Assembly (NCBI GenBank): GCA_016938455.1
Contig: JAFGUQ010000062.1
Location: forward strand, 2,477-66,476
Length of the DNA: 64,000 nt
Reading direction: 5' to 3'
From: Clostridia bacterium
Lineage (GTDB): Bacteria > Bacillota > Clostridia > DUPQ01
Below, piece after piece: positions 1 to 64,000 of the stretch. Numbering within the stretch: the first letter of the stretch is position 1; every line of letters begins with the position of its first letter. Made by a program: the position numbers and the translations under genes. The notes beneath the pieces were generated by a model. That model searched no databases and had not been told where the DNA came from. It was given only the letters and a program-made list of their open reading frames with translations.

Positions 1-311
1 TTATCGTTGAAAATACTTTCGTCAGGTTCTTGTGTTTTCTCTTTCATAAAATAATACCAGGATCCAAAGGTAGCTGCTTTTTCCCAGCCAGAATCTTCAT
101 ATAACTGGAGATACTCACTTTCTGAAATCCTATTGTTGAATCCTTTGAAATCAAGCTGATAGCTGACCTTTCTAGGCTCTCCTTGTTTAAACCAGTAAAC
201 ACCAAAGCCTGCTCTTGTTAAAAACAGTCCTTCAGCAGCTCTCTGTTCTAAAAATTCTATTTCCTTGTCTTCCTGCCATGCAAAGTAAAGCTTATTTATT
301 TTAATCTCCAT
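1..311 (-). CDS. DUF2812-family protein (PadR-associated), 3' end runs off the window
   Basis: Minus-strand ORF with its start overlapping the PadR stop, and GGAGG 6 nt upstream. Translation MEIKINKLYFAWQEDKEIEFLEQRAAEGLFLTRAGFGVYWFKQGEPRKVSYQLDF... has the W/KGW/YxLDF pattern of DUF2812 proteins, which are normally encoded downstream of PadR regulators. Absent from the ORF track because it runs off the window edge. Confidence 0.5.
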   Translation of the reverse strand, partial: MEIKINKLYFAWQEDKEIEFLEQRAAEGLFLTRAGFGVYWFKQGEPRKVSYQLDFKGFNNRISESEYLQLYEDSGWEKAATFGSWYYFMKEKTQEPDESIFND

Positions 312-633
312 GATATTCCTCCACGCTGTTTTTACCATTCTGAATCATTTCTTCCAGTCTTTCTATTTCATATTTCAACAGCTCCATTCCACTGTATGTA
401 ATATAATATGTTTTTCTTTTTCGGCTGGTTTCCTGCTCATTCACAATTTTTATCAGCCGATAATTGAGCAGGGTGGATAGGGCTCCATAAAGAGTTCCTG
501 CTGCCAGCTTAATTCTATGATTGCTCATTTCTTCAACTGTCTTGATAATGCCATACCCGTGTAATGGTTTCACTAATGACAGCAGAATATAATAGGATGC
601 CTCTGTCAATGGTGAATGATTTTTTATATTCAT
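301..633 (-). CDS. PadR-family transcriptional regulator
   Basis: 110 aa winged-HTH protein with a PadR-like sequence (YYILLSL...HGYGI...GTLYGALSTLL). Confidence 0.75.
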   Translation of the reverse strand: MNIKNHSPLTEASYYILLSLVKPLHGYGIIKTVEEMSNHRIKLAAGTLYGALSTLLNYRLIKIVNEQETSRKRKTYYITYSGMELLKYEIERLEEMIQNGKNSVEEYHGD

Positions 634-718
634 TATATAACGCCTCTCTATATATCGTACCTCTATATATTAATAAATTTTTAATTTATTGTCAATAAAA
701 AGAATAGCCCTGTTCGAG

Positions 719-1690
719 CTATTCTTTTTCTTTATTCAATTGTTCCATTTTCCTTCTGAATTCTGCGATGGGCCGGTCCCCGGGAATCAGTTTCTCCCCC
801 ATTTTAGCATAAGTGTATTTAGGAATCTGTGTCATGACAACTCGGTGATCCTGATTCAGAATCACTTTACTGAACTGTGCACCTGCCCACAGTATAAAGT
901 GTCTTATTCCCCAGACTTTCATGAATGACTGATAATATCTGAGGTAAATCATTGTATGTTCATCATCTATCGGCGCAAAAGCTGCAAAAACTCTTAATTT
1001 TTCTGTAATGATATTCTGCCAGATATTTGGCATGATAATCTGAAGCGAAAAATAATCCTCTCCGGGCATTTCCGATGCACTTTTTGCTTTATTCTTACCA
1101 GTGTCTTCGACGTTCATGACATACCAAGTCAGTTTTCTGTTTTCCCATTTTACCTTTGGGCCATAAACAATGGTCTTATTTCCTTTCCCGATGGTATTAT
1201 GGTGAACAAAAGGAACATGAACCACATCCATCTGATTTTCAATGCATCTGGTAAAGTGAGTGTCCCATACTCTCTGAAACTGGCTGTAATAGAAATCCTG
1301 TTTTAAATCTTCAAAAAATTCAAGAGGTGTTACTTTTTCTTTCTGATCGCTCCACCAGATGAAAATCAGACCTTGCTCCTCCTGTACAAGATAACTGGTC
1401 ACTCTGTAAGTATCTGCCGGTTCCTGTGACTTTCCATTTGCAGGAATCACTTTCACTTTTCCTGATCCGTCATAAATGAATCCATGGAAAGGGCATTGCA
1501 CATGGTTGTCTACCAGTTTACCCGAGCTAAGGGAAGCTCCTCTATGACAGCATTTATCTTCGATACAGTTTACTTGTCCTGACTGATCTCTCCAGAATGC
1601 AAGCTTAACTCCCATTCTTATTACTCCGACTAGCTTATTCTTGGGAACTTCATTTGAAGATAAAATCGCATACCATAAATCTTTAACCAT
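719..1690 (-). CDS. Rieske [2Fe-2S] non-heme-iron oxygenase-like protein (alpha-subunit type)
   Basis: Rieske motif CCHRG-x16-CPFHGF (CxH...CxxH), plus a downstream mononuclear-iron motif D-x2-H-x4-H (DVVHVPFVHH). Confidence 0.65.
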   Translation of the reverse strand: MVKDLWYAILSSNEVPKNKLVGVIRMGVKLAFWRDQSGQVNCIEDKCCHRGASLSSGKLVDNHVQCPFHGFIYDGSGKVKVIPANGKSQEPADTYRVTSYLVQEEQGLIFIWWSDQKEKVTPLEFFEDLKQDFYYSQFQRVWDTHFTRCIENQMDVVHVPFVHHNTIGKGNKTIVYGPKVKWENRKLTWYVMNVEDTGKNKAKSASEMPGEDYFSLQIIMPNIWQNIITEKLRVFAAFAPIDDEHTMIYLRYYQSFMKVWGIRHFILWAGAQFSKVILNQDHRVVMTQIPKYTYAKMGEKLIPGDRPIAEFRRKMEQLNKEKE

Positions 1691-1756
1691 ATGTTAACCT
1701 CCTTGAAATTATTGTTCTTCAATTATATCATATTGAAATTATCACTAACCTGAGGA

Positions 1757-2656
1757 TTACCTTTTAAACCAAACCGGGACACAGTCTGTCAATTGATCAA
1801 AGTCTGCTATGACCATTTCAGTAAGTTCAATCATGGTTTTGACTTCCCTTGTCCCAAATGGTATAGCCCAGGGAATTGCCCCTAATGCATTGCTTATAGA
1901 GTAAAAAGCGAAAAGTCTGAAAAACTCTTCTGGAATCTTCCTGTTGAAATATCCTTCAATTTGACCGGTTGCAAAGGGAATGCTAGTTTTTCTTGAAAAG
2001 GTAGCCATCCGGTTAAATTCCTCATAAGAATCTCCAAAATCCATGCGGTTAAAATCAATGATAGCTAAATCACCTTTTTCATCATAAATCATATTTCCGA
2101 TGTGATAATCACCATGTTGAAAGACCTGCGGTCTGTTTCTCAGGATATCCATGTTTTCCAGTAAAAACGAAACAGCTTTTTCCTGATTCTCTATCTCAAC
2201 TCCGCATTGTCTGAATTTTTCAATATTGACAAGTGTTTTTCTGGAATACCGGTCAAACCATGGATTTACCTGTTCATCAAAAGAAATCTTATGAATTTGT
2301 GATAGTATTTCTCCGCTCTTCAACCCTATTTCATATTGAGTCATACTATCTAATCCCGGTAGTATTTCTTCAAGATCTTTTCCCTTCACATATTCCAGAA
2401 CTGTATAAATCACTCCATGATTATTAATCAGAGCAATAGGCTGATTGGTATTGATTTCTTTTTCATACACTTTTTTAATATATTTGAATTCAGTTTTCTT
2501 TTTTTCGTAAGTACTTAAAGCTGAAACTCTTATAAGATAAGTATTGTACTCACCTTCAACCAGATATTTTTCATCACCTGACCAGCCTTTTAAAATGGCT
2601 GTAACATTTTTCACATCTTCATGTAATACTTCCTTGGCTTTTTCCAGTGAAATCAT
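1757..2656 (-). CDS. Phosphotransferase-family protein (APH/choline-kinase fold)
   Basis: Brenner/catalytic motif VFQHGDYHIGNMI and IIDFNRMDFGDSYEEF, typical of the aminoglycoside/small-molecule kinase family. Confidence 0.6.
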   Translation of the reverse strand: MISLEKAKEVLHEDVKNVTAILKGWSGDEKYLVEGEYNTYLIRVSALSTYEKKKTEFKYIKKVYEKEINTNQPIALINNHGVIYTVLEYVKGKDLEEILPGLDSMTQYEIGLKSGEILSQIHKISFDEQVNPWFDRYSRKTLVNIEKFRQCGVEIENQEKAVSFLLENMDILRNRPQVFQHGDYHIGNMIYDEKGDLAIIDFNRMDFGDSYEEFNRMATFSRKTSIPFATGQIEGYFNRKIPEEFFRLFAFYSISNALGAIPWAIPFGTREVKTMIELTEMVIADFDQLTDCVPVWFKR

Positions 2657-2723
2657 TATTACCCTTTTTCTTAATTGATTTTATTACTTTCATTATATAT
2701 GATAAAGGTAAGTGAGGTAAGTT

Positions 2724-3470
2724 ATGAAAACAAAAAAAAGACAGAAAATCAGATATTTCATACTATTGATTTCCTTTTTACTTTTCCCGATTACCATTAA
2801 TTATTTTTCTCCTTATCTATCTGTCGTTGGACCAAGTGAGGGAATAGTTAACGGAAGTCTCTTTACCTTTATTGCTCTGTTGTTTTTTTCGCTTTTCTTC
2901 GGCCGCTTTTTCTGTGGCTGGATATGTCCTGCAGGTGCATTGCAGGAAGCACAATCGGCAGCATTTCCTAAACAGTTTAAAAACAACTGGAAAAACCATA
3001 TTAAATATGTCATCTGGGTATTCTGGTTTGGCTTAATTATTTCTTTTTTAATCAGTGCTGCAGGGATGCTACGAATCAACTTCTTTTTTATGACCGAGAA
3101 ATACATTTCAGTTTCTGAACCAATGAATTATATCATTTATTATGGTGTGATCATCATCATCATGTTTTTTCCTCTTTTTTTCGGGAAAAGAGCCTCCTGC
3201 CATCTGATCTGCTGGATGGCCCCTTTCATGGTCATCGGTCACAAAGTGTCATCTTTACTCTCTTTTCCAAGGCTTCGTCTTATGACTCAGAAATCCTCAT
3301 GCATAGACTGTATGAAATGCGAAAAAGAGTGTCTGATGAGTTTACCTGTCAATTCATATATTGAAACTGGTGAAATTAGCAGCAGTGAATGCATAAAATG
3401 TTTCAAGTGTGTTGACATCTGTCCGACAGGAAGTATTTTCTTAGTTTTAAAAGGTAAAAAAAATATTTGA
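2724..3470 (+). CDS. Polytopic membrane protein with two 4Fe-4S ferredoxin motifs (NapH/MauN-like)
   Basis: N-terminal TM helices, a CGWICP motif, and C-terminal CIDCMKCEKEC plus CIKCFKCVDICP (CxxCxxCxxxC twice). Confidence 0.55.
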   Translation: MKTKKRQKIRYFILLISFLLFPITINYFSPYLSVVGPSEGIVNGSLFTFIALLFFSLFFGRFFCGWICPAGALQEAQSAAFPKQFKNNWKNHIKYVIWVFWFGLIISFLISAAGMLRINFFFMTEKYISVSEPMNYIIYYGVIIIIMFFPLFFGKRASCHLICWMAPFMVIGHKVSSLLSFPRLRLMTQKSSCIDCMKCEKECLMSLPVNSYIETGEISSSECIKCFKCVDICPTGSIFLVLKGKKNI

Positions 3471-3495
3471 CATTAATTGTTCATGATACTATAAT
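3467..3495 (+). promoter_or_regulatory. Sigma-A type promoter (TTGACA-17-TATAAT) for the TRAP operon
   Basis: TTGACA at 3467..3472, 17-bp spacer, TATAAT at 3490..3495. A ~180-nt leader follows, containing GTAGAATGG direct repeats. Confidence 0.4.
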
Positions 3496-3675
3496 TTTTT
3501 AGGTAGGTTATACTGATATACAGTATAAGTAGAATGGAAAGTACGCAAGAAAAACCTTTACGGTAGAATGGTAGAATAGTTAGTAAAAGGAATCAGAAAC
3601 TTTGCCTTGGTTAATTACTGAACTGTTCACAGAAAGTATTGTGGCTTAACAATTAATTTGAGGGGAGTTATTTTT

Positions 3676-4725
3676 ATGCAAAAATCAATTATGACAAAAA
3701 AACTTATCGTGTTGCTTGTAGTCATCACCATGTTGTTCTCAATTACCGCATGCAGCAAAACCGATGGTGAGGCAGAAACTATTGAGTTGAGTCTTGCTCA
3801 CTTTTTCCCGGCAACACATCCGGCTGAAACTGTTTTTGTTCAGGGATGGATAAAAGCAATCGATGAGGCGACTAACGGAGTAGTAAAAATCACCAGTTAT
3901 CCAGGTGGGACATTGTTACAAGCTGCAGACACCTATAACGGAGTTGTAGAAGGTGTTGCTGACATCGGATTATCATGTTTCTCATATACAAGAGGGCGTT
4001 TTCCAGTTCTTGAGGCTTTTGAATTACCTGGCATAACCTACAAAAACTCTAAAGTAGCCAGTAAAGTAGCCTGGGACGGAATACAGCAGTTGAATCCTGC
4101 TGAAGTACAGGATACTAAGTTAATGATGGTCATCGCAACAGGCCCTGGAGATCTTTTCACTAAAGACCCTATCAGAAGTCTGGCGGATTTGAAGGGTTAT
4201 GAAATCAGAGCCACAGGATTAAGCGCGACAACTATTGAAGCATTAGGTGGAATTCCTATTGGAATGCCTCAATCAGATGCTTATGAGGCTTTATCAAAAG
4301 GAATCGTTAAAGGAAATCTTTCTCCGGTTGAAGTTTTAAAAGGCTGGAAACATGCTGAAGTAACTGATTACCTTACTTTGACACCATTTCTTTACAACAC
4401 ATTGTTCTTTGTCACTATGAATTCTGACAAATGGGCCTCTATCCCTGCTGATTTACAGAAAATCATTTTAGAAACCACTGATAAATTCTATAATGAAACA
4501 GGTATTGGTTTATGGGATATGCAGAATGAAGAAGGTATGGATTATGCTGTTAATGAGCAGGGAATGGAAGTCATTGAACTCTCAGATGCAGAAAAAGCAC
4601 TTTGGATTGAAAAAGTGGCTCCAATACAGGATACTTACACACAGTCAGTTAAAGATTTAACATCAGGTACTGATGTACTCAAACTGGTAAAAGAACTTGC
4701 AGATAAATATAATGGTATTTACTAA
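3676..4725 (+). CDS. TRAP transporter solute-binding protein (DctP family), lipoprotein
   Basis: Start chosen at the ATG 8 nt after GAGGGGAG. Lipobox LFSITAC. DctP-family pattern; first gene of a P-Q-M operon. Confidence 0.75.
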   Translation: MQKSIMTKKLIVLLVVITMLFSITACSKTDGEAETIELSLAHFFPATHPAETVFVQGWIKAIDEATNGVVKITSYPGGTLLQAADTYNGVVEGVADIGLSCFSYTRGRFPVLEAFELPGITYKNSKVASKVAWDGIQQLNPAEVQDTKLMMVIATGPGDLFTKDPIRSLADLKGYEIRATGLSATTIEALGGIPIGMPQSDAYEALSKGIVKGNLSPVEVLKGWKHAEVTDYLTLTPFLYNTLFFVTMNSDKWASIPADLQKIILETTDKFYNETGIGLWDMQNEEGMDYAVNEQGMEVIELSDAEKALWIEKVAPIQDTYTQSVKDLTSGTDVLKLVKELADKYNGIY

Positions 4726-4745
4726 AAAATAACGAAGGAAAAATT

Positions 4746-5237
4746 ATGTACTTGAAAATCAAAAAAGGGATACACGATATAGCCAGCATGCTTGATAAGC
4801 TTGCTGGCTTAAGTATTGTTCTGGCCATGTTATTAGTGGTTCTGAATGTCATTGTAAGGAAAGTTTTCAGTTCGCCTCTACTTGGCGCTTATGAATTTAC
4901 TGGTTTTCTGACTGCACTGATTGTGGCATTTGGTTTGTCAGCATGTCTGGTATCAAATTCTCACATTGCTGTCGATTTTTTAGTCGACAAATTAAAAAAA
5001 CCGCTTCAGAAGATTATTGATTTTATTGTGAATTCAATTTTATTCATCTTCTTGAGTTTCTTCACCTATAAGATGTTCGGGTATGCCACCAGCTTATTAA
5101 GAAGCCATGAGCTTTCACCCACTACCAAGACACCTTTTTATCTCTTTATCTATGTCATTGCTTTCTGCTTTATCATTTTAAGCATGGTATCACTTTTTAA
5201 AGCCATTGACAGTATCAAGGAGGTGAAAAGCAAATGA
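4746..5237 (+). CDS. TRAP transporter small permease (DctQ family)
   Basis: 163 aa, four TM segments, encoded between the DctP-like and DctM-like genes, overlapping the DctM start. Confidence 0.7.
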   Translation: MYLKIKKGIHDIASMLDKLAGLSIVLAMLLVVLNVIVRKVFSSPLLGAYEFTGFLTALIVAFGLSACLVSNSHIAVDFLVDKLKKPLQKIIDFIVNSILFIFLSFFTYKMFGYATSLLRSHELSPTTKTPFYLFIYVIAFCFIILSMVSLFKAIDSIKEVKSK

Positions 5238-6541
5238 GTCCAGAACTGATCGGTTTACTTGGAATTATTCTTTTTTTAATACTGATTGCTTTTAAAATGC
5301 CTATTTCTTTCTCCATGCTGATTGTAGGTATGCTTGGTTTTTCAATACTGGTATCACCAAAAGCTGCTTTAAGCATGGCGACTACAGAAGTTTACGGGAC
5401 ATTTTCTTCTTACTCATTAAGTGTCATCCCGATGTTCATATGGATGGGATTCATCGCCTATTATTCAGGAGTTGGCTCCAGTTTATATACGTTCATGTAT
5501 AAGCTTGTAGGGCATAAACCTGGAGGATTAGCAATTGCTACACAAGGGGCATGTGCCATGTTTGGAGCTATCTGCGGTTCAAACACTGCCACTGCGGCAA
5601 CCATGGGGGCTATTGCACTTCCTGAAATGAGAAGATACAAGTACGACGATTCATTATCAACCGCTTCCATTGCAGCCGGAGGTGCTTTAGGTGTGCTTAT
5701 TCCGCCAAGTGTCATTTTCATCATTTATGGAATTGCTTCTCAGCAATCAATCGGCAGACTGTTTTTAGCAGGTATCATTCCCGGTCTGTTGCTGATGGTA
5801 TTATATATGCTCACTATTTATTTCCTGGTTAAAAAAAATCCTTCATTAGGTCCTGCAGGTGACAAATCAACTTGGAAAGAGCGCTTTGGATCTTTGAAAA
5901 ACGGACTGTTAGAAGTTATTCTCACTTTTGTCATTTCTGTTGGGGGTCTGTTTTTAGGATATTTCACTCCAACTGAAGCCGGAGCTGTTGGTGCTTTTTG
6001 TATTCTTGTCGTCACATTAATAAGAAAGAGAATTGACTTCAAAGGAATCATAAACTCACTTAAAGATACTACTAGGACAACCGCTATGATTATGCTGATG
6101 GTTGCCAGCGCTACTGTATTCGGCCGCTTCATTGCAGTGTCAAGATTACCATTTGCTTTAGCTACCTGGGCTTCAAACCTGTCATTGCCTCCTTTTGGAA
6201 TTATCATCATCATTCTCTTAATCTATTTAGTATTAGGATGTTTTATCGATGCACTGGCACTTATATTGCTTACCATTCCGATTTTCTATCCGGTGGCAGT
6301 GGATGTCCTTGGTTATAATCCCATCTGGTTTGGTGTGATTATTGTTCTGGTGGTCGCTATGGGAGTCATTACCCCTCCAGTTGGCATGAATGTGTTTATT
6401 ATTAAAGGAGTGGCAAAGGATATTCCCATTGAAACAATTTTTAAAGGGGTATGGCCGTTTCTGATTGCATTGTTTGTATGTCTCGGCCTGCTGCTTCTAT
6501 TCCCGGGAATGGTTACTTTCCTGCCGAACTTAATGAAATAG
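5234..6541 (+). CDS. TRAP transporter large permease (DctM family)
   Basis: 435 aa polytopic membrane protein with DctM-like composition; translationally coupled to the small permease. Confidence 0.8.
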   Translation: MSPELIGLLGIILFLILIAFKMPISFSMLIVGMLGFSILVSPKAALSMATTEVYGTFSSYSLSVIPMFIWMGFIAYYSGVGSSLYTFMYKLVGHKPGGLAIATQGACAMFGAICGSNTATAATMGAIALPEMRRYKYDDSLSTASIAAGGALGVLIPPSVIFIIYGIASQQSIGRLFLAGIIPGLLLMVLYMLTIYFLVKKNPSLGPAGDKSTWKERFGSLKNGLLEVILTFVISVGGLFLGYFTPTEAGAVGAFCILVVTLIRKRIDFKGIINSLKDTTRTTAMIMLMVASATVFGRFIAVSRLPFALATWASNLSLPPFGIIIIILLIYLVLGCFIDALALILLTIPIFYPVAVDVLGYNPIWFGVIIVLVVAMGVITPPVGMNVFIIKGVAKDIPIETIFKGVWPFLIALFVCLGLLLLFPGMVTFLPNLMK

Positions 6542-6543
6542 AA

Positions 6544-6573
6544 GAAGAGAGCTTTTCAGCTCTCTTCTTTTTC
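6544..6573. terminator. Bidirectional rho-independent terminator
   Basis: Hairpin GAAGAGAGCT-TTTC-AGCTCTCTTC followed by TTTTTC. Lies between the convergent TRAP operon and the gene at 6556..6936. Confidence 0.5.
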
Positions 6574-6936
6574 ATTTTTCTTTTTTTCAAAATATTCATC
6601 GAATTTGTTTTTCCCTTCACTGTCCCACCATTCGTTATACAGATTATCCTGTTCTGTTTTTACTTTACTCTCTATCTTATCCTTTTTACCCTTTGACTTA
6701 CTGTTACTTTCACCATGCCCGCCAAAGCCAAACAATATTTTAGCCAGTAAAATCAATCCGAAGGCCTGCCAGTATCCGATGGTTCCAAGCCCAAAGATAT
6801 CCGGCATCAGCCAGTTCCATAAATACATGACTCCAATTCCCAGAATAAATGCAAAAACACAGGCAAGCAATATTCCAGCCATAATCCATCCTGCTATTTT
6901 AATTACACTTTTCCCTTTAAAAAAATTTCCTGTCAT
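6556..6936 (-). CDS. Small membrane protein co-transcribed with the ECF sigma factor (possible sigma regulator)
   Basis: 126 aa, about three N-terminal TM helices, Lys/Glu-rich C-terminal tail. Its start overlaps the sigma factor stop (ATGA). Confidence 0.4.
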   Translation of the reverse strand: MTGNFFKGKSVIKIAGWIMAGILLACVFAFILGIGVMYLWNWLMPDIFGLGTIGYWQAFGLILLAKILFGFGGHGESNSKSKGKKDKIESKVKTEQDNLYNEWWDSEGKNKFDEYFEKKKNEKEES

Positions 6937-6937
6937 T

Positions 6938-7447
6938 TTATTTGTTCTCCTTTTCCATCTTTGTTAATATTTTTTCCTTAACTTTGTCATTAGCTCTTTT
7001 TTTTCTTGATAGTAATGTTCCTATTGGTTCGTTAAGCTCTTCTGATAGATCCTTGAAACTTTTCCCCAGCATTTCTGTCGCAATCCAAACTGTTTTTGAT
7101 TTCTGATCAAGTTCATTGATTGCCTGCTTGACTTCTTTGGCAATTTCTTTACTGATGACTTCATCTTCAACATTGATTGCTGAAGGAAGTATAAATTCAT
7201 GAAGCGGCGCTGTCTCTTTTCTGGTCCTGAAGTAACTGACGGCTGTATTTCTGATGGACTGATAGACATAAGCTGATAAATATTCAACTTCATCAAACTT
7301 TCTGCTGCTTTTAAGCATTCTATAGGCAGTTTCCTGAATGATGTCTTCTGCATCCTGTTCTGATAACATCTTATATTGATATGTCAGATAAGATTTCAGT
7401 TTAGACCATTCATTGGCAATGAGGTCAGTCACCAGATTCTTAGACAT
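6938..7447 (-). CDS. RNA polymerase sigma-70 family (ECF-type) sigma factor
   Basis: 169 aa. Region-2-like DIIQETAYRMLK and a region-4 HTH near the C-terminus. Confidence 0.65.
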   Translation of the reverse strand: MSKNLVTDLIANEWSKLKSYLTYQYKMLSEQDAEDIIQETAYRMLKSSRKFDEVEYLSAYVYQSIRNTAVSYFRTRKETAPLHEFILPSAINVEDEVISKEIAKEVKQAINELDQKSKTVWIATEMLGKSFKDLSEELNEPIGTLLSRKKRANDKVKEKILTKMEKENK

Positions 7448-7596
7448 TCCACTCTCCTTTTACTTCCGTCAACAATATAAACGTGAATTCAGCTGTTTTA
7501 TTGCATTTTTCATATTTATTCTTATTGTATCATTTTATTAAGCATCAATTTTTATGATAGAATGAATTATCTTTAAATTTTGAGGTGACATAACGC

Positions 7597-9081
7597 ATGA
7601 AAAAGCAAATCGTATTGATCATGACGGATACACAACGATGGGATATGGTAAATTGTTACAGAAATACAGGATTGCAGACACCAAATATTGATGAGATGGC
7701 AGCAAGTGGAATGATGTTTACCAATGCCTATACCTGCCAGCCGGTATGCGGTCCTGCCCGTTCTGCCATTTTCACCGGGACATTCCCCCATTCTAATGGT
7801 GTCTGCGCCAATTCCATGCCATTAGGAGATAATGTGAAAACGATTGGACAACGTTTAAGAGATCAGGGGATTAAGACGGCATTTATTGGAAAATGGCATT
7901 TAGACGGCAGCGATTATTTCGGATTGGGAAGATGTCCTGACGGTTGGGACAAGGATTACTGGTATGATATGAAAAACTATCTTGAAGAAATGTCTGCAGA
8001 AGATCGCTTAAAATCACGAGATATGTTTCTGATGGATAAAGAAAATGTACAGGAAGTTTTCACCTTTGGATACAAAGTAGCAGAAAAAGCAATCGCCTTC
8101 ATTAAAGCTCATCATGATGAGGATTTTCTTCTTTGTGTCTCCTTTGACGAGCCTCATCATCCATTTCTTTGTCCAAAAGAATATTATGATTTATTTGAAA
8201 ATTATGAATTCCCGAAAGATGATGCCATTTGTGATGACTTATCCCAAAAAAGCCCTCATTATGCTTTATGGGCCAACAAGAATATCAACTTATCTAAAAA
8301 AGATGTATCAATGAATTTTCAAGCCTTTTTCGGATGTAACAGTTTTGTTGATCATTTAATCGGAAAGGTTTATAGGGCAGTAAATCAGTTTGTTCCGGAG
8401 GCGCTTGGAATTTATACCTCTGATCATGGTGATGCTTTATATAGCCATAAAATTACCAGTAAAGGTCCATCCTCATACGATTGCATCTCAAAAATCCCGT
8501 TAATGATATGGCAAAAAAACAAAATTGAAAAAAACAGCAGGTACGTTTTTCCCGCATCACATATCGATATTGTGCCAACTATCCTTGATTTCATGAACAT
8601 CAGTCTGTCAAAAGTGTTAGAAGGAAAGAGTATGCTTCCTGCTTTATATCATCATGAGAAAATCAATGATGAAATCTTTCTGGAATATAGCCGGTATGAA
8701 ATTGACCATGACGGCTTTGGAGGATATCAGCCAATGCGAGCGGTATTTGATGGTCGCTACAAGTTGACTGTGTTTTTACTTGGTTCTGATGAATTGTATG
8801 ACCTTAAAAACGACCCTGATGAACTGGACAATCTGATTTACAATGAACAACTGTCTGAAACAAGAAACAAGCTTCATGACAGACTTCTTGACTGGATGAA
8901 TAACACCAGAGATCCTTTTAGGGGATATTACTGGGAAAGAAGAGACTGGAGAAAAGACGCTGCCCCTGCCTCATGGGATTATACCCTGATGACCAGGCAA
9001 CGGGAAGATGAATATGAGCCAAGGCAGCTTGACTATCTGACCGGACTTGAAATAGAGGAAGCTACCAGATTGAAAGAATAA
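7597..9081 (+). CDS. Cys-type sulfatase (formylglycine-dependent), no signal peptide
   Basis: Sulfatase signature CQPVCGPARSAIFTG (C-x-P-x-R) near the N-terminus, 494 aa, no predicted secretion signal. Confidence 0.8.
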   Translation: MKKQIVLIMTDTQRWDMVNCYRNTGLQTPNIDEMAASGMMFTNAYTCQPVCGPARSAIFTGTFPHSNGVCANSMPLGDNVKTIGQRLRDQGIKTAFIGKWHLDGSDYFGLGRCPDGWDKDYWYDMKNYLEEMSAEDRLKSRDMFLMDKENVQEVFTFGYKVAEKAIAFIKAHHDEDFLLCVSFDEPHHPFLCPKEYYDLFENYEFPKDDAICDDLSQKSPHYALWANKNINLSKKDVSMNFQAFFGCNSFVDHLIGKVYRAVNQFVPEALGIYTSDHGDALYSHKITSKGPSSYDCISKIPLMIWQKNKIEKNSRYVFPASHIDIVPTILDFMNISLSKVLEGKSMLPALYHHEKINDEIFLEYSRYEIDHDGFGGYQPMRAVFDGRYKLTVFLLGSDELYDLKNDPDELDNLIYNEQLSETRNKLHDRLLDWMNNTRDPFRGYYWERRDWRKDAAPASWDYTLMTRQREDEYEPRQLDYLTGLEIEEATRLKE

Positions 9082-10068
9082 TCATCTGTTCCAGTTTAAA
9101 AACAGATCATCATAGAATTTTTCAGTTTCTCTGATTCCTTTTGGCATATTGATCAGTTTACCTTCTCCACTTGTGTTATATATAATGGTACCTGTTTTCA
9201 AATCATCTAAAGAAGAATTCAAATACACCTCCTGATTGTCAAAATACTCATTATTAAATGCATATGATGCAGGAAGAAGGTCCCATAACACATAATAGTT
9301 GTTTCCTAATCCAAGTTTCTGTAAGGTCAGCCAGAATAAATTCTGGAATTTCCATGAAAGAGGAAAGTTTTTCAGGTTTTTTAAATCTTTAAAATAAAAT
9401 GGTGCATCAAGACAAGCCTGTGCTGTCATCAATGTGATTTTTGCTTCACTGTAAAGCACTTCATAACTCGCCTGATAGTCAGCTGATAAATTAAGTTCAC
9501 TGACTTCTCTGCTTCCAAGTATAAGCGGTTCTGTATAACCTCCCATGATAACGATTTCCTTGACATTCTTGAAGAAGTCATGGTCCAAATCATAAGCTGC
9601 TTTTAAGTTCCCCAATGGACCTGCTGCTATGATAGTAATCTGTCCAGGGTTTGCCGCTGCTTTTTCTGCCAGAAATTTCGCAGCTTCAGTTGTTTCTGAA
9701 TCTGCCTGCTGCTCTCCTTTATATAAAGGGGTATCTGCTCTATCTAATTTTTCAAGCATCATAACAGTATATTTATGATCATATGTTTTATTACCAAAGG
9801 TTGTGGTTATCCCCAGTAAATTCGCTTCAGGTTTATTCATTAAGTAAGCGATCACCATTCCGTCATCTACTTCCCAGAAACTACCCATGCTGTTATCACA
9901 ATCAACTATGACTAATTCTGTTTGATCAACAATACGCATATTATCAGAATAGTCAGCATTTGATGTAAATAGCATGAAGTATCCTATATAACCTGCAACC
10001 ATAACGATGATAACCGTAAGTAAGACAAGTACTGTTTTCAATAAACCCCGGATAATTTTCTTAATCAT
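9082..10068 (-). CDS. Membrane-anchored inosine-uridine nucleoside hydrolase-like protein
   Basis: N-terminal TM anchor. Asp-rich motif VIVDCDNSMGSF...VDDGM resembles the IU-nucleoside-hydrolase DxDxxxDD calcium/ribose site. Confidence 0.5.
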   Translation of the reverse strand: MIKKIIRGLLKTVLVLLTVIIVMVAGYIGYFMLFTSNADYSDNMRIVDQTELVIVDCDNSMGSFWEVDDGMVIAYLMNKPEANLLGITTTFGNKTYDHKYTVMMLEKLDRADTPLYKGEQQADSETTEAAKFLAEKAAANPGQITIIAAGPLGNLKAAYDLDHDFFKNVKEIVIMGGYTEPLILGSREVSELNLSADYQASYEVLYSEAKITLMTAQACLDAPFYFKDLKNLKNFPLSWKFQNLFWLTLQKLGLGNNYYVLWDLLPASYAFNNEYFDNQEVYLNSSLDDLKTGTIIYNTSGEGKLINMPKGIRETEKFYDDLFLNWNR

Positions 10069-10170
10069 AAATGTGCCTCCGTTTCAAAATATTTCTGTAA
10101 AATATTTTCAGTTTTAATTGTGAAACCTTATTGCATTATCAAATTGTTTCACATTACCAGTTGAGCTCTT

Positions 10171-11238
10171 TTATTTAATATATCCCAACTGACACGCTTC
10201 TTTAAGAAGACACAGATATTCCACCGTTTTTTCTTTGCTCATGACTGGAATTCCGCTTTCAGTTCTTGGGAAGAAGCGACCTCCTTTTCGTCCTGTTTCA
10301 ACTACCGCAAAAACATGTTCTCTCATTTCTTCTGAGGTCATCTGGGCAATAGCAGTTCCAATGCCGGCATTGAGGGTTATCTTATCTCCCCATTTTCTTT
10401 TAAACATCGCCAGATCATTATGATCGGATGGTCCAATTGGATTTATAATATCCACTCCACATCCTATGAAATCATCCATCAGCTCTTCCACATGGCCATG
10501 GCTGTGAAGATGGAGGTAAGCTTTTCTTTCATGACACAAATCAGAAAGTTCCTTTAACCAAGGAGCTAAATATTTCCTGAATAATTCTTTAGAAAAAAGA
10601 AGGCTTCTGGCTGACCCCAGATCACTGCAGACGAAAACAGCATCTACTCCAGCATCAAGTAATCTTCGGGCACTTTCCAGGCTATATCTTTTTGTTTCAT
10701 TGTATAAAGCCAACGCGGCTTCTTCTTCTATAACCATCCATGTCAGGATGTTTTCGAATGAGGTGATATAATAATAGATAGCCTGAAAAGCACCCATGGC
10801 GCCTCCCTCTACAAAAAATCCTGCTTCATGATATTGATTGACAATGGCTCTTGCCTTTTCAACATTGAATCGCTCTGTATATCCTTTATCAGAAAATCTG
10901 AAAGTCAATGCTTCATTAGGGTGATTAACAGGAAATCGTTCTGCTTCCCTGCAAAATGTTGGAAAGTAACTTTCTCTCCAGACAGCTCCTGTTTCATAGC
11001 TGTATTTGTGATGGCTTTCGTCTTTCGATATGGTTTGAACTTCCATATCAATATTAAGGTAAGCAGTACTGCTACCTAGAAACCTTGTAAATTCTATCAT
11101 GCTTTCTGCATTGCCTTCCACAGGCTCTTTAATCAGATTCCCGAGTACAGTCACATCCATTGGTGCTTCTCTGTAAACGGGTATTTCATTAAGTAATTCT
11201 CCATTTAAAACTGCTTTTATTTTCTCTCTCGGTGTCAT
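10171..11238 (-). CDS. Uroporphyrinogen-decarboxylase (URO-D) family protein (MtaA-like fold), function unknown
   Basis: 355 aa. The C-terminal half (LHSHGHV...DIINP...) parallels the URO-D-like protein at 59220..60245. Confidence 0.55.
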   Translation of the reverse strand: MTPREKIKAVLNGELLNEIPVYREAPMDVTVLGNLIKEPVEGNAESMIEFTRFLGSSTAYLNIDMEVQTISKDESHHKYSYETGAVWRESYFPTFCREAERFPVNHPNEALTFRFSDKGYTERFNVEKARAIVNQYHEAGFFVEGGAMGAFQAIYYYITSFENILTWMVIEEEAALALYNETKRYSLESARRLLDAGVDAVFVCSDLGSARSLLFSKELFRKYLAPWLKELSDLCHERKAYLHLHSHGHVEELMDDFIGCGVDIINPIGPSDHNDLAMFKRKWGDKITLNAGIGTAIAQMTSEEMREHVFAVVETGRKGGRFFPRTESGIPVMSKEKTVEYLCLLKEACQLGYIK

Positions 11239-11252
11239 GCTTCCTGTCCTTT

Positions 11253-12245
11253 CTATAAAAACTGTTTCACAAAAAACCTGATAATATTATCAGCATGAGC
11301 TCCCTGGTAAGCATGAGGAGCATGGGAAAGCCTGAATTGTATCTTGTCTTTTTCTTTATACAGATGATACACTTCCTCTACCATTTGTTTGACTTTTTCG
11401 AACCCTGACAATGGCCAATGAATGTCTGTCATATTATTCTGAATTAGCATTGGTTTTGGGGCAAAGCATGAAAAGAGATGCTGAAAATCTGCGTACTTTA
11501 AAATGTCAAATACAAATGGAGAAATACCTGACCATCCGCCTTGTCTTGATGCATATGAAACGACTTCCGCTTCATATGTTGTCGCTCCGCATAAAGGAGC
11601 ACAGGCATAAAAACCATTTTCCACAGCAATGGTATAAGCTGTGATAATTGAACCTTGGCAAAGTCCTGTTATTCCTATTCTTTGCTCATTAATGTCTTTT
11701 CTTCTCTTAAGATAATTAAATAATGCTATATTTGAAGATACTCTTATTCCCGCTTCATTCATACCCAGTAAGTGACAAGCAGAAGAAATATTGTCAATCG
11801 CAGTATTGTAATCTGGTCTCTCAGCCGTTTCACCGGTCCCTCCATATTCAATTACCGCAGCCGCTATTCCTTCATTAGCCAGGCTCATGGCAAACGAAAC
11901 ATAATAATCTGTATTCATCGGTGTGCCATATCCCGGGCATATAATCACAGCAGGTGCATTCATTGTTCCTTCTTTTTTATATAAGTGCACAGGAACTAAA
12001 AGATTTTCATCAAGTGTCAGTTCAATACTTTCTAAAGTCAGATCCTCTGATAACTGATTTCTTCCAATAACGGTTCCAGTTCCTTCATAAGCTGAAGGTA
12101 AAACAGGTAAAATCTCACACAGTCTTTCTCTGAGCTTTTTCTTATAGCATTCAAAATCGTTTACCGAATCAAAAGCATGTGGCAGCTCCTGACACTGTTT
12201 CATCAACCGCTGTTGTAAATAGTTATGAACGGAATATTTATTCAT
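11253..12245 (-). CDS. Alpha/beta-hydrolase (esterase/dienelactone-hydrolase-like)
   Basis: 330 aa. Motifs VIICPGYG, GITGLCQGS, consistent with the AXE1/DLH-type fold. Tightly packed between the GH78 and URO-D-like genes. Confidence 0.45.
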   Translation of the reverse strand: MNKYSVHNYLQQRLMKQCQELPHAFDSVNDFECYKKKLRERLCEILPVLPSAYEGTGTVIGRNQLSEDLTLESIELTLDENLLVPVHLYKKEGTMNAPAVIICPGYGTPMNTDYYVSFAMSLANEGIAAAVIEYGGTGETAERPDYNTAIDNISSACHLLGMNEAGIRVSSNIALFNYLKRRKDINEQRIGITGLCQGSIITAYTIAVENGFYACAPLCGATTYEAEVVSYASRQGGWSGISPFVFDILKYADFQHLFSCFAPKPMLIQNNMTDIHWPLSGFEKVKQMVEEVYHLYKEKDKIQFRLSHAPHAYQGAHADNIIRFFVKQFL

Positions 12246-12259
12246 GGTTCTTGCCTTTC

Positions 12260-14830
12260 TTAAACTTGAATTAAATGAGTTTTAAACTCGTGGGTTCCGG
12301 AACCCACCTCAATTTGCTTATGGTCAGGTAAAACTATCTTTGCCTGACTGTTAGCTGGTATGGTCACTTTTATTGAAAATTGATTCTCAACAATTTCCCA
12401 GAAGATTCTTATCTCTCCATATGGACTGTTCACAGTAAGTCTGCAGGATGTTAAACCACCTCCAGGTTTTGGTTCTATTGTGAACTTCTTATATCCTCCG
12501 TTAATATAATCAGGTTTTAATCCTGCCACAGTTTTATACAGCCAGTCACCTACTGCCCCATAGGCATAATGATTGAAACTGACCATATTACCTTCTGAAT
12601 GGACTTCTCCGTTTTCAAGCAGTGCATCCCATCTCTCCCAGATTGTGGTCGCTCCTCTGTTAACGGGATATAACCAGGATGGATTCTTTTCATTCAACAA
12701 TAAATCATAGGCTTCTTTCAGCCTGTTGTTATCACTTAAAGCAAAAGTGATATATGGTGTGCCAAGGAAACCGGTTGATAAGCATCCGTTATTTTCTTTT
12801 ATTTTATCAGCCAGCTGTTCTGCAGCTTTTTCAACAGCTTCATCTGGAAGCAATCTGAAGTATAAGGCACAGACATAGAGACTCTGAAAGTCTCCAGATA
12901 ATTTACCGTCTTCTTTAAGAAATTCATCACAGAATGCTTTCTTTATTTTTTCAAACAATTTCAAATATTTACTATGATCTTCCTTTTTACCTAATATGGC
13001 AGCAACTTCACTTAGCAGTCTGGTGCTGTTGGCAAAATATGCTGTGGCAAGGTATTTTCCTTTTTCTTTCCACTTCGGTGCTGTTTCAAAAGGTGCTAAC
13101 CAGTCTCCGTATTGAAACCCTGTAGTCCAGAGATATTTTCTGGTCTGGTTTTCAGATGTGATCTGACAGGATTCTCTTTTTTCCTTTTCCACCCATTTTT
13201 TCATGCTTTCATATTGAGTTTCAAGCTGCTGTTTATTACCATAGGCTAAGTAATTGGCATATGGTACAAGGATAGCAGCATCACCCCAGCCTGCAACTGC
13301 TGTCTTATCCATGTTGTTAATTCTGCTGTCAGGAACAGTTAATGGCATGGCACCATCCTTTCCCTGTTCCAGCCTTACATCTGTCAACCATTTCTTAAGA
13401 AATAAAGATGCATCCATATTAAATACTGCAGTACTGGCAAACACCGCCAGATCACCTGTCCATCCAAGTCGTTCATCCCGTTGCGGACAGTCGGTGGGTA
13501 TTTCAAAGAAGTTGGATTTTTCTCCCCAGAGTATGTTTTTCTGAAGCTGGTTTATCTTTTCATCGGAACAGGAAAAACTTCCTGTTATCTCCATCGTAGA
13601 ATAAACCACTATTCCGGTGATATCGATAATTTCATCAGGTCTCAGTCCTTTTATTTCTGCAAATCTGAATCCCATGTAAGTAAAATATGGTTCGTAGGTT
13701 TCTTCTTCTCCCCCATGGGAAAGATAAGTCAGTGTAGCTTTTGCAGACCGGAGATTAGCAGTATACAGCTCATTGTTTTGATCAAGAACTTCAGCATGTC
13801 TAATCACCACTTCTTTTCTCTCTAATGTTTTCATGGTTAATTTTATCCAGCCGGAAAAATTCTGCCCGAAATCCACTATGACCGAATCATCAGTCCTTTT
13901 AATCTCTCTTATTGGTTTTCTTTCTTCCTGTTTATTGACGGTTGTTCCGAAATGAGGAACCAATTTACTCTTTGATGATATTTCTACCTGTTTGACAGGT
14001 TGAAATAAAAGTTCGTCTAGATTATTTCTGTTAGAATCATAAATTTCACCATCATAAAACTCTGAAAACAATATCGGCCCATCTTCTGTGCATGTCCATG
14101 AGCGGTCTGTGATAAAACGTTCTTTGGTCTGATCGCTGAAGTTCATGCTTATTTCGGCAATCAGTGCTGTCTCATCGCCATAAAAATTGTTTTTCCCGGC
14201 AAATCGTCCACAGTACCAGCCATTAGCCAGATAAGCAATAACCGTATTACTTCCTTTTTTAAGAAGGTTGGAAATTTCATATGTCTGATATTGAATATAT
14301 TGATGATATGGACTATATCCCGGTGTGAAATAGTCTTTGCCTACACGTTCTCCATTGATATAGAAAGTATACAGTCCAAGTGCACTGGCTATGATATAGG
14401 CTTTTATTACTTCTTTATTGATGAAGATTTCTTTTCTAAAAACAGTCACTGGTTTTGAACCGTTTAACGGATTTTTGTACCCGCTTGAAATCCACTTTGC
14501 TTTCCATGGTTCAAGAAAGTGACTGGTTCTGAAAGTTTTCATAGCAGATATCGCGGTTTCATTATAGTTGTCACTGATTCTTATCAGATAAGAATATTCA
14601 TTATCAGGAAGAAGTTGTGTCCCATCATATAGAATATTGATACTTTGATTTGAGTGAACTGTTTTACTGTCCCAGACGGTTTCTCCATTTGAAAAAACCG
14701 TAATACGATAAGTTCTCTGCATTACACTATGGTGAGATGACTGCAGTTTCCAGCTGAATTGAGGTGTTTTGGTCGCTAGTGAGATGTTTTGTGTTTGTCC
14801 TTCACATCGTATGTCAACTATATCAAGCAT
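12260..14830 (-). CDS. Alpha-L-rhamnosidase (GH78), no signal peptide
   Basis: 856 aa. Conserved GH78 block PTDCPQRDERLGWTGD and overall domain length typical of bacterial rhamnosidases. Confidence 0.7.
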   Translation of the reverse strand: MLDIVDIRCEGQTQNISLATKTPQFSWKLQSSHHSVMQRTYRITVFSNGETVWDSKTVHSNQSINILYDGTQLLPDNEYSYLIRISDNYNETAISAMKTFRTSHFLEPWKAKWISSGYKNPLNGSKPVTVFRKEIFINKEVIKAYIIASALGLYTFYINGERVGKDYFTPGYSPYHQYIQYQTYEISNLLKKGSNTVIAYLANGWYCGRFAGKNNFYGDETALIAEISMNFSDQTKERFITDRSWTCTEDGPILFSEFYDGEIYDSNRNNLDELLFQPVKQVEISSKSKLVPHFGTTVNKQEERKPIREIKRTDDSVIVDFGQNFSGWIKLTMKTLERKEVVIRHAEVLDQNNELYTANLRSAKATLTYLSHGGEEETYEPYFTYMGFRFAEIKGLRPDEIIDITGIVVYSTMEITGSFSCSDEKINQLQKNILWGEKSNFFEIPTDCPQRDERLGWTGDLAVFASTAVFNMDASLFLKKWLTDVRLEQGKDGAMPLTVPDSRINNMDKTAVAGWGDAAILVPYANYLAYGNKQQLETQYESMKKWVEKEKRESCQITSENQTRKYLWTTGFQYGDWLAPFETAPKWKEKGKYLATAYFANSTRLLSEVAAILGKKEDHSKYLKLFEKIKKAFCDEFLKEDGKLSGDFQSLYVCALYFRLLPDEAVEKAAEQLADKIKENNGCLSTGFLGTPYITFALSDNNRLKEAYDLLLNEKNPSWLYPVNRGATTIWERWDALLENGEVHSEGNMVSFNHYAYGAVGDWLYKTVAGLKPDYINGGYKKFTIEPKPGGGLTSCRLTVNSPYGEIRIFWEIVENQFSIKVTIPANSQAKIVLPDHKQIEVGSGTHEFKTHLIQV

Positions 14831-14831
14831 C

Positions 14832-14942
14832 TTATTCTTCTTTCATTTTCATCAATTCAATTAATTCAAGAATCTGAGTCTGATTCTTTTCCAGCTTTTC
14901 AAGTTTATAGATCATTTCCTCATAGTTAAGCAGTTTTTTCAT
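14832..14942 (-). CDS. Small ORF (36 aa, coiled-coil-like) translationally coupled upstream of the rhamnosidase
   Basis: Below the ORF-track size cut-off; found by manual reading. MKKLLNYEEMIYKLEKLEKNQTQILELIELMKMKEE, with AAAGGA-type RBS; its stop is 2 nt from the GH78 start. Confidence 0.25.
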   Translation of the reverse strand: MKKLLNYEEMIYKLEKLEKNQTQILELIELMKMKEE

Positions 14943-15061
14943 GATAATCCTTTCAAAAAAGAACCTTCTTAACAAGAGTTTACATCAAACATACCTGATT
15001 GACAATAAAAGAGCCTATGTAATTTTATTAATAATATATAGTATCAAGCCGGTTTTACTTG

Positions 15062-16207
15062 TCACTTTTTTAAATCAATAATGGCATCTTTAAATGTGTT
15101 CTTCGGTGAGATAGTAATGTTGAGACTCTTTTCATAATCAAAGATAATTGGTTCTTCCTGTTTTGATACGATGGAAACAGCTATTCCTTTTTTTCCCATT
15201 CTACCTGTGCGGCCTGCTCTATGAAGATATATTTTTACTTTTTCAGGGATGTCCATGTTGATAATATGAGTAACTCCTTCAATATCAAGTCCTCTTGCTG
15301 CAATGTCAGTAACCGCAAGTACTTGAATCTTTCCTGACCGGAACTCATTCATGGCTGTTTTTCTATCGTTTTTCTGTTTATCTCCATGAAGACTTTTCAC
15401 TTTGATTCCATGATAAAGAAGTCTTTCTGTCAGAATATCAAGTTGTTCCCGTTCACTGACAAACAGTAATGCCTTAGAAGGCTTCATGATTCTGATGATT
15501 TTACGTAGTACTTCAATTTTTTCTCTTGATTCTGCCATAAAATACATATGTTCAATAGAATCAGGAACCGTTGCTTTTTTAGTATCTGAAATAAATTCAG
15601 GTTGTTTCATCAGTTCGATTGCTCTTTCTTTTGCCTCATTGGTGATTGTGGCTGAAAACATCATCAGCTGTCTGTCTTTTTGAGTACATTTGATGACTTC
15701 TCTGACTGTTTCAAGGTTGTTTTTATCAATTAAGGTATCTGCCTCATCAATGACGATTGTCTTAACGGTGTGAGCTGCGATTTTTTTCTTTTTAATCAGT
15801 TCAAGAATTCTGCCCGCAGAGCCTACAATAATATGTGGTTTTGCTTTCAGTTTATCAATCTGTCTGTCAATATTGACGTTACCGATGATTGGTGTAGAAG
15901 AAATCATCATTCCAGCATTCAGTGAAAGCAGTTCTATCTGTCTTAATACTTGAATGGCCAGTTCATGGGTCGGTGTCAGAATAATTGCCTGAGTTTCATG
16001 TTTTTGAATTTCTGTCTTCTGAAAAAGCGGAACCAGATAAGCAAGTGTCTTGCCTGTTCCTGTTTCAGATTGCACAACAATATCCTTGTTTTTCAAAGCT
16101 TCTGGAATCGCTTTTTTCTGTATCTCTGTCAATGCTACAATGTTCTGTTTTAGAAGTGCTTCTTTCAATGCGGGATTAATCATATTCAGATCAAAAAATT
16201 CATTCAT
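15062..16207 (-). CDS. DEAD-box ATP-dependent RNA helicase
   Basis: Motifs Q, GTGKT (motif I), VIDEAD (II), SAT (III), HRAGRTGR (VI). Start placed at the Met preceded by AAGGGAG; the longer ORF-track start is also possible. Confidence 0.85.
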   Translation of the reverse strand: MNEFFDLNMINPALKEALLKQNIVALTEIQKKAIPEALKNKDIVVQSETGTGKTLAYLVPLFQKTEIQKHETQAIILTPTHELAIQVLRQIELLSLNAGMMISSTPIIGNVNIDRQIDKLKAKPHIIVGSAGRILELIKKKKIAAHTVKTIVIDEADTLIDKNNLETVREVIKCTQKDRQLMMFSATITNEAKERAIELMKQPEFISDTKKATVPDSIEHMYFMAESREKIEVLRKIIRIMKPSKALLFVSEREQLDILTERLLYHGIKVKSLHGDKQKNDRKTAMNEFRSGKIQVLAVTDIAARGLDIEGVTHIINMDIPEKVKIYLHRAGRTGRMGKKGIAVSIVSKQEEPIIFDYEKSLNITISPKNTFKDAIIDLKK

Positions 16208-18122
16208 TGTTTTCTCCCTTTTTCTCATTTTTGTTTTTTGTGATTAAATCATTCAGTTCGTTAAGATATACCCATCTTTCCATTTTAGTTTCCAGCTGTC
16301 TTTCAAGCTCTTCCTGCTCTTTCATGTGTTTCTGCAGAAGGACAAAGTCACTGGCATCCTTTCTGATTTTAATCCCGATGTCATTAATGGCTTTTTCAAG
16401 GGCCTCAATGTCTGTATCTATCTTTTCAAATTCACGTTGTTCATTGAAAGTGAACTTTATTGTCCTGTTTTTCTTGTATTCAACTGACGAGGCTGTTTTT
16501 TCTTTATTTGGTTTGTTTTTTTCATCTTCAAGCTGCTTTTCCTGATAATAGTCAGTATAGTTTCCCTGAACCTGTTTAATTGTTGCCTGATTGTTAAAAA
16601 TGAATATCCGATTAGCAACTCTGTCTAAAAAATATCTGTCATGTGAAACAGCAATCACTGCTCCTTTAAAATCATTGAGATAGTTTTCAAGAATCGTGAG
16701 TATTTTTATATCTAAATCATTAGTCGGTTCATCAAGCAGTAATACATTCGGTGCTCCCATGAGTATTTTTAAAAGATATAGCCTTCTTCTTTCTCCTCCT
16801 GATAAATTAGATACACTTTTCCAGTGAACATCTGCAGGGAAAAGAAACATTTCAAGCATCTTCCCCGCACTCATCACTCCTTCATCTGTCGTTAAGAACT
16901 CTGCTTGTTCTCTGATATAGTCAATCACTTTGATACTGTCATCAATCACTTCATTTTCCTGAGTGAAAAATCCTGTTTTAACAGTTTCTCCTACAATGAC
17001 CTGTCCTCGATCCGGAAGCAAGTTTCCTGCAATCATTTTAAGTAAAGTGGATTTTCCGCTGCCGTTTGGTCCGATTATCCCTATTCGATCATCCCGTTTA
17101 ACCACATAACTGAAATCGTTGATCACTTTTTTTCCGTGGTAATCTTTTCCTGTGTTTTCAAGTTCAATAATCTTTTTCCCAAGTCTTGTCGTTCCTACAT
17201 TGATTTCAATATCTTCATTATTTTCAATCAGCTTTGAATTTTCAAGCTCTTCAAACCGTTCAATTCTTGCTTTCTGCTTTGTCGATCTTGCTCTTGCTCC
17301 TCTTTTAATCCATTCAAGTTCCTTTTTATATAAGCTTTGTCTTTTTCTTTCTGTTGCTACATCACTATCTTCTTTTTGCTCTTTCAATTCCAGATAAGTC
17401 TCATAATTTGCCTGATACTGATAAAGATTTCCGTTTTCTATTTCGATTATTTTCTGACAGACTCTCTGAAGAAAATATCTGTCATGTGTCACAAGCAATA
17501 AAGCTCCTTTGCGGGTATTCAGATATTTTTCTAACCAGTCTATGGTATCATTATCAAGTTGATTAGTCGGTTCATCCAGGATCAGCAGTTCAGATGGTGT
17601 GATTAAAGCACTGGCTAGTGCTATTCTTTTCTTTTGGCCTCCGGATAGTTTCCCTACTTTTGCTGAAAATTCAGTGATGCCAAGTTTCGTCAGCACAGCT
17701 TTTGATTCTCCTTCTATTGACCAGGCTTTCATGTTATCAATCTGCTGTGTCAAGCTTCCCATTTTTTTCTGAAGTTTGCCATCTTCTGAATGAAGACTAA
17801 GCTCATGCATACATGACTCATACTCTCTTAACAACTTCATCACAGGAGAGTTTCCTTTGAAAACCTGTTGAAGGACAGTATTTTCTTCATCAAAAACCGG
17901 GTTCTGTGATAAATATTCAATGGTTAAGCCTTTTTTCATAATGATATTTCCACTGTCTGCGGTTTCTATACCTGCCAGGATTTTCAGAAAAGTGGATTTT
18001 CCGGTTCCATTAATACCGATTACCCCTGTTTTTTCTGCATCATCAATTCCAACTGAGACTTCATTCAGCAGTTGTTTTTCACTATAGGCTTTTACTATCT
18101 TCTCTGCAGACAGTATATTCAA
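16200..18122 (-). CDS. ABC-F family ATPase (Uup-like; two ABC domains plus C-terminal coiled coil)
   Basis: Two Walker A/signature/Walker B sets, no TM segments, charged helical C-terminal extension. Confidence 0.8.
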   Translation of the reverse strand: MNILSAEKIVKAYSEKQLLNEVSVGIDDAEKTGVIGINGTGKSTFLKILAGIETADSGNIIMKKGLTIEYLSQNPVFDEENTVLQQVFKGNSPVMKLLREYESCMHELSLHSEDGKLQKKMGSLTQQIDNMKAWSIEGESKAVLTKLGITEFSAKVGKLSGGQKKRIALASALITPSELLILDEPTNQLDNDTIDWLEKYLNTRKGALLLVTHDRYFLQRVCQKIIEIENGNLYQYQANYETYLELKEQKEDSDVATERKRQSLYKKELEWIKRGARARSTKQKARIERFEELENSKLIENNEDIEINVGTTRLGKKIIELENTGKDYHGKKVINDFSYVVKRDDRIGIIGPNGSGKSTLLKMIAGNLLPDRGQVIVGETVKTGFFTQENEVIDDSIKVIDYIREQAEFLTTDEGVMSAGKMLEMFLFPADVHWKSVSNLSGGERRRLYLLKILMGAPNVLLLDEPTNDLDIKILTILENYLNDFKGAVIAVSHDRYFLDRVANRIFIFNNQATIKQVQGNYTDYYQEKQLEDEKNKPNKEKTASSVEYKKNRTIKFTFNEQREFEKIDTDIEALEKAINDIGIKIRKDASDFVLLQKHMKEQEELERQLETKMERWVYLNELNDLITKNKNEKKGENNE

Positions 18123-18137
18123 TCAATTCTCCTTGTA

Positions 18138-19754
18138 CTAACTATACATTTTCTTTCTGAGCTCCGCAATATCCTCACTTTCAAGGTACTCATCATAGGT
18201 CATCTGCCTGTCAATCAATCCATTTGGTGTAATTTCCATGATGCGGTTTGCAACGGTATGGACAAACTGATGGTCATGTGACACAAATAATATGGTTCCC
18301 TTGAAATTGATCAACCCGTTATTGAGTGCTGTGATTGATTCCAGATCAAGATGGTTGGTCGGTTCATCGAATAAAAGCACATTAGCTCCTGAAAGCATCA
18401 TTTTTGATAACATGCATCGAACTCTTTCTCCTCCGGAGATAACGCTTGCTTTTTTCAGTGCTTCATCTCCCGAGAAAAGCATTCTTCCAAGCCATCCTCT
18501 GACATATGAATCTGCTTTGTCTGATGAATATTCTCTTAACCAGTCAATCAATGACAGTTCATTGCCATCAAAGTATGCTGTATTATCTTTCGGGAAATAA
18601 GCTTTGGAAGTTGTCGCTCCCCATTTGAAGCTACCGCTGTCTTGATTGATTTCACCGATCAGTATTTTGAAAAGAGTGGTCTTTTCAAATCCGTTAGGTC
18701 CGACAAAAGCAATTTTGTCTCCTTTATTCACCATGAAGCTTATCTTGTCCAGTACCTTTTCTCCATTCATTGATTTACTGACTTCATTCACAAATAAAAG
18801 GTCATTCCCGACTTCTCTGTCTGGTTTGAAATCAACAAAAGGATATTTTCTTGAAGATGGTTTTATATCCTCTAAAGTCAGTTTTTCAAGTTGTTTCTTT
18901 CTTGAGGTAGCCTGCTTTGATTTTGAAGCATTGGCACTGAATCGCTGGATGAATTCTTCAAGGTCTTTACGCTTTGCTTCTGTTTTCTTGTTGGCATCTT
19001 TCGCCTGTTGAAGTGCCAGCTGACTTGACTCATACCAGAAGTCATAGTTTCCGGGATAAACCTGTATTTTACCAAAATCGATATCTGCAATATGTGTACA
19101 AACCTTATTAAGGAAATGTCTGTCATGAGAAACAACAATAACTGTGTTTTCAAAATTATACAGAAAATTTTCAAGCCATGTGATTGAGGTTACATCGAGA
19201 TGATTTGTAGGTTCATCTAACAGCAGAATCTGCGGATCTCCAAAAAGTGCTTGTGCCAGTAGAACCCTGACCTTTTCATTGCTTCCTATCTCTGACATTT
19301 TTTTGTCATGCCATTCTTCTGTAATTCCCAGTCCATTTAGTAAAGTAGCAGCGTCAGATTCAGCATCCCATCCGCCAATTTCTGCAAATTCTGTTTCCAG
19401 TTCAGAAATGATTAGCCCATCCTGCTCAGAAAACTCTGTTTTTTCATACAGCGCTTCCTTTTGATCAATAATGTCACATAATCTTTTATGTCCCATGATC
19501 ACTGTTTTCAATACTTCAAATTCGTCAAATTCATAGTGGTCCTGCTTTAAGACTGCTACCCTGTGATTCGATGAAACAGTTACTTCTCCTTTATTCGGTT
19601 CAATTTCTCCAGATAATATCTTCAAAAAAGTTGATTTTCCTGAACCGTTAGCTCCAATTAATCCATAACAGTTTCCAGGTATGAACTTTATGTTTACATT
19701 TTCAAATAGTGGGCGTTCTCCAAACCGTAAGGATACGCCATTAGCTGCAATCAT
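18138..19754 (-). CDS. ABC-F family ATPase (YbiT-like)
   Basis: N-terminus VSLRFGERPLFENVNIKF..GLIGANGSGKST is close to E. coli YbiT. Two ABC domains, no TM segments. Confidence 0.8.
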   Translation of the reverse strand: MIAANGVSLRFGERPLFENVNIKFIPGNCYGLIGANGSGKSTFLKILSGEIEPNKGEVTVSSNHRVAVLKQDHYEFDEFEVLKTVIMGHKRLCDIIDQKEALYEKTEFSEQDGLIISELETEFAEIGGWDAESDAATLLNGLGITEEWHDKKMSEIGSNEKVRVLLAQALFGDPQILLLDEPTNHLDVTSITWLENFLYNFENTVIVVSHDRHFLNKVCTHIADIDFGKIQVYPGNYDFWYESSQLALQQAKDANKKTEAKRKDLEEFIQRFSANASKSKQATSRKKQLEKLTLEDIKPSSRKYPFVDFKPDREVGNDLLFVNEVSKSMNGEKVLDKISFMVNKGDKIAFVGPNGFEKTTLFKILIGEINQDSGSFKWGATTSKAYFPKDNTAYFDGNELSLIDWLREYSSDKADSYVRGWLGRMLFSGDEALKKASVISGGERVRCMLSKMMLSGANVLLFDEPTNHLDLESITALNNGLINFKGTILFVSHDHQFVHTVANRIMEITPNGLIDRQMTYDEYLESEDIAELRKKMYS

Positions 19755-19886
19755 TTAATTACCTTCCTTCATATTGTATTCGACCTATTATAACACTTAG
19801 TACGAAAATTACCACTTAAAGATGGATTTGTTCAAGCAAATAGCTTCTTATGTTCTTTTTAAGATAAAGTTTCCTTTACTTTTTAA

Positions 19887-20972
19887 CTATTTGCATAATT
19901 TTCTTATTTCCTGCTCATGAGCAAATAAGGAGCAGCCTCCGTCATGGGGACCACCTACAAATTCCAGCTGGCTGAGCTTTTTGAACAAAGGAGACTGCAA
20001 CGCTTCTATTAATGTCATTGTTTTAAGGTTGCTATCTGAAAAAGGTGAAAAAGGACAGGGTTCTGCTCCGCCATAGGGGTTAATATGGAAAAATCCTCTT
20101 CCTGCCGCCAGGCATCCTCCAGTATATTTTTCATCCCCCGGAAATGCTACAAAAATGATTTCCTTGTATTTTTCAATCAGTGTTATCTGCTTCTGTTCAA
20201 AATAGGTTCTTTCTTTTTCTGTTGGTGCCAGATGATGGCTTCCTTTTGTTATGGGAACATATTCAATGAAAAAAACAAGCCGACAGCCTATCTCACGAAG
20301 TTTATCTATAAAATCCTCATCTGTCACTTCCATATAATTTTCCGTGGTGACTGTGATGGAAACTCCATATAAAATACCTGAGTCTTTTAGCTTTGAAAGA
20401 GTATTCATGATTTTCTGGTAGGTTCCTGACCCTCTTCTTGTCTCTGTTCGTTCACGACTTCCTTCCAGACTGACCACAGGAATCAGATTCCTTTTTTTTC
20501 TGAACAGGTTGATATATGTTTCATCAATCAATGTGCCGTTTGTAAAAATGGGAAACAGGATGTTTTCATGTGCTGAAGCGTTTATGATGATTTCTCTCTG
20601 AAGAAGAGGTTCTCCCCCTGCCAGTAAAAAAAATGAAACTCCGATTCGCCCGGCTTCATCAAAAATAGCCTCCCACTGCTTTGCTGACAAAACTTCTTCT
20701 TTCACAGTTTCTGAACAGATGGCATTTTCCCTGGCATAGCAGCCAGTACAAAACAGATTACATTTTGATGTAATGCTGCCTATTAAAAAAGCAGGAACAT
20801 GAATACCTTCATCTTCATACTTCTTTCTGATTTTATCTGCTTTTTTACAGGCGTTTCCAAATGTAAGAAAAAAAGCCGTTTCTCTTGGATTGATGATTGT
20901 CTTCCTGACAATGTCCTTAATCAACTCATTAATTGCCTTACCCATGTAAGCTGTGACATCACGATTTTCCAT
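19887..20972 (-). CDS. Radical SAM enzyme with C-terminal SPASM/twitch-like Cys cluster
   Basis: CNLFCTGC (Cx3Cx2C) at about residue 70, GGEPLL SAM-binding motif, C-terminal GGCLAAGRGFFHINPYGGAEPCPF...GGCSLF. 63-bp gap to the upstream ABC exporter gene. Confidence 0.7.
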   Translation of the reverse strand: MENRDVTAYMGKAINELIKDIVRKTIINPRETAFFLTFGNACKKADKIRKKYEDEGIHVPAFLIGSITSKCNLFCTGCYARENAICSETVKEEVLSAKQWEAIFDEAGRIGVSFFLLAGGEPLLQREIIINASAHENILFPIFTNGTLIDETYINLFRKKRNLIPVVSLEGSRERTETRRGSGTYQKIMNTLSKLKDSGILYGVSITVTTENYMEVTDEDFIDKLREIGCRLVFFIEYVPITKGSHHLAPTEKERTYFEQKQITLIEKYKEIIFVAFPGDEKYTGGCLAAGRGFFHINPYGGAEPCPFSPFSDSNLKTMTLIEALQSPLFKKLSQLEFVGGPHDGGCSLFAHEQEIRKLCK

Positions 20973-21035
20973 ATGTACCTCTTATCATTAATGATAAGAT
21001 TATATAGTCATTCCAATATTTATTCAAGAACCGTT

Positions 21036-23360
21036 CTATTCTGTTCTAAGTGCTTCCACCGGGTCTTTCTTCGCTGCCATTCTTGAAGGGATCAGACCTG
21101 CGATTAAGGTCAATACCATACTTCCGATTATAAGAAATATGGCATTCGGTAATGTCAGATTCGCCAGGTTTTCTATCTCTGCAAGTCTTGCAATAATCAG
21201 ATTGATCGGAATAATAAGCAGATAAGAAATACCTACACCAATGGTTCCTGCGACAAATCCTACAATCAGCGTTTCTGCATTGAATACTCTTGATACATCT
21301 TTCTTTCTGGCTCCTACGCTTCGTAAAATACCGATTTCCTTAGTTCTTTCAATCACTGATACATAAGTGATGATTCCTATCATGATAGTTGACACTAAAA
21401 GTGATATGGCAGCAAATCCTATCAGAACATAGGTCACTGTATTTAATAATGTACCAATCACACTGGTAATGGTTTCTGCAAGATCGGTAAACACTACCTG
21501 ATCTTCATTTGCCTTTCCTGTGTTATATTCCTCAAGATAGGTCTTTATACTGTCTTTACTGTTAAAATCAACCGGATATATATTAATCCCTGTAGGGGTG
21601 GTATCAGCTCCCAGACTGATCATTTTCACCTGTTTTGCAGCATCATTGGCAAATGGAATATTCAAAACGACATCGTAATCCGCTTCTTTTTGTGCTTTTG
21701 CAATTTCTGACTGTTTCGCATTATCCACCATATATTCAGTCAGTGCAGTTGTATAGGCGATTCCCGGAGACAGATAACTGCTGGCAGCTCCGTCTTTCAA
21801 TCTCAGTATGCCTGTGATGGTAAGATTGAATCCCTTGTCACTGTTATATATGGTTTCATAATCACCTGAACTCGCAGGTATGAACAATCCGTTCTCATCC
21901 TGATGATAAAAATCGTTGTTTGGAATGACTTTCAAAATAGTTTTTCCGATAAAATCAGAAATTTGATAAGTTTCCTGCTGAGTAAAGATTCCAAGTCTCT
22001 GAAAAAGAGCTTCATCTATTCTGTTATATTCATCAACAATCAGTATCACTTCATTTTTATTGACCGGCAAACGGCTGCTTTCTCCTATAAGATCATATAG
22101 AGACAGAATGAAGTCTGTATTCTCCGGCATTTCCTGCCAGTAGTTTCTTGAGGTTCCATACCTGACTACAGACTCTTCTCCTTTAGCAAGAACATTTATG
22201 CTGACTCCTCTTGAATATGAAATGGTATTGACGGTTCCCGGAAGATCATGTTCAAGCTTTGAAACATAGTTCAGATAATCTTCTGACAGCACATTGATAT
22301 GTCTGGTTGTATTCGCACTGCTGTCATATCGGTAAATGGTATCACCGCTCGGATATTTAACAAAAGCAGAAGGTTCTTCATCCATACCGAAACGCTGGCG
22401 GTCTGTAAAATCAATTCGCTGTTCTCCTGTACTGATGGAAATTGGAAAACCGGAAAGCGTTTCTGCCTGCATCTTATCTATATAGCTTGATAATCCTCCT
22501 GACAAGGCTAGCACAAGCGCCACTCCTATAATGCCTATGCTGCCTGCAAGCGAGGTAATAATTGTTCTTCCTTTTTTTGTCAGCAGATTTCTGAAAGATA
22601 AGGCAGTTGCTGTAAATAAAGACATGGAAGTTCTTTTGAACTTTTCTGATTCAGAAGGAATGATTCCATTTGCTCTGACATTCACATTATTATCCTGATG
22701 CAGTTCACCATCAAGAAGATGGATGATACGGCTGCTGTACATATCTGCAGTTTCCTTATTATGCGTTACCATGATCACTAAGCGGGTCTTTGAAATCTCT
22801 TTTAAAATATCCATAATCTGAATACTGGTATGGCTGTCAAGAGAACCGGTTGGTTCATCAGCAAGAATAATATCAGGATTATTCACCAGTGCACGGGCAA
22901 TAGCCACACGTTGCATCTGTCCTCCGGAAAGCTGATTCGGTTTCTTTTTCATCTGATCATCCAGCCCAACTGCTTCAAGTGCTTCTTTTGCTCTCTTTCT
23001 TCTTTCTGCTGTTTTTACTCCTGAAAGTGTCATGGCGATTTCAACATTCTGAAGAACTGTCTGATGAGTAATCAGATTATAGTTTTGAAATACAAATCCA
23101 ATTGATTTATTACGATAAGCATCCCAGTCACTGTCTTTGAAATTTTTTGTTGAAACTCCATTGATGATCAAATCACCTGAATCATATCTGTCTAATCCGC
23201 CAATCAGATTTAAGAGTGTGGTTTTTCCGCATCCGGATGGTCCTAGTATTGAAACGAATTCGCTTTCATTAAATTCAAGTGAAATATTTTTCAAGGCCTC
23301 AACAATGGTAGTTCCTGCTTTATAGGTTTTCCTGATGCTGACAAGTTTTAATTTTGACAT
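21036..23360 (-). CDS. Fused ABC ATPase / FtsX-family permease (MacB-type exporter)
   Basis: N-terminal ABC domain ([18 protein letters not shown]), then a large extracytoplasmic domain and C-terminal FtsX-like four-TM bundle. Confidence 0.8.
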
Positions 23361-23475
23361 ATCTGTTTCCTTGCTGTTTTATATTTTTTCAGAGCTTTTG
23401 CCCTTTCTCTATTATACACATATTATACGGTTGTTAATCTTAGACATCATAACCTGCTTTTTTATTGCATTTAAA

Positions 23476-23498
23476 AAAGCACCATCAGGTGCTTTTTA
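23476..23498. terminator. Bidirectional rho-independent terminator at the 3' end of the antiporter gene
   Basis: AAAAAAGCACC-ATCA-GGTGCTTTTT: A-tract, GC stem, T-tract. Confidence 0.5.
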
Positions 23499-24708
23499 CT
23501 TCCTTTATTTTTTCTGGAATGACAATTTCCCCCGCTTTCAACAAAGCAAACTTCGCTGCAATCGGTCCTATGATCGAGTATATGAATGTGGAGCACAGGA
23601 TAATAACTCTGATTTGTGCAGAATATTCCGGAACAACTGCTCCTGCTACCACAATCAAACCTAACGCCACACCTGCTTGAGGCATTAAGGCAGGACCAAG
23701 GTATCTGCTGATATTTTTATCCTGCTTTGTGATTTTACCACCAGTCCAAGCGCCGGCAATTTTTCCAATGACTCTCATGACTACATAAATCAGTCCGATT
23801 ACACCGATGCTCTTAAGAGCAGAGACTTCAAAGCCTGCACCTGAAATGACAAAGAATAATAAGAAAATAGGGGGTGTAAATGAATCGGTGACTTTTGTAA
23901 CGCTTTTTATGTCATCAAAAATATTGACCAGTACACCGCCAAGTGCCATACAAGCTAACAATGAAGATCCTCCAGTAATCTGAGCCAGCCAATAAGTTAA
24001 CATGATAGCTCCGGCTATGACACAGATTCTGTTTGACGGCTTTTTAAACCATCTGAACATGATTTTCATCAATATGCTGACTATCGCACCTAATACAAAT
24101 GAAATTCCGATTTCATAGAGAGGATCAAGTATGGATAGCAGCACACTGCTGCCGGCTCCTTCAGTCATCATTCTGACAATTGTCGTGGAAAATCCGAACC
24201 CGATCAAAGCCACAGCATCATCAATGGCAACCACGCTCATAAGCATTGATGTCAATGGTCCTCTGGCCTGATACTGGTTGATGACCATGATGGTTTGAGC
24301 AGGTGCTGTCGCTGCGGCTATCGCTCCAAGCATAATGGATAACTTAGTGTCAAAACCAAGCAGCAGTAAAGCACCGGTTACCAGAATGATTGCTCCAAAG
24401 GATTCTGCAATTGCAATAAGTACCGGTGCAGCTCCGACTTTTTTAAAATAACTTAAATTAAATTCACTTCCGATGGAGAATGCGATAAACGCTAATGCTA
24501 TATCAGATATGACGGTAAACCCTTTTACCATACTAACCGGTATTAAATTAAAAAATGATGGGCCTAAAAGCAACCCTGCGATAAGATATCCTGTGACATT
24601 AGGAAGTTTAATGAATTTTGCAAGTCTTCCAAAGATAAGTCCAGAAAGTAATATGAGTGCAACTTCAACAATAATCTTATTTTCCACAGCCAAAGAATCC
24701 TTTCGCAA
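23485..24708 (-). CDS. Cation:proton antiporter (CPA2 / Na+-H+ exchanger family)
   Basis: 407 aa, 11-12 TM helices, Gly-rich KefB/NapA-like composition. Confidence 0.7.
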   Translation of the reverse strand: MRKDSLAVENKIIVEVALILLSGLIFGRLAKFIKLPNVTGYLIAGLLLGPSFFNLIPVSMVKGFTVISDIALAFIAFSIGSEFNLSYFKKVGAAPVLIAIAESFGAIILVTGALLLLGFDTKLSIMLGAIAAATAPAQTIMVINQYQARGPLTSMLMSVVAIDDAVALIGFGFSTTIVRMMTEGAGSSVLLSILDPLYEIGISFVLGAIVSILMKIMFRWFKKPSNRICVIAGAIMLTYWLAQITGGSSLLACMALGGVLVNIFDDIKSVTKVTDSFTPPIFLLFFVISGAGFEVSALKSIGVIGLIYVVMRVIGKIAGAWTGGKITKQDKNISRYLGPALMPQAGVALGLIVVAGAVVPEYSAQIRVIILCSTFIYSIIGPIAAKFALLKAGEIVIPEKIKEVKST

Positions 24709-25030
24709 AATCTATCGGTATGCTAAAAACCACACCAGCGCCTTTATTCCATAAATCGCCGACAACAGATTCAATTGCCTCAACAGCATCATTTAACTGC
24801 TCATCTTGGATGACACTAAAAATGACGTTGCTTTTTTCTCTTTCCGGACTTAAAAAAGCCCTTAGAGAACCAATAAACGGTATTTCATTCTCAAGGTGCT
24901 TATTACTTAATATTCGCGCCATTCCCACACTTTCAATAATGGTTGCTCCGCAGATGTTCTTTCGGACAAAAGCAGTCATGACCTCATCTAATTTGTCGGT
25001 ATCGTTTAAAACAAAAAACAATGCTTTCAT
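24677..25030 (-). CDS. PII-like (GlnB-fold) small protein overlapping the antiporter gene
   Basis: 117 aa. Segment GATIIESVGMAR...VIFSVI...GVVFSIPI aligns in architecture with PII/SbtB-type double beta-alpha-beta proteins. Overlaps the antiporter start by 32 nt. Confidence 0.45.
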   Translation of the reverse strand: MKALFFVLNDTDKLDEVMTAFVRKNICGATIIESVGMARILSNKHLENEIPFIGSLRAFLSPEREKSNVIFSVIQDEQLNDAVEAIESVVGDLWNKGAGVVFSIPIDFAKGFFGCGK

Positions 25031-25198
25031 TGGACACTCCCTTTCTTTACCGGTTAAAGTCCCTACTTTGTTAATTTTTTAACCAAAAATAGCTTTACCC
25101 AATAATTCAGAAAAGTAAACATAAAAACACGAAGTTTTTTTCTTTATATACTATAATATAAAGGAAAGACATTTAAATATTAATGGGGGTGATTCCAA

Positions 25199-26428
25199 AT
25201 GAATGTTAGATTCAATGATGTGCGTGACTGGTTTTTCAAGAAACGTTACGGATTATTCATTCACTGGGGGATTTACGCAGTGGATGGATGGCATGAACAG
25301 ATGATCTATCGTGGTAAATTGACCAGAAAAGAATATGTGCCTAAAATGTTTAAGTTCAACCCTGTCGGTTTCAATCCCGATCAATGGATTGACCTGGCTA
25401 TTGAAGCTGGAATGGAGTACTTATGTTTCACAACCAAGCATGTGGACGGTTTCTGTATGTTCAATACAAAATATACTGAGTTTAACATCATGAATACGCC
25501 ATACATGAAAGATATTCTTAAAATGCTGGCAGATGCCTGCCATCGAAGAAACTTTCCTTTGTGTCTTTATTATTCAATATGCGACATGAATCATATCAAT
25601 TATCCGAATCAGGGACGACCATACGAACTACCTGGTCCAGAGCAGGGAGACCAGCCTGATCAGGAAAAATATCTTGAATTTGTCAGAAATCAGGTCATTG
25701 AACTCTGTACCAATTACGGAGAAATACATGGGTTCTGGTGGGATGCCAATATCATCAGTCATAAGGATGAATCTGTTAACAACTTAATCAGATCACTGCA
25801 GCCAAAAGCTGTCATTAATAACAGAGGTTTTGATGAAGGAGATTTTGGAACTCCTGAAAGAGAATATGACTTTTATTCTCACGTAGATTCCGATGTTTCT
25901 TTTAAAACTCCGGTGGAAGCATGTCAGGCTGTGGGAACAGAGAGCTGGGGGTATAGAGTGGATGAGGATTATTATACCAACAGGTATCTTATGGAAAGTA
26001 TCGATAAAATCATGGCAAAAGGGGGTAATTATCTTCTAAATGTCGGTCCTGATCAAAATGGAGAAATTAATAAAAAATCAAGCGATATTTTACTGACCAT
26101 TGGTAATTGGCTAAAAAAAGTAAAGATTTCTCTTTATGAGGTCATTCCTTCTTCCATATTAACGACTAACCGGGATGTTCTGATCACTAAAAAAGAAAAC
26201 AAACTGTATATTCATTTGTTTAAGTCCCCGATAAAATCTTCTGTGTACCTGCCACCTATAAGCACACTTCCAAAAAAGGCAGTTTTACTGAATAATATGA
26301 CTTCTGTCAAAACAAGCATTGATATTACCCCTCATACCTGGAATGATGAAAAGCGAACGTTGCGTTTATGTGATTTACCTGTCAATGAATTTTTAAATGA
26401 GGTAATGGTCATTGAACTTGAGTTTTAA
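25199..26428 (+). CDS. Alpha-L-fucosidase (GH29), no signal peptide
   Basis: GH29 N-terminal signature YGLFIHWGIY and TKHVDGF. Confidence 0.8.
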   Translation: MNVRFNDVRDWFFKKRYGLFIHWGIYAVDGWHEQMIYRGKLTRKEYVPKMFKFNPVGFNPDQWIDLAIEAGMEYLCFTTKHVDGFCMFNTKYTEFNIMNTPYMKDILKMLADACHRRNFPLCLYYSICDMNHINYPNQGRPYELPGPEQGDQPDQEKYLEFVRNQVIELCTNYGEIHGFWWDANIISHKDESVNNLIRSLQPKAVINNRGFDEGDFGTPEREYDFYSHVDSDVSFKTPVEACQAVGTESWGYRVDEDYYTNRYLMESIDKIMAKGGNYLLNVGPDQNGEINKKSSDILLTIGNWLKKVKISLYEVIPSSILTTNRDVLITKKENKLYIHLFKSPIKSSVYLPPISTLPKKAVLLNNMTSVKTSIDITPHTWNDEKRTLRLCDLPVNEFLNEVMVIELEF

Positions 26429-26434
26429 AAAATG

Positions 26435-26458
26435 AAAAGCTCTGAAAACAGAGCTTTT
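26435..26458. terminator. Bidirectional rho-independent terminator
   Basis: AAAAGCTCTG-AAAA-CAGAGCTTTT between convergent genes. Confidence 0.5.
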
Positions 26459-26480
26459 CATGATTATTTATTAATTGCTT

Positions 26481-28424
26481 TTACATGAAACTTGAACTGG
26501 CAGTTAACGCCCATGACCCTAATATAGCCAATATGACTGAGCCTACATATACATACCCTGTTTTTCTGTAAGCATAAGTTGACAGGAAAAAGAAGAGGAT
26601 GAACTGCGGTATGATCACAATCAGATATGAAATGAACGGTCCTCCGAAAGTGCTTGTGAACAGTATATCCATTCCAGCTCCGATCCCTGCAAAAAAAGGA
26701 ATGTATTCAATAAGTGCAATGATAAACAACCCTCCAAGCATGACCACTATACTGCGAAGCCACCAGACAAGCTGTGTTTTTGCCGGTGATGAAAGTTCAC
26801 TCTGTCGCATCTGCCCATATAACTTAACGCCTCCGTTAACAAGGAAAAATAATAAATAGAATGGGAGATAAACCAGGAACTGCCACCCTCTGCTGCCGCT
26901 GAACGGGCGGAGTAACGGCCAAATGAAACGAAAATCCAGTCCGAAAATAATACTGAAAATCGTCACATAGACATATATCGACAAGACTAGTATAAAGGCA
27001 AGTAAAACTGATTTTCCGATAATCTTCCATGGAAGTTTGTCTGGCTTATTCTCATCAGCCAGTCCAAGATCGTTCAATGTTACACCTGTTTCTTTTCCTT
27101 CTCCTCGTTTAAACCAATACCTGAGCATGAAGAAAGCAATGACTGCCAATAAGAAGAACCATGTGATGATTCCATTCCCCACAGTCATCTTGAATATGTT
27201 TTCCGGCACAGGAACAAGCCCATGTCCTAATTGTGTGATGAAAGGATAGGTAACTGCACTGATAATAATGGCAACCAAAGCTGCTTTCCACCATTTTTTC
27301 TTTGTCATCAATGTTTTCGGGTGATTTGGAATCTTCTGTGAAACATCAGCAAAGAATTTTGTCCTGATCAATATCACTAATAACGGCAGCATTGATATTA
27401 ATGCAGCCAGAAGACCGATAAAAATCAGCAGTTCTTTATATATCGCAATTTGATTATCAGATGAAATCAAAGGATCTATATCAAATGCTTTTTCGAACCA
27501 TTCCACGGTTGTCGCCATACCCTCATGCGAAATTGTCACAAGTCGATGATTGATATTCAGAAGCTGAATACGTCTTGCTGTCCCATCATAAAAATCCCCA
27601 TATGTGGTATTCCACGATATAGGACTGTCCTGTCCTGCAAAATCATGATACCTGAGTTCAGTGTCCATGAGCCCGGAAGTAGAGTGTGTATAGTCACAAA
27701 ACGCTGTGAATTCCTCATACTTTGCCTGCAGAAGAAGCACATTATGAAACTCAATATTTTCACTGTCATAGTACTCTTCCGGTATAAGCTCACCACATTC
27801 AAGCAAGACCGCTTTATGATCCTGAAATGTTTCTGCAATGCTCCAGGCAGCATATGTCCCCATTGAATGACCTGCAACACCCATATTATCACTATCTACA
27901 AAAGGCATTTCTTTTAAAAGTGAATACGCAATACGCCCCCCCATTGAACTGTCCATGTTACTTTCTGCAACATCAGGAAGTGTATAAAAATCAAGCGTGG
28001 AAAAGCTCATCATCAGTAAAAATCTTTCTGGCCCTTTGACAGTCGCCTCCCACTTTGGAATTTTATGAGAGGTATATCCACGCGAAACCATTCCTATGGT
28101 CGTGTCCCCATGCCCGTAGGCATCCAAACACATGGCTACAATACCTCTCCTTGCCAGTTCAAGTGCATATGCTCCTGATGTGTCTTTATCATTCTGGTAC
28201 CCGTGAATCAGAAGTACTGCAGGTGAGGGATTGTCTGCTGTTGCACTATCAGGAACGTACAGCTTATAGGTGATTACTTCGCCGTTATCTGTCTCAATCT
28301 GCCATATGCTCACATCTATTTTACCGAAATCAATTTGAAACGCATATGCTAAGCTCATGGCTGCTATCATAATCAATAAACAGGCAAGAAAAACTATCAG
28401 CGGTTTCTTAATGCTTTTCTTCAT
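26481..28424 (-). CDS. Secreted alpha/beta-hydrolase domain fused to a C-terminal polytopic membrane domain
   Basis: Signal peptide, LLIHGYQND, nucleophile elbow GHSMG, then about nine TM helices in the C-terminal 300 aa. Confidence 0.55.
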   Translation of the reverse strand: MKKSIKKPLIVFLACLLIMIAAMSLAYAFQIDFGKIDVSIWQIETDNGEVITYKLYVPDSATADNPSPAVLLIHGYQNDKDTSGAYALELARRGIVAMCLDAYGHGDTTIGMVSRGYTSHKIPKWEATVKGPERFLLMMSFSTLDFYTLPDVAESNMDSSMGGRIAYSLLKEMPFVDSDNMGVAGHSMGTYAAWSIAETFQDHKAVLLECGELIPEEYYDSENIEFHNVLLLQAKYEEFTAFCDYTHSTSGLMDTELRYHDFAGQDSPISWNTTYGDFYDGTARRIQLLNINHRLVTISHEGMATTVEWFEKAFDIDPLISSDNQIAIYKELLIFIGLLAALISMLPLLVILIRTKFFADVSQKIPNHPKTLMTKKKWWKAALVAIIISAVTYPFITQLGHGLVPVPENIFKMTVGNGIITWFFLLAVIAFFMLRYWFKRGEGKETGVTLNDLGLADENKPDKLPWKIIGKSVLLAFILVLSIYVYVTIFSIIFGLDFRFIWPLLRPFSGSRGWQFLVYLPFYLLFFLVNGGVKLYGQMRQSELSSPAKTQLVWWLRSIVVMLGGLFIIALIEYIPFFAGIGAGMDILFTSTFGGPFISYLIVIIPQFILFFFLSTYAYRKTGYVYVGSVILAILGSWALTASSSFM

Positions 28425-29622
28425 ATTGTTCCCCTTGCTCCGGCCATACTTCTATGACAAGATCTGATAATGGATAGGTACAGCAGGGATGTATATACCC
28501 TTCTTTGATATCCGCAATTCTTCTTGCATCAAGTTCATCAGGCGTAAATATTTCTCCGCTTTCAAGTCTTGAGCGACAAAAGCCGCATTCTCCCCCACGA
28601 CATTTTGAAGGAACTGCGATCCCGGCTCTTTCCAGCGCAATTAATACAGTTTCTTCTGCCTTCATAGGAACAATCAGTACTTCTCCAAACCGCTTTACAG
28701 TGAGTTTGAACTCTTTGTCAATTTTTCCCTTGTATTCCTTGAATTTTTTTGGTGATGAGGGTGCCGCAAGCATTTCTCTTCGTATGAATTTACTTTTCAG
28801 TGACAGCTTTTCCAGTTCTTTTCCCACAAAATCATACATGACTGAAGGACCGCACATGAAAACGCTATACTCACCTTCTGCATATTTTTCAATAATTTCA
28901 GATGTGATAAACCCAAATTCATAACAACTGCTTTGCTCTTTGGATAAAACATGAATCACCTTAACCTTATCACAGTTCTCTGTAATCTGATCAAGCTCTT
29001 TCTTGTAAAGGATTTCATTTTCTGTACAGCTGCCATAAAGGATTGTCATATTAAAGTCTTCAATACCATCTCTGATGGCATAAGCCATCGATAAAAATGG
29101 TGTGATTCCACTGCCTCCTGCAATGCAGACAACATTTTTTGAATCTCTGAGCGGTTCGTAATAAAACACACCTTCTGGTCCGGAAACAGATACTTTTGTT
29201 CCTACTTTCCAGTTTTCGAGAATCCAATCTGAAGCAAACCCGTTTGGAGCACGTTTAATTGTCAAGGCATACTTTCCTTCTTTCACCCATTTTGGAGAAC
29301 TGGAGATTGAAAAAGGTCTTGTCAATATCGACTTTCCTATTTCTAATTTAACAGACAGATACTGTCCAGCACGAAAAGGAGCAAGTTCTTTACCTGAAAG
29401 AATAAAGGTTTTTGCAATTTCTCCGTGTTCAATAATCTCGGTAATTTCTGCCTGCTGAGATTTTGGATGAAGATAAGTTGCCAGTTTGTTGACTTCATAG
29501 CTGGCTGTTGCCCGTTCGGGTGACCCTTCGGCAAGGGCTTGAGTCCTGTTTGGCACCAGTTTTTTAAAATTAAGCATATCCAATAAACCAATTGGTTTTA
29601 CATGAAAATTAAACTTTTTCAT
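28408..29622 (-). CDS. FNR-like FAD/NAD(P)-binding oxidoreductase with C-terminal plant-type [2Fe-2S] ferredoxin domain
   Basis: RPFSISS (flavin RxYS motif), GGSGITPF (NAD-binding), C-terminal CRGGECGFC...C cluster. Confidence 0.7.
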   Translation of the reverse strand: MKKFNFHVKPIGLLDMLNFKKLVPNRTQALAEGSPERATASYEVNKLATYLHPKSQQAEITEIIEHGEIAKTFILSGKELAPFRAGQYLSVKLEIGKSILTRPFSISSSPKWVKEGKYALTIKRAPNGFASDWILENWKVGTKVSVSGPEGVFYYEPLRDSKNVVCIAGGSGITPFLSMAYAIRDGIEDFNMTILYGSCTENEILYKKELDQITENCDKVKVIHVLSKEQSSCYEFGFITSEIIEKYAEGEYSVFMCGPSVMYDFVGKELEKLSLKSKFIRREMLAAPSSPKKFKEYKGKIDKEFKLTVKRFGEVLIVPMKAEETVLIALERAGIAVPSKCRGGECGFCRSRLESGEIFTPDELDARRIADIKEGYIHPCCTYPLSDLVIEVWPEQGEQYEEKH

Positions 29623-31172
29623 TTTGCATTCTCCCTCCTGTCCGCTATTGTCAGTTTTGCTGTCATTTCTCCGTTAAGATAAGTGGAACTATAGCCATAT
29701 ATTCTCGGGCCGTATCCACCTGCAAAACGAATACCCGATACAATCTGGTCATCTTCCAGCATCATCAGCCGTGCCAGCATAGTATCCCAGCCACTGCATT
29801 CATAAGCGTACATCGTTCCTTGTGGATTCAAGGTATATCTTGCCATGGTTACCGGCGTAGCTATTTCAATTTCCTCAATATATGGTATCAATGAAACTCC
29901 TACATTCTTTTCAAAATCACGGATCATGTTTAACGCTACTTCACGTTTCTTTTCTACATATTCATCTGCACCAATATTTCCCCATACATCCTCTGAATAG
30001 AATGTGGTGAAACTCATGATGCAAGTTCCTTCCGGAGAGCATTCTGGATTAGCGGCATTCAAACATACTGTTGCCTGTATGGGATGACTGTTGAAATCTT
30101 TTGCTCTGGCTACTTCCTTTACGGTATCAAGAGACTCGTAAATAAAATAACTGTAATCGGTCAGGCCTATTTCCTCGGCTGATTTGTTAAGACCAAGATA
30201 AACAACAAAACCACGCCCACCGAATTTTCTCGCATTCACCATTCGTGTCTGCTTTTCTGGTACATCGTCTTTTTCCATCATTTCTCCGAAAACCGCATTA
30301 GGTGAACAGCAGGCAATGACATGACTGCACTTAATAACACCATGATCAGTGATTACGCCTGTTACTTTCTGGTTTTCCATAATGATTTTTTCTGCACGGG
30401 TATTATACCAGATATCTCCTCCCAGTTCTCTTATCCGACGGTCCATTGCTGCAGAAAGCTCATGTGAACGGTTTTTAGGAATGTATGCTCCACGAGTCAG
30501 GTACTTGTATACCATTGCCCCATAGATAGCAAAATTCAGCATTTCTCCATCTACTCCGAAATAGCACCAGTAGGCACTTAAAATTCTCTGTGCTTTTTTT
30601 GGCATTTTAATTGCCTTCAGAACTTGATTAACACTGTATCCGCCACACTTTAAAAAGTTTGGGTGTTCCTTCATTAATACTTTTGAATCCGCTTTCCCTG
30701 CTGATTTACCTATATAAGCCAATGCATCCATGATATTCTGACAAAGGGTCATGAATTTCTCCATCGATGGACGGCTTCCAGGCACATATTCTTCCATTTT
30801 GTCAACAAAAGCATCTACACCGAAAGGCATAGTCACATCAAGATTATCTTCCCCTTCATTTGTTGTAATCACTCGATAAGCTTCTGGAACAGGCACCCAT
30901 TCAATCTTCACATCTAGTCGCTCCAGAAGTTTACGAATATCCCCGGGATTCTCTTCCGGACCAAGATCACACAATTCATGCAGTGATGGTTCAAATTCGA
31001 ATCTTCCTCGTCTGAAACTCGTAGCGAATCCTCCGGGTAAATTATGCTGTTCCACCAGCAGTGTTTTTAAGCCGTTTTTAGCAGCGGTTGCTGCTGCTGA
31101 TAATCCACCGTTTCCAGCACCTATAACGACTACATCATATATATTTTCCAAAATACATCTCCCCTTTCCCAA
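29619..31172 (-). CDS. FAD-dependent oxidoreductase, phytoene-desaturase/amine-oxidase (CrtI-like) family
   Basis: N-terminal dinucleotide fold VVVIGAGNGGLSAA...LVEQHNLPGG, 517 aa. Confidence 0.7.
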   Translation of the reverse strand: MGKGRCILENIYDVVVIGAGNGGLSAAATAAKNGLKTLLVEQHNLPGGFATSFRRGRFEFEPSLHELCDLGPEENPGDIRKLLERLDVKIEWVPVPEAYRVITTNEGEDNLDVTMPFGVDAFVDKMEEYVPGSRPSMEKFMTLCQNIMDALAYIGKSAGKADSKVLMKEHPNFLKCGGYSVNQVLKAIKMPKKAQRILSAYWCYFGVDGEMLNFAIYGAMVYKYLTRGAYIPKNRSHELSAAMDRRIRELGGDIWYNTRAEKIIMENQKVTGVITDHGVIKCSHVIACCSPNAVFGEMMEKDDVPEKQTRMVNARKFGGRGFVVYLGLNKSAEEIGLTDYSYFIYESLDTVKEVARAKDFNSHPIQATVCLNAANPECSPEGTCIMSFTTFYSEDVWGNIGADEYVEKKREVALNMIRDFEKNVGVSLIPYIEEIEIATPVTMARYTLNPQGTMYAYECSGWDTMLARLMMLEDDQIVSGIRFAGGYGPRIYGYSSTYLNGEMTAKLTIADRRENAK

Positions 31173-31181
31173 TATTATGTT

Positions 31182-31898
31182 TTATCTTTTAAATACACTG
31201 GCAAGACCAATGATTCCCATTTCAAGTACATTTTTCATCGCTTCATGCGCTTTCTTCTCATTTCTTTCAAGTAATGCTTCATATAATTGTTTATGATAGT
31301 CAATAGAAGTGTCTCTTCTTTCATTGCTGGTGAAATAAATTTTGAAAAAGAAATGCATCGCTTTACTGAATGAATTGAATATCATTGCATATACAGCATT
31401 TCCCGATGCAGAAATCAGAGCATAGTGAAAAGCAAAATTACCATCAATAAAGCTGTTGATATTTTCATGTTTCTCCATGATTCTAAGTGCTTCTTCCATT
31501 TGCTGAAAATCTTCATTTCTGGCATTTTTAACAGCCAGGTTTGTACATTCATATTCGAACAAACGACGCATATCCATCATATTATCAAAAAGGTTCCAAT
31601 CCATTTTATCTATATCATAATTCATTAATGACATTAGCATCTGAGGAGTTCCTTTTCGTTTGTAATCATTGACAAAAGTCCCTTGTCTTGGAACAATCTT
31701 CACAAATCCCTTATGTTCAAGCTCCAGAATACAAAGATTAACCAAGCTTCTGCTTATTCCCATTGATGCTGCAATATCACGTTCCGGCGGAAGTCTGTCA
31801 CCTGGCTGTAATTCACCTGAGAGTATTTTGTTTTCCAACTCTCGTATCACCTTTTCTTTCAAACTTTCATTGGTAATTTTAGAAAATATATTACTCAT
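31182..31898 (-). CDS. GntR-family transcriptional regulator (FadR/FCD subfamily)
   Basis: wHTH: GDRLPPERDIAASMGISRSLVNLCILELEHKGFV. Start taken at the Met preceded by GAGGGAA; the ORF-track start is an upstream TTG. Confidence 0.75.
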   Translation of the reverse strand: MSNIFSKITNESLKEKVIRELENKILSGELQPGDRLPPERDIAASMGISRSLVNLCILELEHKGFVKIVPRQGTFVNDYKRKGTPQMLMSLMNYDIDKMDWNLFDNMMDMRRLFEYECTNLAVKNARNEDFQQMEEALRIMEKHENINSFIDGNFAFHYALISASGNAVYAMIFNSFSKAMHFFFKIYFTSNERRDTSIDYHKQLYEALLERNEKKAHEAMKNVLEMGIIGLASVFKR

Positions 31899-32098
31899 TG
31901 GTTCCCTCTTTTTCTGATAGACTCTAACTTTGACTGTTGTGGCATGGCCACCAACCAAATAATATCATACTTTCCTTTTATATACAATATGCTTAAAATA
32001 TCAGACATTAATCACTCAAATTAATATAAAAAGAGATATGCTCTTTTTCATATCTCTTTTATTCTAAAAATTATTTGCCCTTTGTAAATTATTTAATT

Positions 32099-35000
32099 TT
32101 ACGGTATGGTAACCGTTACAGAATGGCAAGGTACAAGAGTACCATCAATTAATATTGCGAAACTTGTATACTGCATACTGTTCTCATCATCTTCAAAGTC
32201 ACTTATTACCATTTCTCCAAGGTTATACTCACTAGATCCTGCCTCTTCACCGTTTTCCTTAAATACTATCCCCTCAAGCGCCATGACTGCTATACCAGAA
32301 GTGGAAAAATTGATACTTTCAGCATTAAAACTTCCTGTAAAATCCTCAAAGCTAAGTATTCCTGTTATAAGTGCTGTTGCATTTTCCTCTTCAACTGTTA
32401 TCGAAACAGTCGATGCTCCGCAAATCCTCATGAATAACACTGTCAAATCACCGGTACTGTTAGTTATCAAAGTAGCATTATCAAGTTTTATTCCTGCCAT
32501 TATTTCAAATGCAACTCCATCAGAATTGATTCTTACATCTGCATCTTTGAATATCCACTCCCCACCGGTTCCTTCATCATTCCCCAGTGCAATTCCTGTA
32601 CTTGTAATTTCTGTTTCCAATGAATCAATGTTGAAAACATTACTGCAGTATACAGTATAGTTTCCTTTTCCGCTTATATTAAGGCTTGCATCAGATCCGT
32701 CGCCAATTAGGTGTATTGAACGTTCAAGTCTCACAGATGGTTCTCCAGTTTTCGTATTGCTGATTGTACAGTTCCCCTGAATATTAATTATCAGATCTTC
32801 TATTGCTTCTGTCGCAACAAGAACTCCGTTAACATTTGAATAATCTCCTGTCAAAGTCAGGTTTTTAAAAGTCACCTCTGTTACATCTGGTTCGATGATA
32901 AGACATACTGTACTACTGTTACCGCTGACAGTCAGACCACTTCCTGTTAAAATCAGGGTGGGAATTTCTCCAACCATTCTATATGAGTATCCTGCGATAC
33001 TTCCAACATTTATATCTTCAGATACATTTTCATATGTAATGAAAACTCCAGTTTCAGGAAGTGGGTCCTCTGTAGAATATGCCTGATAAACTGCTGTGAA
33101 GGTTTTGTTCCATGTCACTGTAGTCTCATCACTCAGCAGGGGAGTCCAGCTGTTAAATATATATTCGTAGCCCGTTCCTCCTTCTCTTATCGGGTTATTG
33201 GGAGGTACAACTTTATCACCATAATGGTAAGTCTGTATAAGTGTATTATCTCCGTTTTCAAACTTCCCTTCACCTGCATCAAAAGTAACAGTGTACTCTT
33301 TCAGCTGGGAACTGTATTGTGCATAGTATGTTTGATTTGAATTAGTTGTTATTCCTGGTTGATAAGAAGGACTCCAGCCTGTAAAGGTATATATCCACAT
33401 TTCTGTTGATTCTTTTTGTGGTATTTCATTAAATTCAGGTGTTTTTCCTCCGTAAACACTCTGAAGAGTTTTTTGAGTGCTTCCATCGGTAAAGTGTCCA
33501 GAATTAGCATAGAAAGTAATTGTTACACTCATAGGTGTCTTCGCATAAGTTGCATATAGTGTTATATTATCATTAAAAACAGCATCACTTAAACTGCTTC
33601 CATATGATGCATCCATCTCAGCAGCCCACCCTGTAAACTCATAATGATACTGGCCATCATCAAACTTCACAGGTATTTCGTTGAAATTTACTTCAGTCCC
33701 ATATGAAGCAGTAATTGCTTTCACTGTGTCACCATCTGCAAATATTCCACCGTTTGTATTAAATGTAATCGTTTTATCTACTCCAACAAGAGTAAACTTC
33801 ACTACTGCATTTATATATTCAGAAGGAAATCCTTCTTCATTGAGTATACTTCCAAACTGATATGGTAACATCAGTCCGTAATTAATTAATTGATAATCAT
33901 AGTTATTAATATTTGATGTCTTTTTCAAATCTTTAAGCATATCTTCAGTGATTACTTCTCCGTAATGTCCGCTCAAGTATACTTTTTTATCACAGCCGTC
34001 AAAGCGGACAGTGTAAACAATTGGCTCAGCCTTAAATACAGGTTTAAACGTAAGATTATATTGATAATCTGTATAAAAATCACTCATATATAATTTGATA
34101 TGTGAACCGTTTACCATCTCTGTAGATTGCCAGTAATCAACAGTATACATGTTTTCATTATCTCTGTAGGTCAATGTTGGAAGATATAGGAAATTATATT
34201 CATGGTATGTTCCTTTGTATTCCTTTATATTCGTCCCATCCGAAAAACTATGATCTCCTGCATCAAAAACTGTTGTCACTTCAAGATACTGCTTGTCATA
34301 TACAGGAGAAAAAACTTCATCAGCATACACATTTCCAAATGCTGTTCCACTATCTGACACCCAGCCTTTAAACTGATATCTATAATAGTCTTCTTCCCCT
34401 TCCAATGTGTCATAAACTTTTGGCATTTCAGGTATTTCTCCTCTCACTATTTTTTGCTCTGAGAGGAATTTTCCTTCTATATCCTTGAATATGACTTTCA
34501 CATATGGCTGAAATATGGCATAGTATCTTTCATAGTTATTCATTGAAGCATGCAATGATGGCCACCATCCTGCAAATTTCTGGTATTCAGTATCAAAGAT
34601 ACTCATATCAGGTGCTTCAGGAACAGTTCCCTTCTTTACATAATATGATGTTATATTAGTAGTATCATCTATGTAAAAACCTGTTAAGCACATGTCGGCA
34701 GCCTGTTTGTACGTAGCGGTATAGCTGAAGTCAGTTTGAACTGAACGTAATGGCGGACTCCAGCTGTCAAACTCCCATCCTGGTTCAGTTACCATATCTT
34801 CTGCAGATGGTGTCATTGGAATGTCTCCTGAAAGAGTTTGAAGGGTCTTTATTTCACCATATTGATATGTGCCTGTCTCTTCATTATATACAGTTCCATA
34901 AAAAGTAATGTTCTTATAGTTCATTTCGTAATCCAGATGATAATCTGTATCTTTGTAAATTGCTTCAAAAGACTCTTTCCAGGGTTTTGCCCAATCTTTA

Positions 35001-37699
35001 ATTCTATACTTTGAGTATATCAGCAACTCTTCATAAGACTCCTCAGGTACCGGGACAGGAATCTGTCCTATGTAATACTCTTTTTCTTCTAATACACTTC
35101 CATCAGGTTTGTGAAATATTGCTTTGAACTTCTGTGTACTGTCATCAACCTTATATTTCATATATGTAAAATTAATATTCTTGGTTATCAGCTCCAGATT
35201 CCTGGAAAAAAGGGAACAACCTTTTGTATATTGTACGACAACAGTAAAATCAAGACGATCCGGGGCTTTATCCTTAATAGTTATCATTCCGGTATCCTTG
35301 TCCATGGATATATAATCTAAATCAGTCTTATTTCCTTTGCCTGTTTTATCTTGAATTAAGAAAAAAGCATACTCATCACTGAAAGCTGCCGGCTTAATCT
35401 CGATAGTAACACCTGTTGATTTCCCTTCAATGTTAATATATTTCAAATTCAGCAGTTTATCATCTCCACTGTTTTTAATATTATATGACATAGTATTGAA
35501 TGTGATTGAATTTTCGTTCTCCTCAAATTCAGAAGCAAATTCAAGTGCTCCAATGGTTAATATCGGAAATTTCATTTCAGCAATAGTAACACTATCCTCA
35601 TATCCGAATATATTCCAGGTAAATTCAAGTACTACATATACTCCTGTCTCACTTTTCAGACCACCTGCAAGTAACATACTGGAGTCTGAATCAATTATGT
35701 TATACTCAAACCTCAAGTATCCTGTGATTTCTTCATAAACACCTACTTCAGCAGAAAATCCGAAATTCAACCATTCATTCATATGAAACACACTGAAATT
35801 TACACCTGCGCAAAGCCCGGCACGAATGCCTACTTGCCCTTTTAAAACTGCTGTGAAATGAGCTTCTGACTTCAACCTCTCACTATAATTTGTCATGGAT
35901 GTCTTTGTTAATTCGCTTCTTGAATAGTCAACATTATACATTCCTATTTTTCTGACTTCATTGCTTTTGAAGTTCAAATCCAAACCTGCTCGAAAGCCAA
36001 CACTGACATTAAAATCCAGTGTGAACTGAATAGATAATATTTCATATATCGTTACAGTTTTATTTCCTAATGGTTTTGAAAAAATCTTAACATAATCCAA
36101 ATCATCTCCAAAGAAATTCTCATTATTGAGGTTTTCAACAATCACTGCGGTTTTATCATCACTTTGCAAATCAATCAGATTCTGAATTTCATCTGTAATA
36201 TTCACCTGCCCACTCCCGGTTTTTATTACAATATTGAATGATACTTCGAAATTATTATTCAAGTGAATTCCATTATCAACATATAACTTGGATTCCTCCA
36301 TTTTCATCCAGCCATATGCAGTTGTAACGATATTTTCTCTCATGGTTAAATTAAAAACAAGATTAATGTTCTCATCCAGTTTTATGCTAATATCTCCTGT
36401 AGTGAATTCAATTCTGCCAAAAAACCCGTTATCATTGTTTTGAATGTCTTTTGTTGTCCCAATAGAGATGTCGAATCTAACATTTTTTAGCAAGTCTATC
36501 AAAGTATCAACACTCATCTGTTCAAACTGATATTGCTTTTCAGTATCCATATTCCTGATCGTTTTCAATAAAGTCGGACTTTGTTTAATGCTGTTTGCAA
36601 TTGTTTTACATAAATAGTCATACCCTTTACTATCATTAAGAGATGATTGAAAACTTTGTTCTAGTGCATTAGACATTACTTGATCTTCTTCAAAATAGAT
36701 TGCATCCCCATTGTAAAATAATTCATATTCTGAATATATATCATTAAAATCAGGAGCAATCAAGTCAAGGGTGGTACCCTCTTCATCTTTGATGACTTTG
36801 AACACCTTGTAATACTGATAGTCCTCAACAGTTTCATTTACACTGCCTAAGCTGACAATATCCCCTTCTAGATAAGCTATATCATCTTCAATTAATTTTG
36901 CGCGATAAATGGTTTTACCAGCATCTATTCCTTGATTTACTTCTCCAGCGACTTCAAAGGTTGATATATTAGAGCTTAATAGAAGTTTTGTTTCTGCTTT
37001 CACAACGATATTCTTTTCATTTTCTCTATATACAGAAAAAGTATAATTTGTTATGTTTGAACCGGAAACATATTCTTCCCCTGCTTTTACAAAGTATATT
37101 TTACTATCATCTTTTATCTTTATAGAGTAAGTAAAACCTTCTGTAAAGCCATCTTTTGAGTATAACAAATAATAATCACCCTGAGGTTTCACAGAAAGCG
37201 TTTTAAAATCTTCAACGCCTATATTTGAAAAGCTGATGTAATCCGTTAAATTTTCATCAGTCAGCACAATATCTGAATGGACTGTAAAAGATATGTCAAT
37301 ATCGCAATCTTTAATATATTCAGAATTACGTGCTTCCATATCTGGTTTATACCATCCAGCATAAAGCGTAGTATCTTCTGTAAATATGTCACTTTCCTTG
37401 TAAGCATTAACTGGTGCCTCTTCATAAAACCACCCTGTAAAAATATATCCGGATCGATAAGGTGAGACAATATTACTGATTTTTTCTCCTTTTTGTAGTG
37501 TCTGGTTCTCAACTAAGCTTCCACCTGTACTATCAAACATAATGATAATCGGCACATCTGACGAAGATAAGCGTTCTCTTGAATTAAAAAAAAGAACACT
37601 TCCTATGATAAATACTATCAACATTATTACAATAAAAACATATATGACAGTTTTTCCTTTTTTACCCATGCTATTTGTGTTGTCATTTTTTTTGAACAT
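32099..37699 (-). CDS. Giant (1866 aa) membrane-anchored surface protein with multiple Listeria-Bacteroides (Flg_new, GY-F-GW) repeats
   Basis: N-terminal signal anchor. At least 8 repeat units with the GYxFxGW / YAxW motif (FTGWFYE, QFKGWVSD, FAGWWPS, FDSWSPP, EFTGWAAE, TFTGWSPS, IFNSWTP ...). No LPXTG motif. Asn/Ser-rich beta-strand composition. Confidence 0.7.
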   Translation of the reverse strand: MFKKNDNTNSMGKKGKTVIYVFIVIMLIVFIIGSVLFFNSRERLSSSDVPIIIMFDSTGGSLVENQTLQKGEKISNIVSPYRSGYIFTGWFYEEAPVNAYKESDIFTEDTTLYAGWYKPDMEARNSEYIKDCDIDISFTVHSDIVLTDENLTDYISFSNIGVEDFKTLSVKPQGDYYLLYSKDGFTEGFTYSIKIKDDSKIYFVKAGEEYVSGSNITNYTFSVYRENEKNIVVKAETKLLLSSNISTFEVAGEVNQGIDAGKTIYRAKLIEDDIAYLEGDIVSLGSVNETVEDYQYYKVFKVIKDEEGTTLDLIAPDFNDIYSEYELFYNGDAIYFEEDQVMSNALEQSFQSSLNDSKGYDYLCKTIANSIKQSPTLLKTIRNMDTEKQYQFEQMSVDTLIDLLKNVRFDISIGTTKDIQNNDNGFFGRIEFTTGDISIKLDENINLVFNLTMRENIVTTAYGWMKMEESKLYVDNGIHLNNNFEVSFNIVIKTGSGQVNITDEIQNLIDLQSDDKTAVIVENLNNENFFGDDLDYVKIFSKPLGNKTVTIYEILSIQFTLDFNVSVGFRAGLDLNFKSNEVRKIGMYNVDYSRSELTKTSMTNYSERLKSEAHFTAVLKGQVGIRAGLCAGVNFSVFHMNEWLNFGFSAEVGVYEEITGYLRFEYNIIDSDSSMLLAGGLKSETGVYVVLEFTWNIFGYEDSVTIAEMKFPILTIGALEFASEFEENENSITFNTMSYNIKNSGDDKLLNLKYINIEGKSTGVTIEIKPAAFSDEYAFFLIQDKTGKGNKTDLDYISMDKDTGMITIKDKAPDRLDFTVVVQYTKGCSLFSRNLELITKNINFTYMKYKVDDSTQKFKAIFHKPDGSVLEEKEYYIGQIPVPVPEESYEELLIYSKYRIKDWAKPWKESFEAIYKDTDYHLDYEMNYKNITFYGTVYNEETGTYQYGEIKTLQTLSGDIPMTPSAEDMVTEPGWEFDSWSPPLRSVQTDFSYTATYKQAADMCLTGFYIDDTTNITSYYVKKGTVPEAPDMSIFDTEYQKFAGWWPSLHASMNNYERYYAIFQPYVKVIFKDIEGKFLSEQKIVRGEIPEMPKVYDTLEGEEDYYRYQFKGWVSDSGTAFGNVYADEVFSPVYDKQYLEVTTVFDAGDHSFSDGTNIKEYKGTYHEYNFLYLPTLTYRDNENMYTVDYWQSTEMVNGSHIKLYMSDFYTDYQYNLTFKPVFKAEPIVYTVRFDGCDKKVYLSGHYGEVITEDMLKDLKKTSNINNYDYQLINYGLMLPYQFGSILNEEGFPSEYINAVVKFTLVGVDKTITFNTNGGIFADGDTVKAITASYGTEVNFNEIPVKFDDGQYHYEFTGWAAEMDASYGSSLSDAVFNDNITLYATYAKTPMSVTITFYANSGHFTDGSTQKTLQSVYGGKTPEFNEIPQKESTEMWIYTFTGWSPSYQPGITTNSNQTYYAQYSSQLKEYTVTFDAGEGKFENGDNTLIQTYHYGDKVVPPNNPIREGGTGYEYIFNSWTPLLSDETTVTWNKTFTAVYQAYSTEDPLPETGVFITYENVSEDINVGSIAGYSYRMVGEIPTLILTGSGLTVSGNSSTVCLIIEPDVTEVTFKNLTLTGDYSNVNGVLVATEAIEDLIINIQGNCTISNTKTGEPSVRLERSIHLIGDGSDASLNISGKGNYTVYCSNVFNIDSLETEITSTGIALGNDEGTGGEWIFKDADVRINSDGVAFEIMAGIKLDNATLITNSTGDLTVLFMRICGASTVSITVEEENATALITGILSFEDFTGSFNAESINFSTSGIAVMALEGIVFKENGEEAGSSEYNLGEMVISDFEDDENSMQYTSFAILIDGTLVPCHSVTVTIP

Positions 37700-37870
37700 T
37701 TCTATACCCCCGTTTTACATCATATAGTTTTTTTCTTCTGCCAAAACCACTCTTTTGTACCAATCATCATTATTTTAAATTTTCAATATGTTGAAAACCC
37801 TGTTATTTGAAAAATAAGCGGATAAAAAGCACCCACAATATTCATAATAGGTAAAAATTTTGTTTTTGAA

Positions 37871-37907
37871 TAGTGACTTTTTTAGGCTTAAAAGTCACTT
37901 TTTTTTA
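37871..37907. terminator. Hairpin (AGTGACTTTT...AAAAGTCACT) with flanking T/A tracts
   Basis: 10-bp inverted repeat immediately 3' of the regulator gene. The T-run is better on the plus strand, so function is uncertain. Confidence 0.3.
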
Positions 37908-39086
37908 TTAAAATATATATTTTTGAAGCTCTTCTCTTCCAGATATAAACAGTTTACTGTAAATTTCAAGTATTATATTTTTAAGTCTTCCTACCGAGAT
38001 ATGATACTGCTTGGCTATCTTTGCATAAGGTACTTTACGAGCAACCAGCAAAGCTATATGATATTCCCGCAATGATAATATAGTTGTTATGTTATCTTTC
38101 GTAAAATGATTATGAAATGAAACCCAATTTTTCCATGTACATTCCCATTGTTCGATTACATCATCATAATATTCTGGATATTCCTGTTCTAAACATTTTT
38201 CAACATACCCACCAAGAGCAGTTACCACTTCAGAAAAAGGAGTAATAAAGCCAAATGGTAAAGCAAGTTTCATTGCTTTTAACAGCCACTTCATAGTTTC
38301 ATTTTCCTGATCAAGAAAATGACATGCAACCGCACACATAATATGTAGATAAATTTGCGGTAGGGTGATTCCTTGTTCTTCTTTATAAAGAGTTAATGCA
38401 GTTTGTGCTACAGCCAGCATACCTTCAATATTACCAACACAATGAAAATATTTTGCCCGTAAATAGAGAGCATCAGGGATTGCCTGTTCTGGAAGTGAGC
38501 TAAAATCCCCTTCTTTCAGCCATTTTTGAACATTATTTGGAGCAATTACACTAACATATGCTGTTGCAAGAGCAAGTTCTGCCATGCTTGATAAGTAATT
38601 TCCTTTTTCCAATAAGATCTTTTTTTTAAGATAAGATTCTATCTCAACATATGCATTATATTCTCCTAAACTAATCGCAGCAGCAATGGCGATAGGGCAT
38701 GCGCGAAGTCTTGCTGTGTCATCTTGTGAAGTTTCAGAAAAACATTGTAAAGTTCTTTTAAAATTTCCTCGAAGATAAGATAGTTCCCCTTCATACTGAA
38801 GCTGTAACCTGCGATCAGTGATTATCTCTAATATTTCATCAGGATTATTGTTAGGCATCGGAATAGTTGTTGCCTCAATAATTTGAATAAAATCAGATAA
38901 TATTAAGTTCTGTGTTGCTTTTTTCTCTTTTCGTAAATCATCAGGTTTTTTAGCTTCTATCGGAATCATCCATGATTTACCAAATTTCTTGGCTCCATAT
39001 ATTCTATTGTCAGCAACAAGCCGTTGAACTTGTCTGATAGAAACATTCCATTTTTCAGAAATGTCTTTAACAGATAAATATTGCAT
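37908..39086 (-). CDS. Transcriptional regulator with N-terminal excisionase/MerR-type HTH and C-terminal LuxR/GerE HTH
   Basis: N-terminus LSVKDISEKWNVSIRQVQRLV...GKSWMIP (HTH_17-like). C-terminus LSLREYHIALLVARKVPYAKIAKQYHISVGRLKNI (LuxR-type). Helical TPR-like middle. Confidence 0.55.
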   Translation of the reverse strand: MQYLSVKDISEKWNVSIRQVQRLVADNRIYGAKKFGKSWMIPIEAKKPDDLRKEKKATQNLILSDFIQIIEATTIPMPNNNPDEILEIITDRRLQLQYEGELSYLRGNFKRTLQCFSETSQDDTARLRACPIAIAAAISLGEYNAYVEIESYLKKKILLEKGNYLSSMAELALATAYVSVIAPNNVQKWLKEGDFSSLPEQAIPDALYLRAKYFHCVGNIEGMLAVAQTALTLYKEEQGITLPQIYLHIMCAVACHFLDQENETMKWLLKAMKLALPFGFITPFSEVVTALGGYVEKCLEQEYPEYYDDVIEQWECTWKNWVSFHNHFTKDNITTILSLREYHIALLVARKVPYAKIAKQYHISVGRLKNIILEIYSKLFISGREELQKYIF

Positions 39087-39604
39087 ACAAAAAACCTCTT
39101 ACTTAAATTGTTTCACTTGTATTATAGTCGCTTGAGCGACATTTTACAAATGTTACTATGCTTATTAGCTTATATTATCAATCAAATTTAACTGCAGAAT
39201 ATATGTGAAAGGAAACTGCGCTGAGGAAAAAAGAATTAGCAGGTTTTATCAAAATGTTTACCGAATTAAAATTTACTTATAACAAGATTTTTTAGTTAAT
39301 GTGTCAATATCGCAGATACCATCATAAAAAAGTCCGTAGCCTTTTTTAAAGCAAGAGATATGAATATAGCGCAATACAGCCTCATAAATAGTCAAAATAC
39401 TGAATAATAAGGATGTAAAAAATGATTAAAATACATTGGCTCTGTTGTAAAACGCCATATATATAGATATAATTAGTTTATCAAGACTATATAAAAGCTT
39501 TAATAATCAAGGCAAAATGCATTATAAAAGAAAAAGTGATTAGAATTATTAGTTTTAAAGGCTAACATATCATAGACATCAGAAACACATGTTTTAAGGA
39601 GAAG

Positions 39605-40015
39605 ATGATGTCAAAATTTCAAGTAGTAAATGACAAGAAATGCATTCATAATGATTTTGAAATATTTCTGTTTAAAGAAAAGTATGAAATATTTTTAGCA
39701 AAGGATACAAAAAATACAGAAACTATTACTCACACGAAAGTTCTGGTGAAAGCAACTAGATATGCCCTTGAAAAAAAACTGATTAATGAAAAAATGTATG
39801 GTAGCGGATATCTAAATGTAACTGAAAGCAATGACAGACAACTTGTAGCAAGTAGTTTAATTGGTTTGGATGATAAAAAAGCAATGAGAGTATATTATTT
39901 GTTAAAGTGGTTTCAATACAGGCAATTGAGCTGTTTAACCGGTAGATATATTTTTTCAAATGTTAATAGTTGCTTGAAAATCAATAAAGGAGCTTATTAT
40001 GTTAGGGAAGAATGA
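39605..40015 (+). CDS. Hypothetical protein (136 aa), overlaps the start of the histidine kinase gene
   Basis: ORF with RBS AAGGAGAAG; no recognisable motif. 17-nt overlap with the downstream kinase start. Confidence 0.35.
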   Translation: MMSKFQVVNDKKCIHNDFEIFLFKEKYEIFLAKDTKNTETITHTKVLVKATRYALEKKLINEKMYGSGYLNVTESNDRQLVASSLIGLDDKKAMRVYYLLKWFQYRQLSCLTGRYIFSNVNSCLKINKGAYYVREE

Positions 40016-41372
40016 TAAAAAAAGTGTTGAACATGTAAAAATAAAAGCCATAAGAATCACACTCATTTATCTTGTGGTTGGGTGCCTATGGATTATATTT
40101 ACCGATAATATTGTTGAAAAAATATTTACCAATCCCAGCGATATAATCATGATTAATATCGCTAAAGGATTATTTTATGTTATAACAACAGCAGTTTTAA
40201 TATTCTTTTTAATATATTCGTCTTTTATAAAGTTAAAACAGAATGAAGAGCGGTTGAGACGCTCTCAAGAAATATCAAAAGCGGGTACTTGGGAGCTTGA
40301 GATGGAAAGTAGTATGATTTGGGCTTCTGATCAAACCTTGAATCTTTTTGGTTTAAAAACAAAAACTAATATATTAAATATCAATGATGTTGAAAATATG
40401 ATTCATGAAGATGACAGGCAGATAGCTCATGATGCGATTATTAATTTAATTGAGGATAATAAAAAGTATGATATTGAATATCGTATTCAACCTTTTGGTG
40501 CAGGAGATTTTCGTTATGTGCGATCTATAGCAGAAAAGCAACTTGATGATAAAGGTAATATAGTCAAAATTGTTGGAGTAATCCTGGATATGACTGAAAA
40601 AAGAAAGCTGGAACAAGAAAAAGCTTTATTACAAGAACAAGTATGGAATCATCAAAAGCTGGAGTCAATTGGTACCCTTGCAAGTGGTGTAGCACATGAA
40701 ATAAACAATCCTATTAATGGTATTTTAAACTACGGGCAGATTATTCTTGACTCAACAGAAACTGATTCCCAGATAAACAAATATGCCGGAGAAATTATCT
40801 ATGAAACGAATCGTGTTTCAGAAATTGTTAAAAATCTTTTAAACTTCTCTAAGCAGTCTGGTAAGCAGCACAGTTATGCACAAATTGATGATATCATTGG
40901 GAAAACACTGTCTTTAGTAAGTACAATTTTCAGACATGATGATATTAATCTTAGTGTAGACATAAAAGAGAACATCTCAAATTTGAAATGCAGAAGTCAA
41001 CAGATTCAGCAGGTTCTCATGAACTTATTGACAAATTCCAGAGATGCGCTTAATGAAAAATATCCAGGTTATCATGAAAATAAAAAAATCAACTTGGAAT
41101 GTCATGAGTTTTCAATGGATAACAAAAAATGGATATCTCTTTCAATTGAAGATTCAGGGACAGGTATTCCCGAAGAAATAAAACATCGCATTTTTGATCC
41201 TTTTTTTACGACAAAAGACAAAGAAAAAGGTACTGGACTAGGTTTATCTATTAGTTACGGTATTATAAAAGAGCATCATGGTGAAATCCAAGTTGATTCA
41301 AAAGAAGGAGAGTACACCAAGTTCACCTTACTTCTGCCTTGTGAGAACGGATGGGATATAAATGATAAATGA
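39999..41372 (+). CDS. Orphan sensor histidine kinase (2 TM, PAS, HisKA, HATPase_c)
   Basis: H-box SGVAHEINNP, N-box LLTNSRDA, G-boxes DSGTGIP and GTGLGLS. No response regulator adjacent. Confidence 0.8.
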   Translation: MLGKNDKKSVEHVKIKAIRITLIYLVVGCLWIIFTDNIVEKIFTNPSDIIMINIAKGLFYVITTAVLIFFLIYSSFIKLKQNEERLRRSQEISKAGTWELEMESSMIWASDQTLNLFGLKTKTNILNINDVENMIHEDDRQIAHDAIINLIEDNKKYDIEYRIQPFGAGDFRYVRSIAEKQLDDKGNIVKIVGVILDMTEKRKLEQEKALLQEQVWNHQKLESIGTLASGVAHEINNPINGILNYGQIILDSTETDSQINKYAGEIIYETNRVSEIVKNLLNFSKQSGKQHSYAQIDDIIGKTLSLVSTIFRHDDINLSVDIKENISNLKCRSQQIQQVLMNLLTNSRDALNEKYPGYHENKKINLECHEFSMDNKKWISLSIEDSGTGIPEEIKHRIFDPFFTTKDKEKGTGLGLSISYGIIKEHHGEIQVDSKEGEYTKFTLLLPCENGWDINDK

Positions 41373-41738
41373 TCTTTGCTCATTCAAAAATTTCGATTAA
41401 TGAAAAGATTGATTATGTTCACGCTTTCGCTATTCATATTATCGCTCCAATTATTTCTTTTGTTTTAGAATAAGCATACAGAAGTGCTGTGGTAAATTAT
41501 ACTTTTTCTTTTGAGATTATCTGAATATTATATATCTCAGATAAAAAATCTTTTTAGTGATTTCACAGTTTATTAATATTTGATGAACTAAACACTGCAA
41601 TAATCATTTTCTGTCTCCTGAATCTCATTTTTCATAATATTGGTACTTGACACTCTTATGAAAAGTATATAAAATTAACAATGTTAGATAAATATAACAG
41701 CGTTAGGTTTTTCCGCTGGTGTTTGTAAGGAGATTGAT

Positions 41739-42344
41739 ATGGCAAATAACTTCAAGAATACTAAAGACAAGAAAAAAGAATTCATCAAGACAAATTTTAT
41801 AGAGGCAACTAAAACCACTATTTTCGAAACAGGGGTAGAGGCAGTGACTGTTCGTGGTATAGCTGAAATGACGGGATATTCATATGCTACCATATACCAT
41901 TACTTTTCAGATTTAAATGAATTACTCTTAGAAGCTAAGCTCTCAATGATCAAGGACATGGTTAATATGAGTATTCAGAATCAGGTTGTTTCAGACGACC
42001 CTCTTCAGAGAATGAAAGATAATATGAAAATCATGGTGGATTTCTTTATTGCCAATCCAAATATCTTCAGATTCTTCTACTTCTACGAAATGGATGATCG
42101 TAATCGTGACACAATGATTGCCTTGAATCTTGAACCTATGTATTTTGATGGTTTTATACCTTTTGTAAAATCAGGAGCTATTCTGGAAACAGATATTCCA
42201 ACTGCTTCGAGAGCTATGCTCTATACCGCTTTTGGGTTAATCACCATATATCTGTCAAACAATGGTCTAAGCCGAGAGGACGTAGACAATGACATGAATC
42301 GTATCATCGAACTTGTTTTAAGAGAAAAAAATAATGAAGCATAA
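41739..42344 (+). CDS. TetR/AcrR-family transcriptional regulator
   Basis: N-terminal HTH TKTTIFETGVEAVTVRGIAEMTGYSYATIYHYF. Confidence 0.7.
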   Translation: MANNFKNTKDKKKEFIKTNFIEATKTTIFETGVEAVTVRGIAEMTGYSYATIYHYFSDLNELLLEAKLSMIKDMVNMSIQNQVVSDDPLQRMKDNMKIMVDFFIANPNIFRFFYFYEMDDRNRDTMIALNLEPMYFDGFIPFVKSGAILETDIPTASRAMLYTAFGLITIYLSNNGLSREDVDNDMNRIIELVLREKNNEA

Positions 42345-42909
42345 ATTAAAAAGGAGATTTAAACATATGCTTATAGCACTAATAATCATCGTCTCTTTTG
42401 TCATTGCTATTATTATAGCCGTAAACTGGTTTATAGCAACAGCTAAAAAGGAATATAGCGACCGTACAGAAATAATGATCGCTGAAACAGTAAATGCGGA
42501 AAAAGCACTTATTGTTTATCAACCTGGACTTACTTCCGCACCAGCAGACGTTGCGTATTCTATTGGAAAAGGGCTTAATGATTCAGGTTTTGAGGTGACA
42601 CTTACAAATCCGAGGCAAGATCTTTCATCTGATATATCAGATTATGAAGTGATTGTGTTTGGCATGCCAAATTATGGCAGCGCGGTTCCTGAAGCGCTTT
42701 CAAATTACATTGGCAGAATTGACAGTTTTACCGGAAAGCGTATCCTCTTATTTTCTACTTCAGGGGGAGCAGAACAGATAATTGAGCTCGAAAAGCTTAC
42801 TGAGCTTCTTCGTGGAGAAACACCTTTTGCTGCAGTCAAATACCAGTTTAAAGATATTGAGACAATAAAAAATGAGGGTTACCGGTTAGGTGTGAGGTCA
42901 GCAGAATAA
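42334..42909 (+). CDS. Membrane-anchored flavodoxin-like fold protein
   Basis: N-terminal TM helix, then a Rossmann-like ALIVYQPG...VIVFGMPNYG...ILLFSTSGG pattern. FMN-binding residues not confidently identified. Confidence 0.35.
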   Translation: MKHKLKRRFKHMLIALIIIVSFVIAIIIAVNWFIATAKKEYSDRTEIMIAETVNAEKALIVYQPGLTSAPADVAYSIGKGLNDSGFEVTLTNPRQDLSSDISDYEVIVFGMPNYGSAVPEALSNYIGRIDSFTGKRILLFSTSGGAEQIIELEKLTELLRGETPFAAVKYQFKDIETIKNEGYRLGVRSAE

Positions 42910-43475
42910 TGTACTTAAAAAGGCATTTTCCAAACTTCATCACCTCTTTACGCATTATGTTGGCTCCTGTTCTGGTACTTTGTATTCTGGAAAATACTTT
43001 AATATTGGCACTCTGTTTTTTTGCGGTTATCTTCATGAGTGACCTAGTAGATGGTGCATTGGCACGAGTGCTGGATGTGTGCAGTAAATTCGGCGCAAAG
43101 TTTGATGTTATAGCCGATTTCATATATGTCATGTCTGCTCTTTTAGTTTTAAACATAACCGGACTTGCTTCATTTTGGATTACAGTCTTTGTTTTTATGA
43201 AATTTGCCGAGTTTGCAGCTACCTCTTCTTTATTAAAACGATATAAATACACTTCTGAAACGTGGGTGTTCGATTTGCTAGGACGCATATTTGCTTTGCT
43301 GGTCATGTTGGCCCCAGGTGTTTTCTGCTTTGTCTCTTATTATCCAGCATTTATGATAGGTGGTGTTTTTTTTAAGGTTGCTGTCTATACATCAGGCATT
43401 CTTTCCAGCCTTGCAAGGATAGGATTATGCATAAAAACAGCTAATCGTAAAATCCAATCAGAATGGTCACTCTAA
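42909..43475 (+). CDS. CDP-alcohol phosphatidyltransferase family protein (PgsA-like)
   Basis: Signature D-x2-DG-x2-AR (DLVDGALAR), 188 aa, about five TM helices. Confidence 0.65.
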   Translation: MYLKRHFPNFITSLRIMLAPVLVLCILENTLILALCFFAVIFMSDLVDGALARVLDVCSKFGAKFDVIADFIYVMSALLVLNITGLASFWITVFVFMKFAEFAATSSLLKRYKYTSETWVFDLLGRIFALLVMLAPGVFCFVSYYPAFMIGGVFFKVAVYTSGILSSLARIGLCIKTANRKIQSEWSL

Positions 43476-43611
43476 TGTAAATATTACTTTAATTACTTAT
43501 TCTCACCTTATTCCAAATATGCAAAAAGACGTTATTGAGTCTTTACCAAATCCAATCGTAGGCACATTTTAGGCACAAAGGTGACGATTTTTTTAAATAT
43601 TTTCCTTTTTT

Positions 43612-43640
43612 AAAAATAAAAAAAAGCACTGAAACGTGCT
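43612..43640 (-). terminator. Rho-independent terminator downstream of the tRNA-Ser pair
   Basis: On the minus strand, AGCACGTTTCAGTGCT hairpin followed by a T-run of 8 or more. Confidence 0.5.
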
Positions 43641-43656
43641 ATTTAAAGGCTTTTTA

Positions 43657-43750
43657 TGGCGGAGAAGGAGGGATTCGAACCCTCGCTAGAGTTACCCCTA
43701 CTAACGATTTAGCAAACCGTCCCCTTCAGCCGACTTGGGTACTTCTCCGC
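43657..43750 (-). tRNA. tRNA-Ser (anticodon GCT)
   Basis: Manually folded cloverleaf: acceptor GCGGAGA/TCTCCGC, T-arm GAGGG-TTCGAAT-CCCTC, anticodon loop TTGCTAA, long variable arm, encoded CCA. Confidence 0.85.
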
Positions 43751-43754
43751 ATTG

Positions 43755-43845
43755 TGGCGGAGAGACTGGGATTCGAACCCAGGGTAGGGTCGCCCCTACG
43801 CCGGTTTTCAAGACCGGTGCCTTAAACCAACTCGACCATCTCTCC
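43755..43845 (-). tRNA. tRNA-Ser (anticodon TGA)
   Basis: Cloverleaf: acceptor GGAGAGA/TCTCTCC, anticodon stem CCGGT/ACCGG with loop CTTGAAA, long variable arm, T-arm CCTGG-GTTCGAAT-CCCAG, encoded CCA. Confidence 0.85.
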
Positions 43846-43930
43846 ACATGCAAAAATTAATATAACATTTAACCCTACATAAGTCAATAATTTTTTGTTT
43901 AAATATATCTTATCTTTCTTATATGCCTAT

Positions 43931-43957
43931 AAAAAAAAGCCTTAAAATAGGCTTTTC
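43931..43957. terminator. Bidirectional rho-independent terminator 3' of the DUF4446 gene
   Basis: AAAAAAAAGCCT-TAAAAT-AGGCTTTTCT. Confidence 0.5.
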
Positions 43958-43986
43958 TATAGTAAAACAAAATATAATATATTACA

Positions 43987-44475
43987 TTATTTGTCACTGT
44001 TTGTTGCTTTTAGCATTACTCCCCTTTCCTCATCTGATAAGTCAATATCACATTTTCCTTTATTGATTTCTCTTAAATATAAAAAGCTTGCTTCTCTCAT
44101 ATAGATATTTGTTAAAATTATTCCTGAATTCTTTTCGTTTAATAATGCAATTGAAAAGCTCATCTTACCTCCACTGTCTGGTGTTGAATCATATCTCACA
44201 GAAGCCACTTTCTTTATATTATTGACTTTTTCAATAATAAGATCATTTATCTTCCCATTGATTATATTATGCTCAACGACATGATCGTCCACTATTTTTG
44301 CTGTGATAGCTGCAACTTCTTTATAGCTCTTTGCATTCTCTGCATTTTTTAGTACTTTATTAATATGCCTGAAAGATTTCTTCTTTGATATGCTTGCAGA
44401 TATAATGAAGCTAATTAAACTAGATATAATAGCTGTCCCTGCAAAACATACGATTAATAATGTTGTCTGATCCAT
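43987..44475 (-). CDS. DUF4446-family small membrane protein (typical parB-downstream gene in Firmicutes)
   Basis: 162 aa, single N-terminal TM. Its position immediately 3' of spo0J matches the conserved DUF4446 context. Confidence 0.5.
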   Translation of the reverse strand: MDQTTLLIVCFAGTAIISSLISFIISASISKKKSFRHINKVLKNAENAKSYKEVAAITAKIVDDHVVEHNIINGKINDLIIEKVNNIKKVASVRYDSTPDSGGKMSFSIALLNEKNSGIILTNIYMREASFLYLREINKGKCDIDLSDEERGVMLKATNSDK

Positions 44476-44489
44476 TCTTTTTTCCCCCT

Positions 44490-44505
44490 GGTTTCACGTG
44501 AAACC
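44490..44505. promoter_or_regulatory. parS centromere-like site
   Basis: GGTTTCACGTGAAACC, a perfect 16-bp palindrome matching the parS consensus tGTTnCACGTGAAACa at 14/16 positions (both end positions differ). Confidence 0.8.
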
Positions 44506-44510
44506 TTCCA

Positions 44511-45344
44511 CTATTTCTTTATGATATCAATGATTCTGTTTAATCCCTCTAATGAAAAATATTCTATCACTATTTTTCCCTTTTTACTGCTTCTAGTGAT
44601 TTTTACTCTGGTTCCAAGCTTTTTGGCAAGAACATTTTCTACATAAGCATATTCCTCTTCATTTAGAACTGGTTGCTTTTCTTTCTTCTTTTTAGGTGCC
44701 GCATTAGCTATTTTTTCAATTTCCCTTACATTCAACCCGTTCTCTATCGCTTTCACTGCTACTTCAAGACGTAACTTTTTATCTTCTATACCAAGTAAAG
44801 CTCTTCCATGACCTTCAGACAGCTGTTCTTTTTCAATAAATTCTTGAAGCGTGCTGTCTAAATTTAATAATCTCAGTTTATTAGTTATCGCTACTCTGCT
44901 TTTTCCAACGCTCAGTGATATTTCTTCCTGAGTCATGTTGTATTCGTCCTGAAGTCTTTTAAAAGCTTTTGCTTCTTCAATTGCATTTAAATCTTTTCTC
45001 TGAATGTTCTCTATTAAAGCAAATTCCAGAATTTGTTTATCGGTAACCTCTCTGACAACAATCGGTACCACCTTTAATTTCAGTTTTTTTGCTGCTCTCC
45101 ATCGTCTTTCACCAGCAATAATCGTATAGCCATTGTCCACTTTTCTGACAATCAATGGTTGAATGATGCCATTTGATGCAATTGATTGAGCAAGATTATT
45201 TAATTCTTCTTCATTAAATAACTTTCTAGGCTGATTTACATCTCTGTTGATTAAATTTATGTCAACTTCCGTTACTGTTCTTTTTTCTTCTTCAGTTGCG
45301 CTTTCGAATAAAGCTTCCAGGCCTTTTCCTAATCCTTTTTTCAT
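44511..45344 (-). CDS. spo0J: ParB/Spo0J chromosome partitioning protein
   Basis: ParB box GERRWRAA, HTH, adjacent to parA and a parS site. Confidence 0.9.
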   Translation of the reverse strand: MKKGLGKGLEALFESATEEEKRTVTEVDINLINRDVNQPRKLFNEEELNNLAQSIASNGIIQPLIVRKVDNGYTIIAGERRWRAAKKLKLKVVPIVVREVTDKQILEFALIENIQRKDLNAIEEAKAFKRLQDEYNMTQEEISLSVGKSRVAITNKLRLLNLDSTLQEFIEKEQLSEGHGRALLGIEDKKLRLEVAVKAIENGLNVREIEKIANAAPKKKKEKQPVLNEEEYAYVENVLAKKLGTRVKITRSSKKGKIVIEYFSLEGLNRIIDIIKK

Positions 45345-45357
45345 TTTTCCCCCTATA

Positions 45358-46119
45358 TTATGTGCACTCTATAACTTCTTTAGCCAGTTCAAGATAACTG
45401 ATTGCTCCTTTTGAGCTTGGATCATATTTTAAAACAGGAAGTCCATAACTGGGTGCTTCACTCAATCTGACATTTCTGGGAATGATTGTTCCATATACTT
45501 TATTTCCAAAATGCTTTCTGACTTCCTCTGCTACTTCAAGAGACAGGTTTGTTCTTTGATCAAACATAGTTAAAACAACGCCTTCTACTTCTAAACTGGG
45601 ATTCAAGTGCTTTTTTACCAGTTTAACTGTCTGCATTAGTTGTGATAATCCTTCAAGTGCATAATATTCGCATTGAATCGGGACAAGGATAGTATCAGCA
45701 GCTGTTAAAGAGTTCAATGTTAATAATCCTAAAGAAGGAGGACAGTCGATAATAATATAATCAAAAACGTCCCTGATTTCCTTTAAAGCATTTTTTAACC
45801 TGTTTTCTCTCATCATCTGACTTACTAATTCAATTTCCGCACCTGCCAGATTGATATTTGATGGACATATTTTTAAAGCATCAATCATTGTGTCAATAAT
45901 CGCTTCTTTAATGTCTAAATCATTAATAATTACTTCGTAAGTGGATTTTGTGACTTTATATTTATCAATACCTAATCCACTACTCGAATTTCCCTGTGGA
46001 TCGTTATCAATAAGTAATGTTCTCTTATTTAATTGAGCTAAACTGGCACTGAGATTGATAGCGGTAGTCGTTTTACCAACTCCCCCTTTTTGATTTGCTA
46101 TTGCGATGACTTTTGCCAT
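45358..46119 (-). CDS. soj: ParA/Soj chromosome partitioning ATPase
   Basis: Deviant Walker A KGGVGKTT, 253 aa, immediately upstream of parB. Confidence 0.9.
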   Translation of the reverse strand: MAKVIAIANQKGGVGKTTTAINLSASLAQLNKRTLLIDNDPQGNSSSGLGIDKYKVTKSTYEVIINDLDIKEAIIDTMIDALKICPSNINLAGAEIELVSQMMRENRLKNALKEIRDVFDYIIIDCPPSLGLLTLNSLTAADTILVPIQCEYYALEGLSQLMQTVKLVKKHLNPSLEVEGVVLTMFDQRTNLSLEVAEEVRKHFGNKVYGTIIPRNVRLSEAPSYGLPVLKYDPSSKGAISYLELAKEVIECT

Positions 46120-46173
46120 TTACTTCCCCTTACTCTTTTTTTTTAGTATAACATAAAAAAAATTCACGTGATA

Positions 46174-46189
46174 TGTTTCACGTGAAACT
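46174..46189. promoter_or_regulatory. parS centromere-like site (with an upstream degenerate half-site at 46161..46172)
   Basis: TGTTTCACGTGAAACT matches the parS consensus at 15/16. The nearby AATTCACGTGAT shares the CACGTG core. Confidence 0.8.
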
Positions 46190-46202
46190 TTTTTATCTCT
46201 AT

Positions 46203-48128
<1,926 letters not shown>

Positions 48129-48395
48129 TTAAACTCCACTTCTGTTTCTTTTTTCCAATGTTTTTGATGAAATAGATGTAATATATACTTTTACTTTACC
48201 CTGTTCTTCAGTAACAATGAATGTTTTAGGCATTTCGTCACTGACAGAAATAATTGATTTCTCTTTTTCTTTATCATTTAGATATTCTCTTGTTAACTTT
48301 GAAATTGTAGTGTTTTCAATATCAAAAATTCCAATTATATTACTTTCTCTAATCAAATATTCTCCACCAATATGAAGAAACATTATACTCTCCAT
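48129..48395 (-). CDS. DUF370 / RemB-like protein (YaaB)
   Basis: 88 aa, MFLHIGGEYLIRESNIIGIFDIE pattern, in the conserved recF-yaaB-gyrB position. Confidence 0.7.
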   Translation of the reverse strand: MESIMFLHIGGEYLIRESNIIGIFDIENTTISKLTREYLNDKEKEKSIISVSDEMPKTFIVTEEQGKVKVYITSISSKTLEKRNRSGV

Positions 48396-48446
48396 TTCTT
48401 AAACATTATATATTATTATATAACATTTACATACTTTTTTCAATTT

Positions 48447-49529
48447 TTATCTCTGTTCAACGATTCCTTGACTTACATGATAGAAAGTGGTTTTATCTAA
48501 AAATTGACTGTAATTTTTTTTCTCTGTACTAGTAATAAATGTCTGTCTTGTCAATATGCTTTCAGTAAGAAATTTTCTTCTGCTGAGATCAAGTTCACTC
48601 ATGACATCATCTAGCAGCAAAACCGGAAAATATCCTGTTTTTTCCTTGATAATCTCTATTTCTGATAACTTAAGTGCTAAAACTGAAGTTCTCTGCTGTC
48701 CTTGTGATCCAAAAAATTTCACATCTTTATCATTGATAAAAATTGTGAAATCATCTCTATGCGGTCCATATAATGTCATTTTATTTTTTATTTCATTTTT
48801 TATATTATTATGAATGTTTTTCTTTATTTCTTCTCTTGTAAATCCTAGAGAAGAAATATATTTAATTTCTCCAGTTTCATTGTTATTAGAAAGCTTTTTT
48901 ATAAAAATATTAAAGTGTTTTTCTGTTTCTTCTAAAAATTTTACTCTTTCTTTGATGATTTCATACGATATATCTTCAAGTTTATTGTTATAAACATCTA
49001 ACAGATCAGTCAATTCCTTATGCTGGTACTTTTTTAATACTGCATTTTTCTGTTTTATTATTCTGTTCAGTTTTTGAAGTTTATAAAAATAAGTAGAACT
49101 TGTCTGACTGATCAGAATATCAATGAATCTTCTTCTTTCTGAAGGGCCCTGTTTGATAATTTGTAAATCCTCAGGTGAAAAAATGACAGTATTCAATACA
49201 CCTATCATTTCTCCAAGCTTACTTACTAATAACCCGTTAATCTTTATCTGTCTTTTTTCACCTTTTATATACTTTATTTCCAAAGAAAAAGGAATATCAT
49301 CCTTTATCCCTTTGATTTTTATTAAATATCCGTTTTCACCTTCTTTAATCAACTGATTTTCTTTAATTGCCCGGTGAGATCTTCCGGTTGAAGCCAGATA
49401 AACAGATTCTATTAAATTGGTCTTTCCTTGAGCATTCTTACCATAGATAAGATTGATATCTTTTTGAGGATATATAAGCAAATCATGATAATTTCTGAAA
49501 TTTTTCAGCTGAATTTCCGTAATAAACAA
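48447..49529 (-). CDS. recF: DNA replication/repair protein RecF
   Basis: Walker A GKNAQGKTN, SMC-like signature and Walker B LLLDDV, 360 aa. Confidence 0.85.
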   Translation of the reverse strand: MFITEIQLKNFRNYHDLLIYPQKDINLIYGKNAQGKTNLIESVYLASTGRSHRAIKENQLIKEGENGYLIKIKGIKDDIPFSLEIKYIKGEKRQIKINGLLVSKLGEMIGVLNTVIFSPEDLQIIKQGPSERRRFIDILISQTSSTYFYKLQKLNRIIKQKNAVLKKYQHKELTDLLDVYNNKLEDISYEIIKERVKFLEETEKHFNIFIKKLSNNNETGEIKYISSLGFTREEIKKNIHNNIKNEIKNKMTLYGPHRDDFTIFINDKDVKFFGSQGQQRTSVLALKLSEIEIIKEKTGYFPVLLLDDVMSELDLSRRKFLTESILTRQTFITSTEKKNYSQFLDKTTFYHVSQGIVEQR

Positions 49530-49538
49530 ACTTTTTCC

Positions 49539-49745
49539 TCATTCAATGATGAATTTAGCATTATTTAATTCGATCACGTCGTTCTTATAGAGTTTTCTTC
49601 CTCTTCTCTTTTCTAATTCACCATTAACAAGAATATCTTCAGCTAAAATGATTTCTTTAGCATGAGAACCATTTTCTGCAATTCCCATGTATTTCAGAAA
49701 CTGATCTAATTTAATATATTCTGTTGTGATTTTCACTTTTTCCAT
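49539..49745 (-). CDS. yaaA: S4-domain RNA-binding protein YaaA
   Basis: 68 aa, S4-like, in the conserved dnaN-yaaA-recF position. Confidence 0.7.
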   Translation of the reverse strand: MEKVKITTEYIKLDQFLKYMGIAENGSHAKEIILAEDILVNGELEKRRGRKLYKNDVIELNNAKFIIE

Positions 49746-50845
49746 TAATTTGTCCTTACAGGTAATATAACATAAGAAAATTCATCGCTGTTTATAGGCG
49801 AAATCACACAAGGTCCTATGCTTCCGGAGAATGATATTTTAATTTTCTCATCTTCTATGTTTTTCAAAGCATCCATAATAAATTTCGGATTAAAAGCAAT
49901 TGAAATATCTTTTCCTTCTTTACTTATCTTGACAGTTTCTTCTACTCTTCCAATATCTGTTACTGAATATACTTTTGCATATTTATCGTCAATTTCAAAT
50001 TTTACAGGTGTTCTTTTATCTTCTGTAATAATTAAATTAGCTCTGTCTGCTGCATCAAGTAAAGCTTTTGTTTCAACCTCAATTTCTGTTTCATAGCTGT
50101 CCGGATAAATACTCTTATAATTTAAATAATCTCCCTGTAAAAGTTTGGTAATTAATTTACAGTTTCCAAAGTCAAATAAAATCTGATTTTTCCCATAATG
50201 AATACTGACTTCTTTATCATCTTCTTTTAATAATCTTGCTACTTCATTTAAAGCTTTTCCAGGTATGACAACAGTCACTCCTTCTTTAATTCCTAATATA
50301 TATTCTTTTCTGAATGACATTCTATATCCATCAATAGATACCATATAAATACAATTATCAGCTGATTCAAGTAAACATCCTGTTAAAACAGGCATTTTTT
50401 CATCAATACTTACACTGAAAACAACTTGTCTGATCATATTTCTTAAAATTTCCTGTTTTAATGTAATAGCATTATTTTCATTAACTGATGGAATTTCAGG
50501 AAAACCCTGTGGATTTAATCCAATTAAATCAATATTTGAATTACTGCATCTGATATTAACTTTATATGAATCATCACAAGAGATTTCAATATTTCCATCT
50601 GGAAACTTTCTTACTATTTCAGAAAAATATCTTGAGGTCAGAACAACAGATCCTTCTTCTTCAATAACACCGGCAACTGTATATTCAATTCCCATTTCCA
50701 TATCATTTCCACGTAAAATTATTTTATTATCTTTTGCTGTAATAAGTATTCCTTCTAAAACAGCTAAAATGGACTTATTTGATACTGCTCTCTGTGTAGA
50801 AGAAACAGCTTCGTTTAAATCTTTTTTCATGCAGAATATTTTCAT
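49745..50845 (-). CDS. dnaN: DNA polymerase III beta sliding clamp
   Basis: 366 aa, three-domain clamp pattern, immediately downstream of dnaA. Confidence 0.9.
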   Translation of the reverse strand: MKIFCMKKDLNEAVSSTQRAVSNKSILAVLEGILITAKDNKIILRGNDMEMGIEYTVAGVIEEEGSVVLTSRYFSEIVRKFPDGNIEISCDDSYKVNIRCSNSNIDLIGLNPQGFPEIPSVNENNAITLKQEILRNMIRQVVFSVSIDEKMPVLTGCLLESADNCIYMVSIDGYRMSFRKEYILGIKEGVTVVIPGKALNEVARLLKEDDKEVSIHYGKNQILFDFGNCKLITKLLQGDYLNYKSIYPDSYETEIEVETKALLDAADRANLIITEDKRTPVKFEIDDKYAKVYSVTDIGRVEETVKISKEGKDISIAFNPKFIMDALKNIEDEKIKISFSGSIGPCVISPINSDEFSYVILPVRTN

Positions 50846-51071
50846 TTTTTATTTCCCCTTTTTTTTATTTAGTATATAACTTTTAGTAGTATTAGTAGTA
50901 TAGGCTGTTAATAATGTTAACAACGTTGACAAAGCACTGATACATCGCATGTCTTGGCTGTTTACAAAATCCCTTAAAGGTTATTGATAACTTCATGAAA
51001 AAATTATATCATTCTTTTTTATAAAAAATCCACAAATAGTTATAAACTTATCAACAGTAATTTGTTAATAA
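50846..51071. other. dnaA-dnaN intergenic region, candidate oriC sub-region
   Basis: AT-rich 226 bp with DnaA-box-like 9-mers: TTATCAACA (1 mismatch from TTATCCACA) and AAATCCACA (2 mismatches). Confidence 0.4.
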
Positions 51072-52403
51072 CTATTGATTCAATAATCTTTCATTTTCTT
51101 CAATCTGCCTGAATAACTCTTTATCTCTTTTTAAATTTCCTTTGATTTTATCGCAGGCATGAATAACAGTGGTGTGATCTCTTCCGCCAAAATATCTTCC
51201 TATTTTTGGTAAAGATGTATTGGTGTGCTTACGGCTTAAATACATGGCAATCTGTCTCGGAAAAGAAACATCACGACTTCTTGATTTAGAAGTCATTTCT
51301 TTTGGAGTAATGCCAAAATACTTAGAAACAACATTGATAATGACAGGAATTGTCACTTCGCTTTCATTTTGCTTGTTTTTTATGTCTTTTAACACATTTT
51401 CAGCTAATTCCAGATCAATATCACGATTTGATAAGGAAGCATATGCAATTATTCTGGTTAATGCTCCTTGTAATATTCTGATATTTGAAACAAAATTATT
51501 GGCAATATATTCCATGACTTCATCAGGAACAACAACATTGTCATTAGATGCTTTTTTTCTTAAAATGGCAATTCTTGTTTCATAATCAGGTGACTCTATA
51601 TCAGCAATCAACCCCTGTTCAAATCTGGTTTTCAATCGGTCTTCGAGTGTTTCAATTTTACTTGGCGGATTATCAGATGAGATAATAATCTGTTTATTAC
51701 TCTCATATAAAGTGTTGAAAGTATGGAAAAACTCCTCTTGTGTCTGTTTTTTTCCAGCAATAAATTGAATATCATCAATTAAAAGTACATCAATCGTTCT
51801 ATATTTTTCTCTGAATGCTTCAAGACTTCTGTTAGTGATGGCATTAATCAGGTCATTTGTAAATTTTTCACTCTGTACATACATTACTTTCACATTTTTA
51901 TTGTGTTTTAGAATGTGATGACCGATCGCATGCATCAGATGTGTTTTTCCAAGACCGCTGCTTCCATATAAAAACAAAGGATTATAGGCTGCTGCCGGAG
52001 CTTCTGCTACTGCGACAGCTGCTGCGTGAGCAAACCGATTACTGCTACCAATGACAAATTTACTGAAGGTATACTCAGGATTTAAAGAAGAATAAGAAGA
52101 AATCTGTTTATTAACATTTGCATAGTCAATTTTTTCCTCATGCTCGATGTTCTGATTAGGCAATAAAAAAACAATATTAAAATTATTTCCGGTTAATTGT
52201 AATATTGCATTTTTAATTAAATCAAGATATCTGCTCTCTAATACCCCTTTTGTAAACTCAACTTCAACTTCCAATGTTATTGTCTGTTCATCAATATTTA
52301 ATGGTTTTATAGGCTTTAACCAGGTATTAAACCCGATTTCGGTCATTTCAGATTTCAGCAATTCAAGAACATTACTCCAAAGTTCTTCCAGACTTAAAAA
52401 CAT
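51072..52403 (-). CDS. dnaA: Chromosomal replication initiator DnaA
   Basis: AAA+ Walker A GSSGLGKTHL, sensor motifs, C-terminal DNA-binding domain. G7 Shine-Dalgarno tract upstream. Confidence 0.95.
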   Translation of the reverse strand: MFLSLEELWSNVLELLKSEMTEIGFNTWLKPIKPLNIDEQTITLEVEVEFTKGVLESRYLDLIKNAILQLTGNNFNIVFLLPNQNIEHEEKIDYANVNKQISSYSSLNPEYTFSKFVIGSSNRFAHAAAVAVAEAPAAAYNPLFLYGSSGLGKTHLMHAIGHHILKHNKNVKVMYVQSEKFTNDLINAITNRSLEAFREKYRTIDVLLIDDIQFIAGKKQTQEEFFHTFNTLYESNKQIIISSDNPPSKIETLEDRLKTRFEQGLIADIESPDYETRIAILRKKASNDNVVVPDEVMEYIANNFVSNIRILQGALTRIIAYASLSNRDIDLELAENVLKDIKNKQNESEVTIPVIINVVSKYFGITPKEMTSKSRSRDVSFPRQIAMYLSRKHTNTSLPKIGRYFGGRDHTTVIHACDKIKGNLKRDKELFRQIEENERLLNQ

Positions 52404-52733
52404 TTATTATTCCCCCCCGTTTAGCAAAAAAAGATAAAAACATGTTAATAAACATTTAACTAATGTTTTTATCTTTTGTGAGCTGTTGAAAAGTGTAAGT
52501 TATCAACAGGTAAGTAATAATATATCAGAAAAAAAACTTGAATTCAAGGTATAATTTAATTAATTTTTAAATCTGTGGAAAACATATTTAATGCTTGTTG
52601 TTTTCCTTGACAATGCTTATTATATTATGTATAATATCACTTGCTTTATAAATAGAATAGAAGCAGATTATAGTAAGAAGAATAATACTGCATTGATATA
52701 AAACAATATTACAAAGATAGGAGTTGCACTTTA
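52404..52733. other. rpmH-dnaA intergenic region, candidate oriC / DNA-unwinding element
   Basis: 330 bp, very AT-rich. DnaA-box-like TTATCAACA and TGTGGAAAA (1 mismatch each, opposite orientations). Also holds the rpmH promoter. Confidence 0.45.
52607..52635 (+). promoter_or_regulatory. rpmH promoter (TTGACA-17-TATAAT)
   Basis: Perfect -35 and -10 hexamers with a 17-bp spacer, about 100 bp upstream of rpmH. Confidence 0.5.
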
Positions 52734-52868
52734 ATGAAAAGAACGTACCAACCTAAAAAAAGACAGAGAAGCAGAGAGCACGGCTTTAGAAAAAGAATGA
52801 AAACTGCTAGCGGCAGAAGGATTCTTAGCAGCAGAAGACAGAAAGGCAGAAAAAAACTTACAGCATAA
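52734..52868 (+). CDS. rpmH: 50S ribosomal protein L34
   Basis: Below the ORF-track size cut-off; found by manual reading. 44 aa [44 protein letters not shown]. Confidence 0.9.
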
Positions 52869-52907
52869 AGGTCGCAGATTGTGATCTTTTTTAAGCTTTA
52901 AGTTTTA

Positions 52908-53258
52908 TTGGTAAATATGCAGGCAGAATCTTTAAGAAAAAATTATGAATTTGCCAGAATATATAGACGTGGAAAATGCAAATTTGGAAAATATCTTAGT
53001 TTATATAGTATAGAAGGTTCAGCTAACAAAATTGGGATTACTGTCAGCAAAAAAGCATATAAAAGTAGTGTAAAAAGAAACAGACTAAAAAGATTGGTTA
53101 AAGAATGTTACAGAACATTCGAAAAAGATATAAAAACGGCTGAAATTGTATTTGTTATTCGTAAAACAGAAGAATTCCCGGAATATAATGATATCTGTCG
53201 AGAAATGAAGTATCTTCTAAACAACTCAAATCTTTTTATTGGTGAAACACATGATTAA
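52908..53258 (+). CDS. rnpA: Ribonuclease P protein component
   Basis: Basic ~115 aa protein with [15 protein letters not shown], directly after rpmH. Confidence 0.85.
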
Positions 53259-53463
53259 GAAGTTTTTCATATTTCTGATTAACATATATAGAAAAGGAAT
53301 ATCTCCTCATACACTTCCGTCGTGCCGATATACACCTACCTGTTCTGAATATGCTATTATTGCTATTGAAAGACATGGAGCCTTTAAAGGGTTTTTTATG
53401 GCAGTCTGGAGAGTTTTACGATGTAATCCATTTAGCAAAGGTGGATACGACCCCGTAAAATAG
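53239..53463 (+). CDS. yidD: Membrane protein insertion efficiency factor YidD
   Basis: 74 aa. Motif [20 protein letters not shown]. Confidence 0.85.
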
Positions 53464-53485
53464 TCAAAAATAAAAGGAGAAAGAA

Positions 53486-54466
53486 ATGGATTTTCTATAT
53501 ACCGCATTCGGGCAGTTTTTATATTTCATTTATAAGACAATGGCCTTTCAGAATTATGGAGTGGCAATTATTATTTTCACTGTCATAATAAAACTGGTAT
53601 TACTGCCATTAACAATTAAATCATTAAAATCAACCAATAAAATGAGCTCTTTAGCTCCTGAAGTTGAAAAAATCAAACAGAAATACAAAAACGATCAGGA
53701 AAAGCAGAATCAGGAAATACAGAAACTATATAAAGAAAATAATGTCAGTTGCGCAGGCGGATGTCTTCCTATGTTATTGCAGTTTCCAATACTGATTGGA
53801 TTATATACAGTACTAAGAAGTCCATTATCCTATATGTTAGGTAAAAGCTGGGTGCAGATTGCAAATATTGCAAACAAACTGCTTGTTGATCTTGGAATTG
53901 ATAAAGCACTTGATATTCCAACAATCACTGCAGGAACTTTAAATTCAGTAAAAGTAGTTAACCAGTTGAATATCATGAATTTATTGAATCATAGTCCAGA
54001 AAAACTGGCTTCTGTTTCTGAATATATTTCATCAAGTGAATTAATCAATCTGAACTTTCTTGGATTAAACTTAGGAATAACACCATCATATATACCATCT
54101 GTTATCTTTGGACCTGAGATGAGCACATACTTACCGGTTCTGATTTTACCGATCATTGCCGTGGGATTAACTGTTTATTCTACTATATTGACAAAAAGAA
54201 AAACCGCTCAGACACAACCTGTGAAAAAGGATCCTAATAAAAAAGATCCTACAGCCGGAATGAACAGCATGATGCTGTATATGCTTCCGTTAATGACATT
54301 GTATTTTTCCTTTATTATGCCAGCAAGCATGAGCTTATATTGGATCATCACCTATGCATTCCAGATTGGACAGCAGCTTCTGACAAATAAAATGCAGGAT
54401 AAGGAAAAAGCAGATAAAGATAAAAAACTTGAAATTGAAACAACTAAAGAGGGAGATAAAAAATAA
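53486..54466 (+). CDS. yidC: Membrane protein insertase YidC/Oxa1 family
   Basis: 326 aa, five-TM 60-kDa inner-membrane-protein core with Lys-rich C-tail. No lipoprotein signal. Confidence 0.85.
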   Translation: MDFLYTAFGQFLYFIYKTMAFQNYGVAIIIFTVIIKLVLLPLTIKSLKSTNKMSSLAPEVEKIKQKYKNDQEKQNQEIQKLYKENNVSCAGGCLPMLLQFPILIGLYTVLRSPLSYMLGKSWVQIANIANKLLVDLGIDKALDIPTITAGTLNSVKVVNQLNIMNLLNHSPEKLASVSEYISSSELINLNFLGLNLGITPSYIPSVIFGPEMSTYLPVLILPIIAVGLTVYSTILTKRKTAQTQPVKKDPNKKDPTAGMNSMMLYMLPLMTLYFSFIMPASMSLYWIITYAFQIGQQLLTNKMQDKEKADKDKKLEIETTKEGDKK

Positions 54467-55095
54467 TGGGTAATGTAGTAATTGAACAAAGCGGCAAAAC
54501 CGTAGAAGAAGCCATCAGTTTGGCGTTAGAACAATTAGATGTTACTGAAGAGCAAGTAGAAATTGAGATATTACAAGAAAGCAGCAGTAAAGGGTTACTT
54601 GGAATCAAAAAAGAAAAAGACGCTATTATAAGAGTTACTTTACATGATTATTCAGCAGAAATAGCCAATGACTTCTTAAGTGAGTTAATGGGTAAAATGG
54701 GAATGGAAGCAACAATTAATGTTGAAGACAGCGATGAGAAGCTTTTAGTAGATATCAAGACAAATAAAAGCGGTGTTATTATCGGAAGACATGGTGAAAC
54801 ACTTGATGCTATTCAGTTCATCACAAGCATTGTTGTGAACAGAAACAACCCTGTATATAAAAAAGTGATCATTGATACAGAAGGATACAGAGTGAAAAGA
54901 GAAGAAACTCTGGTGGTCCTAGCGAATAGACTGGCAAAAAAAGCGATAGACAGTAAGAAAAGTGTCTCTTTAGAACCGATGAATCCCTATGAAAGACGAA
55001 TCATACACTCTACACTTCAGCAGAATGACAAAATTGAAACATACAGCGTTGGTGAAGAACCTCACAGAAAAGTAGTCATTAAGAGCATCGGATAA
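54466..55095 (+). CDS. jag: Jag/KhpB RNA-binding protein (KH + R3H)
   Basis: 209 aa. Jag_N, KH and C-terminal R3H (ERRIIHSTLQ) motifs; overlaps the yidC stop. Confidence 0.8.
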   Translation: MGNVVIEQSGKTVEEAISLALEQLDVTEEQVEIEILQESSSKGLLGIKKEKDAIIRVTLHDYSAEIANDFLSELMGKMGMEATINVEDSDEKLLVDIKTNKSGVIIGRHGETLDAIQFITSIVVNRNNPVYKKVIIDTEGYRVKREETLVVLANRLAKKAIDSKKSVSLEPMNPYERRIIHSTLQQNDKIETYSVGEEPHRKVVIKSIG

Positions 55096-55161
55096 ACCAA
55101 AACAGTTAAAAATGAGGGATGAATCATGTATAATGATATCATCCCTTTTTAATAGGAGAAG

Positions 55162-56511
55162 ATGATGATTAAATCAAATACCATTGCTGCAGTATCTACT
55201 CCTCCGGGAAGAGGAGGAATAGCTGTTATCAGAATAAGTGGAGCTAAGGCTTTTCATATAGCCAGAGAAGTTTTTACATGCAGTCAGAATTTTGATGAGA
55301 TCATTTCACATCAGATGACCTATGGAAAGATTATTGATGAGAACAATAAATTGATAGACCAGGTACTGCTTTTGAAAATGAAATCACCCAGAACATATAC
55401 AAGAGAAGATATCATTGAAATACATTGCCATGGTGGTAGCGAAGTCACTAAGAAAATTTTGAACCTACTTTTTAAAAAAGGTGCAGCTCCTGCAGAACCA
55501 GGTGAATTTACTAAAAGAGCTTTTTTAAATGGAAGAATTGATCTTTCACAGGCTGAAGCCGTTATGGATCTGATTAATTCAGAAACATCTAAAAGTGAAC
55601 AGGCAGCAATATTGCAGCTTGAAGGAAAAGCTGGAAAAGAAATTAAAAAAATAAGAAAAGAAATTGTTGATTTGCTATCTCATATCAGTGTGACCATTGA
55701 TTATCCTGAATACGAAGACGATGCCATCAACATCAGAGAAACAAAAATAAAAACAAAAGCGATAATGAAAGAACTGGAAAAACTGACAGAAAACTTTGAA
55801 ACAGGTCTCATTTTAAGAGAAGGACTGAATATTGTTATCTATGGCCCTCCAAATGCCGGAAAATCAACATTAATCAATAAACTTGCAGGAGAAGAAAAAG
55901 CAATTGTAACCCATATTCCAGGAACCACCAGAGATATCATTGAAGTTCATCTGAATATGAAAGGATATCCTGTCAATTTATATGATACTGCAGGAATCAG
56001 AAATACAGATGACCTTATTGAAAACATTGGAATAGAAAAAACAAAAAATGCTATTAAAAATGCAAGCTTATCAATACTTGTTATTGATGCTGCAGAAAAA
56101 GATACTGATGAAATAAGAACTTTGATAAATCAAGCTTCAGTGATTGTCATTAACAAAACAGATTTAGATAGCGGAAATAAATTTAATGAGGTTCTAGGAG
56201 AAAAAGATGTCATCAGAACAAGTCTGATTAACAGCATTGGAGTAGAGGAAATTGAAAAATATATTATTGATTACCTGGAAAAAGGAAAAGTTGAAATAAC
56301 AGAAATAACATTGACCAATCAACGACATAAAAGACATGTAGATTTGGCATTGGAAGCTTTACAAAAAGTGATTGAAGAAAACGAGCAGTTTTTAGATCTG
56401 TTTGCAGTTGATTTAACTGAAGCTTTGGAACAATTGAGTTGCATAACAGGAGAAAGTGCAGGAGAAGATATTATTGAAAATATATTTAAAAACTTCTGTG
56501 TAGGTAAATAA
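55162..56511 (+). CDS. mnmE: tRNA modification GTPase MnmE
   Basis: G-domain [18 protein letters not shown]-terminal CxGK (CVGK). Confidence 0.9.
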
Positions 56512-56512
56512 G

Positions 56513-58390
56513 ATGGAGTATGTGGCAGGAAAATATGATGCAATTGTCATTGGAGCTGGACATGCAGGGTGTGAAGCAGCTCTCTCTTTGGCACGACTGC
56601 AGAAAAAAACAATTCTTTTTACTTTAAATAATGACTTTATTGCAAACATGCCCTGTAACCCGAGTATTGGGGGAACTGCAAAAGGACATCTGGTGAGAGA
56701 AATAGATGCTTTAGGCGGACAAATGGGAAAATCTGCAGATCAGACGCTTATTCAATCTAAAATGCTGAATTTAGCGAAGGGTCCTGCGGTTTACTCATTA
56801 CGTGCGCAGATAGACAGAAGAAAATATCAGCAGGAATTGAAGCATATTTTAGAAAAACAGGAAAATCTGGAAGTCAGACAGGCAGAAGTGACTGATATTT
56901 TGTTTGAAAACAATAAAGTTTGCGGTGTAAAAACCAATACAAATGCGATATATGAATGTAAGTGTGCAATTATATGTACCGGAACATACTTAAAAGGGCG
57001 TATCATTATTGGAGAAATCAGCTATGAAGGAGGACCGGATGGCTTGTTCCCTGCCAACAGATTGTCTGAATCTCTTAAATCAATAGGTGTAGAGATTATG
57101 CGTTTTAAAACAGGTACTCCATCCAGAGTCAATAAAAGAAGTCTTGATTTTTCTAAAATGGAAGAGCAAAAAGGAGATACCCCTATTGTACCTTTTTCGT
57201 TTGAAACTGAAAAAATCGATATAAATCAGATTTCTTGTTATTTAACATATACAAACGAAAAAACACATCAGATCATTAATGAAAATCTTCACAGATCTCC
57301 TTTGTTCAGTGGAGATATTAAAGGAACCGGACCAAGATACTGTCCCTCAATTGAAGACAAAGTCGTCCGTTTTAAAGATAAAGAAAGACATCAGCTGTTT
57401 ATTGAACCGATGGGATTGGATACAGAAGAAATGTATGTTCAAGGAATGTCGAGTTCTCTTCCTGAAGAAGTGCAGGACAAAATGCTGAAATCAGTCAAAG
57501 GTCTTGAAAATGTCAGTGTCATGAGATCAGCTTATGCTATTGAATATGATTGTTTTGATCCTCTGCAATTGAAAAAGACACTTGAATTCAAAAACTTTGA
57601 AGGATTATATAGTGCAGGTCAAAGCAATGGCAGTTCAGGATATGAGGAAGCAGCTGCACAAGGGTTAATGGCAGGCATTAATGCCAGTTTGAAGCTTGAC
57701 CATAAAGAACCCTTAATACTTGATCGGTCAGAAGCATATATCGGCGTATTGATTGATGATCTTGTTACAAAAGGAACTAATGAACCCTATCGAATGATGA
57801 CATCAAGAAGTGAATATCGCTTATTGCTGAGACAAGATAATGCAGACATGAGATTAACTGAATATGGTTATCAGCTTGGACTAATATCACAAGAGAGATA
57901 TGACAGATTTAATGAAAAAATGAGAAATATAGAAGAACAGCTTATAAGATTAAAGAAAACAGTGGTTTCACCTAAAAAAGCGAATCAGTTTCTTGCAAAA
58001 TACGGCTCTACTGAAGTCATCAGTGGGATTACGCTTGATGCGCTTTTGAAAAGACCTGAAATTACTTATCAGAGTTTAAAGGAAATAGATGAAGACCATG
58101 TGGCACTTGATTTATTTACAGAAGAAGAAATAGAGATTTCAAGCAAGTATGAAGGATATATGGAAAGACAGAAAAAACAGGTAAAACAATATAAAAAACT
58201 TGAGAATTATCTTCTTCCTGAAGAAACAGATTATTCAGCCTTACAGGGAATCAGTATGGAAGCGAGGCAGAAACTTCAGAAGATTCGTCCGGTTTCATTG
58301 GGACAGGCTTCAAGAATTTCCGGAGTTTCCCCTGCTGATATCAATGTGCTGCTGATTCACTTAGATCAGAAGAAAAGAGAAAACAGATGA
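56513..58390 (+). CDS. mnmG: tRNA uridine 5-carboxymethylaminomethyl modification enzyme MnmG
   Basis: 625 aa. FAD fold [16 protein letters not shown], characteristic length. Confidence 0.95.
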
Positions 58391-59079
58391 AGGATATTTT
58401 ACAAAAAGGATTTTCAGAGCTTAGCATTCCCTATTCAGAAGAAACATATATAAAACTTAAACAGTTTACAGCGTTATTATTAAACTATAACGAAAAAATA
58501 AACCTTACTTCAATTATTAAGGAAGAAGATATTGCCATAAAACACTATTTAGACAGTCTAACACTTTTCCCTTTTCTAGACAGACAAAAAAGTTTGATTG
58601 ATGTAGGTACAGGCGCGGGATTTCCTGGAATTATCCTGAAAATTGTTGGGTATGAAGGAAAAATCACACTGCTTGATTCACTAAGGAAAAGAATAAATTT
58701 TCTTGATGAAGTAATTACTTACTTTAAATTGACGCAGATTGAAACATTACATTCGAGAGCTGAAGACGGAGGAAGAGACAAAAATTATCGGGAAAAATAC
58801 CATTATGCAACGGCAAGAGCGGTTGCACCTCTTAGTATTCTATGTGAATATTGCCTCCCTTTTGTGGAAAAAGGTGGTCAGTTTATTGCTATGAAAGCAA
58901 ATATTGAAGAAGATGCCAGCACTTCCATCCGAAAACTGGGCGGAAGACTAAAAGAAAGCAGAAAAATAGTACTTCCTTTCAGTGATTATGACAGAACATT
59001 ACTATTTATTGATAAAACTGAAAAAACACCTGATATCTATCCAAGAAAAGCAGGAACTCCTGAAAAGAGACCGTTATAA
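58387..59079 (+). CDS. rsmG: 16S rRNA (guanine527-N7)-methyltransferase RsmG
   Basis: SAM motif VGTGAGFPG, overlaps the mnmG stop. Confidence 0.9.
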
Positions 59080-59219
59080 ATGCAATATTACTATATATCA
59101 CTTGAAAATTCTTTTAAAAACTCCTAACAGAGGTCGGACTTTATCAAAGCAGTTTTTATATCGTTTATCGAAATTAAAGGTAGATGATTAACTGATAAAA
59201 GAGAAAGGAAATCGAATAG

Positions 59220-60245
59220 ATGACAGGAAAAGAAAATCTTCAACGTGCTATATCTTTTGGAGGGCCAGAGCACCTTCCCGTACAAATTGACATTAACTAT
59301 GAATGGTTAAATGAAAAGAACAATGAAAAAACAGAAAAGATAGAAAACCTCAGAAAAACCATTTTTGAAGATATGATTGTTTGTGGATATCATGCGCCTG
59401 AAAGAATTGAGAAGACAGAGAAATTAAATGAAAAAAAATGGTTTGATGAATGGAATGTCGGCTGGATTGACGACGGACATGGAGCCAGAACCTTTCAACA
59501 TCCTCTTGAAAAAGGATATCATTTAATAAATGAAGTTTCCTTTCCTGAAGGAGGAAATGAAGACTGGTTTATTTCCGCATCAGAGAGATATGCAAAAAAC
59601 AAAGATAAATATAAAGTGGGAACAGTCTGGTTTACTCTTTTTGAACGACTATGGATGCTTCGAGGATTCAATAATATGCTGATGGATCCATATTTAGATT
59701 ATGAAAATTTTGCTCTATTACAGGAAAAGGTACTTGAGTTCAATCTGAAGCAGATAGACAACTGGATAAAACTTAAGGCAGATGCCGTCTACTTCTCTGA
59801 TGACTGGGGCAGCCAACGAACTTTATTGATGAACCCTGAAGACTGGAGAAGGATATATAAACCGGCATATAAGAAAATGTTCCGGAAAGTAAGGGATAAT
59901 CATATGAATGTCTTTATGCATTTATGTGGAAATGTAATAGACATTCTACCCGATCTGATTGATATCGGATTAAATGTTTTAAATCCGGTACAGCCACAAG
60001 CCATGAACATAGATGAATTATCAAGAAGATTCGGAGGATATCTATGCTTTTACGGAGGTGTGGATGTACAAGGAACAATGGTAAACGGAACAAAACAGGA
60101 AGTAAAAGATGAGGTTCATCATCTTATCAGGCAACTTGGAAAATTTGGTGGCGGGTATATTGGCGGAACCAGTCATTCGATTATGCCTGAAACACCTCTT
60201 GACAATATTATTGCCATGTTAGAAGCTTTTAATGAATATCAGTAA
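59220..60245 (+). CDS. Uroporphyrinogen-decarboxylase (URO-D) family protein (MtaA-like fold), function unknown
   Basis: 341 aa. MHLCGNV...LNPVQP...GGVDVQGT resembles the URO-D/MtaA C-terminal barrel; a paralog of 10171..11238. Confidence 0.55.
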   Translation: MTGKENLQRAISFGGPEHLPVQIDINYEWLNEKNNEKTEKIENLRKTIFEDMIVCGYHAPERIEKTEKLNEKKWFDEWNVGWIDDGHGARTFQHPLEKGYHLINEVSFPEGGNEDWFISASERYAKNKDKYKVGTVWFTLFERLWMLRGFNNMLMDPYLDYENFALLQEKVLEFNLKQIDNWIKLKADAVYFSDDWGSQRTLLMNPEDWRRIYKPAYKKMFRKVRDNHMNVFMHLCGNVIDILPDLIDIGLNVLNPVQPQAMNIDELSRRFGGYLCFYGGVDVQGTMVNGTKQEVKDEVHHLIRQLGKFGGGYIGGTSHSIMPETPLDNIIAMLEAFNEYQ

Positions 60246-60967
60246 TTCTGCTGGAAAATTCTTTTTTTAAGACAAATAAGAAGAAATACAGGTATCTTAA
60301 GCATTCTTTTTAACCTTTTTGGTTGCGTGATTAGTCTGTGAAACCATTCTAGTGAGAGTTTCACAAAGATATCGGGTGTTTTTTTTACTTCACCGGCTAT
60401 GACGTCGATACTTCCGCCCACCCCCATGATGACAGCACAGTTAATTTGGTCTTGATGCTGATCAATGAAAATTTCCTGTTTTGGTGCACCAAGACCAACC
60501 ATAAGAAACTGTGCATGGCTTTGATTAATATCATCAATGATACCCGGGATGTCTTTCTCAGAAAAATATCCGTTTCTGTGGCCGCATATGGTAATGTTTT
60601 TATATTTCTCATTTATTATTTTAACTGCTTTATCTGTGACACCAGGTTTTGAACCAAGAAGATAACAAGAAACCTTCTGATTACTTTCAAAAATGGAAAG
60701 AGTCAGTTTAAAACCGCCTACCTTTTCTTTAACCGGCGTTTTTAAAATTCTGGAAGCAAGAACAACCCCCTGCCCGTCTGGTATCACTAAGGTGCCTCTA
60801 TTCAAGACCTCTCTGAAGGTACTGTTTTGATAAGCTTCCATGCAGATCTCTGCATTTGGAGTGTAAATTGTGTTTGTTTTCCCAGAGGATAAAAAGGCAA
60901 AAAATGTACTTTTCGCCTGTTCTCTGGTAATATTATCAACTAATGTCCCTAAAACATTAACTTTCAT
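60239..60967 (-). CDS. tagA: WecB/TagA/CpsF-family glycosyltransferase (N-acetylmannosaminyltransferase-like)
   Basis: 242 aa with TagA-family conserved blocks (VIPDGQG, GVGGS). Confidence 0.7.
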   Translation of the reverse strand: MKVNVLGTLVDNITREQAKSTFFAFLSSGKTNTIYTPNAEICMEAYQNSTFREVLNRGTLVIPDGQGVVLASRILKTPVKEKVGGFKLTLSIFESNQKVSCYLLGSKPGVTDKAVKIINEKYKNITICGHRNGYFSEKDIPGIIDDINQSHAQFLMVGLGAPKQEIFIDQHQDQINCAVIMGVGGSIDVIAGEVKKTPDIFVKLSLEWFHRLITQPKRLKRMLKIPVFLLICLKKRIFQQNY

Positions 60968-63212
60968 TTTTTTCTCCCTTTTTGTTTTTCAGCTCAATAG
61001 CCAATGAAGCATTTTCTATGGCTTTTATTCTTAATGAAGTGGATTGCTTACTTAGCTTATCTTTAATGTCAGTTTCGTTTTCTCTGATATAAGTATAAAC
61101 ACTGATAAGATTTTCAAGAGTAATATCTGATACATCTCCGGCAATTAATCTGTCAAGGCCAATATACTCCATAAAAGAAGACACTTTGGATTCATAGACA
61201 AGCGCAATCGGAGGGACATTACAGCAGGCGGCGAAAATTAAGGAATGTAATCTTACTCCAAGAAGAATATTCATTTTGCTGATGATTCCCATGGTTTCTT
61301 CTGCAGTATAATATTCAGATAGTATAAAAGAAGGTGTTTTCATCTGTCTGGCAATATTCTTGCTTAAAATAGAATCATCAATGTACTTTCTTTGCATGGG
61401 AATGAAGACTGTAGTGATGGCAAAATGATGAAAAAGGTAATCAGCGAAATCTGCAAGGACTTTAGAATATGCTTTTTCATGACCCTTCCATTCTCTGACA
61501 CAGACTCCAAGATAATTCCCGTCTGCAGGAATTCCCTCTCTTTTAAAAATTTCATAAACCCGTTTATCAGAGCATGGATAAGTAGTGACTGCAGGATCAG
61601 CAGTAATCACAATTCTGGGACGATTTATATTTAATGATTCAAGCAGTCCCAGAGAGGTGTCTTCACGTAAAGTAATCAAGTCGATTTTATTCATGACATA
61701 CCTCGTGACTAAGCGATTAAAACGCTTTTTAAGCATCTGTATGCCATTTGCATAGAGCATGGTCTTTAAACCAAGAAGTTTTGCTAAATACATGGTTCCT
61801 AAATAATATAATAAAGACCTGGTTGAAGAGCTTTCTTGAATGAGTGTTCCCCCACCGTAAATAAAAAGATCGGAACGTTTCATAGTAGATATGATGTTAA
61901 ACAGATTAAAGCGGCTGATTGAATCAACACCGATCATTTTAGTGGTGACAACAGGGTTTCTAGATAATATCAGTATTTTTATATCACTTTCGATATGCTT
62001 TAAATTATTAATAATGGAATCAAGCAATGCATCATCACCTATATTCATGAAACCATAATAACCGGACAGGATAATATCATATGACCTTTTGCCTTTTCCA
62101 ACCCATGAAAGAACATCACTGTAAGCATGGAGCTGTAAGCTGGCCATTTTTTCAATGGAAAAATCTTTTAATGCTTTCTGGTATAACCGTTCTCCAAATA
62201 ATGTTCTTTTCTCGTTATCAGAGGATAAATCGAGAATATAGGTGACAAGAGAGGCAATATCGTTTGGTTTGAAAAGATAACCGTTATTATCGTGCTCGAC
62301 TAAATCAGAAATACCTCCCACATCTGTACTGATACTAGCCAGTTTGAACATAGCACCTTCAAGAAGTGAATACGGAAAACCCTCACTTATGGAAGTGAGT
62401 ACGCTTATATCAAGAACACTCATCAGTTCATACGGATCTTTTAACCATCCCAGAAAATAAACAGTATCATTTAAATCTAAAGTTGCAGCTAGTTTCTTTA
62501 AGTTTTTAGCTTCATCCCCTTCACCGGCAATCAGAAACTTTATATTGCCATTGGCCTTTTTTACAAGTGAAGCAGCTTTTATTAATGTATCAATACTTTT
62601 AACAGGGTTCAATCTTGCTACAATTCCGACATATATATGGTTCGCTTCGTCTTTTATATGATATTTTTCCAGAAAATCTTTTTTCTCAGCAATATGAACA
62701 GGTTTTTTAAAATCGAGTCCATTACAAACCGGATAGATTCTGTTAGCATTAAAGCCTCTTGAAATCAGCATATTCCTGAAATTTTCAGTAACTGCAATAT
62801 GAGCATCCATTCTTCTAAGTAAAAAAGAATTAAGGATGCCTATTGTCATTTTCTTTAAGAAAGAATGCATATAGTCAAGCTTATAATCGCTGTGGATTGT
62901 AGTGATGGTAGGAAGTTTTGTTGCTCTTTTACAAAAATATCCGATAACATTGCCTTTTGCGCCGTGACAATGGATTAAATCGTATTTATTCTTTTTTATT
63001 AAACTGATGGTCTGTCTGATATCCTTCAAGATATTATTGTTTCTGATTACCTGTACATCAAGACCAAGCTCTTTTGCCTCTTCGGCAAAGATCCCCTGTC
63101 TGAAGGAAATTATTTTTACTTCAATTTGGCTGTTCAACTGCTTGACTAGAGATAAAACATGGACTTTTGCTCCACCTATATCTCCGCCACCAATCAAATG
63201 AATAACTTTCAT
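60957..63212 (-). CDS. Bifunctional GT4-family glycosyltransferase / polysaccharide pyruvyl transferase (CsaB-like) fusion
   Basis: N-terminal ~370 aa GT-B/GT4 fold (MKVIHLIGGGDIGGA, E-x7-E-like C-terminal motif). C-terminal ~380 aa has a polysaccharide pyruvyl transferase pattern (GYYGFMNIGDDALL). Confidence 0.6.
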   Translation of the reverse strand: MKVIHLIGGGDIGGAKVHVLSLVKQLNSQIEVKIISFRQGIFAEEAKELGLDVQVIRNNNILKDIRQTISLIKKNKYDLIHCHGAKGNVIGYFCKRATKLPTITTIHSDYKLDYMHSFLKKMTIGILNSFLLRRMDAHIAVTENFRNMLISRGFNANRIYPVCNGLDFKKPVHIAEKKDFLEKYHIKDEANHIYVGIVARLNPVKSIDTLIKAASLVKKANGNIKFLIAGEGDEAKNLKKLAATLDLNDTVYFLGWLKDPYELMSVLDISVLTSISEGFPYSLLEGAMFKLASISTDVGGISDLVEHDNNGYLFKPNDIASLVTYILDLSSDNEKRTLFGERLYQKALKDFSIEKMASLQLHAYSDVLSWVGKGKRSYDIILSGYYGFMNIGDDALLDSIINNLKHIESDIKILILSRNPVVTTKMIGVDSISRFNLFNIISTMKRSDLFIYGGGTLIQESSSTRSLLYYLGTMYLAKLLGLKTMLYANGIQMLKKRFNRLVTRYVMNKIDLITLREDTSLGLLESLNINRPRIVITADPAVTTYPCSDKRVYEIFKREGIPADGNYLGVCVREWKGHEKAYSKVLADFADYLFHHFAITTVFIPMQRKYIDDSILSKNIARQMKTPSFILSEYYTAEETMGIISKMNILLGVRLHSLIFAACCNVPPIALVYESKVSSFMEYIGLDRLIAGDVSDITLENLISVYTYIRENETDIKDKLSKQSTSLRIKAIENASLAIELKNKKGEKNES

Positions 63213-63295
63213 AAATTCTCCAAAAACCTTTATTGTTTATATTTTACCATATCAAAAGATGATATAATATACGTAATGTTTTGGAGGGTTTAAAA

Positions 63296-64000
63296 ATGCA
63301 TGTCCTTGATACCGCATCTCATCATTATTTCAAAAATAATGTTAAAAAACAAATATATAAAGTGTTTTATGAAGAAATAGAAAAACGCAGAAATATTGAA
63401 GAACTTGATGAATGGCTTCAATATAAAGAAAAGATCATGAGTGTTTTTAAAAACGCTTTCCCGGATGAATTTTTCGTAAAACCTGAAAAACTAAATTACA
63501 AAAAAGTGTCTTTCTTTGAATTTGACACTTTCAATATTGAAAATGTACTGATTGAAAGCATAACAGGGTGGTTTGTCAATGCAACTGTTTATTTGCCGAA
63601 AGAAAAAGGAAAATATCATGGTATTGTCTGTCCTACCGGCCACAGTTCGAAAACTTTTGATAATTACACCAGATCAAATCAGGTATTGGCAAGAAACGGG
63701 TATATTTCCATTTCTTTTGATCCTCCCGGGATGAAAGGTGAACATCAGGAGGGAAATGACCATTTTACAGATGGAGTCTTAGGTTTTTTATCTGGATTCT
63801 GGACTAATACTTTTTTTATTCTGGATGCTATCCGCTGTATTGATTATCTTGAAACCAGAGATGATGTCATTAAAGGTGAATATGGGATGACCGGAATTTC
63901 AGGAGGAGGAACTTCCACAATTTACGCATCTGTTCTTGATGAAAGAATCAAGGCTTGTGCACCTGTCTGCTGTGTCTCCAATGCACTTCATCATATTTTA
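63296..64000 (+). CDS. Alpha/beta-hydrolase (acetyl-esterase/dienelactone-hydrolase-like), 3' end runs off the window
   Basis: Absent from the ORF track because it runs off the window edge; found by manual reading. TATAAT and GGAGGG upstream; nucleophile elbow GISGGG. Confidence 0.5.
   Translation, partial: MHVLDTASHHYFKNNVKKQIYKVFYEEIEKRRNIEELDEWLQYKEKIMSVFKNAFPDEFFVKPEKLNYKKVSFFEFDTFNIENVLIESITGWFVNATVYLPKEKGKYHGIVCPTGHSSKTFDNYTRSNQVLARNGYISISFDPPGMKGEHQEGNDHFTDGVLGFLSGFWTNTFFILDAIRCIDYLETRDDVIKGEYGMTGISGGGTSTIYASVLDERIKACAPVCCVSNALHHIL

Follow-up and report, generated by a model that had tools for sequence, protein, structure and literature searches.

The window, a 64-kb stretch of DNA, contains four minus-strand open reading frames, all of them present as described in an earlier note, encoding a GntR/FCD regulator, a flavin adenine dinucleotide (FAD) protein, an FNR-[2Fe-2S] reductase, and a hydrolase-membrane fusion (Table 1). 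The four genes form one transcription unit in an uncultured gut Clostridia bacterium, bounded by terminators and with a single conserved predicted GntR operator in front; these features and the gene overlaps agree with the operon proposed in that note. The junctions of -4 bp between the FAD and FNR genes and -17 bp between the FNR and fusion genes were confirmed as overlaps of 4 and 17 nt, whereas the 10-bp gap given for the GntR and FAD genes was not: it measures 30 nt from the TTG start at 31151, which is backed by an identical database gene call (510 aa; P0001, L084) and a GGGGAG ribosome-binding site, and 9 nt only from a TTG at 31172. Searches with Rfam returned no RNA element within 24000..33000, and the 64-kb window holds no paralogues of the four genes. 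Glycan-degrading genes are abundant in the window. Whether the operon is real or a chance arrangement was judged by conservation in other genomes. In HMM searches, the GntR, FCD, FAD_binding_6, NAD_binding_1, Fer2, Amino_oxidase, and NAD_binding_8 domains all scored above their Pfam cutoffs.

Table 1. Coordinates of the operon genes, regulatory sites, and flanking terminators in the window
Feature	Position	Strand	Basis
Bidirectional terminator hairpin, common to the convergent alpha-L-fucosidase gene; downstream operon boundary	26432..26461	.	13-bp stem, T-runs on both strands
C-terminal 8-TM domain, CPBP (Rce1/SpdC)-like fold, without canonical protease motifs	26481..27464	-	
N-terminal TM anchor (residues 6-30) and extracytoplasmic alpha/beta-hydrolase (about 31-320) of the 647-aa fusion	27465..28424	-	AlphaFold, Foldseek
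FNR-type NAD(P)H oxidoreductase, C-terminal plant-type [2Fe-2S], 404 aa	28408..29622	-	Pfam
CrtISO/RetSat-like FAD flavoprotein, 510 aa, predicted catalytic subunit	29619..31151	-	Pfam, NCBIfam
GntR regulator, FadR/FCD subfamily, 238 aa, probably autorepressor	31182..31898	-	Pfam domains
Predicted GntR operator palindrome GTGGC-N3-GCCAC (GTGGCATGGCCAC)	31939..31951	.	Sequence conservation
Predicted -10 box TATGAT of the operon promoter	31964..31969	-	Read from sequence; probable, inferred
Terminator-like hairpin, 3' end of the upstream 1866-aa surface-protein gene; upstream operon boundary	32029..32060	-	12-bp perfect stem, then T-run

The GntR gene starts at an ATG at 31898 behind a AGAGGGAAC ribosome-binding site, and its homologues are also 238 aa long. 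Its product scores 62 bits for GntR, 90 bits for FCD, and 54 bits for FadR_C in Pfam, every NCBIfam equivalog score is under its cutoff (NanR, PdhR, and LldR are among these matches), and in a neighbor-joining tree the protein groups with regulators most of which accompany the esterase fusion. The operator palindrome has its sole match in the 64-kb window at this promoter; in related loci it is kept 50 to 85 nt upstream of GntR, with TATGAT retained 8 to 10 nt upstream of the operator. The palindrome precedes GntR-esterase units too, is duplicated in L002 and L101 with a copy facing a divergent FAD gene, and also precedes the FAD gene of L058; across 2.15 Mb of related loci, 15 of the 18 sites lie at these promoters. 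The GntR protein is probably an autorepressor, which would bind the palindrome just downstream of the -10 box and be released by a ligand, probably a carboxylate or a lipid.

The FAD protein matches Amino_oxidase, NAD_binding_8, and DAO in Pfam. Its assignment in the earlier note to the phytoene-desaturase family is right at the superfamily level but not at the family level, where TIGR02734 gives 75 bits against a cutoff of 238.1. Family-level similarity is strongest to carotenoid isomerase, CrtD, and CrtI; the best NCBIfam match, carotenoid isomerase, extends over nearly the full length at 99.9 bits (cutoff, 586.9), and the closest PDB entries are those of CrtI (4dgk and 4rep; E about 1e-17). 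The family comprises 3597 homologues at E<=1e-10 and 1150 clusters (50% identity, E<=1e-30), and it carries the family-specific RGRFEFEPSLHE in place of the GxxFDxGP motif. Neither the NCBIfam equivalogs, where scores were far under the cutoffs, nor the PDB nor the literature yielded a characterized homologue or named pathway, in keeping with the earlier view that the operon matches no characterized one. There was no sign of carotenoid synthesis by the hosts in the loci examined.

The FNR protein contains FAD_binding_6, NAD_binding_1, and C-terminal Fer2 domains (Pfam), preceded by a conserved, family-specific N-terminal extension of about 55 aa. The motifs RPFS, GGSGITP, and CGP and the cysteines C341-x4-C346-x2-C349...C379 are kept across 74 homologues, and all NCBIfam equivalog scores fall below the cutoffs. 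Within the 80 top-ranking loci from a set of at least 591 genomic hits, the FNR gene lies directly 3' of the FAD gene in 78, and in the remaining two the contig ends first. These FAD-FNR loci span Clostridia and Asgard archaea (Christensenellales, Oscillospiraceae, Natronincola, and Promethearchaeota). Natural single-chain fusions of the two proteins, in both domain orders, are found in five representatives (P0274, P0370, P0405, P0406, and P0409). The redox pair of two flavoproteins suggested earlier is thereby well supported, and the conserved core is this two-gene module, not the four-gene set. Gene order and fusions mark the FNR-[2Fe-2S] protein as the dedicated electron-transfer partner of the FAD protein. 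A TetR or GntR regulator is the only companion of most FAD-FNR pairs, and no metabolic gene is found consistently beside them.

The fusion gene (26481..28424, minus strand) encodes a 647-aa protein with nine predicted transmembrane helices (1 + 8). Alpha/beta-hydrolase families of Pfam match the hydrolase domain at 24.1, short of the gathering score of 27; an AlphaFold model (pTM 0.86) and Foldseek (probability 1.0) confirm the fold, with PET46, Thermoanaerobacter TTL lipase, and L. buchneri feruloyl esterase as top PDB matches and with feruloyl and acetyl-xylan esterases among the structural neighbors. The residues G185-H-S187-M-G (GHSMG), H74-G75, and H293 are invariant, and the domain is acidic, with a K-rich N terminus and a K/R-rich loop on either side. 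The 8-TM domain matches no Pfam family and has no sequence-level match to PF02517. The structural models indicate an extracytoplasmic serine esterase fused to a CPBP-fold, nonprotease 8-TM domain, as expected from the earlier description of a secreted alpha/beta-hydrolase with about nine transmembrane helices. The CPBP/Rce1-like fold had been overlooked.

The locus joins two modules, each of which is also found alone in other genomes. The esterase fusion mostly stands as its own GntR-esterase unit or alone, without FAD-FNR, so that coupling of the modules is facultative; even among esterase homologues of >=55% identity, about half are without FAD-FNR. The two are linked in seven loci (the window, L001, L002, L081, L096, L101, and L128), which show at least four arrangements, two GntR clades, and shared operators. 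The full four-gene set is limited to a narrow clade, and the neighborhood comparison thus does not uphold a conserved system of four families.

Genes of lipid metabolism occur beside both modules. A gene for YhhN (lysoplasmalogenase family), a protein with documented activity (PMC3137066, PMC9052158), adjoins FAD-FNR in L001 and L003 and the esterase fusion in L001, L139, L140, L146, and L147. Sets of PlsA/PlsR/Ger-type domains, as defined by the published architecture (PMC13159169), are present in L001 and L032, where the identity of the Pls-like genes is uncertain because they are split and shorter than canonical PlsA/Ger. A PlsC acyltransferase gene adjoins the fusion in Leadbettera, and three loci contain DegV genes. 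Associations with YhhN and Pls-like genes come from a handful of loci, and the tie of both modules to ether-lipid/plasmalogen genes is circumstantial. The likeness of the hydrolase domain to lipases and feruloyl esterases and the CPBP fold of the membrane domain point to lipids as well, and the hydrophobic, lipid-type substrate put forward in the earlier note is plausible. Ger homologues have been reported in Asgard archaea (PMC13159169), which also carry the FAD-FNR pair.

The most likely function of the operon is the modification of double bonds in lipid-like compounds. We give about an even chance to a GntR(FCD)-repressed operon in which the FAD-FNR pair reduces or isomerizes a lipid-derived C=C bond and is accompanied by an outer-face esterase with a CPBP-like lipid-holding domain. 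The best reading of the chemistry is NAD(P)H-driven saturation, or reduced-flavin isomerization, of a C=C bond in a hydrophobic substrate of lipid origin. The FNR protein would accept hydride from NAD(P)H at its bound flavin, and its C-terminal [2Fe-2S] cluster would relay electrons one at a time to the FAD cofactor of the CrtISO/RetSat-like protein. Once reduced, this FAD would saturate the double bond or, as reduced flavin, isomerize it. An unsaturated fatty acyl chain, a plasmalogen alk-1-enyl (vinyl-ether) chain, and an isoprenoid alcohol are the candidate substrates. The proposed chemistry has parallels in CRTISO, which depends on FAD in its reduced form, and in RetSat, which saturates a C=C bond. 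Reduction is not a foregone conclusion, since the CrtI superfamily includes desaturases, isomerases, ketolases, and a hydroxylating dehydrogenase. The serine esterase would sit on the outer side of the membrane, where the fused CPBP-like, nonprotease 8-TM domain probably positions a lipid of the bilayer for the hydrolase, much as SpdC does with SagB; the ester bond would be cut and the hydrophobic product released or taken up.

Electrons could instead flow the other way, with the CrtI-like protein desaturating or anaerobically hydroxylating an allylic C-H bond, in the manner of phytoene desaturase or limonene dehydrogenase, and with NAD(P)+ as the final acceptor, reached via the [2Fe-2S] cluster and then the flavin of the FNR protein. 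Most members of the CrtI family are desaturases, and in PyrK/PyrD an Fe-S subunit of FNR type is able to deliver electrons to NAD+. Reduction of NAD(P)+ with electrons from a C-C desaturation is energetically very unfavorable, however, and the FNR-Fer2 architecture normally carries electrons from NAD(P)H. The only described system joining a CrtI-family flavoenzyme to a 2Fe-2S chain, the limonene dehydrogenase CtmAB with the [2Fe-2S] ferredoxin CtmE and the ferredoxin reductase CtmF, is oxidative (PMC4109377), but it depends on an acceptor of high (positive) potential and is judged unable to operate where conditions are strongly reducing (PMC12583861). The hosts of FAD-FNR are fermentative anaerobes of gut, digester, and sediment, in which the reductive direction is therefore favored, and we regard an oxidative pair as improbable. 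Amine-oxidase-type chemistry, with the FAD protein acting on a soluble metabolite at a C-N or another polar bond and the esterase separately degrading polysaccharide or phenolic esters, would fit the Amino_oxidase match, the small carboxylates usually sensed by FCD-type GntR regulators (NanR, PdhR, and LldR matches), the feruloyl and acetyl-xylan esterases near the hydrolase in structure, and the richness of the window in glycan-degrading genes. This is very unlikely given that full-length similarity places the flavoprotein in the carotenoid isomerase/desaturase branch rather than with amine oxidases, that the membrane fold attached to the esterase is of the lipid-handling CPBP type, and that the genes recurring nearby belong to lipid rather than to amine or sugar metabolism.

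Less easily set aside, though still unlikely, is the possibility that the modules are unrelated, an independent FAD-FNR cassette having been inserted into a unit of GntR and esterase-CPBP. Each module mostly occurs alone, about half of the close esterase homologues are without FAD-FNR, and the window GntR belongs to a clade that is usually esterase only; against this, the linkage recurs in several arrangements and both GntR clades, operator copies face divergent FAD genes, YhhN genes independently adjoin both modules, and the window genes overlap translationally. The earlier note had also linked the FNR protein to a Rieske oxygenase at 719..1690, a genuine open reading frame (Rieske and VanA_C) that has no reductase of its own in the window. 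That the FNR protein is the class IA reductase of this VanA-like enzyme, with the FAD protein independent, draws on a domain order like that of phthalate dioxygenase reductase and VanB, and it is hardly credible: adjacency to the CrtI-like gene in all informative loci, archaea included, and the fusion proteins argue that the reductase serves the flavoprotein, no Rieske gene is among the recurrent neighbors in the loci examined, and the Rieske gene lies 27 kb off in another transcription unit.

The redox pair is a widespread yet unstudied two-protein flavin/iron-sulfur enzyme, here joined to a membrane-anchored esterase, and its parts resemble several known systems. The FAD protein shares superfamily and N-terminal FAD fold with CRTISO, RetSat, and CrtI (4dgk) but is far under their family cutoffs, has its own motif instead of GxxFDxGP, and has a dedicated Fe-S reductase partner, of which none is known for those enzymes. 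The FNR protein shares its cofactor motifs and its domain order, a flavin-binding barrel followed by an NAD(P) domain and a plant-type [2Fe-2S] domain at the C terminus, with class IA Rieske-oxygenase reductases (2pia, VanB), PaaE, Hcr, and GbcB; it differs in its N-terminal extension, its subthreshold equivalog scores, and its partner, which is a flavoprotein rather than a Rieske, di-iron, or hybrid-cluster protein. PyrK/1ep3-type proteins of dihydroorotate dehydrogenase B are also among the FNR matches. In that enzyme PyrK, an FNR-like [2Fe-2S] subunit, connects NAD(H) with the flavin of PyrD, a distinct flavoprotein that carries out the catalysis, an arrangement that by analogy may resemble the wiring of the FAD-FNR pair; the cluster-binding C terminus of PyrK differs from the plant-type ferredoxin domain found here, and its partner is a TIM-barrel FMN enzyme rather than a CrtI-like FAD protein. 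SagB-SpdC has a separate glucosaminidase where the fusion has a covalently attached N-terminal alpha/beta serine esterase, and the membrane domain, unlike SagB-SpdC/Rce1 (CPBP), is without a sequence-level PF02517 match. The bacterial ether-lipid/plasmalogen genes (YhhN, PlsA/PlsR, and Ger) that recur beside both modules are absent from the window itself, and no reductase for the vinyl-ether bond, or for lipid chains in such a setting, has been described. The Ctm system of Castellaniella defragrans can be likened to the window pair in that a COG1233/CrtI-family flavoenzyme is genetically coupled to an NAD(H)-linked [2Fe-2S] chain and attacks a hydrophobic olefin in the absence of O2 (PMC4109377). 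Ctm has two flavoprotein subunits with separate CtmE ferredoxin and CtmF NADH:ferredoxin reductase and works oxidatively in a denitrifier (PMC12583861), whereas the pair described here combines one flavoprotein with a fused FNR-ferredoxin in fermentative anaerobes.

The window contains four successive minus-strand genes, just as the earlier note had described, which encode a GntR/FCD regulator, a CrtISO/RetSat-like flavoprotein (FAD protein), an FNR-type reductase with a C-terminal [2Fe-2S] domain (FNR), and a fusion of a predicted serine esterase to a CPBP-like membrane domain. The close junctions reported there also stand for the FAD and FNR genes (4-nt overlap) and for the FNR and fusion genes (17-nt overlap), but not for the GntR and FAD genes, which had been placed 10 bp apart. 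The FAD open reading frame opens at TTG 31172; the supported start is TTG 31151, 30 nt past the GntR stop, and is backed by an identical database protein (P0001, 510 aa; the gene call of homologous locus L084) and by a GGGGAG ribosome-binding site. A single operon is predicted from the shared strand, the short or overlapping junctions, the lack of a strong internal terminator, and the flanking promoter and terminator. Rfam returned no RNA element in or around the operon, and the window holds no paralogs of the four genes. The window comes from a MAG of an uncultured member of the Clostridia, and its fusion protein is 100% identical to the NCBI entry "MAG: alpha/beta hydrolase [Clostridia bacterium]". 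In the two closest genomes, a Bacillota MAG and a Christensenella MAG, the FAD protein is 81% and 73% identical, respectively.

Positions of the features discussed, in the window and in homologous loci (L numbers) from other genomes
Feature	Sequence	Position	Strand	Basis or remark
GntR regulator	window	31182..31898	-	ORF listing; Pfam GntR, FCD, FadR_C
FAD protein, 510 aa	window	29619..31151	-	ORF listing; Pfam Amino_oxidase, NAD_binding_8, DAO
FNR-like protein, 404 aa	window	28408..29622	-	ORF listing; Pfam FAD_binding_6, NAD_binding_1, Fer2
Hydrolase-membrane fusion, 647 aa	window	26481..28424	-	ORF listing; alpha/beta-hydrolase Pfam matches sub-threshold
Putative operator	window	31939..31951		single occurrence in window
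Terminator-like hairpin	window	32060-32029		one operon boundary
Terminator-like hairpin	window	26461-26432		other operon boundary
Rieske + VanA_C ORF	window	719..1690
Rieske + VanA_C ORF with APH-family gene	window	719..2656
Glycan genes	window	3658..14830 and 25199..26428
Na+/H+ exchanger gene	window	23485..24708
117-aa ORF	window	24677..25030
1866-aa protein	window	32099..37699
Replication-origin region	window	46203..58390
gyrB	window	46203..48122	-
dnaA	window	51072..52403	-
mnmG/gidA	window	56513..58390	+
Extended operon	L001	6379..21220
142-aa ORF	L054	12852..13277
Paralogous pairs with ~890-aa protein	L076	7120..12967
Paralogous pairs with ~890-aa protein	L078	8524..14373
DUF1295-type protein	L081	10047..10913

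Directly upstream of the operon is a gene for a 1866-aa protein with a Listeria-Bacteroides repeat (Flg_new) and an N-terminal anchor; a 1904-aa ORF occupies the same position in L001, the closest genomic relative, and synteny thus reaches past the operon. Genes for the use of host or plant glycans lie around the operon (a TRAP transporter [DctP/DctM], a sulfatase, a GH78 alpha-L-rhamnosidase, and an alpha-L-fucosidase whose gene is convergent with that of the esterase) and suggest a glycan-foraging gut lifestyle. A 117-aa ORF, for which Pfam has no match, shares ~30 nt with the start of a Na+/H+ exchanger gene. The window also includes the chromosomal replication-origin region, where the cumulative GC skew has its minimum near 52 kb and GC drops to 0.28-0.31 at 48-54 kb.

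The conserved core of this operon is the FAD-FNR pair. With a profile (A1) of 15 FAD homologs as the query, a scan of a single genome for each GTDB species gave at least 591 confirmed matches, from which the best 80 loci were kept. An FNR-Fer2 gene lies directly 3' of the FAD gene in 78 of these 80 loci (tblastn with the window proteins as queries), and in the other two the contig ends before the FNR position. The 80 loci include Christensenellales, many Oscillospiraceae-type gut MAGs (Subdoligranulum, Gemmiger, Ruthenibacterium, and Massiliimalia), Natronincola peptidivorans DSM 18979, Syntrophomonadaceae, and some ten MAGs of Promethearchaeota and Hodarchaeota, whose proteins are 47-51% identical to those of Clostridia; the pair is thus present in gut Christensenellales and Oscillospiraceae, in microbiomes of animals and digesters, and in Asgard archaea. 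When 1.84 billion cluster representatives were searched exhaustively by HMM, the FAD family comprised 1150 clusters (50% identity) at E<=1e-30, and five long fused proteins were found among the best 150 clusters: P0274 (918 aa) has an N-terminal FNR-Fer2 and a C-terminal CrtI-like domain, and P0370, P0406, P0405, and P0409 (882-916 aa) have the opposite domain order. Because the two genes are adjacent in two domains of life, are translationally coupled, and are fused in both orders, the FAD-FNR partnership is secure. The four genes that the earlier note had taken as one dedicated system are, judged by these loci and fusions, not the conserved unit.

Among the two closest ORFs on either side of the pair, taken together over the loci and searched with Pfam, only regulators were frequent (TetR in at least 10 loci, with GntR/FCD also recurring), so that the typical unit consists of a regulator, FAD, and FNR; no conserved metabolic partner appeared among the pooled neighbors. 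A 196-aa neighbor cluster occurs in ~20 of the FAD-FNR loci. Two or three paralogous pairs are present in each of L001, L058, L066, L074, L076, L078, and L080, which suggests substrate diversification. In L076 and L078, a protein of ~890 aa with Fer4, Fer4_20, and Pyr_redox_2 (NfnB-like) domains is encoded between two such pairs; this architecture is that of IsrA, the putative isoprene reductase of Acetobacterium (PMC10134865). The distribution across Clostridia and Asgard archaea looks like inter-domain transfer. In the Asgard loci (L061, L062, L064, L067, L070, L073, L074, and L079, all from MAGs of several studies), the pair often adjoins a divergent PFL-like glycyl radical enzyme and activase, a cation-diffusion transporter, and an Ldh_2 gene. 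Homologs of the ether-lipid protein Ger have been described in Asgard archaea (PMC13159169).

The FAD protein is a member of the CrtI/amine-oxidase flavoprotein superfamily (PF01593, 34.3 versus a Pfam gathering threshold of 19.8; PF13450, 37.6 versus 21.9), with the GxGxxG-type dinucleotide-binding motif VVVIGAGNGGL at its N terminus and PDB profile matches to CrtI (4dgk and 4rep). Its best NCBIfam match, to the carotenoid isomerase family TIGR02730 over residues 12-454, scores 99.9 bits against a cut-off of 586.9, and its match to the phytoene desaturase family TIGR02734 (crtI_fam) scores 75 bits against 238.1, which places it outside both. NCBIfam has no equivalog for any of the four operon proteins, and for each named enzyme family tested the locus is below the threshold of membership. 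The literature on phytoene desaturases, CrtI-like/COG1233 proteins, ferredoxin partners in anaerobes, biohydrogenation, and fatty-acid reductases yielded no characterized close homolog, a plasmid protein search returned relatives at <=27% identity only, and cluster look-ups gave no informative names. IsmB, from the coprostanol pathway, and the isoprene reductase IsrA were considered as relatives and rejected, as each belongs to another enzyme family.

The domain order of the FNR (FAD_binding_6, NAD_binding_1, Fer2) is that of class IA reductases, and its motifs RPFS, GGSGITP, CGP, and C341-x4-C346-x2-C349...C379 are kept across 74 homologs. An N-terminal extension of ~55 residues is specific to the family and conserved (D15, F19, R26, N45, A48, and LHP51-53), making it a candidate docking element. 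The earlier note had likened the protein to reductases of Rieske oxygenases and pointed to the only Rieske gene of the window. That ORF does encode Rieske and VanA_C domains, but it lies 27 kb from the FNR, whose constant partner in the loci and in the fusion proteins is a flavoprotein; this answers the Rieske idea. Reductases of the KshB/VanB/PDR type are defined by pairing with a Rieske terminal oxygenase, and the FNR is not among them; it also scores below all cut-offs of the BenC, PaaE, GbcB, and Hcr equivalogs. The Rieske ORF itself, vanillate-demethylase-like, sits beside an APH-family phosphotransferase in a presumed strict anaerobe, and no reductase gene adjoins it.

The fusion protein belongs to a family conserved over its full length (640-665 aa) in Clostridia and termite-gut Treponema. 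Its AlphaFold model (pTM 0.86) has an N-terminal transmembrane helix, an alpha/beta-hydrolase domain, and eight more transmembrane helices. By structure, the hydrolase domain is closest to PET46, the Thermoanaerobacter lipase TTL, and an L. buchneri feruloyl esterase (Foldseek probability 1.0 and TM[target] 0.58-0.65 versus esterases and lipases). Alpha/beta-hydrolase Pfam scores are below gathering (24.1 < 27); GHSMG (Ser187), H74-G75, and H293 are invariant in 34 fusion sequences, and the modeled fold, the GxSxG nucleophile elbow, and the catalytic histidine predict a serine esterase of the alpha/beta-hydrolase class. A K-rich N terminus, an acidic hydrolase domain (45 D+E versus 19 K+R), and a K/R-rich loop after TM2 would place the esterase outside the cell. 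The membrane domain has the CPBP membrane fold (CPBP/Rce1, Pfam PF02517); among 34 aligned homologs, the protease motifs EExxxR and HxxxN/D occur in none and FxxxH in 4. The domain has no Pfam match at E<=1, which together with the missing canonical motifs argues for a CPBP-like non-protease, and its homologs are without Pfam annotation. A YhhN-like identity was ruled out by hhalign (probability 0.2%). The fusion represents a new domain architecture for a fold otherwise known from prenyl-protein proteases and from the scaffold SpdC, a comparable case that places a lipid-anchored substrate for the hydrolase SagB. In L054, a 142-aa ORF directly 3' of the FNR gene is 55% identical to the final third of the CPBP-like domain and may be what is left of a former esterase fusion or else a free-standing mini-domain.

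The regulator belongs to the FadR/FCD subfamily of the GntR family (PF00392, 62.2 bits; PF07729, 90.3 bits) and has a conserved palindromic operator of the GT..AC type; against the E. coli-type acyl-CoA sensor FadR (TIGR02812), it scores 75.6 bits versus 249.2 and lies outside that group. A metagenome scan with the fusion profile added 80 loci, which were analyzed by tblastn. Distant fusion homologs (<55% identity) occur without GntR, FAD, or FNR, and in the clade of at least 55% identity a fusion gene placed directly after GntR is the common unit (L083, L089-L094, L097, L098, L100, and L132). The FAD-FNR pair is linked with the fusion in seven loci and in several arrangements: collinear in the window and L001, divergent with an adjoining GntR-fusion unit in L002 and L101, divergent without GntR in L128, and as FAD-FNR-fusion with a divergent GntR from another clade in L081 and L096. 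The window regulator falls in the fusion-associated clade of the GntR tree, which suggests that an FAD-FNR cassette was inserted into a GntR-esterase unit. The putative operator GTGGC-N3-GCCAC is conserved in upstream regions right after a conserved TATGAT, and of its 18 sites in related loci (2.15 Mb in all), 15 lie at promoters of GntR or FAD genes. Facing the divergent FAD gene is a second, inverted copy, 97 nt upstream of it in L002 and 62 nt upstream in L101; L058 has a site 53 nt upstream of the FAD gene. With operator copies at both kinds of promoter, the pair and the esterase fusion appear to share one regulon within the clade of the window, in a coupling that is facultative.

Clues to the substrate come from neighboring genes. 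The extended operon of L001 consists of GntR, a second, divergent FAD-FNR pair (35-37% identity), the orthologous pair, a YhhN-family gene, the esterase-CPBP fusion, three PlsA/PlsR/Ger-like genes (DUF2229+HGD-D, DUF2229, and BcrAD_BadFG), and an H+-pyrophosphatase. A YhhN gene is also located directly upstream of the FAD gene in L003, which is without the fusion (tblastn), and YhhN is the commonest specific neighbor of distant fusion homologs (5 of 105 neighbors, including those in L139, L140, L146, and L147). YhhN proteins are lysoplasmalogenases, which cleave vinyl-ether bonds (PMC3137066, PMC9052158). L032 carries a DegV gene plus the same three domain combinations just 3' of its FNR gene, and this domain set defines the plasmalogen synthase PlsA/PlsR and Ger (PMC13159169). 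The identity of the L001 and L032 genes is tentative because they are split and short, and the association is weak, as the L001 proteins had tblastn matches in 2 of about 170 loci. DegV, a fatty-acid-binding family, occurs in three FAD-FNR loci, and in Leadbettera the fusion lies 3' of a PlsC-type acyltransferase. Both regulator types have well-known fatty-acid-sensing members. Taken together, these neighbors, each from few loci, suggest that the substrate is a membrane or dietary lipid, perhaps an ether lipid. L081, in a 2.85-Mb genome, encodes a DUF1295/steroid-5-alpha-reductase/ICMT-like membrane protein convergent with the esterase fusion, which is another nearby family of the lipid/isoprenoid C=C-reductase type.

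In the proposed mechanism, GntR would keep the operon repressed until its ligand appears, and the fusion would cleave a lipid ester at the outer face of the membrane, thereby freeing the hydrophobic substrate. Electrons would pass from NAD(P)H through the FNR flavin and the [2Fe-2S] cluster to the FAD of the CrtI-like protein and on to the substrate, leading to C=C saturation, as in RetSat, or to isomerization by the reduced flavin, as in CRTISO. Candidate reactions would be the biohydrogenation of lipid-derived unsaturated fatty acids, the reduction of alk-1-enyl ethers (plasmalogen vinyl ether to saturated alkyl ether), and the saturation of allylic isoprenoid alcohols of the phytol or retinol type. 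To our knowledge, several long-known anaerobic transformations of hydrophobic olefins are without genes, among them the reactions that complete fatty-acid biohydrogenation, that turn phytol into dihydrophytol, and that give rise to saturated alkyl ethers beside plasmalogens; our literature searches agree. No member of the FAD-FNR pair has an assigned function. We consider it unlikely that the pair is the missing class for anaerobic hydrogenation of nonactivated lipid double bonds, spread by horizontal transfer, and that the fusion is a new membrane lipid esterase feeding it. In that reading, the transfer would have involved Clostridia of gut, rumen, and digester as well as Asgard archaea. A two-gene candidate with natural single-chain fusions, for which good expression is expected, makes these orphan transformations directly testable; it would also show the class IA reductase architecture in a new role, feeding a flavoprotein and not an oxygenase, and could hint at the type of electron donor used by RetSat-type saturases.

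The sole described CrtI-family flavoenzyme with a [2Fe-2S] chain is the limonene dehydrogenase CtmAB of Castellaniella defragrans, which works with the ferredoxin CtmE and the reductase CtmF (PMC4109377). The Ctm enzyme is oxidative and requires a high-potential acceptor, for which reason it is judged unsuitable for reduced habitats (PMC12583861); electron flow from NAD(P)H to the substrate is more likely here because the hosts are fermentative anaerobes and the reductase architecture is normally fed by NAD(P)H. Gene make-up also separates the two: Ctm has two distinct COG1233 subunits, a separate ferredoxin, and a separate ferredoxin reductase, and oxidizes an allylic methyl group, whereas the window has one flavoprotein gene and a fused FNR-ferredoxin and is not a Ctm system. 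The individual parts are all known: the flavoprotein is of the CrtI superfamily, the reductase of the class IA type, the regulator of the FCD type, and the hydrolase of the alpha/beta class, and the membrane domain has a CPBP fold. Their combinations are not previously described; what is new is the fixed pairing of a reductase with a flavoprotein rather than with an oxygenase and the fusion of an esterase to a CPBP-like domain.

Follow-up and report, generated by a model that had tools for sequence, protein, structure and literature searches.

The window, a stretch of 64,000 nucleotides from a Clostridia bacterium, carries on its minus strand a giant-protein gene (positions 32099-37699) that runs from an ATG start through 1866 codons plus a stop with no interruption. 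Its product corresponds to the NCBI entry MBN2851741.1, annotated as 'InlB B-repeat-containing protein [Clostridia bacterium]', and is identical to it except that NCBI places the start at M26. Some 20 homologues, 1777-2283 aa in length, align with it at 43-58% identity and coverages of 78-100%, mostly 96-100%, and these alignments take in the Lys-rich N-terminus and the complete hydrophobic segment. Because of these homologue N-termini, and of a GGGGG Shine-Dalgarno sequence located 8 nt 5' of the ATG at 37699, the M1 start is preferred over the M26 start. The uninterrupted reading frame together with the full-length homologues indicates that the gene is intact; a pseudogene, the outcome that would have undone the original prediction, or an artefactual ORF is ruled out by this full-length conservation.

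Past the stop codon, at a distance of 39 nt, lies a terminator-like hairpin with a 12-bp stem (32029-32060, minus strand). On the 5' side, an AT-rich region of 208 bp (37700-37907, minus strand) contains the Shine-Dalgarno sequence and a weak -35/-10 match at 37797-37769. This gap sits inside a 500-bp block of ~28% GC, in agreement with the AT-rich promoter region of ~200 bp proposed earlier. Because it has its own Shine-Dalgarno sequence and its own terminator-like hairpin, the giant gene looks monocistronic. A search against Rfam gave no riboswitch (for example, of the c-di-GMP type) in the leader and no RNA family in the interval 31900-39700, where just two sub-threshold chance matches were obtained. 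The GntR/FCD gene on the downstream side is the first of an oxidoreductase operon with no relation to the giant gene.

Upstream of the AT-rich region, a gene for a regulator of 392 aa (37908-39086, minus strand) encodes an N-terminal HTH_17 domain, a TPR_MalT-like middle part, and a C-terminal HTH. Orthologues of this regulator (43-67% identity) are found upstream of the giant gene in 8/8 distinct homologue loci examined, including the locus of a relative only 25% identical and anchored by SLH domains, while all other neighbors differ. The proposal of a dedicated-looking regulator is strongly supported by this arrangement, and we infer that the regulator controls the giant gene. Moreover, both genes are separated in 6/8 of the homologue loci by a conserved Cys-rich ORF of 105 aa; the same ORF was looked for in the window and is absent. 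According to the related-locus search (6 loci), the carrier genomes are MAGs of Oscillospiraceae, Christensenellaceae, or unclassified Clostridia. These lineages are generally known as monoderm bacteria, with no outer membrane.

The giant protein starts with a Lys-rich segment (aa 1-17) whose N-terminal sequence is MFKKNDNTNSMGKKGK, followed by 21 hydrophobic residues (aa 18-38; 37586-37648, minus strand) that form a putative signal-anchor transmembrane helix, read off the sequence. Neither an AXA site nor a lipobox is present at this N-terminus. These features are consistent with an uncleaved N-in signal anchor, with residues 1-17 on the cytoplasmic side, which is how the N-terminus had already been described. 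Wall-binding modules are missing, as described for the SLH and choline-binding types, being no match obtained for SLH (PF00395), CWB2 (PF04122), or choline-binding (PF01473) families in the giant protein (Pfam) or in 18 close homologues.

The statement that the protein has no LPXTG motif is literally incorrect, but it holds functionally. An LPETG pentapeptide occurs at aa 1547-1551 (33047-33061, minus strand), at the junction between the stalk and the tip, where it precedes a folded domain of 315 residues; the protein ends in ...CHSVTVTIP, with no hydrophobic segment or basic tail. Moreover, the 18 close homologues do not keep the pentapeptide, their residues at this site being T-L-E-E-T-G, I-G-E-T-G, L-D-A-T-G, or similar. 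Judged from this alignment, LPETG represents a chance variation on the linker L-x-E-T-G, which is conserved, and a sortase sorting signal at this site is ruled out since it is internal, unconserved, and deprived of the sorting tail.

The profile searches support the original prediction that Flg_new repeats build up a giant surface protein. The Pfam family Flg_new (PF09479) matches three stretches in the whole protein with 60.4 bits (cutoff of 27, E 1.8e-16), the NCBIfam model TIGR02543 is just above its threshold (22.2 versus 20.95), and PF09479 is matched in 19/19 family members. No other Pfam family is detected in the giant protein. A CBM21 domain at aa ~1150-1230 was considered from matches in homologues only, with 14-16 bits versus a cutoff of 28.9, and the assignment was dropped. 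When repeat 1 of 19 family members was used to start a repeat profile and the search was iterated until it converged, nine repeats were delineated, at aa 54-106, 861-920, 930-994, 1008-1059, 1069-1130, 1142-1199, 1310-1375, 1393-1458, and 1470-1534, and the family profile matches the InlB B-repeat structures (PDB codes: 2y5p and 1m9s). The first copy of this Listeria-Bacteroides or InlB B-repeat unit (aa 53-117; 37349-37543, minus strand) includes the best Pfam stretch (aa 53-114). The eight further Flg_new-like repeats defined by the family profile make up the putative stalk (aa 861-1534; 33098-35119, minus strand), with residues 1200-1309 falling outside the repeats. The earlier count of at least eight GYxFxGW copies is then correct at the profile level, whereas the strict motif occurs just once and a relaxed form, [YFW]xFx[GSDN]W, six times. 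On the other hand, the label 'GW-type' was mistaken: the units are of the InlB B-repeat/Flg_new type and not SH3-like GW wall-binding modules, the two being Listeria modules with no relation to each other, and the label refers only to the G-W dipeptide of Flg_new. The GW-domain HMM gave no Pfam match at E<=1 in the giant protein or at E<=0.1 in 19 family members.

Between the first repeat and the stalk lies a region for which the original prediction could assign no domain. Three distant proteins (P0022, P0025, and P0030) share with the giant protein just the transmembrane helix, one Flg_new unit, and aa ~118-745, with 22-25% identity, their C-terminal parts being different; it is this pattern that sets the boundaries of a 630-residue module. 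A profile built from six sequences was run exhaustively with HMMER and, counting cluster representatives at 50% identity, retrieved the module in 441 of them at E<=1e-3, 286 at E<=1e-10, and 84 at E<=1e-30, and nearly all these representatives are 1500-3500 aa long. Separately, a word-indexed homology search with the central-domain profile returned just two fragments. The module is left uncovered by Pfam families in the giant protein, its 18 close homologues, and 18 diverse members of the family alike, and there is no PDB sequence match to it, being the InlB B-repeats the most that the central and whole-family profiles reach. From these comparisons, the central region is a discrete, conserved, and widespread module that is uncurated and has neither a Pfam model nor a structural homologue.

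An AlphaFold2 model of aa 118-860, obtained from a 24-sequence MSA (pLDDT 76.6, with the five models going from 60 to 77, and pTM 0.58), predicts with moderate confidence a succession of β-sandwiches, a five-helix segment, a meander of long hairpins, and an Ig-like domain. The predicted β-sandwich domains (aa 126-338; 36686-37324, minus strand; pLDDT mostly 80-92) would be cadherin-like or S-layer-protein-like, according to weak Foldseek matches to cadherin EC repeats and to the SbsC/Sap S-layer domains, these latter with a probability of ~0.2. They are followed by the five-helix segment (aa 343-405, residues 226-288 of the model; 36485-36673, minus strand) and by the meander of very long amphipathic β-hairpins (aa 408-718; 35546-36478, minus strand), which contains the GIRAGLCAGVNF segment pointed out in the original prediction. 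The Ig-like β-sandwich (aa 729-847; 35159-35515, minus strand), whose strands lie at 612-730 of the model with a pLDDT of ~88-90, is located between the module and the repeats and is conserved only in the close family.

The hairpin region has an unusual predicted fold. Its modeled strands are extraordinarily long (24-40 residues, with the longest reaching 37-40), and in the comparison with the PDB by Foldseek, no significant fold match was obtained for it. Every long strand follows a strict alternation of hydrophobic and polar faces, the hydrophobic one extending for 24-30 residues per strand. In the original prediction, this region was described as rich in Asn, Ser, and Gly with alternating hydrophobic residues; the alternation is real and strong, but the Asn and Gly enrichment is only mild (9.3% N and 8.0% G in aa 408-718). 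Aligning 171 members shows I/L/V/F kept on the hydrophobic face and K/E/T/S/D/N on a polar face that is almost free to vary (entropy of ~3 bits). The exception is a sharply conserved cluster of residues, comprising G621, G624, R626, G628, S636, G647, E651, G653, Y655, G660, G679, G680, E684, G686, and Y688. Since the hydrophobic face is constant and the polar face is highly variable, the hairpin domain is most likely soluble and elongated (~10 nm), folded as a barrel or a flattened sandwich around a hydrophobic core, although the closure of this barrel and the face that points inward are aspects that we infer indirectly from the model.

The C-terminal domain (aa 1552-1866; 32102-33046, minus strand) is predicted as a right-handed parallel β-helix, which would act as a distal carbohydrate-binding tip. 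The AlphaFold2 model of aa 1545-1866 is all-β and very confident (pLDDT 94.7, pTM 0.91), and corresponds to a right-handed three-faced parallel β-helix that can be superposed on Cthe_2159 from Clostridium thermocellum (PDB code: 4phb; PF14262). The C-terminal region had been left without an assignment, which no longer applies to its fold, Cthe_2159-like in the model, but still applies to its sequence: PF14262 is not matched in the giant protein (E<=1) or in 19 family members (E<=0.1). The PDB sequence search with the C-terminal domain gave no match either. The tip is thus predicted to share the β-helix fold of Cthe_2159 with 13% sequence identity, their kinship being at the level of the fold only, and in the protein reported here the helix caps a giant anchored polypeptide. 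The literature presents Cthe_2159 as a lyase-like protein that binds polysaccharides and depends on Ca (PMC8746771). The modeled tip most likely binds a polysaccharide. Other β-helix adhesin tips are the Caldicellulosiruptor tapirins (PDB codes: 6n2c and 6n2b), the binding region of the L. reuteri SRRP (PDB code: 5nxk), and PfbA from S. pneumoniae (PDB code: 4mr0), with structural scores against the tip lower than that of Cthe_2159. However, these proteins have other anchors of their own (LPXTG in SRRP and PfbA) and lack both the Flg_new stalk and the central module.

A comparison of the family members indicates how the polypeptide would be oriented. Among 171 proteins with the central module, a hydrophobic segment is present at the N-terminus of most of the complete ones, a C-terminal LPXTG is found in 0/171, and the module is always within the N-terminal third of the protein. 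In many members, such as P0120, P0112, and the L011 protein, a cleavable signal peptide plus three SLH domains take the place of the transmembrane helix, and CWB2 is found in 1/18 sampled members of the family. The L011 protein, from an Oscillospiraceae MAG, is a version anchored by SLH with 25% identity that is encoded behind the same regulator cassette. Because relatives swap their anchors (SLH, CWB2) at this end, and because the module always stays in the N-terminal third, the N-terminus would be the cell-proximal end and the β-helix the outermost part. The N-terminal membrane anchor is then the obvious candidate for the tether, and the retention of the protein, a mechanism that was considered unclear in the original prediction, would be explained without a sortase. 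In this respect, the giant protein resembles the SLH- and CWB2-anchored giant proteins of Clostridia, given that distant members of the central-module family bear these domains at the transmembrane position. However, it has neither of them and would be tethered to the membrane, in contrast to the secondary cell-wall polymer used by those proteins.

Taken as a whole, the giant protein is probably, with somewhat better than even confidence, a surface protein of the fibrillar adhesin-like type, anchored by its N-terminus, in a monoderm and gut-type Clostridia bacterium. The operational definition of a fibrillar adhesin comprises an anchor, stalk repeats, and an adhesive domain, and all three are found in this one polypeptide as the transmembrane anchor, the nine repeats, and the β-solenoid tip, the last as a predicted fold. 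Among the domains catalogued for such proteins (PMC9210967), Flg_new counts as a stalk and the Cthe_2159-like solenoids count as adhesive. What had been called an accessory adhesin without a named ligand can be kept as a probable accessory adhesin-like protein. The layout of anchor, repeat stalk, and terminal domain of adhesive type is shared with the fibrillar adhesins with Flg_new stalks (Monzon and Bateman 2022, PMC9210967), and the repeats match the InlB B-repeat (PDB code: 2y5p). Nonetheless, the giant protein differs from them in being anchored by an N-terminal uncleaved transmembrane helix instead of a C-terminal LPXTG, in having a 630-residue uncurated module between the anchor and the stalk, and in that its repeats are mostly too diverged for Pfam, which detects 3/9.

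Other explanations for this architecture lead to different functions for its parts. For the distal domain, the protein could be a cell-bound enzyme that degrades polysaccharides, in which the β-helix is a catalytic lyase or glycosidase and the stalk holds it off the cell. The fold itself would be in agreement with this scenario, being common to many enzymes such as lyases, tailspike depolymerases, and epimerases; nevertheless, we consider it unlikely. A structural role in the envelope is rather improbable as well, whether as an S-layer-associated or lattice-forming component or as a mediator of cell-cell aggregation rather than a ligand-specific adhesin. In its favor, there are family members with anchors of the S-layer type (SLH, CWB2), the N-terminal β-sandwiches are weakly similar to the S-layer proteins SbsC and Sap, and the window encodes a fusion of a glycosyltransferase with a polysaccharide pyruvyl transferase, a chemistry required for SLH anchoring. 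However, the giant protein itself is devoid of SLH and CWB2, and the S-layer matches found by Foldseek have the low probability given above (~0.2). Moreover, a dedicated regulator within a two- or three-gene cassette surrounded by variable neighbors gives the gene an accessory look and not a constitutive one, and a distal β-helix is what binding or enzymatic tips usually have.

A different set of alternatives concerns the long hairpins. A speculative reading, which we regard as quite improbable, is that aa 408-718 form a closed OMP-like β-barrel with strands of ~10 nm in bacteria that are free of an outer membrane, acting as a conduit or rod that spans the wall and displays a passenger of 1100 residues (a monoderm counterpart of the inverse autotransporters) or as an inserter into foreign membranes. 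If this were true, the closed barrel and its Gly/Arg/Glu/Tyr cluster would constitute a new fold family found in over 400 clusters of giant surface proteins. That the hairpins form a true membrane-type β-barrel, either OMP-like or pore-forming, is very unlikely. In this case, the order of anchor, barrel, repeat passenger, and tip would be like that of an inverse autotransporter, or the barrel would serve for membrane insertion. Against it, the carrier MAGs (Oscillospiraceae, Christensenellaceae, and 'Clostridia') belong to groups generally known as monoderm, the hydrophobic face of 24-30 residues per strand is far above what a bilayer needs, the polar face varies as a solvent-exposed surface does, and a helical membrane anchor is already present in the giant protein. 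The likeness to the inverse autotransporters (intimin/invasin, type Ve secretion) concerns the layout alone, with no sequence relationship, and from them the giant protein differs in its much longer strands, a hydrophobic face that is too extended, a polar face that is unconstrained, and hosts without an outer membrane. The resemblance of the hairpin domain to OMPs is, for these reasons, best read as geometric, and the domain most likely serves as a rigid base close to the cell.

For the fibrillar adhesin-like protein favored here, a sequence of roles along the chain can be proposed. The Lys-rich N-terminus and the 21-residue helix would be inserted by Sec and stay uncleaved, which would generate an N-in/C-out tether in the cytoplasmic membrane. 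The next ~800 residues, comprising one Flg_new unit, the 630-residue module (β-sandwiches, helical bundle, and hairpin rod of ~10 nm), and the Ig-like domain, would form a rigid cell-proximal base that takes the chain across the wall or above it, a role suggested because the module constantly adjoins whichever anchor a family member uses. The eight further Flg_new repeats would be the stalk, in accordance with the published usage of this domain in fibrillar adhesins, and the distal β-helix would be the working end, which may bind a polysaccharide on plant fiber, mucus, or another cell. Finally, the cassette regulator, with its HTH_17-TPR-HTH architecture, would switch the giant gene on.

These results do not overturn the current understanding of this kind of protein. 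A giant fibrillar surface protein with Flg_new repeats is a known kind, for which a generic annotation is already in place, and the protein described here is recognizable as a surface fiber. What is new is the orientation provided by the N-terminal anchor and its swapping among relatives, the large family of an uncurated module with an unusual predicted long-hairpin fold, and the conserved regulator cassette. Few products encoded by gut and rumen Clostridia are as large, or as poorly understood, as the giant Flg_new proteins, which are annotated just as 'InlB B-repeat-containing', and for one of them the present analysis yields a full list of parts together with their orientation. Moreover, the cassette formed by the regulator, the small Cys-rich protein when present, and the giant gene offers a handle on the conditions under which the giant protein would be expressed, and the central module clearly stands out as a candidate both for a new domain family and for structural work.

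The protein deposited for the 1866-aa giant surface protein gene (32099-37699, minus strand) in NCBI, MBN2851741.1, has 1841 aa and begins at M26, within the hydrophobic helix. Compared with this start, the ATG at 37699 adds an N-terminal segment (37625-37699, minus strand) that yields a complete anchor, and it is backed by a GGGGG Shine-Dalgarno sequence and by the N-termini of the homologues. The NCBI start is probably too short. Farther along the protein, an internal LPETG pentapeptide (aa 1547-1551; 33047-33061, minus strand) is located precisely where the Flg_new repeat stalk meets the C-terminal β-helix; it carries no sorting tail, and a search for its conservation among the homologues found none.

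Inside the repeat array, a strongly conserved stretch is observed at aa ~1140-1309 (33773-34282, minus strand), with Y1185, D1188, Y1189, W1190, S1192, and T1193 being invariant. Its second half is not recognized as Flg_new, and in the homologues, the CBM_21 matches to this stretch are below threshold (14-16 bits, with a cutoff of 28.9). This stretch may be an inserted sugar-binding sandwich.

A comparison of the homologue loci shows that in six of the eight distinct ones, the regulator gene is separated from the giant gene by an ORF for a conserved Cys-rich protein of 105 aa (L001, 7620-7937; L003, 7616-7930; L004, 7583-7900; also L006, L008, and L011), the ORF being missing from the window, L009, and L010. 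This protein, with the Cys pattern C-x2-C ... CGGCGW ... C-x-C, looks cytoplasmic and matches no Pfam family. Moreover, at L001, a second giant surface protein gene of 2651 aa with Big_2, Flg_new, and MBG_2 domains (13865-21697, minus strand) is convergent to the homologue P0004, and giant adhesin-like genes may cluster in genomes of this kind.

The window also contains the chromosomal replication-origin region (44511-59079), with parB (44511-45344), gyrB (46203-48122), recF (48447-49529), dnaN (49745-50845), and dnaA (51072-52403) on the minus strand and yidC (53486-54466), mnmE (55162-56511), and mnmG (56513-58390) on the plus strand. The dnaA gene lies ~13 kb from the giant gene, in the same orientation. 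Within 39000-39600, the local GC skew turns from negative to positive at ~39.3 kb, at the divergent intergenic region; this sign change probably corresponds to a coding-strand switch rather than to the origin, which lies near dnaA, at ~52.4-53.5 kb.

Divergent from the regulator, an ORF of 136 aa that matches no Pfam family shares 17 nt with the beginning of a gene for a PAS-HisKA-HATPase histidine kinase (both 39605-41372, plus strand); no response regulator is seen adjoining the kinase, the next gene being of the TetR family (41739). Polysaccharide pyruvyl transferase chemistry allows wall polymers to bind SLH domains. A protein of 751 aa in which GT4 glycosyltransferase domains are fused to a CsaB-like polysaccharide pyruvyl transferase (PF04230; 60957-63212, minus strand) is noteworthy in view of the SLH anchors carried by relatives of the giant protein, even if the giant protein in the window has none. 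Finally, the genes for a GH78 α-L-rhamnosidase (12260-14830, minus strand) and a GH29 α-L-fucosidase (25199-26428, plus strand) indicate a lifestyle of degrading plant or host glycans, which is consistent with a polysaccharide-directed giant surface protein.
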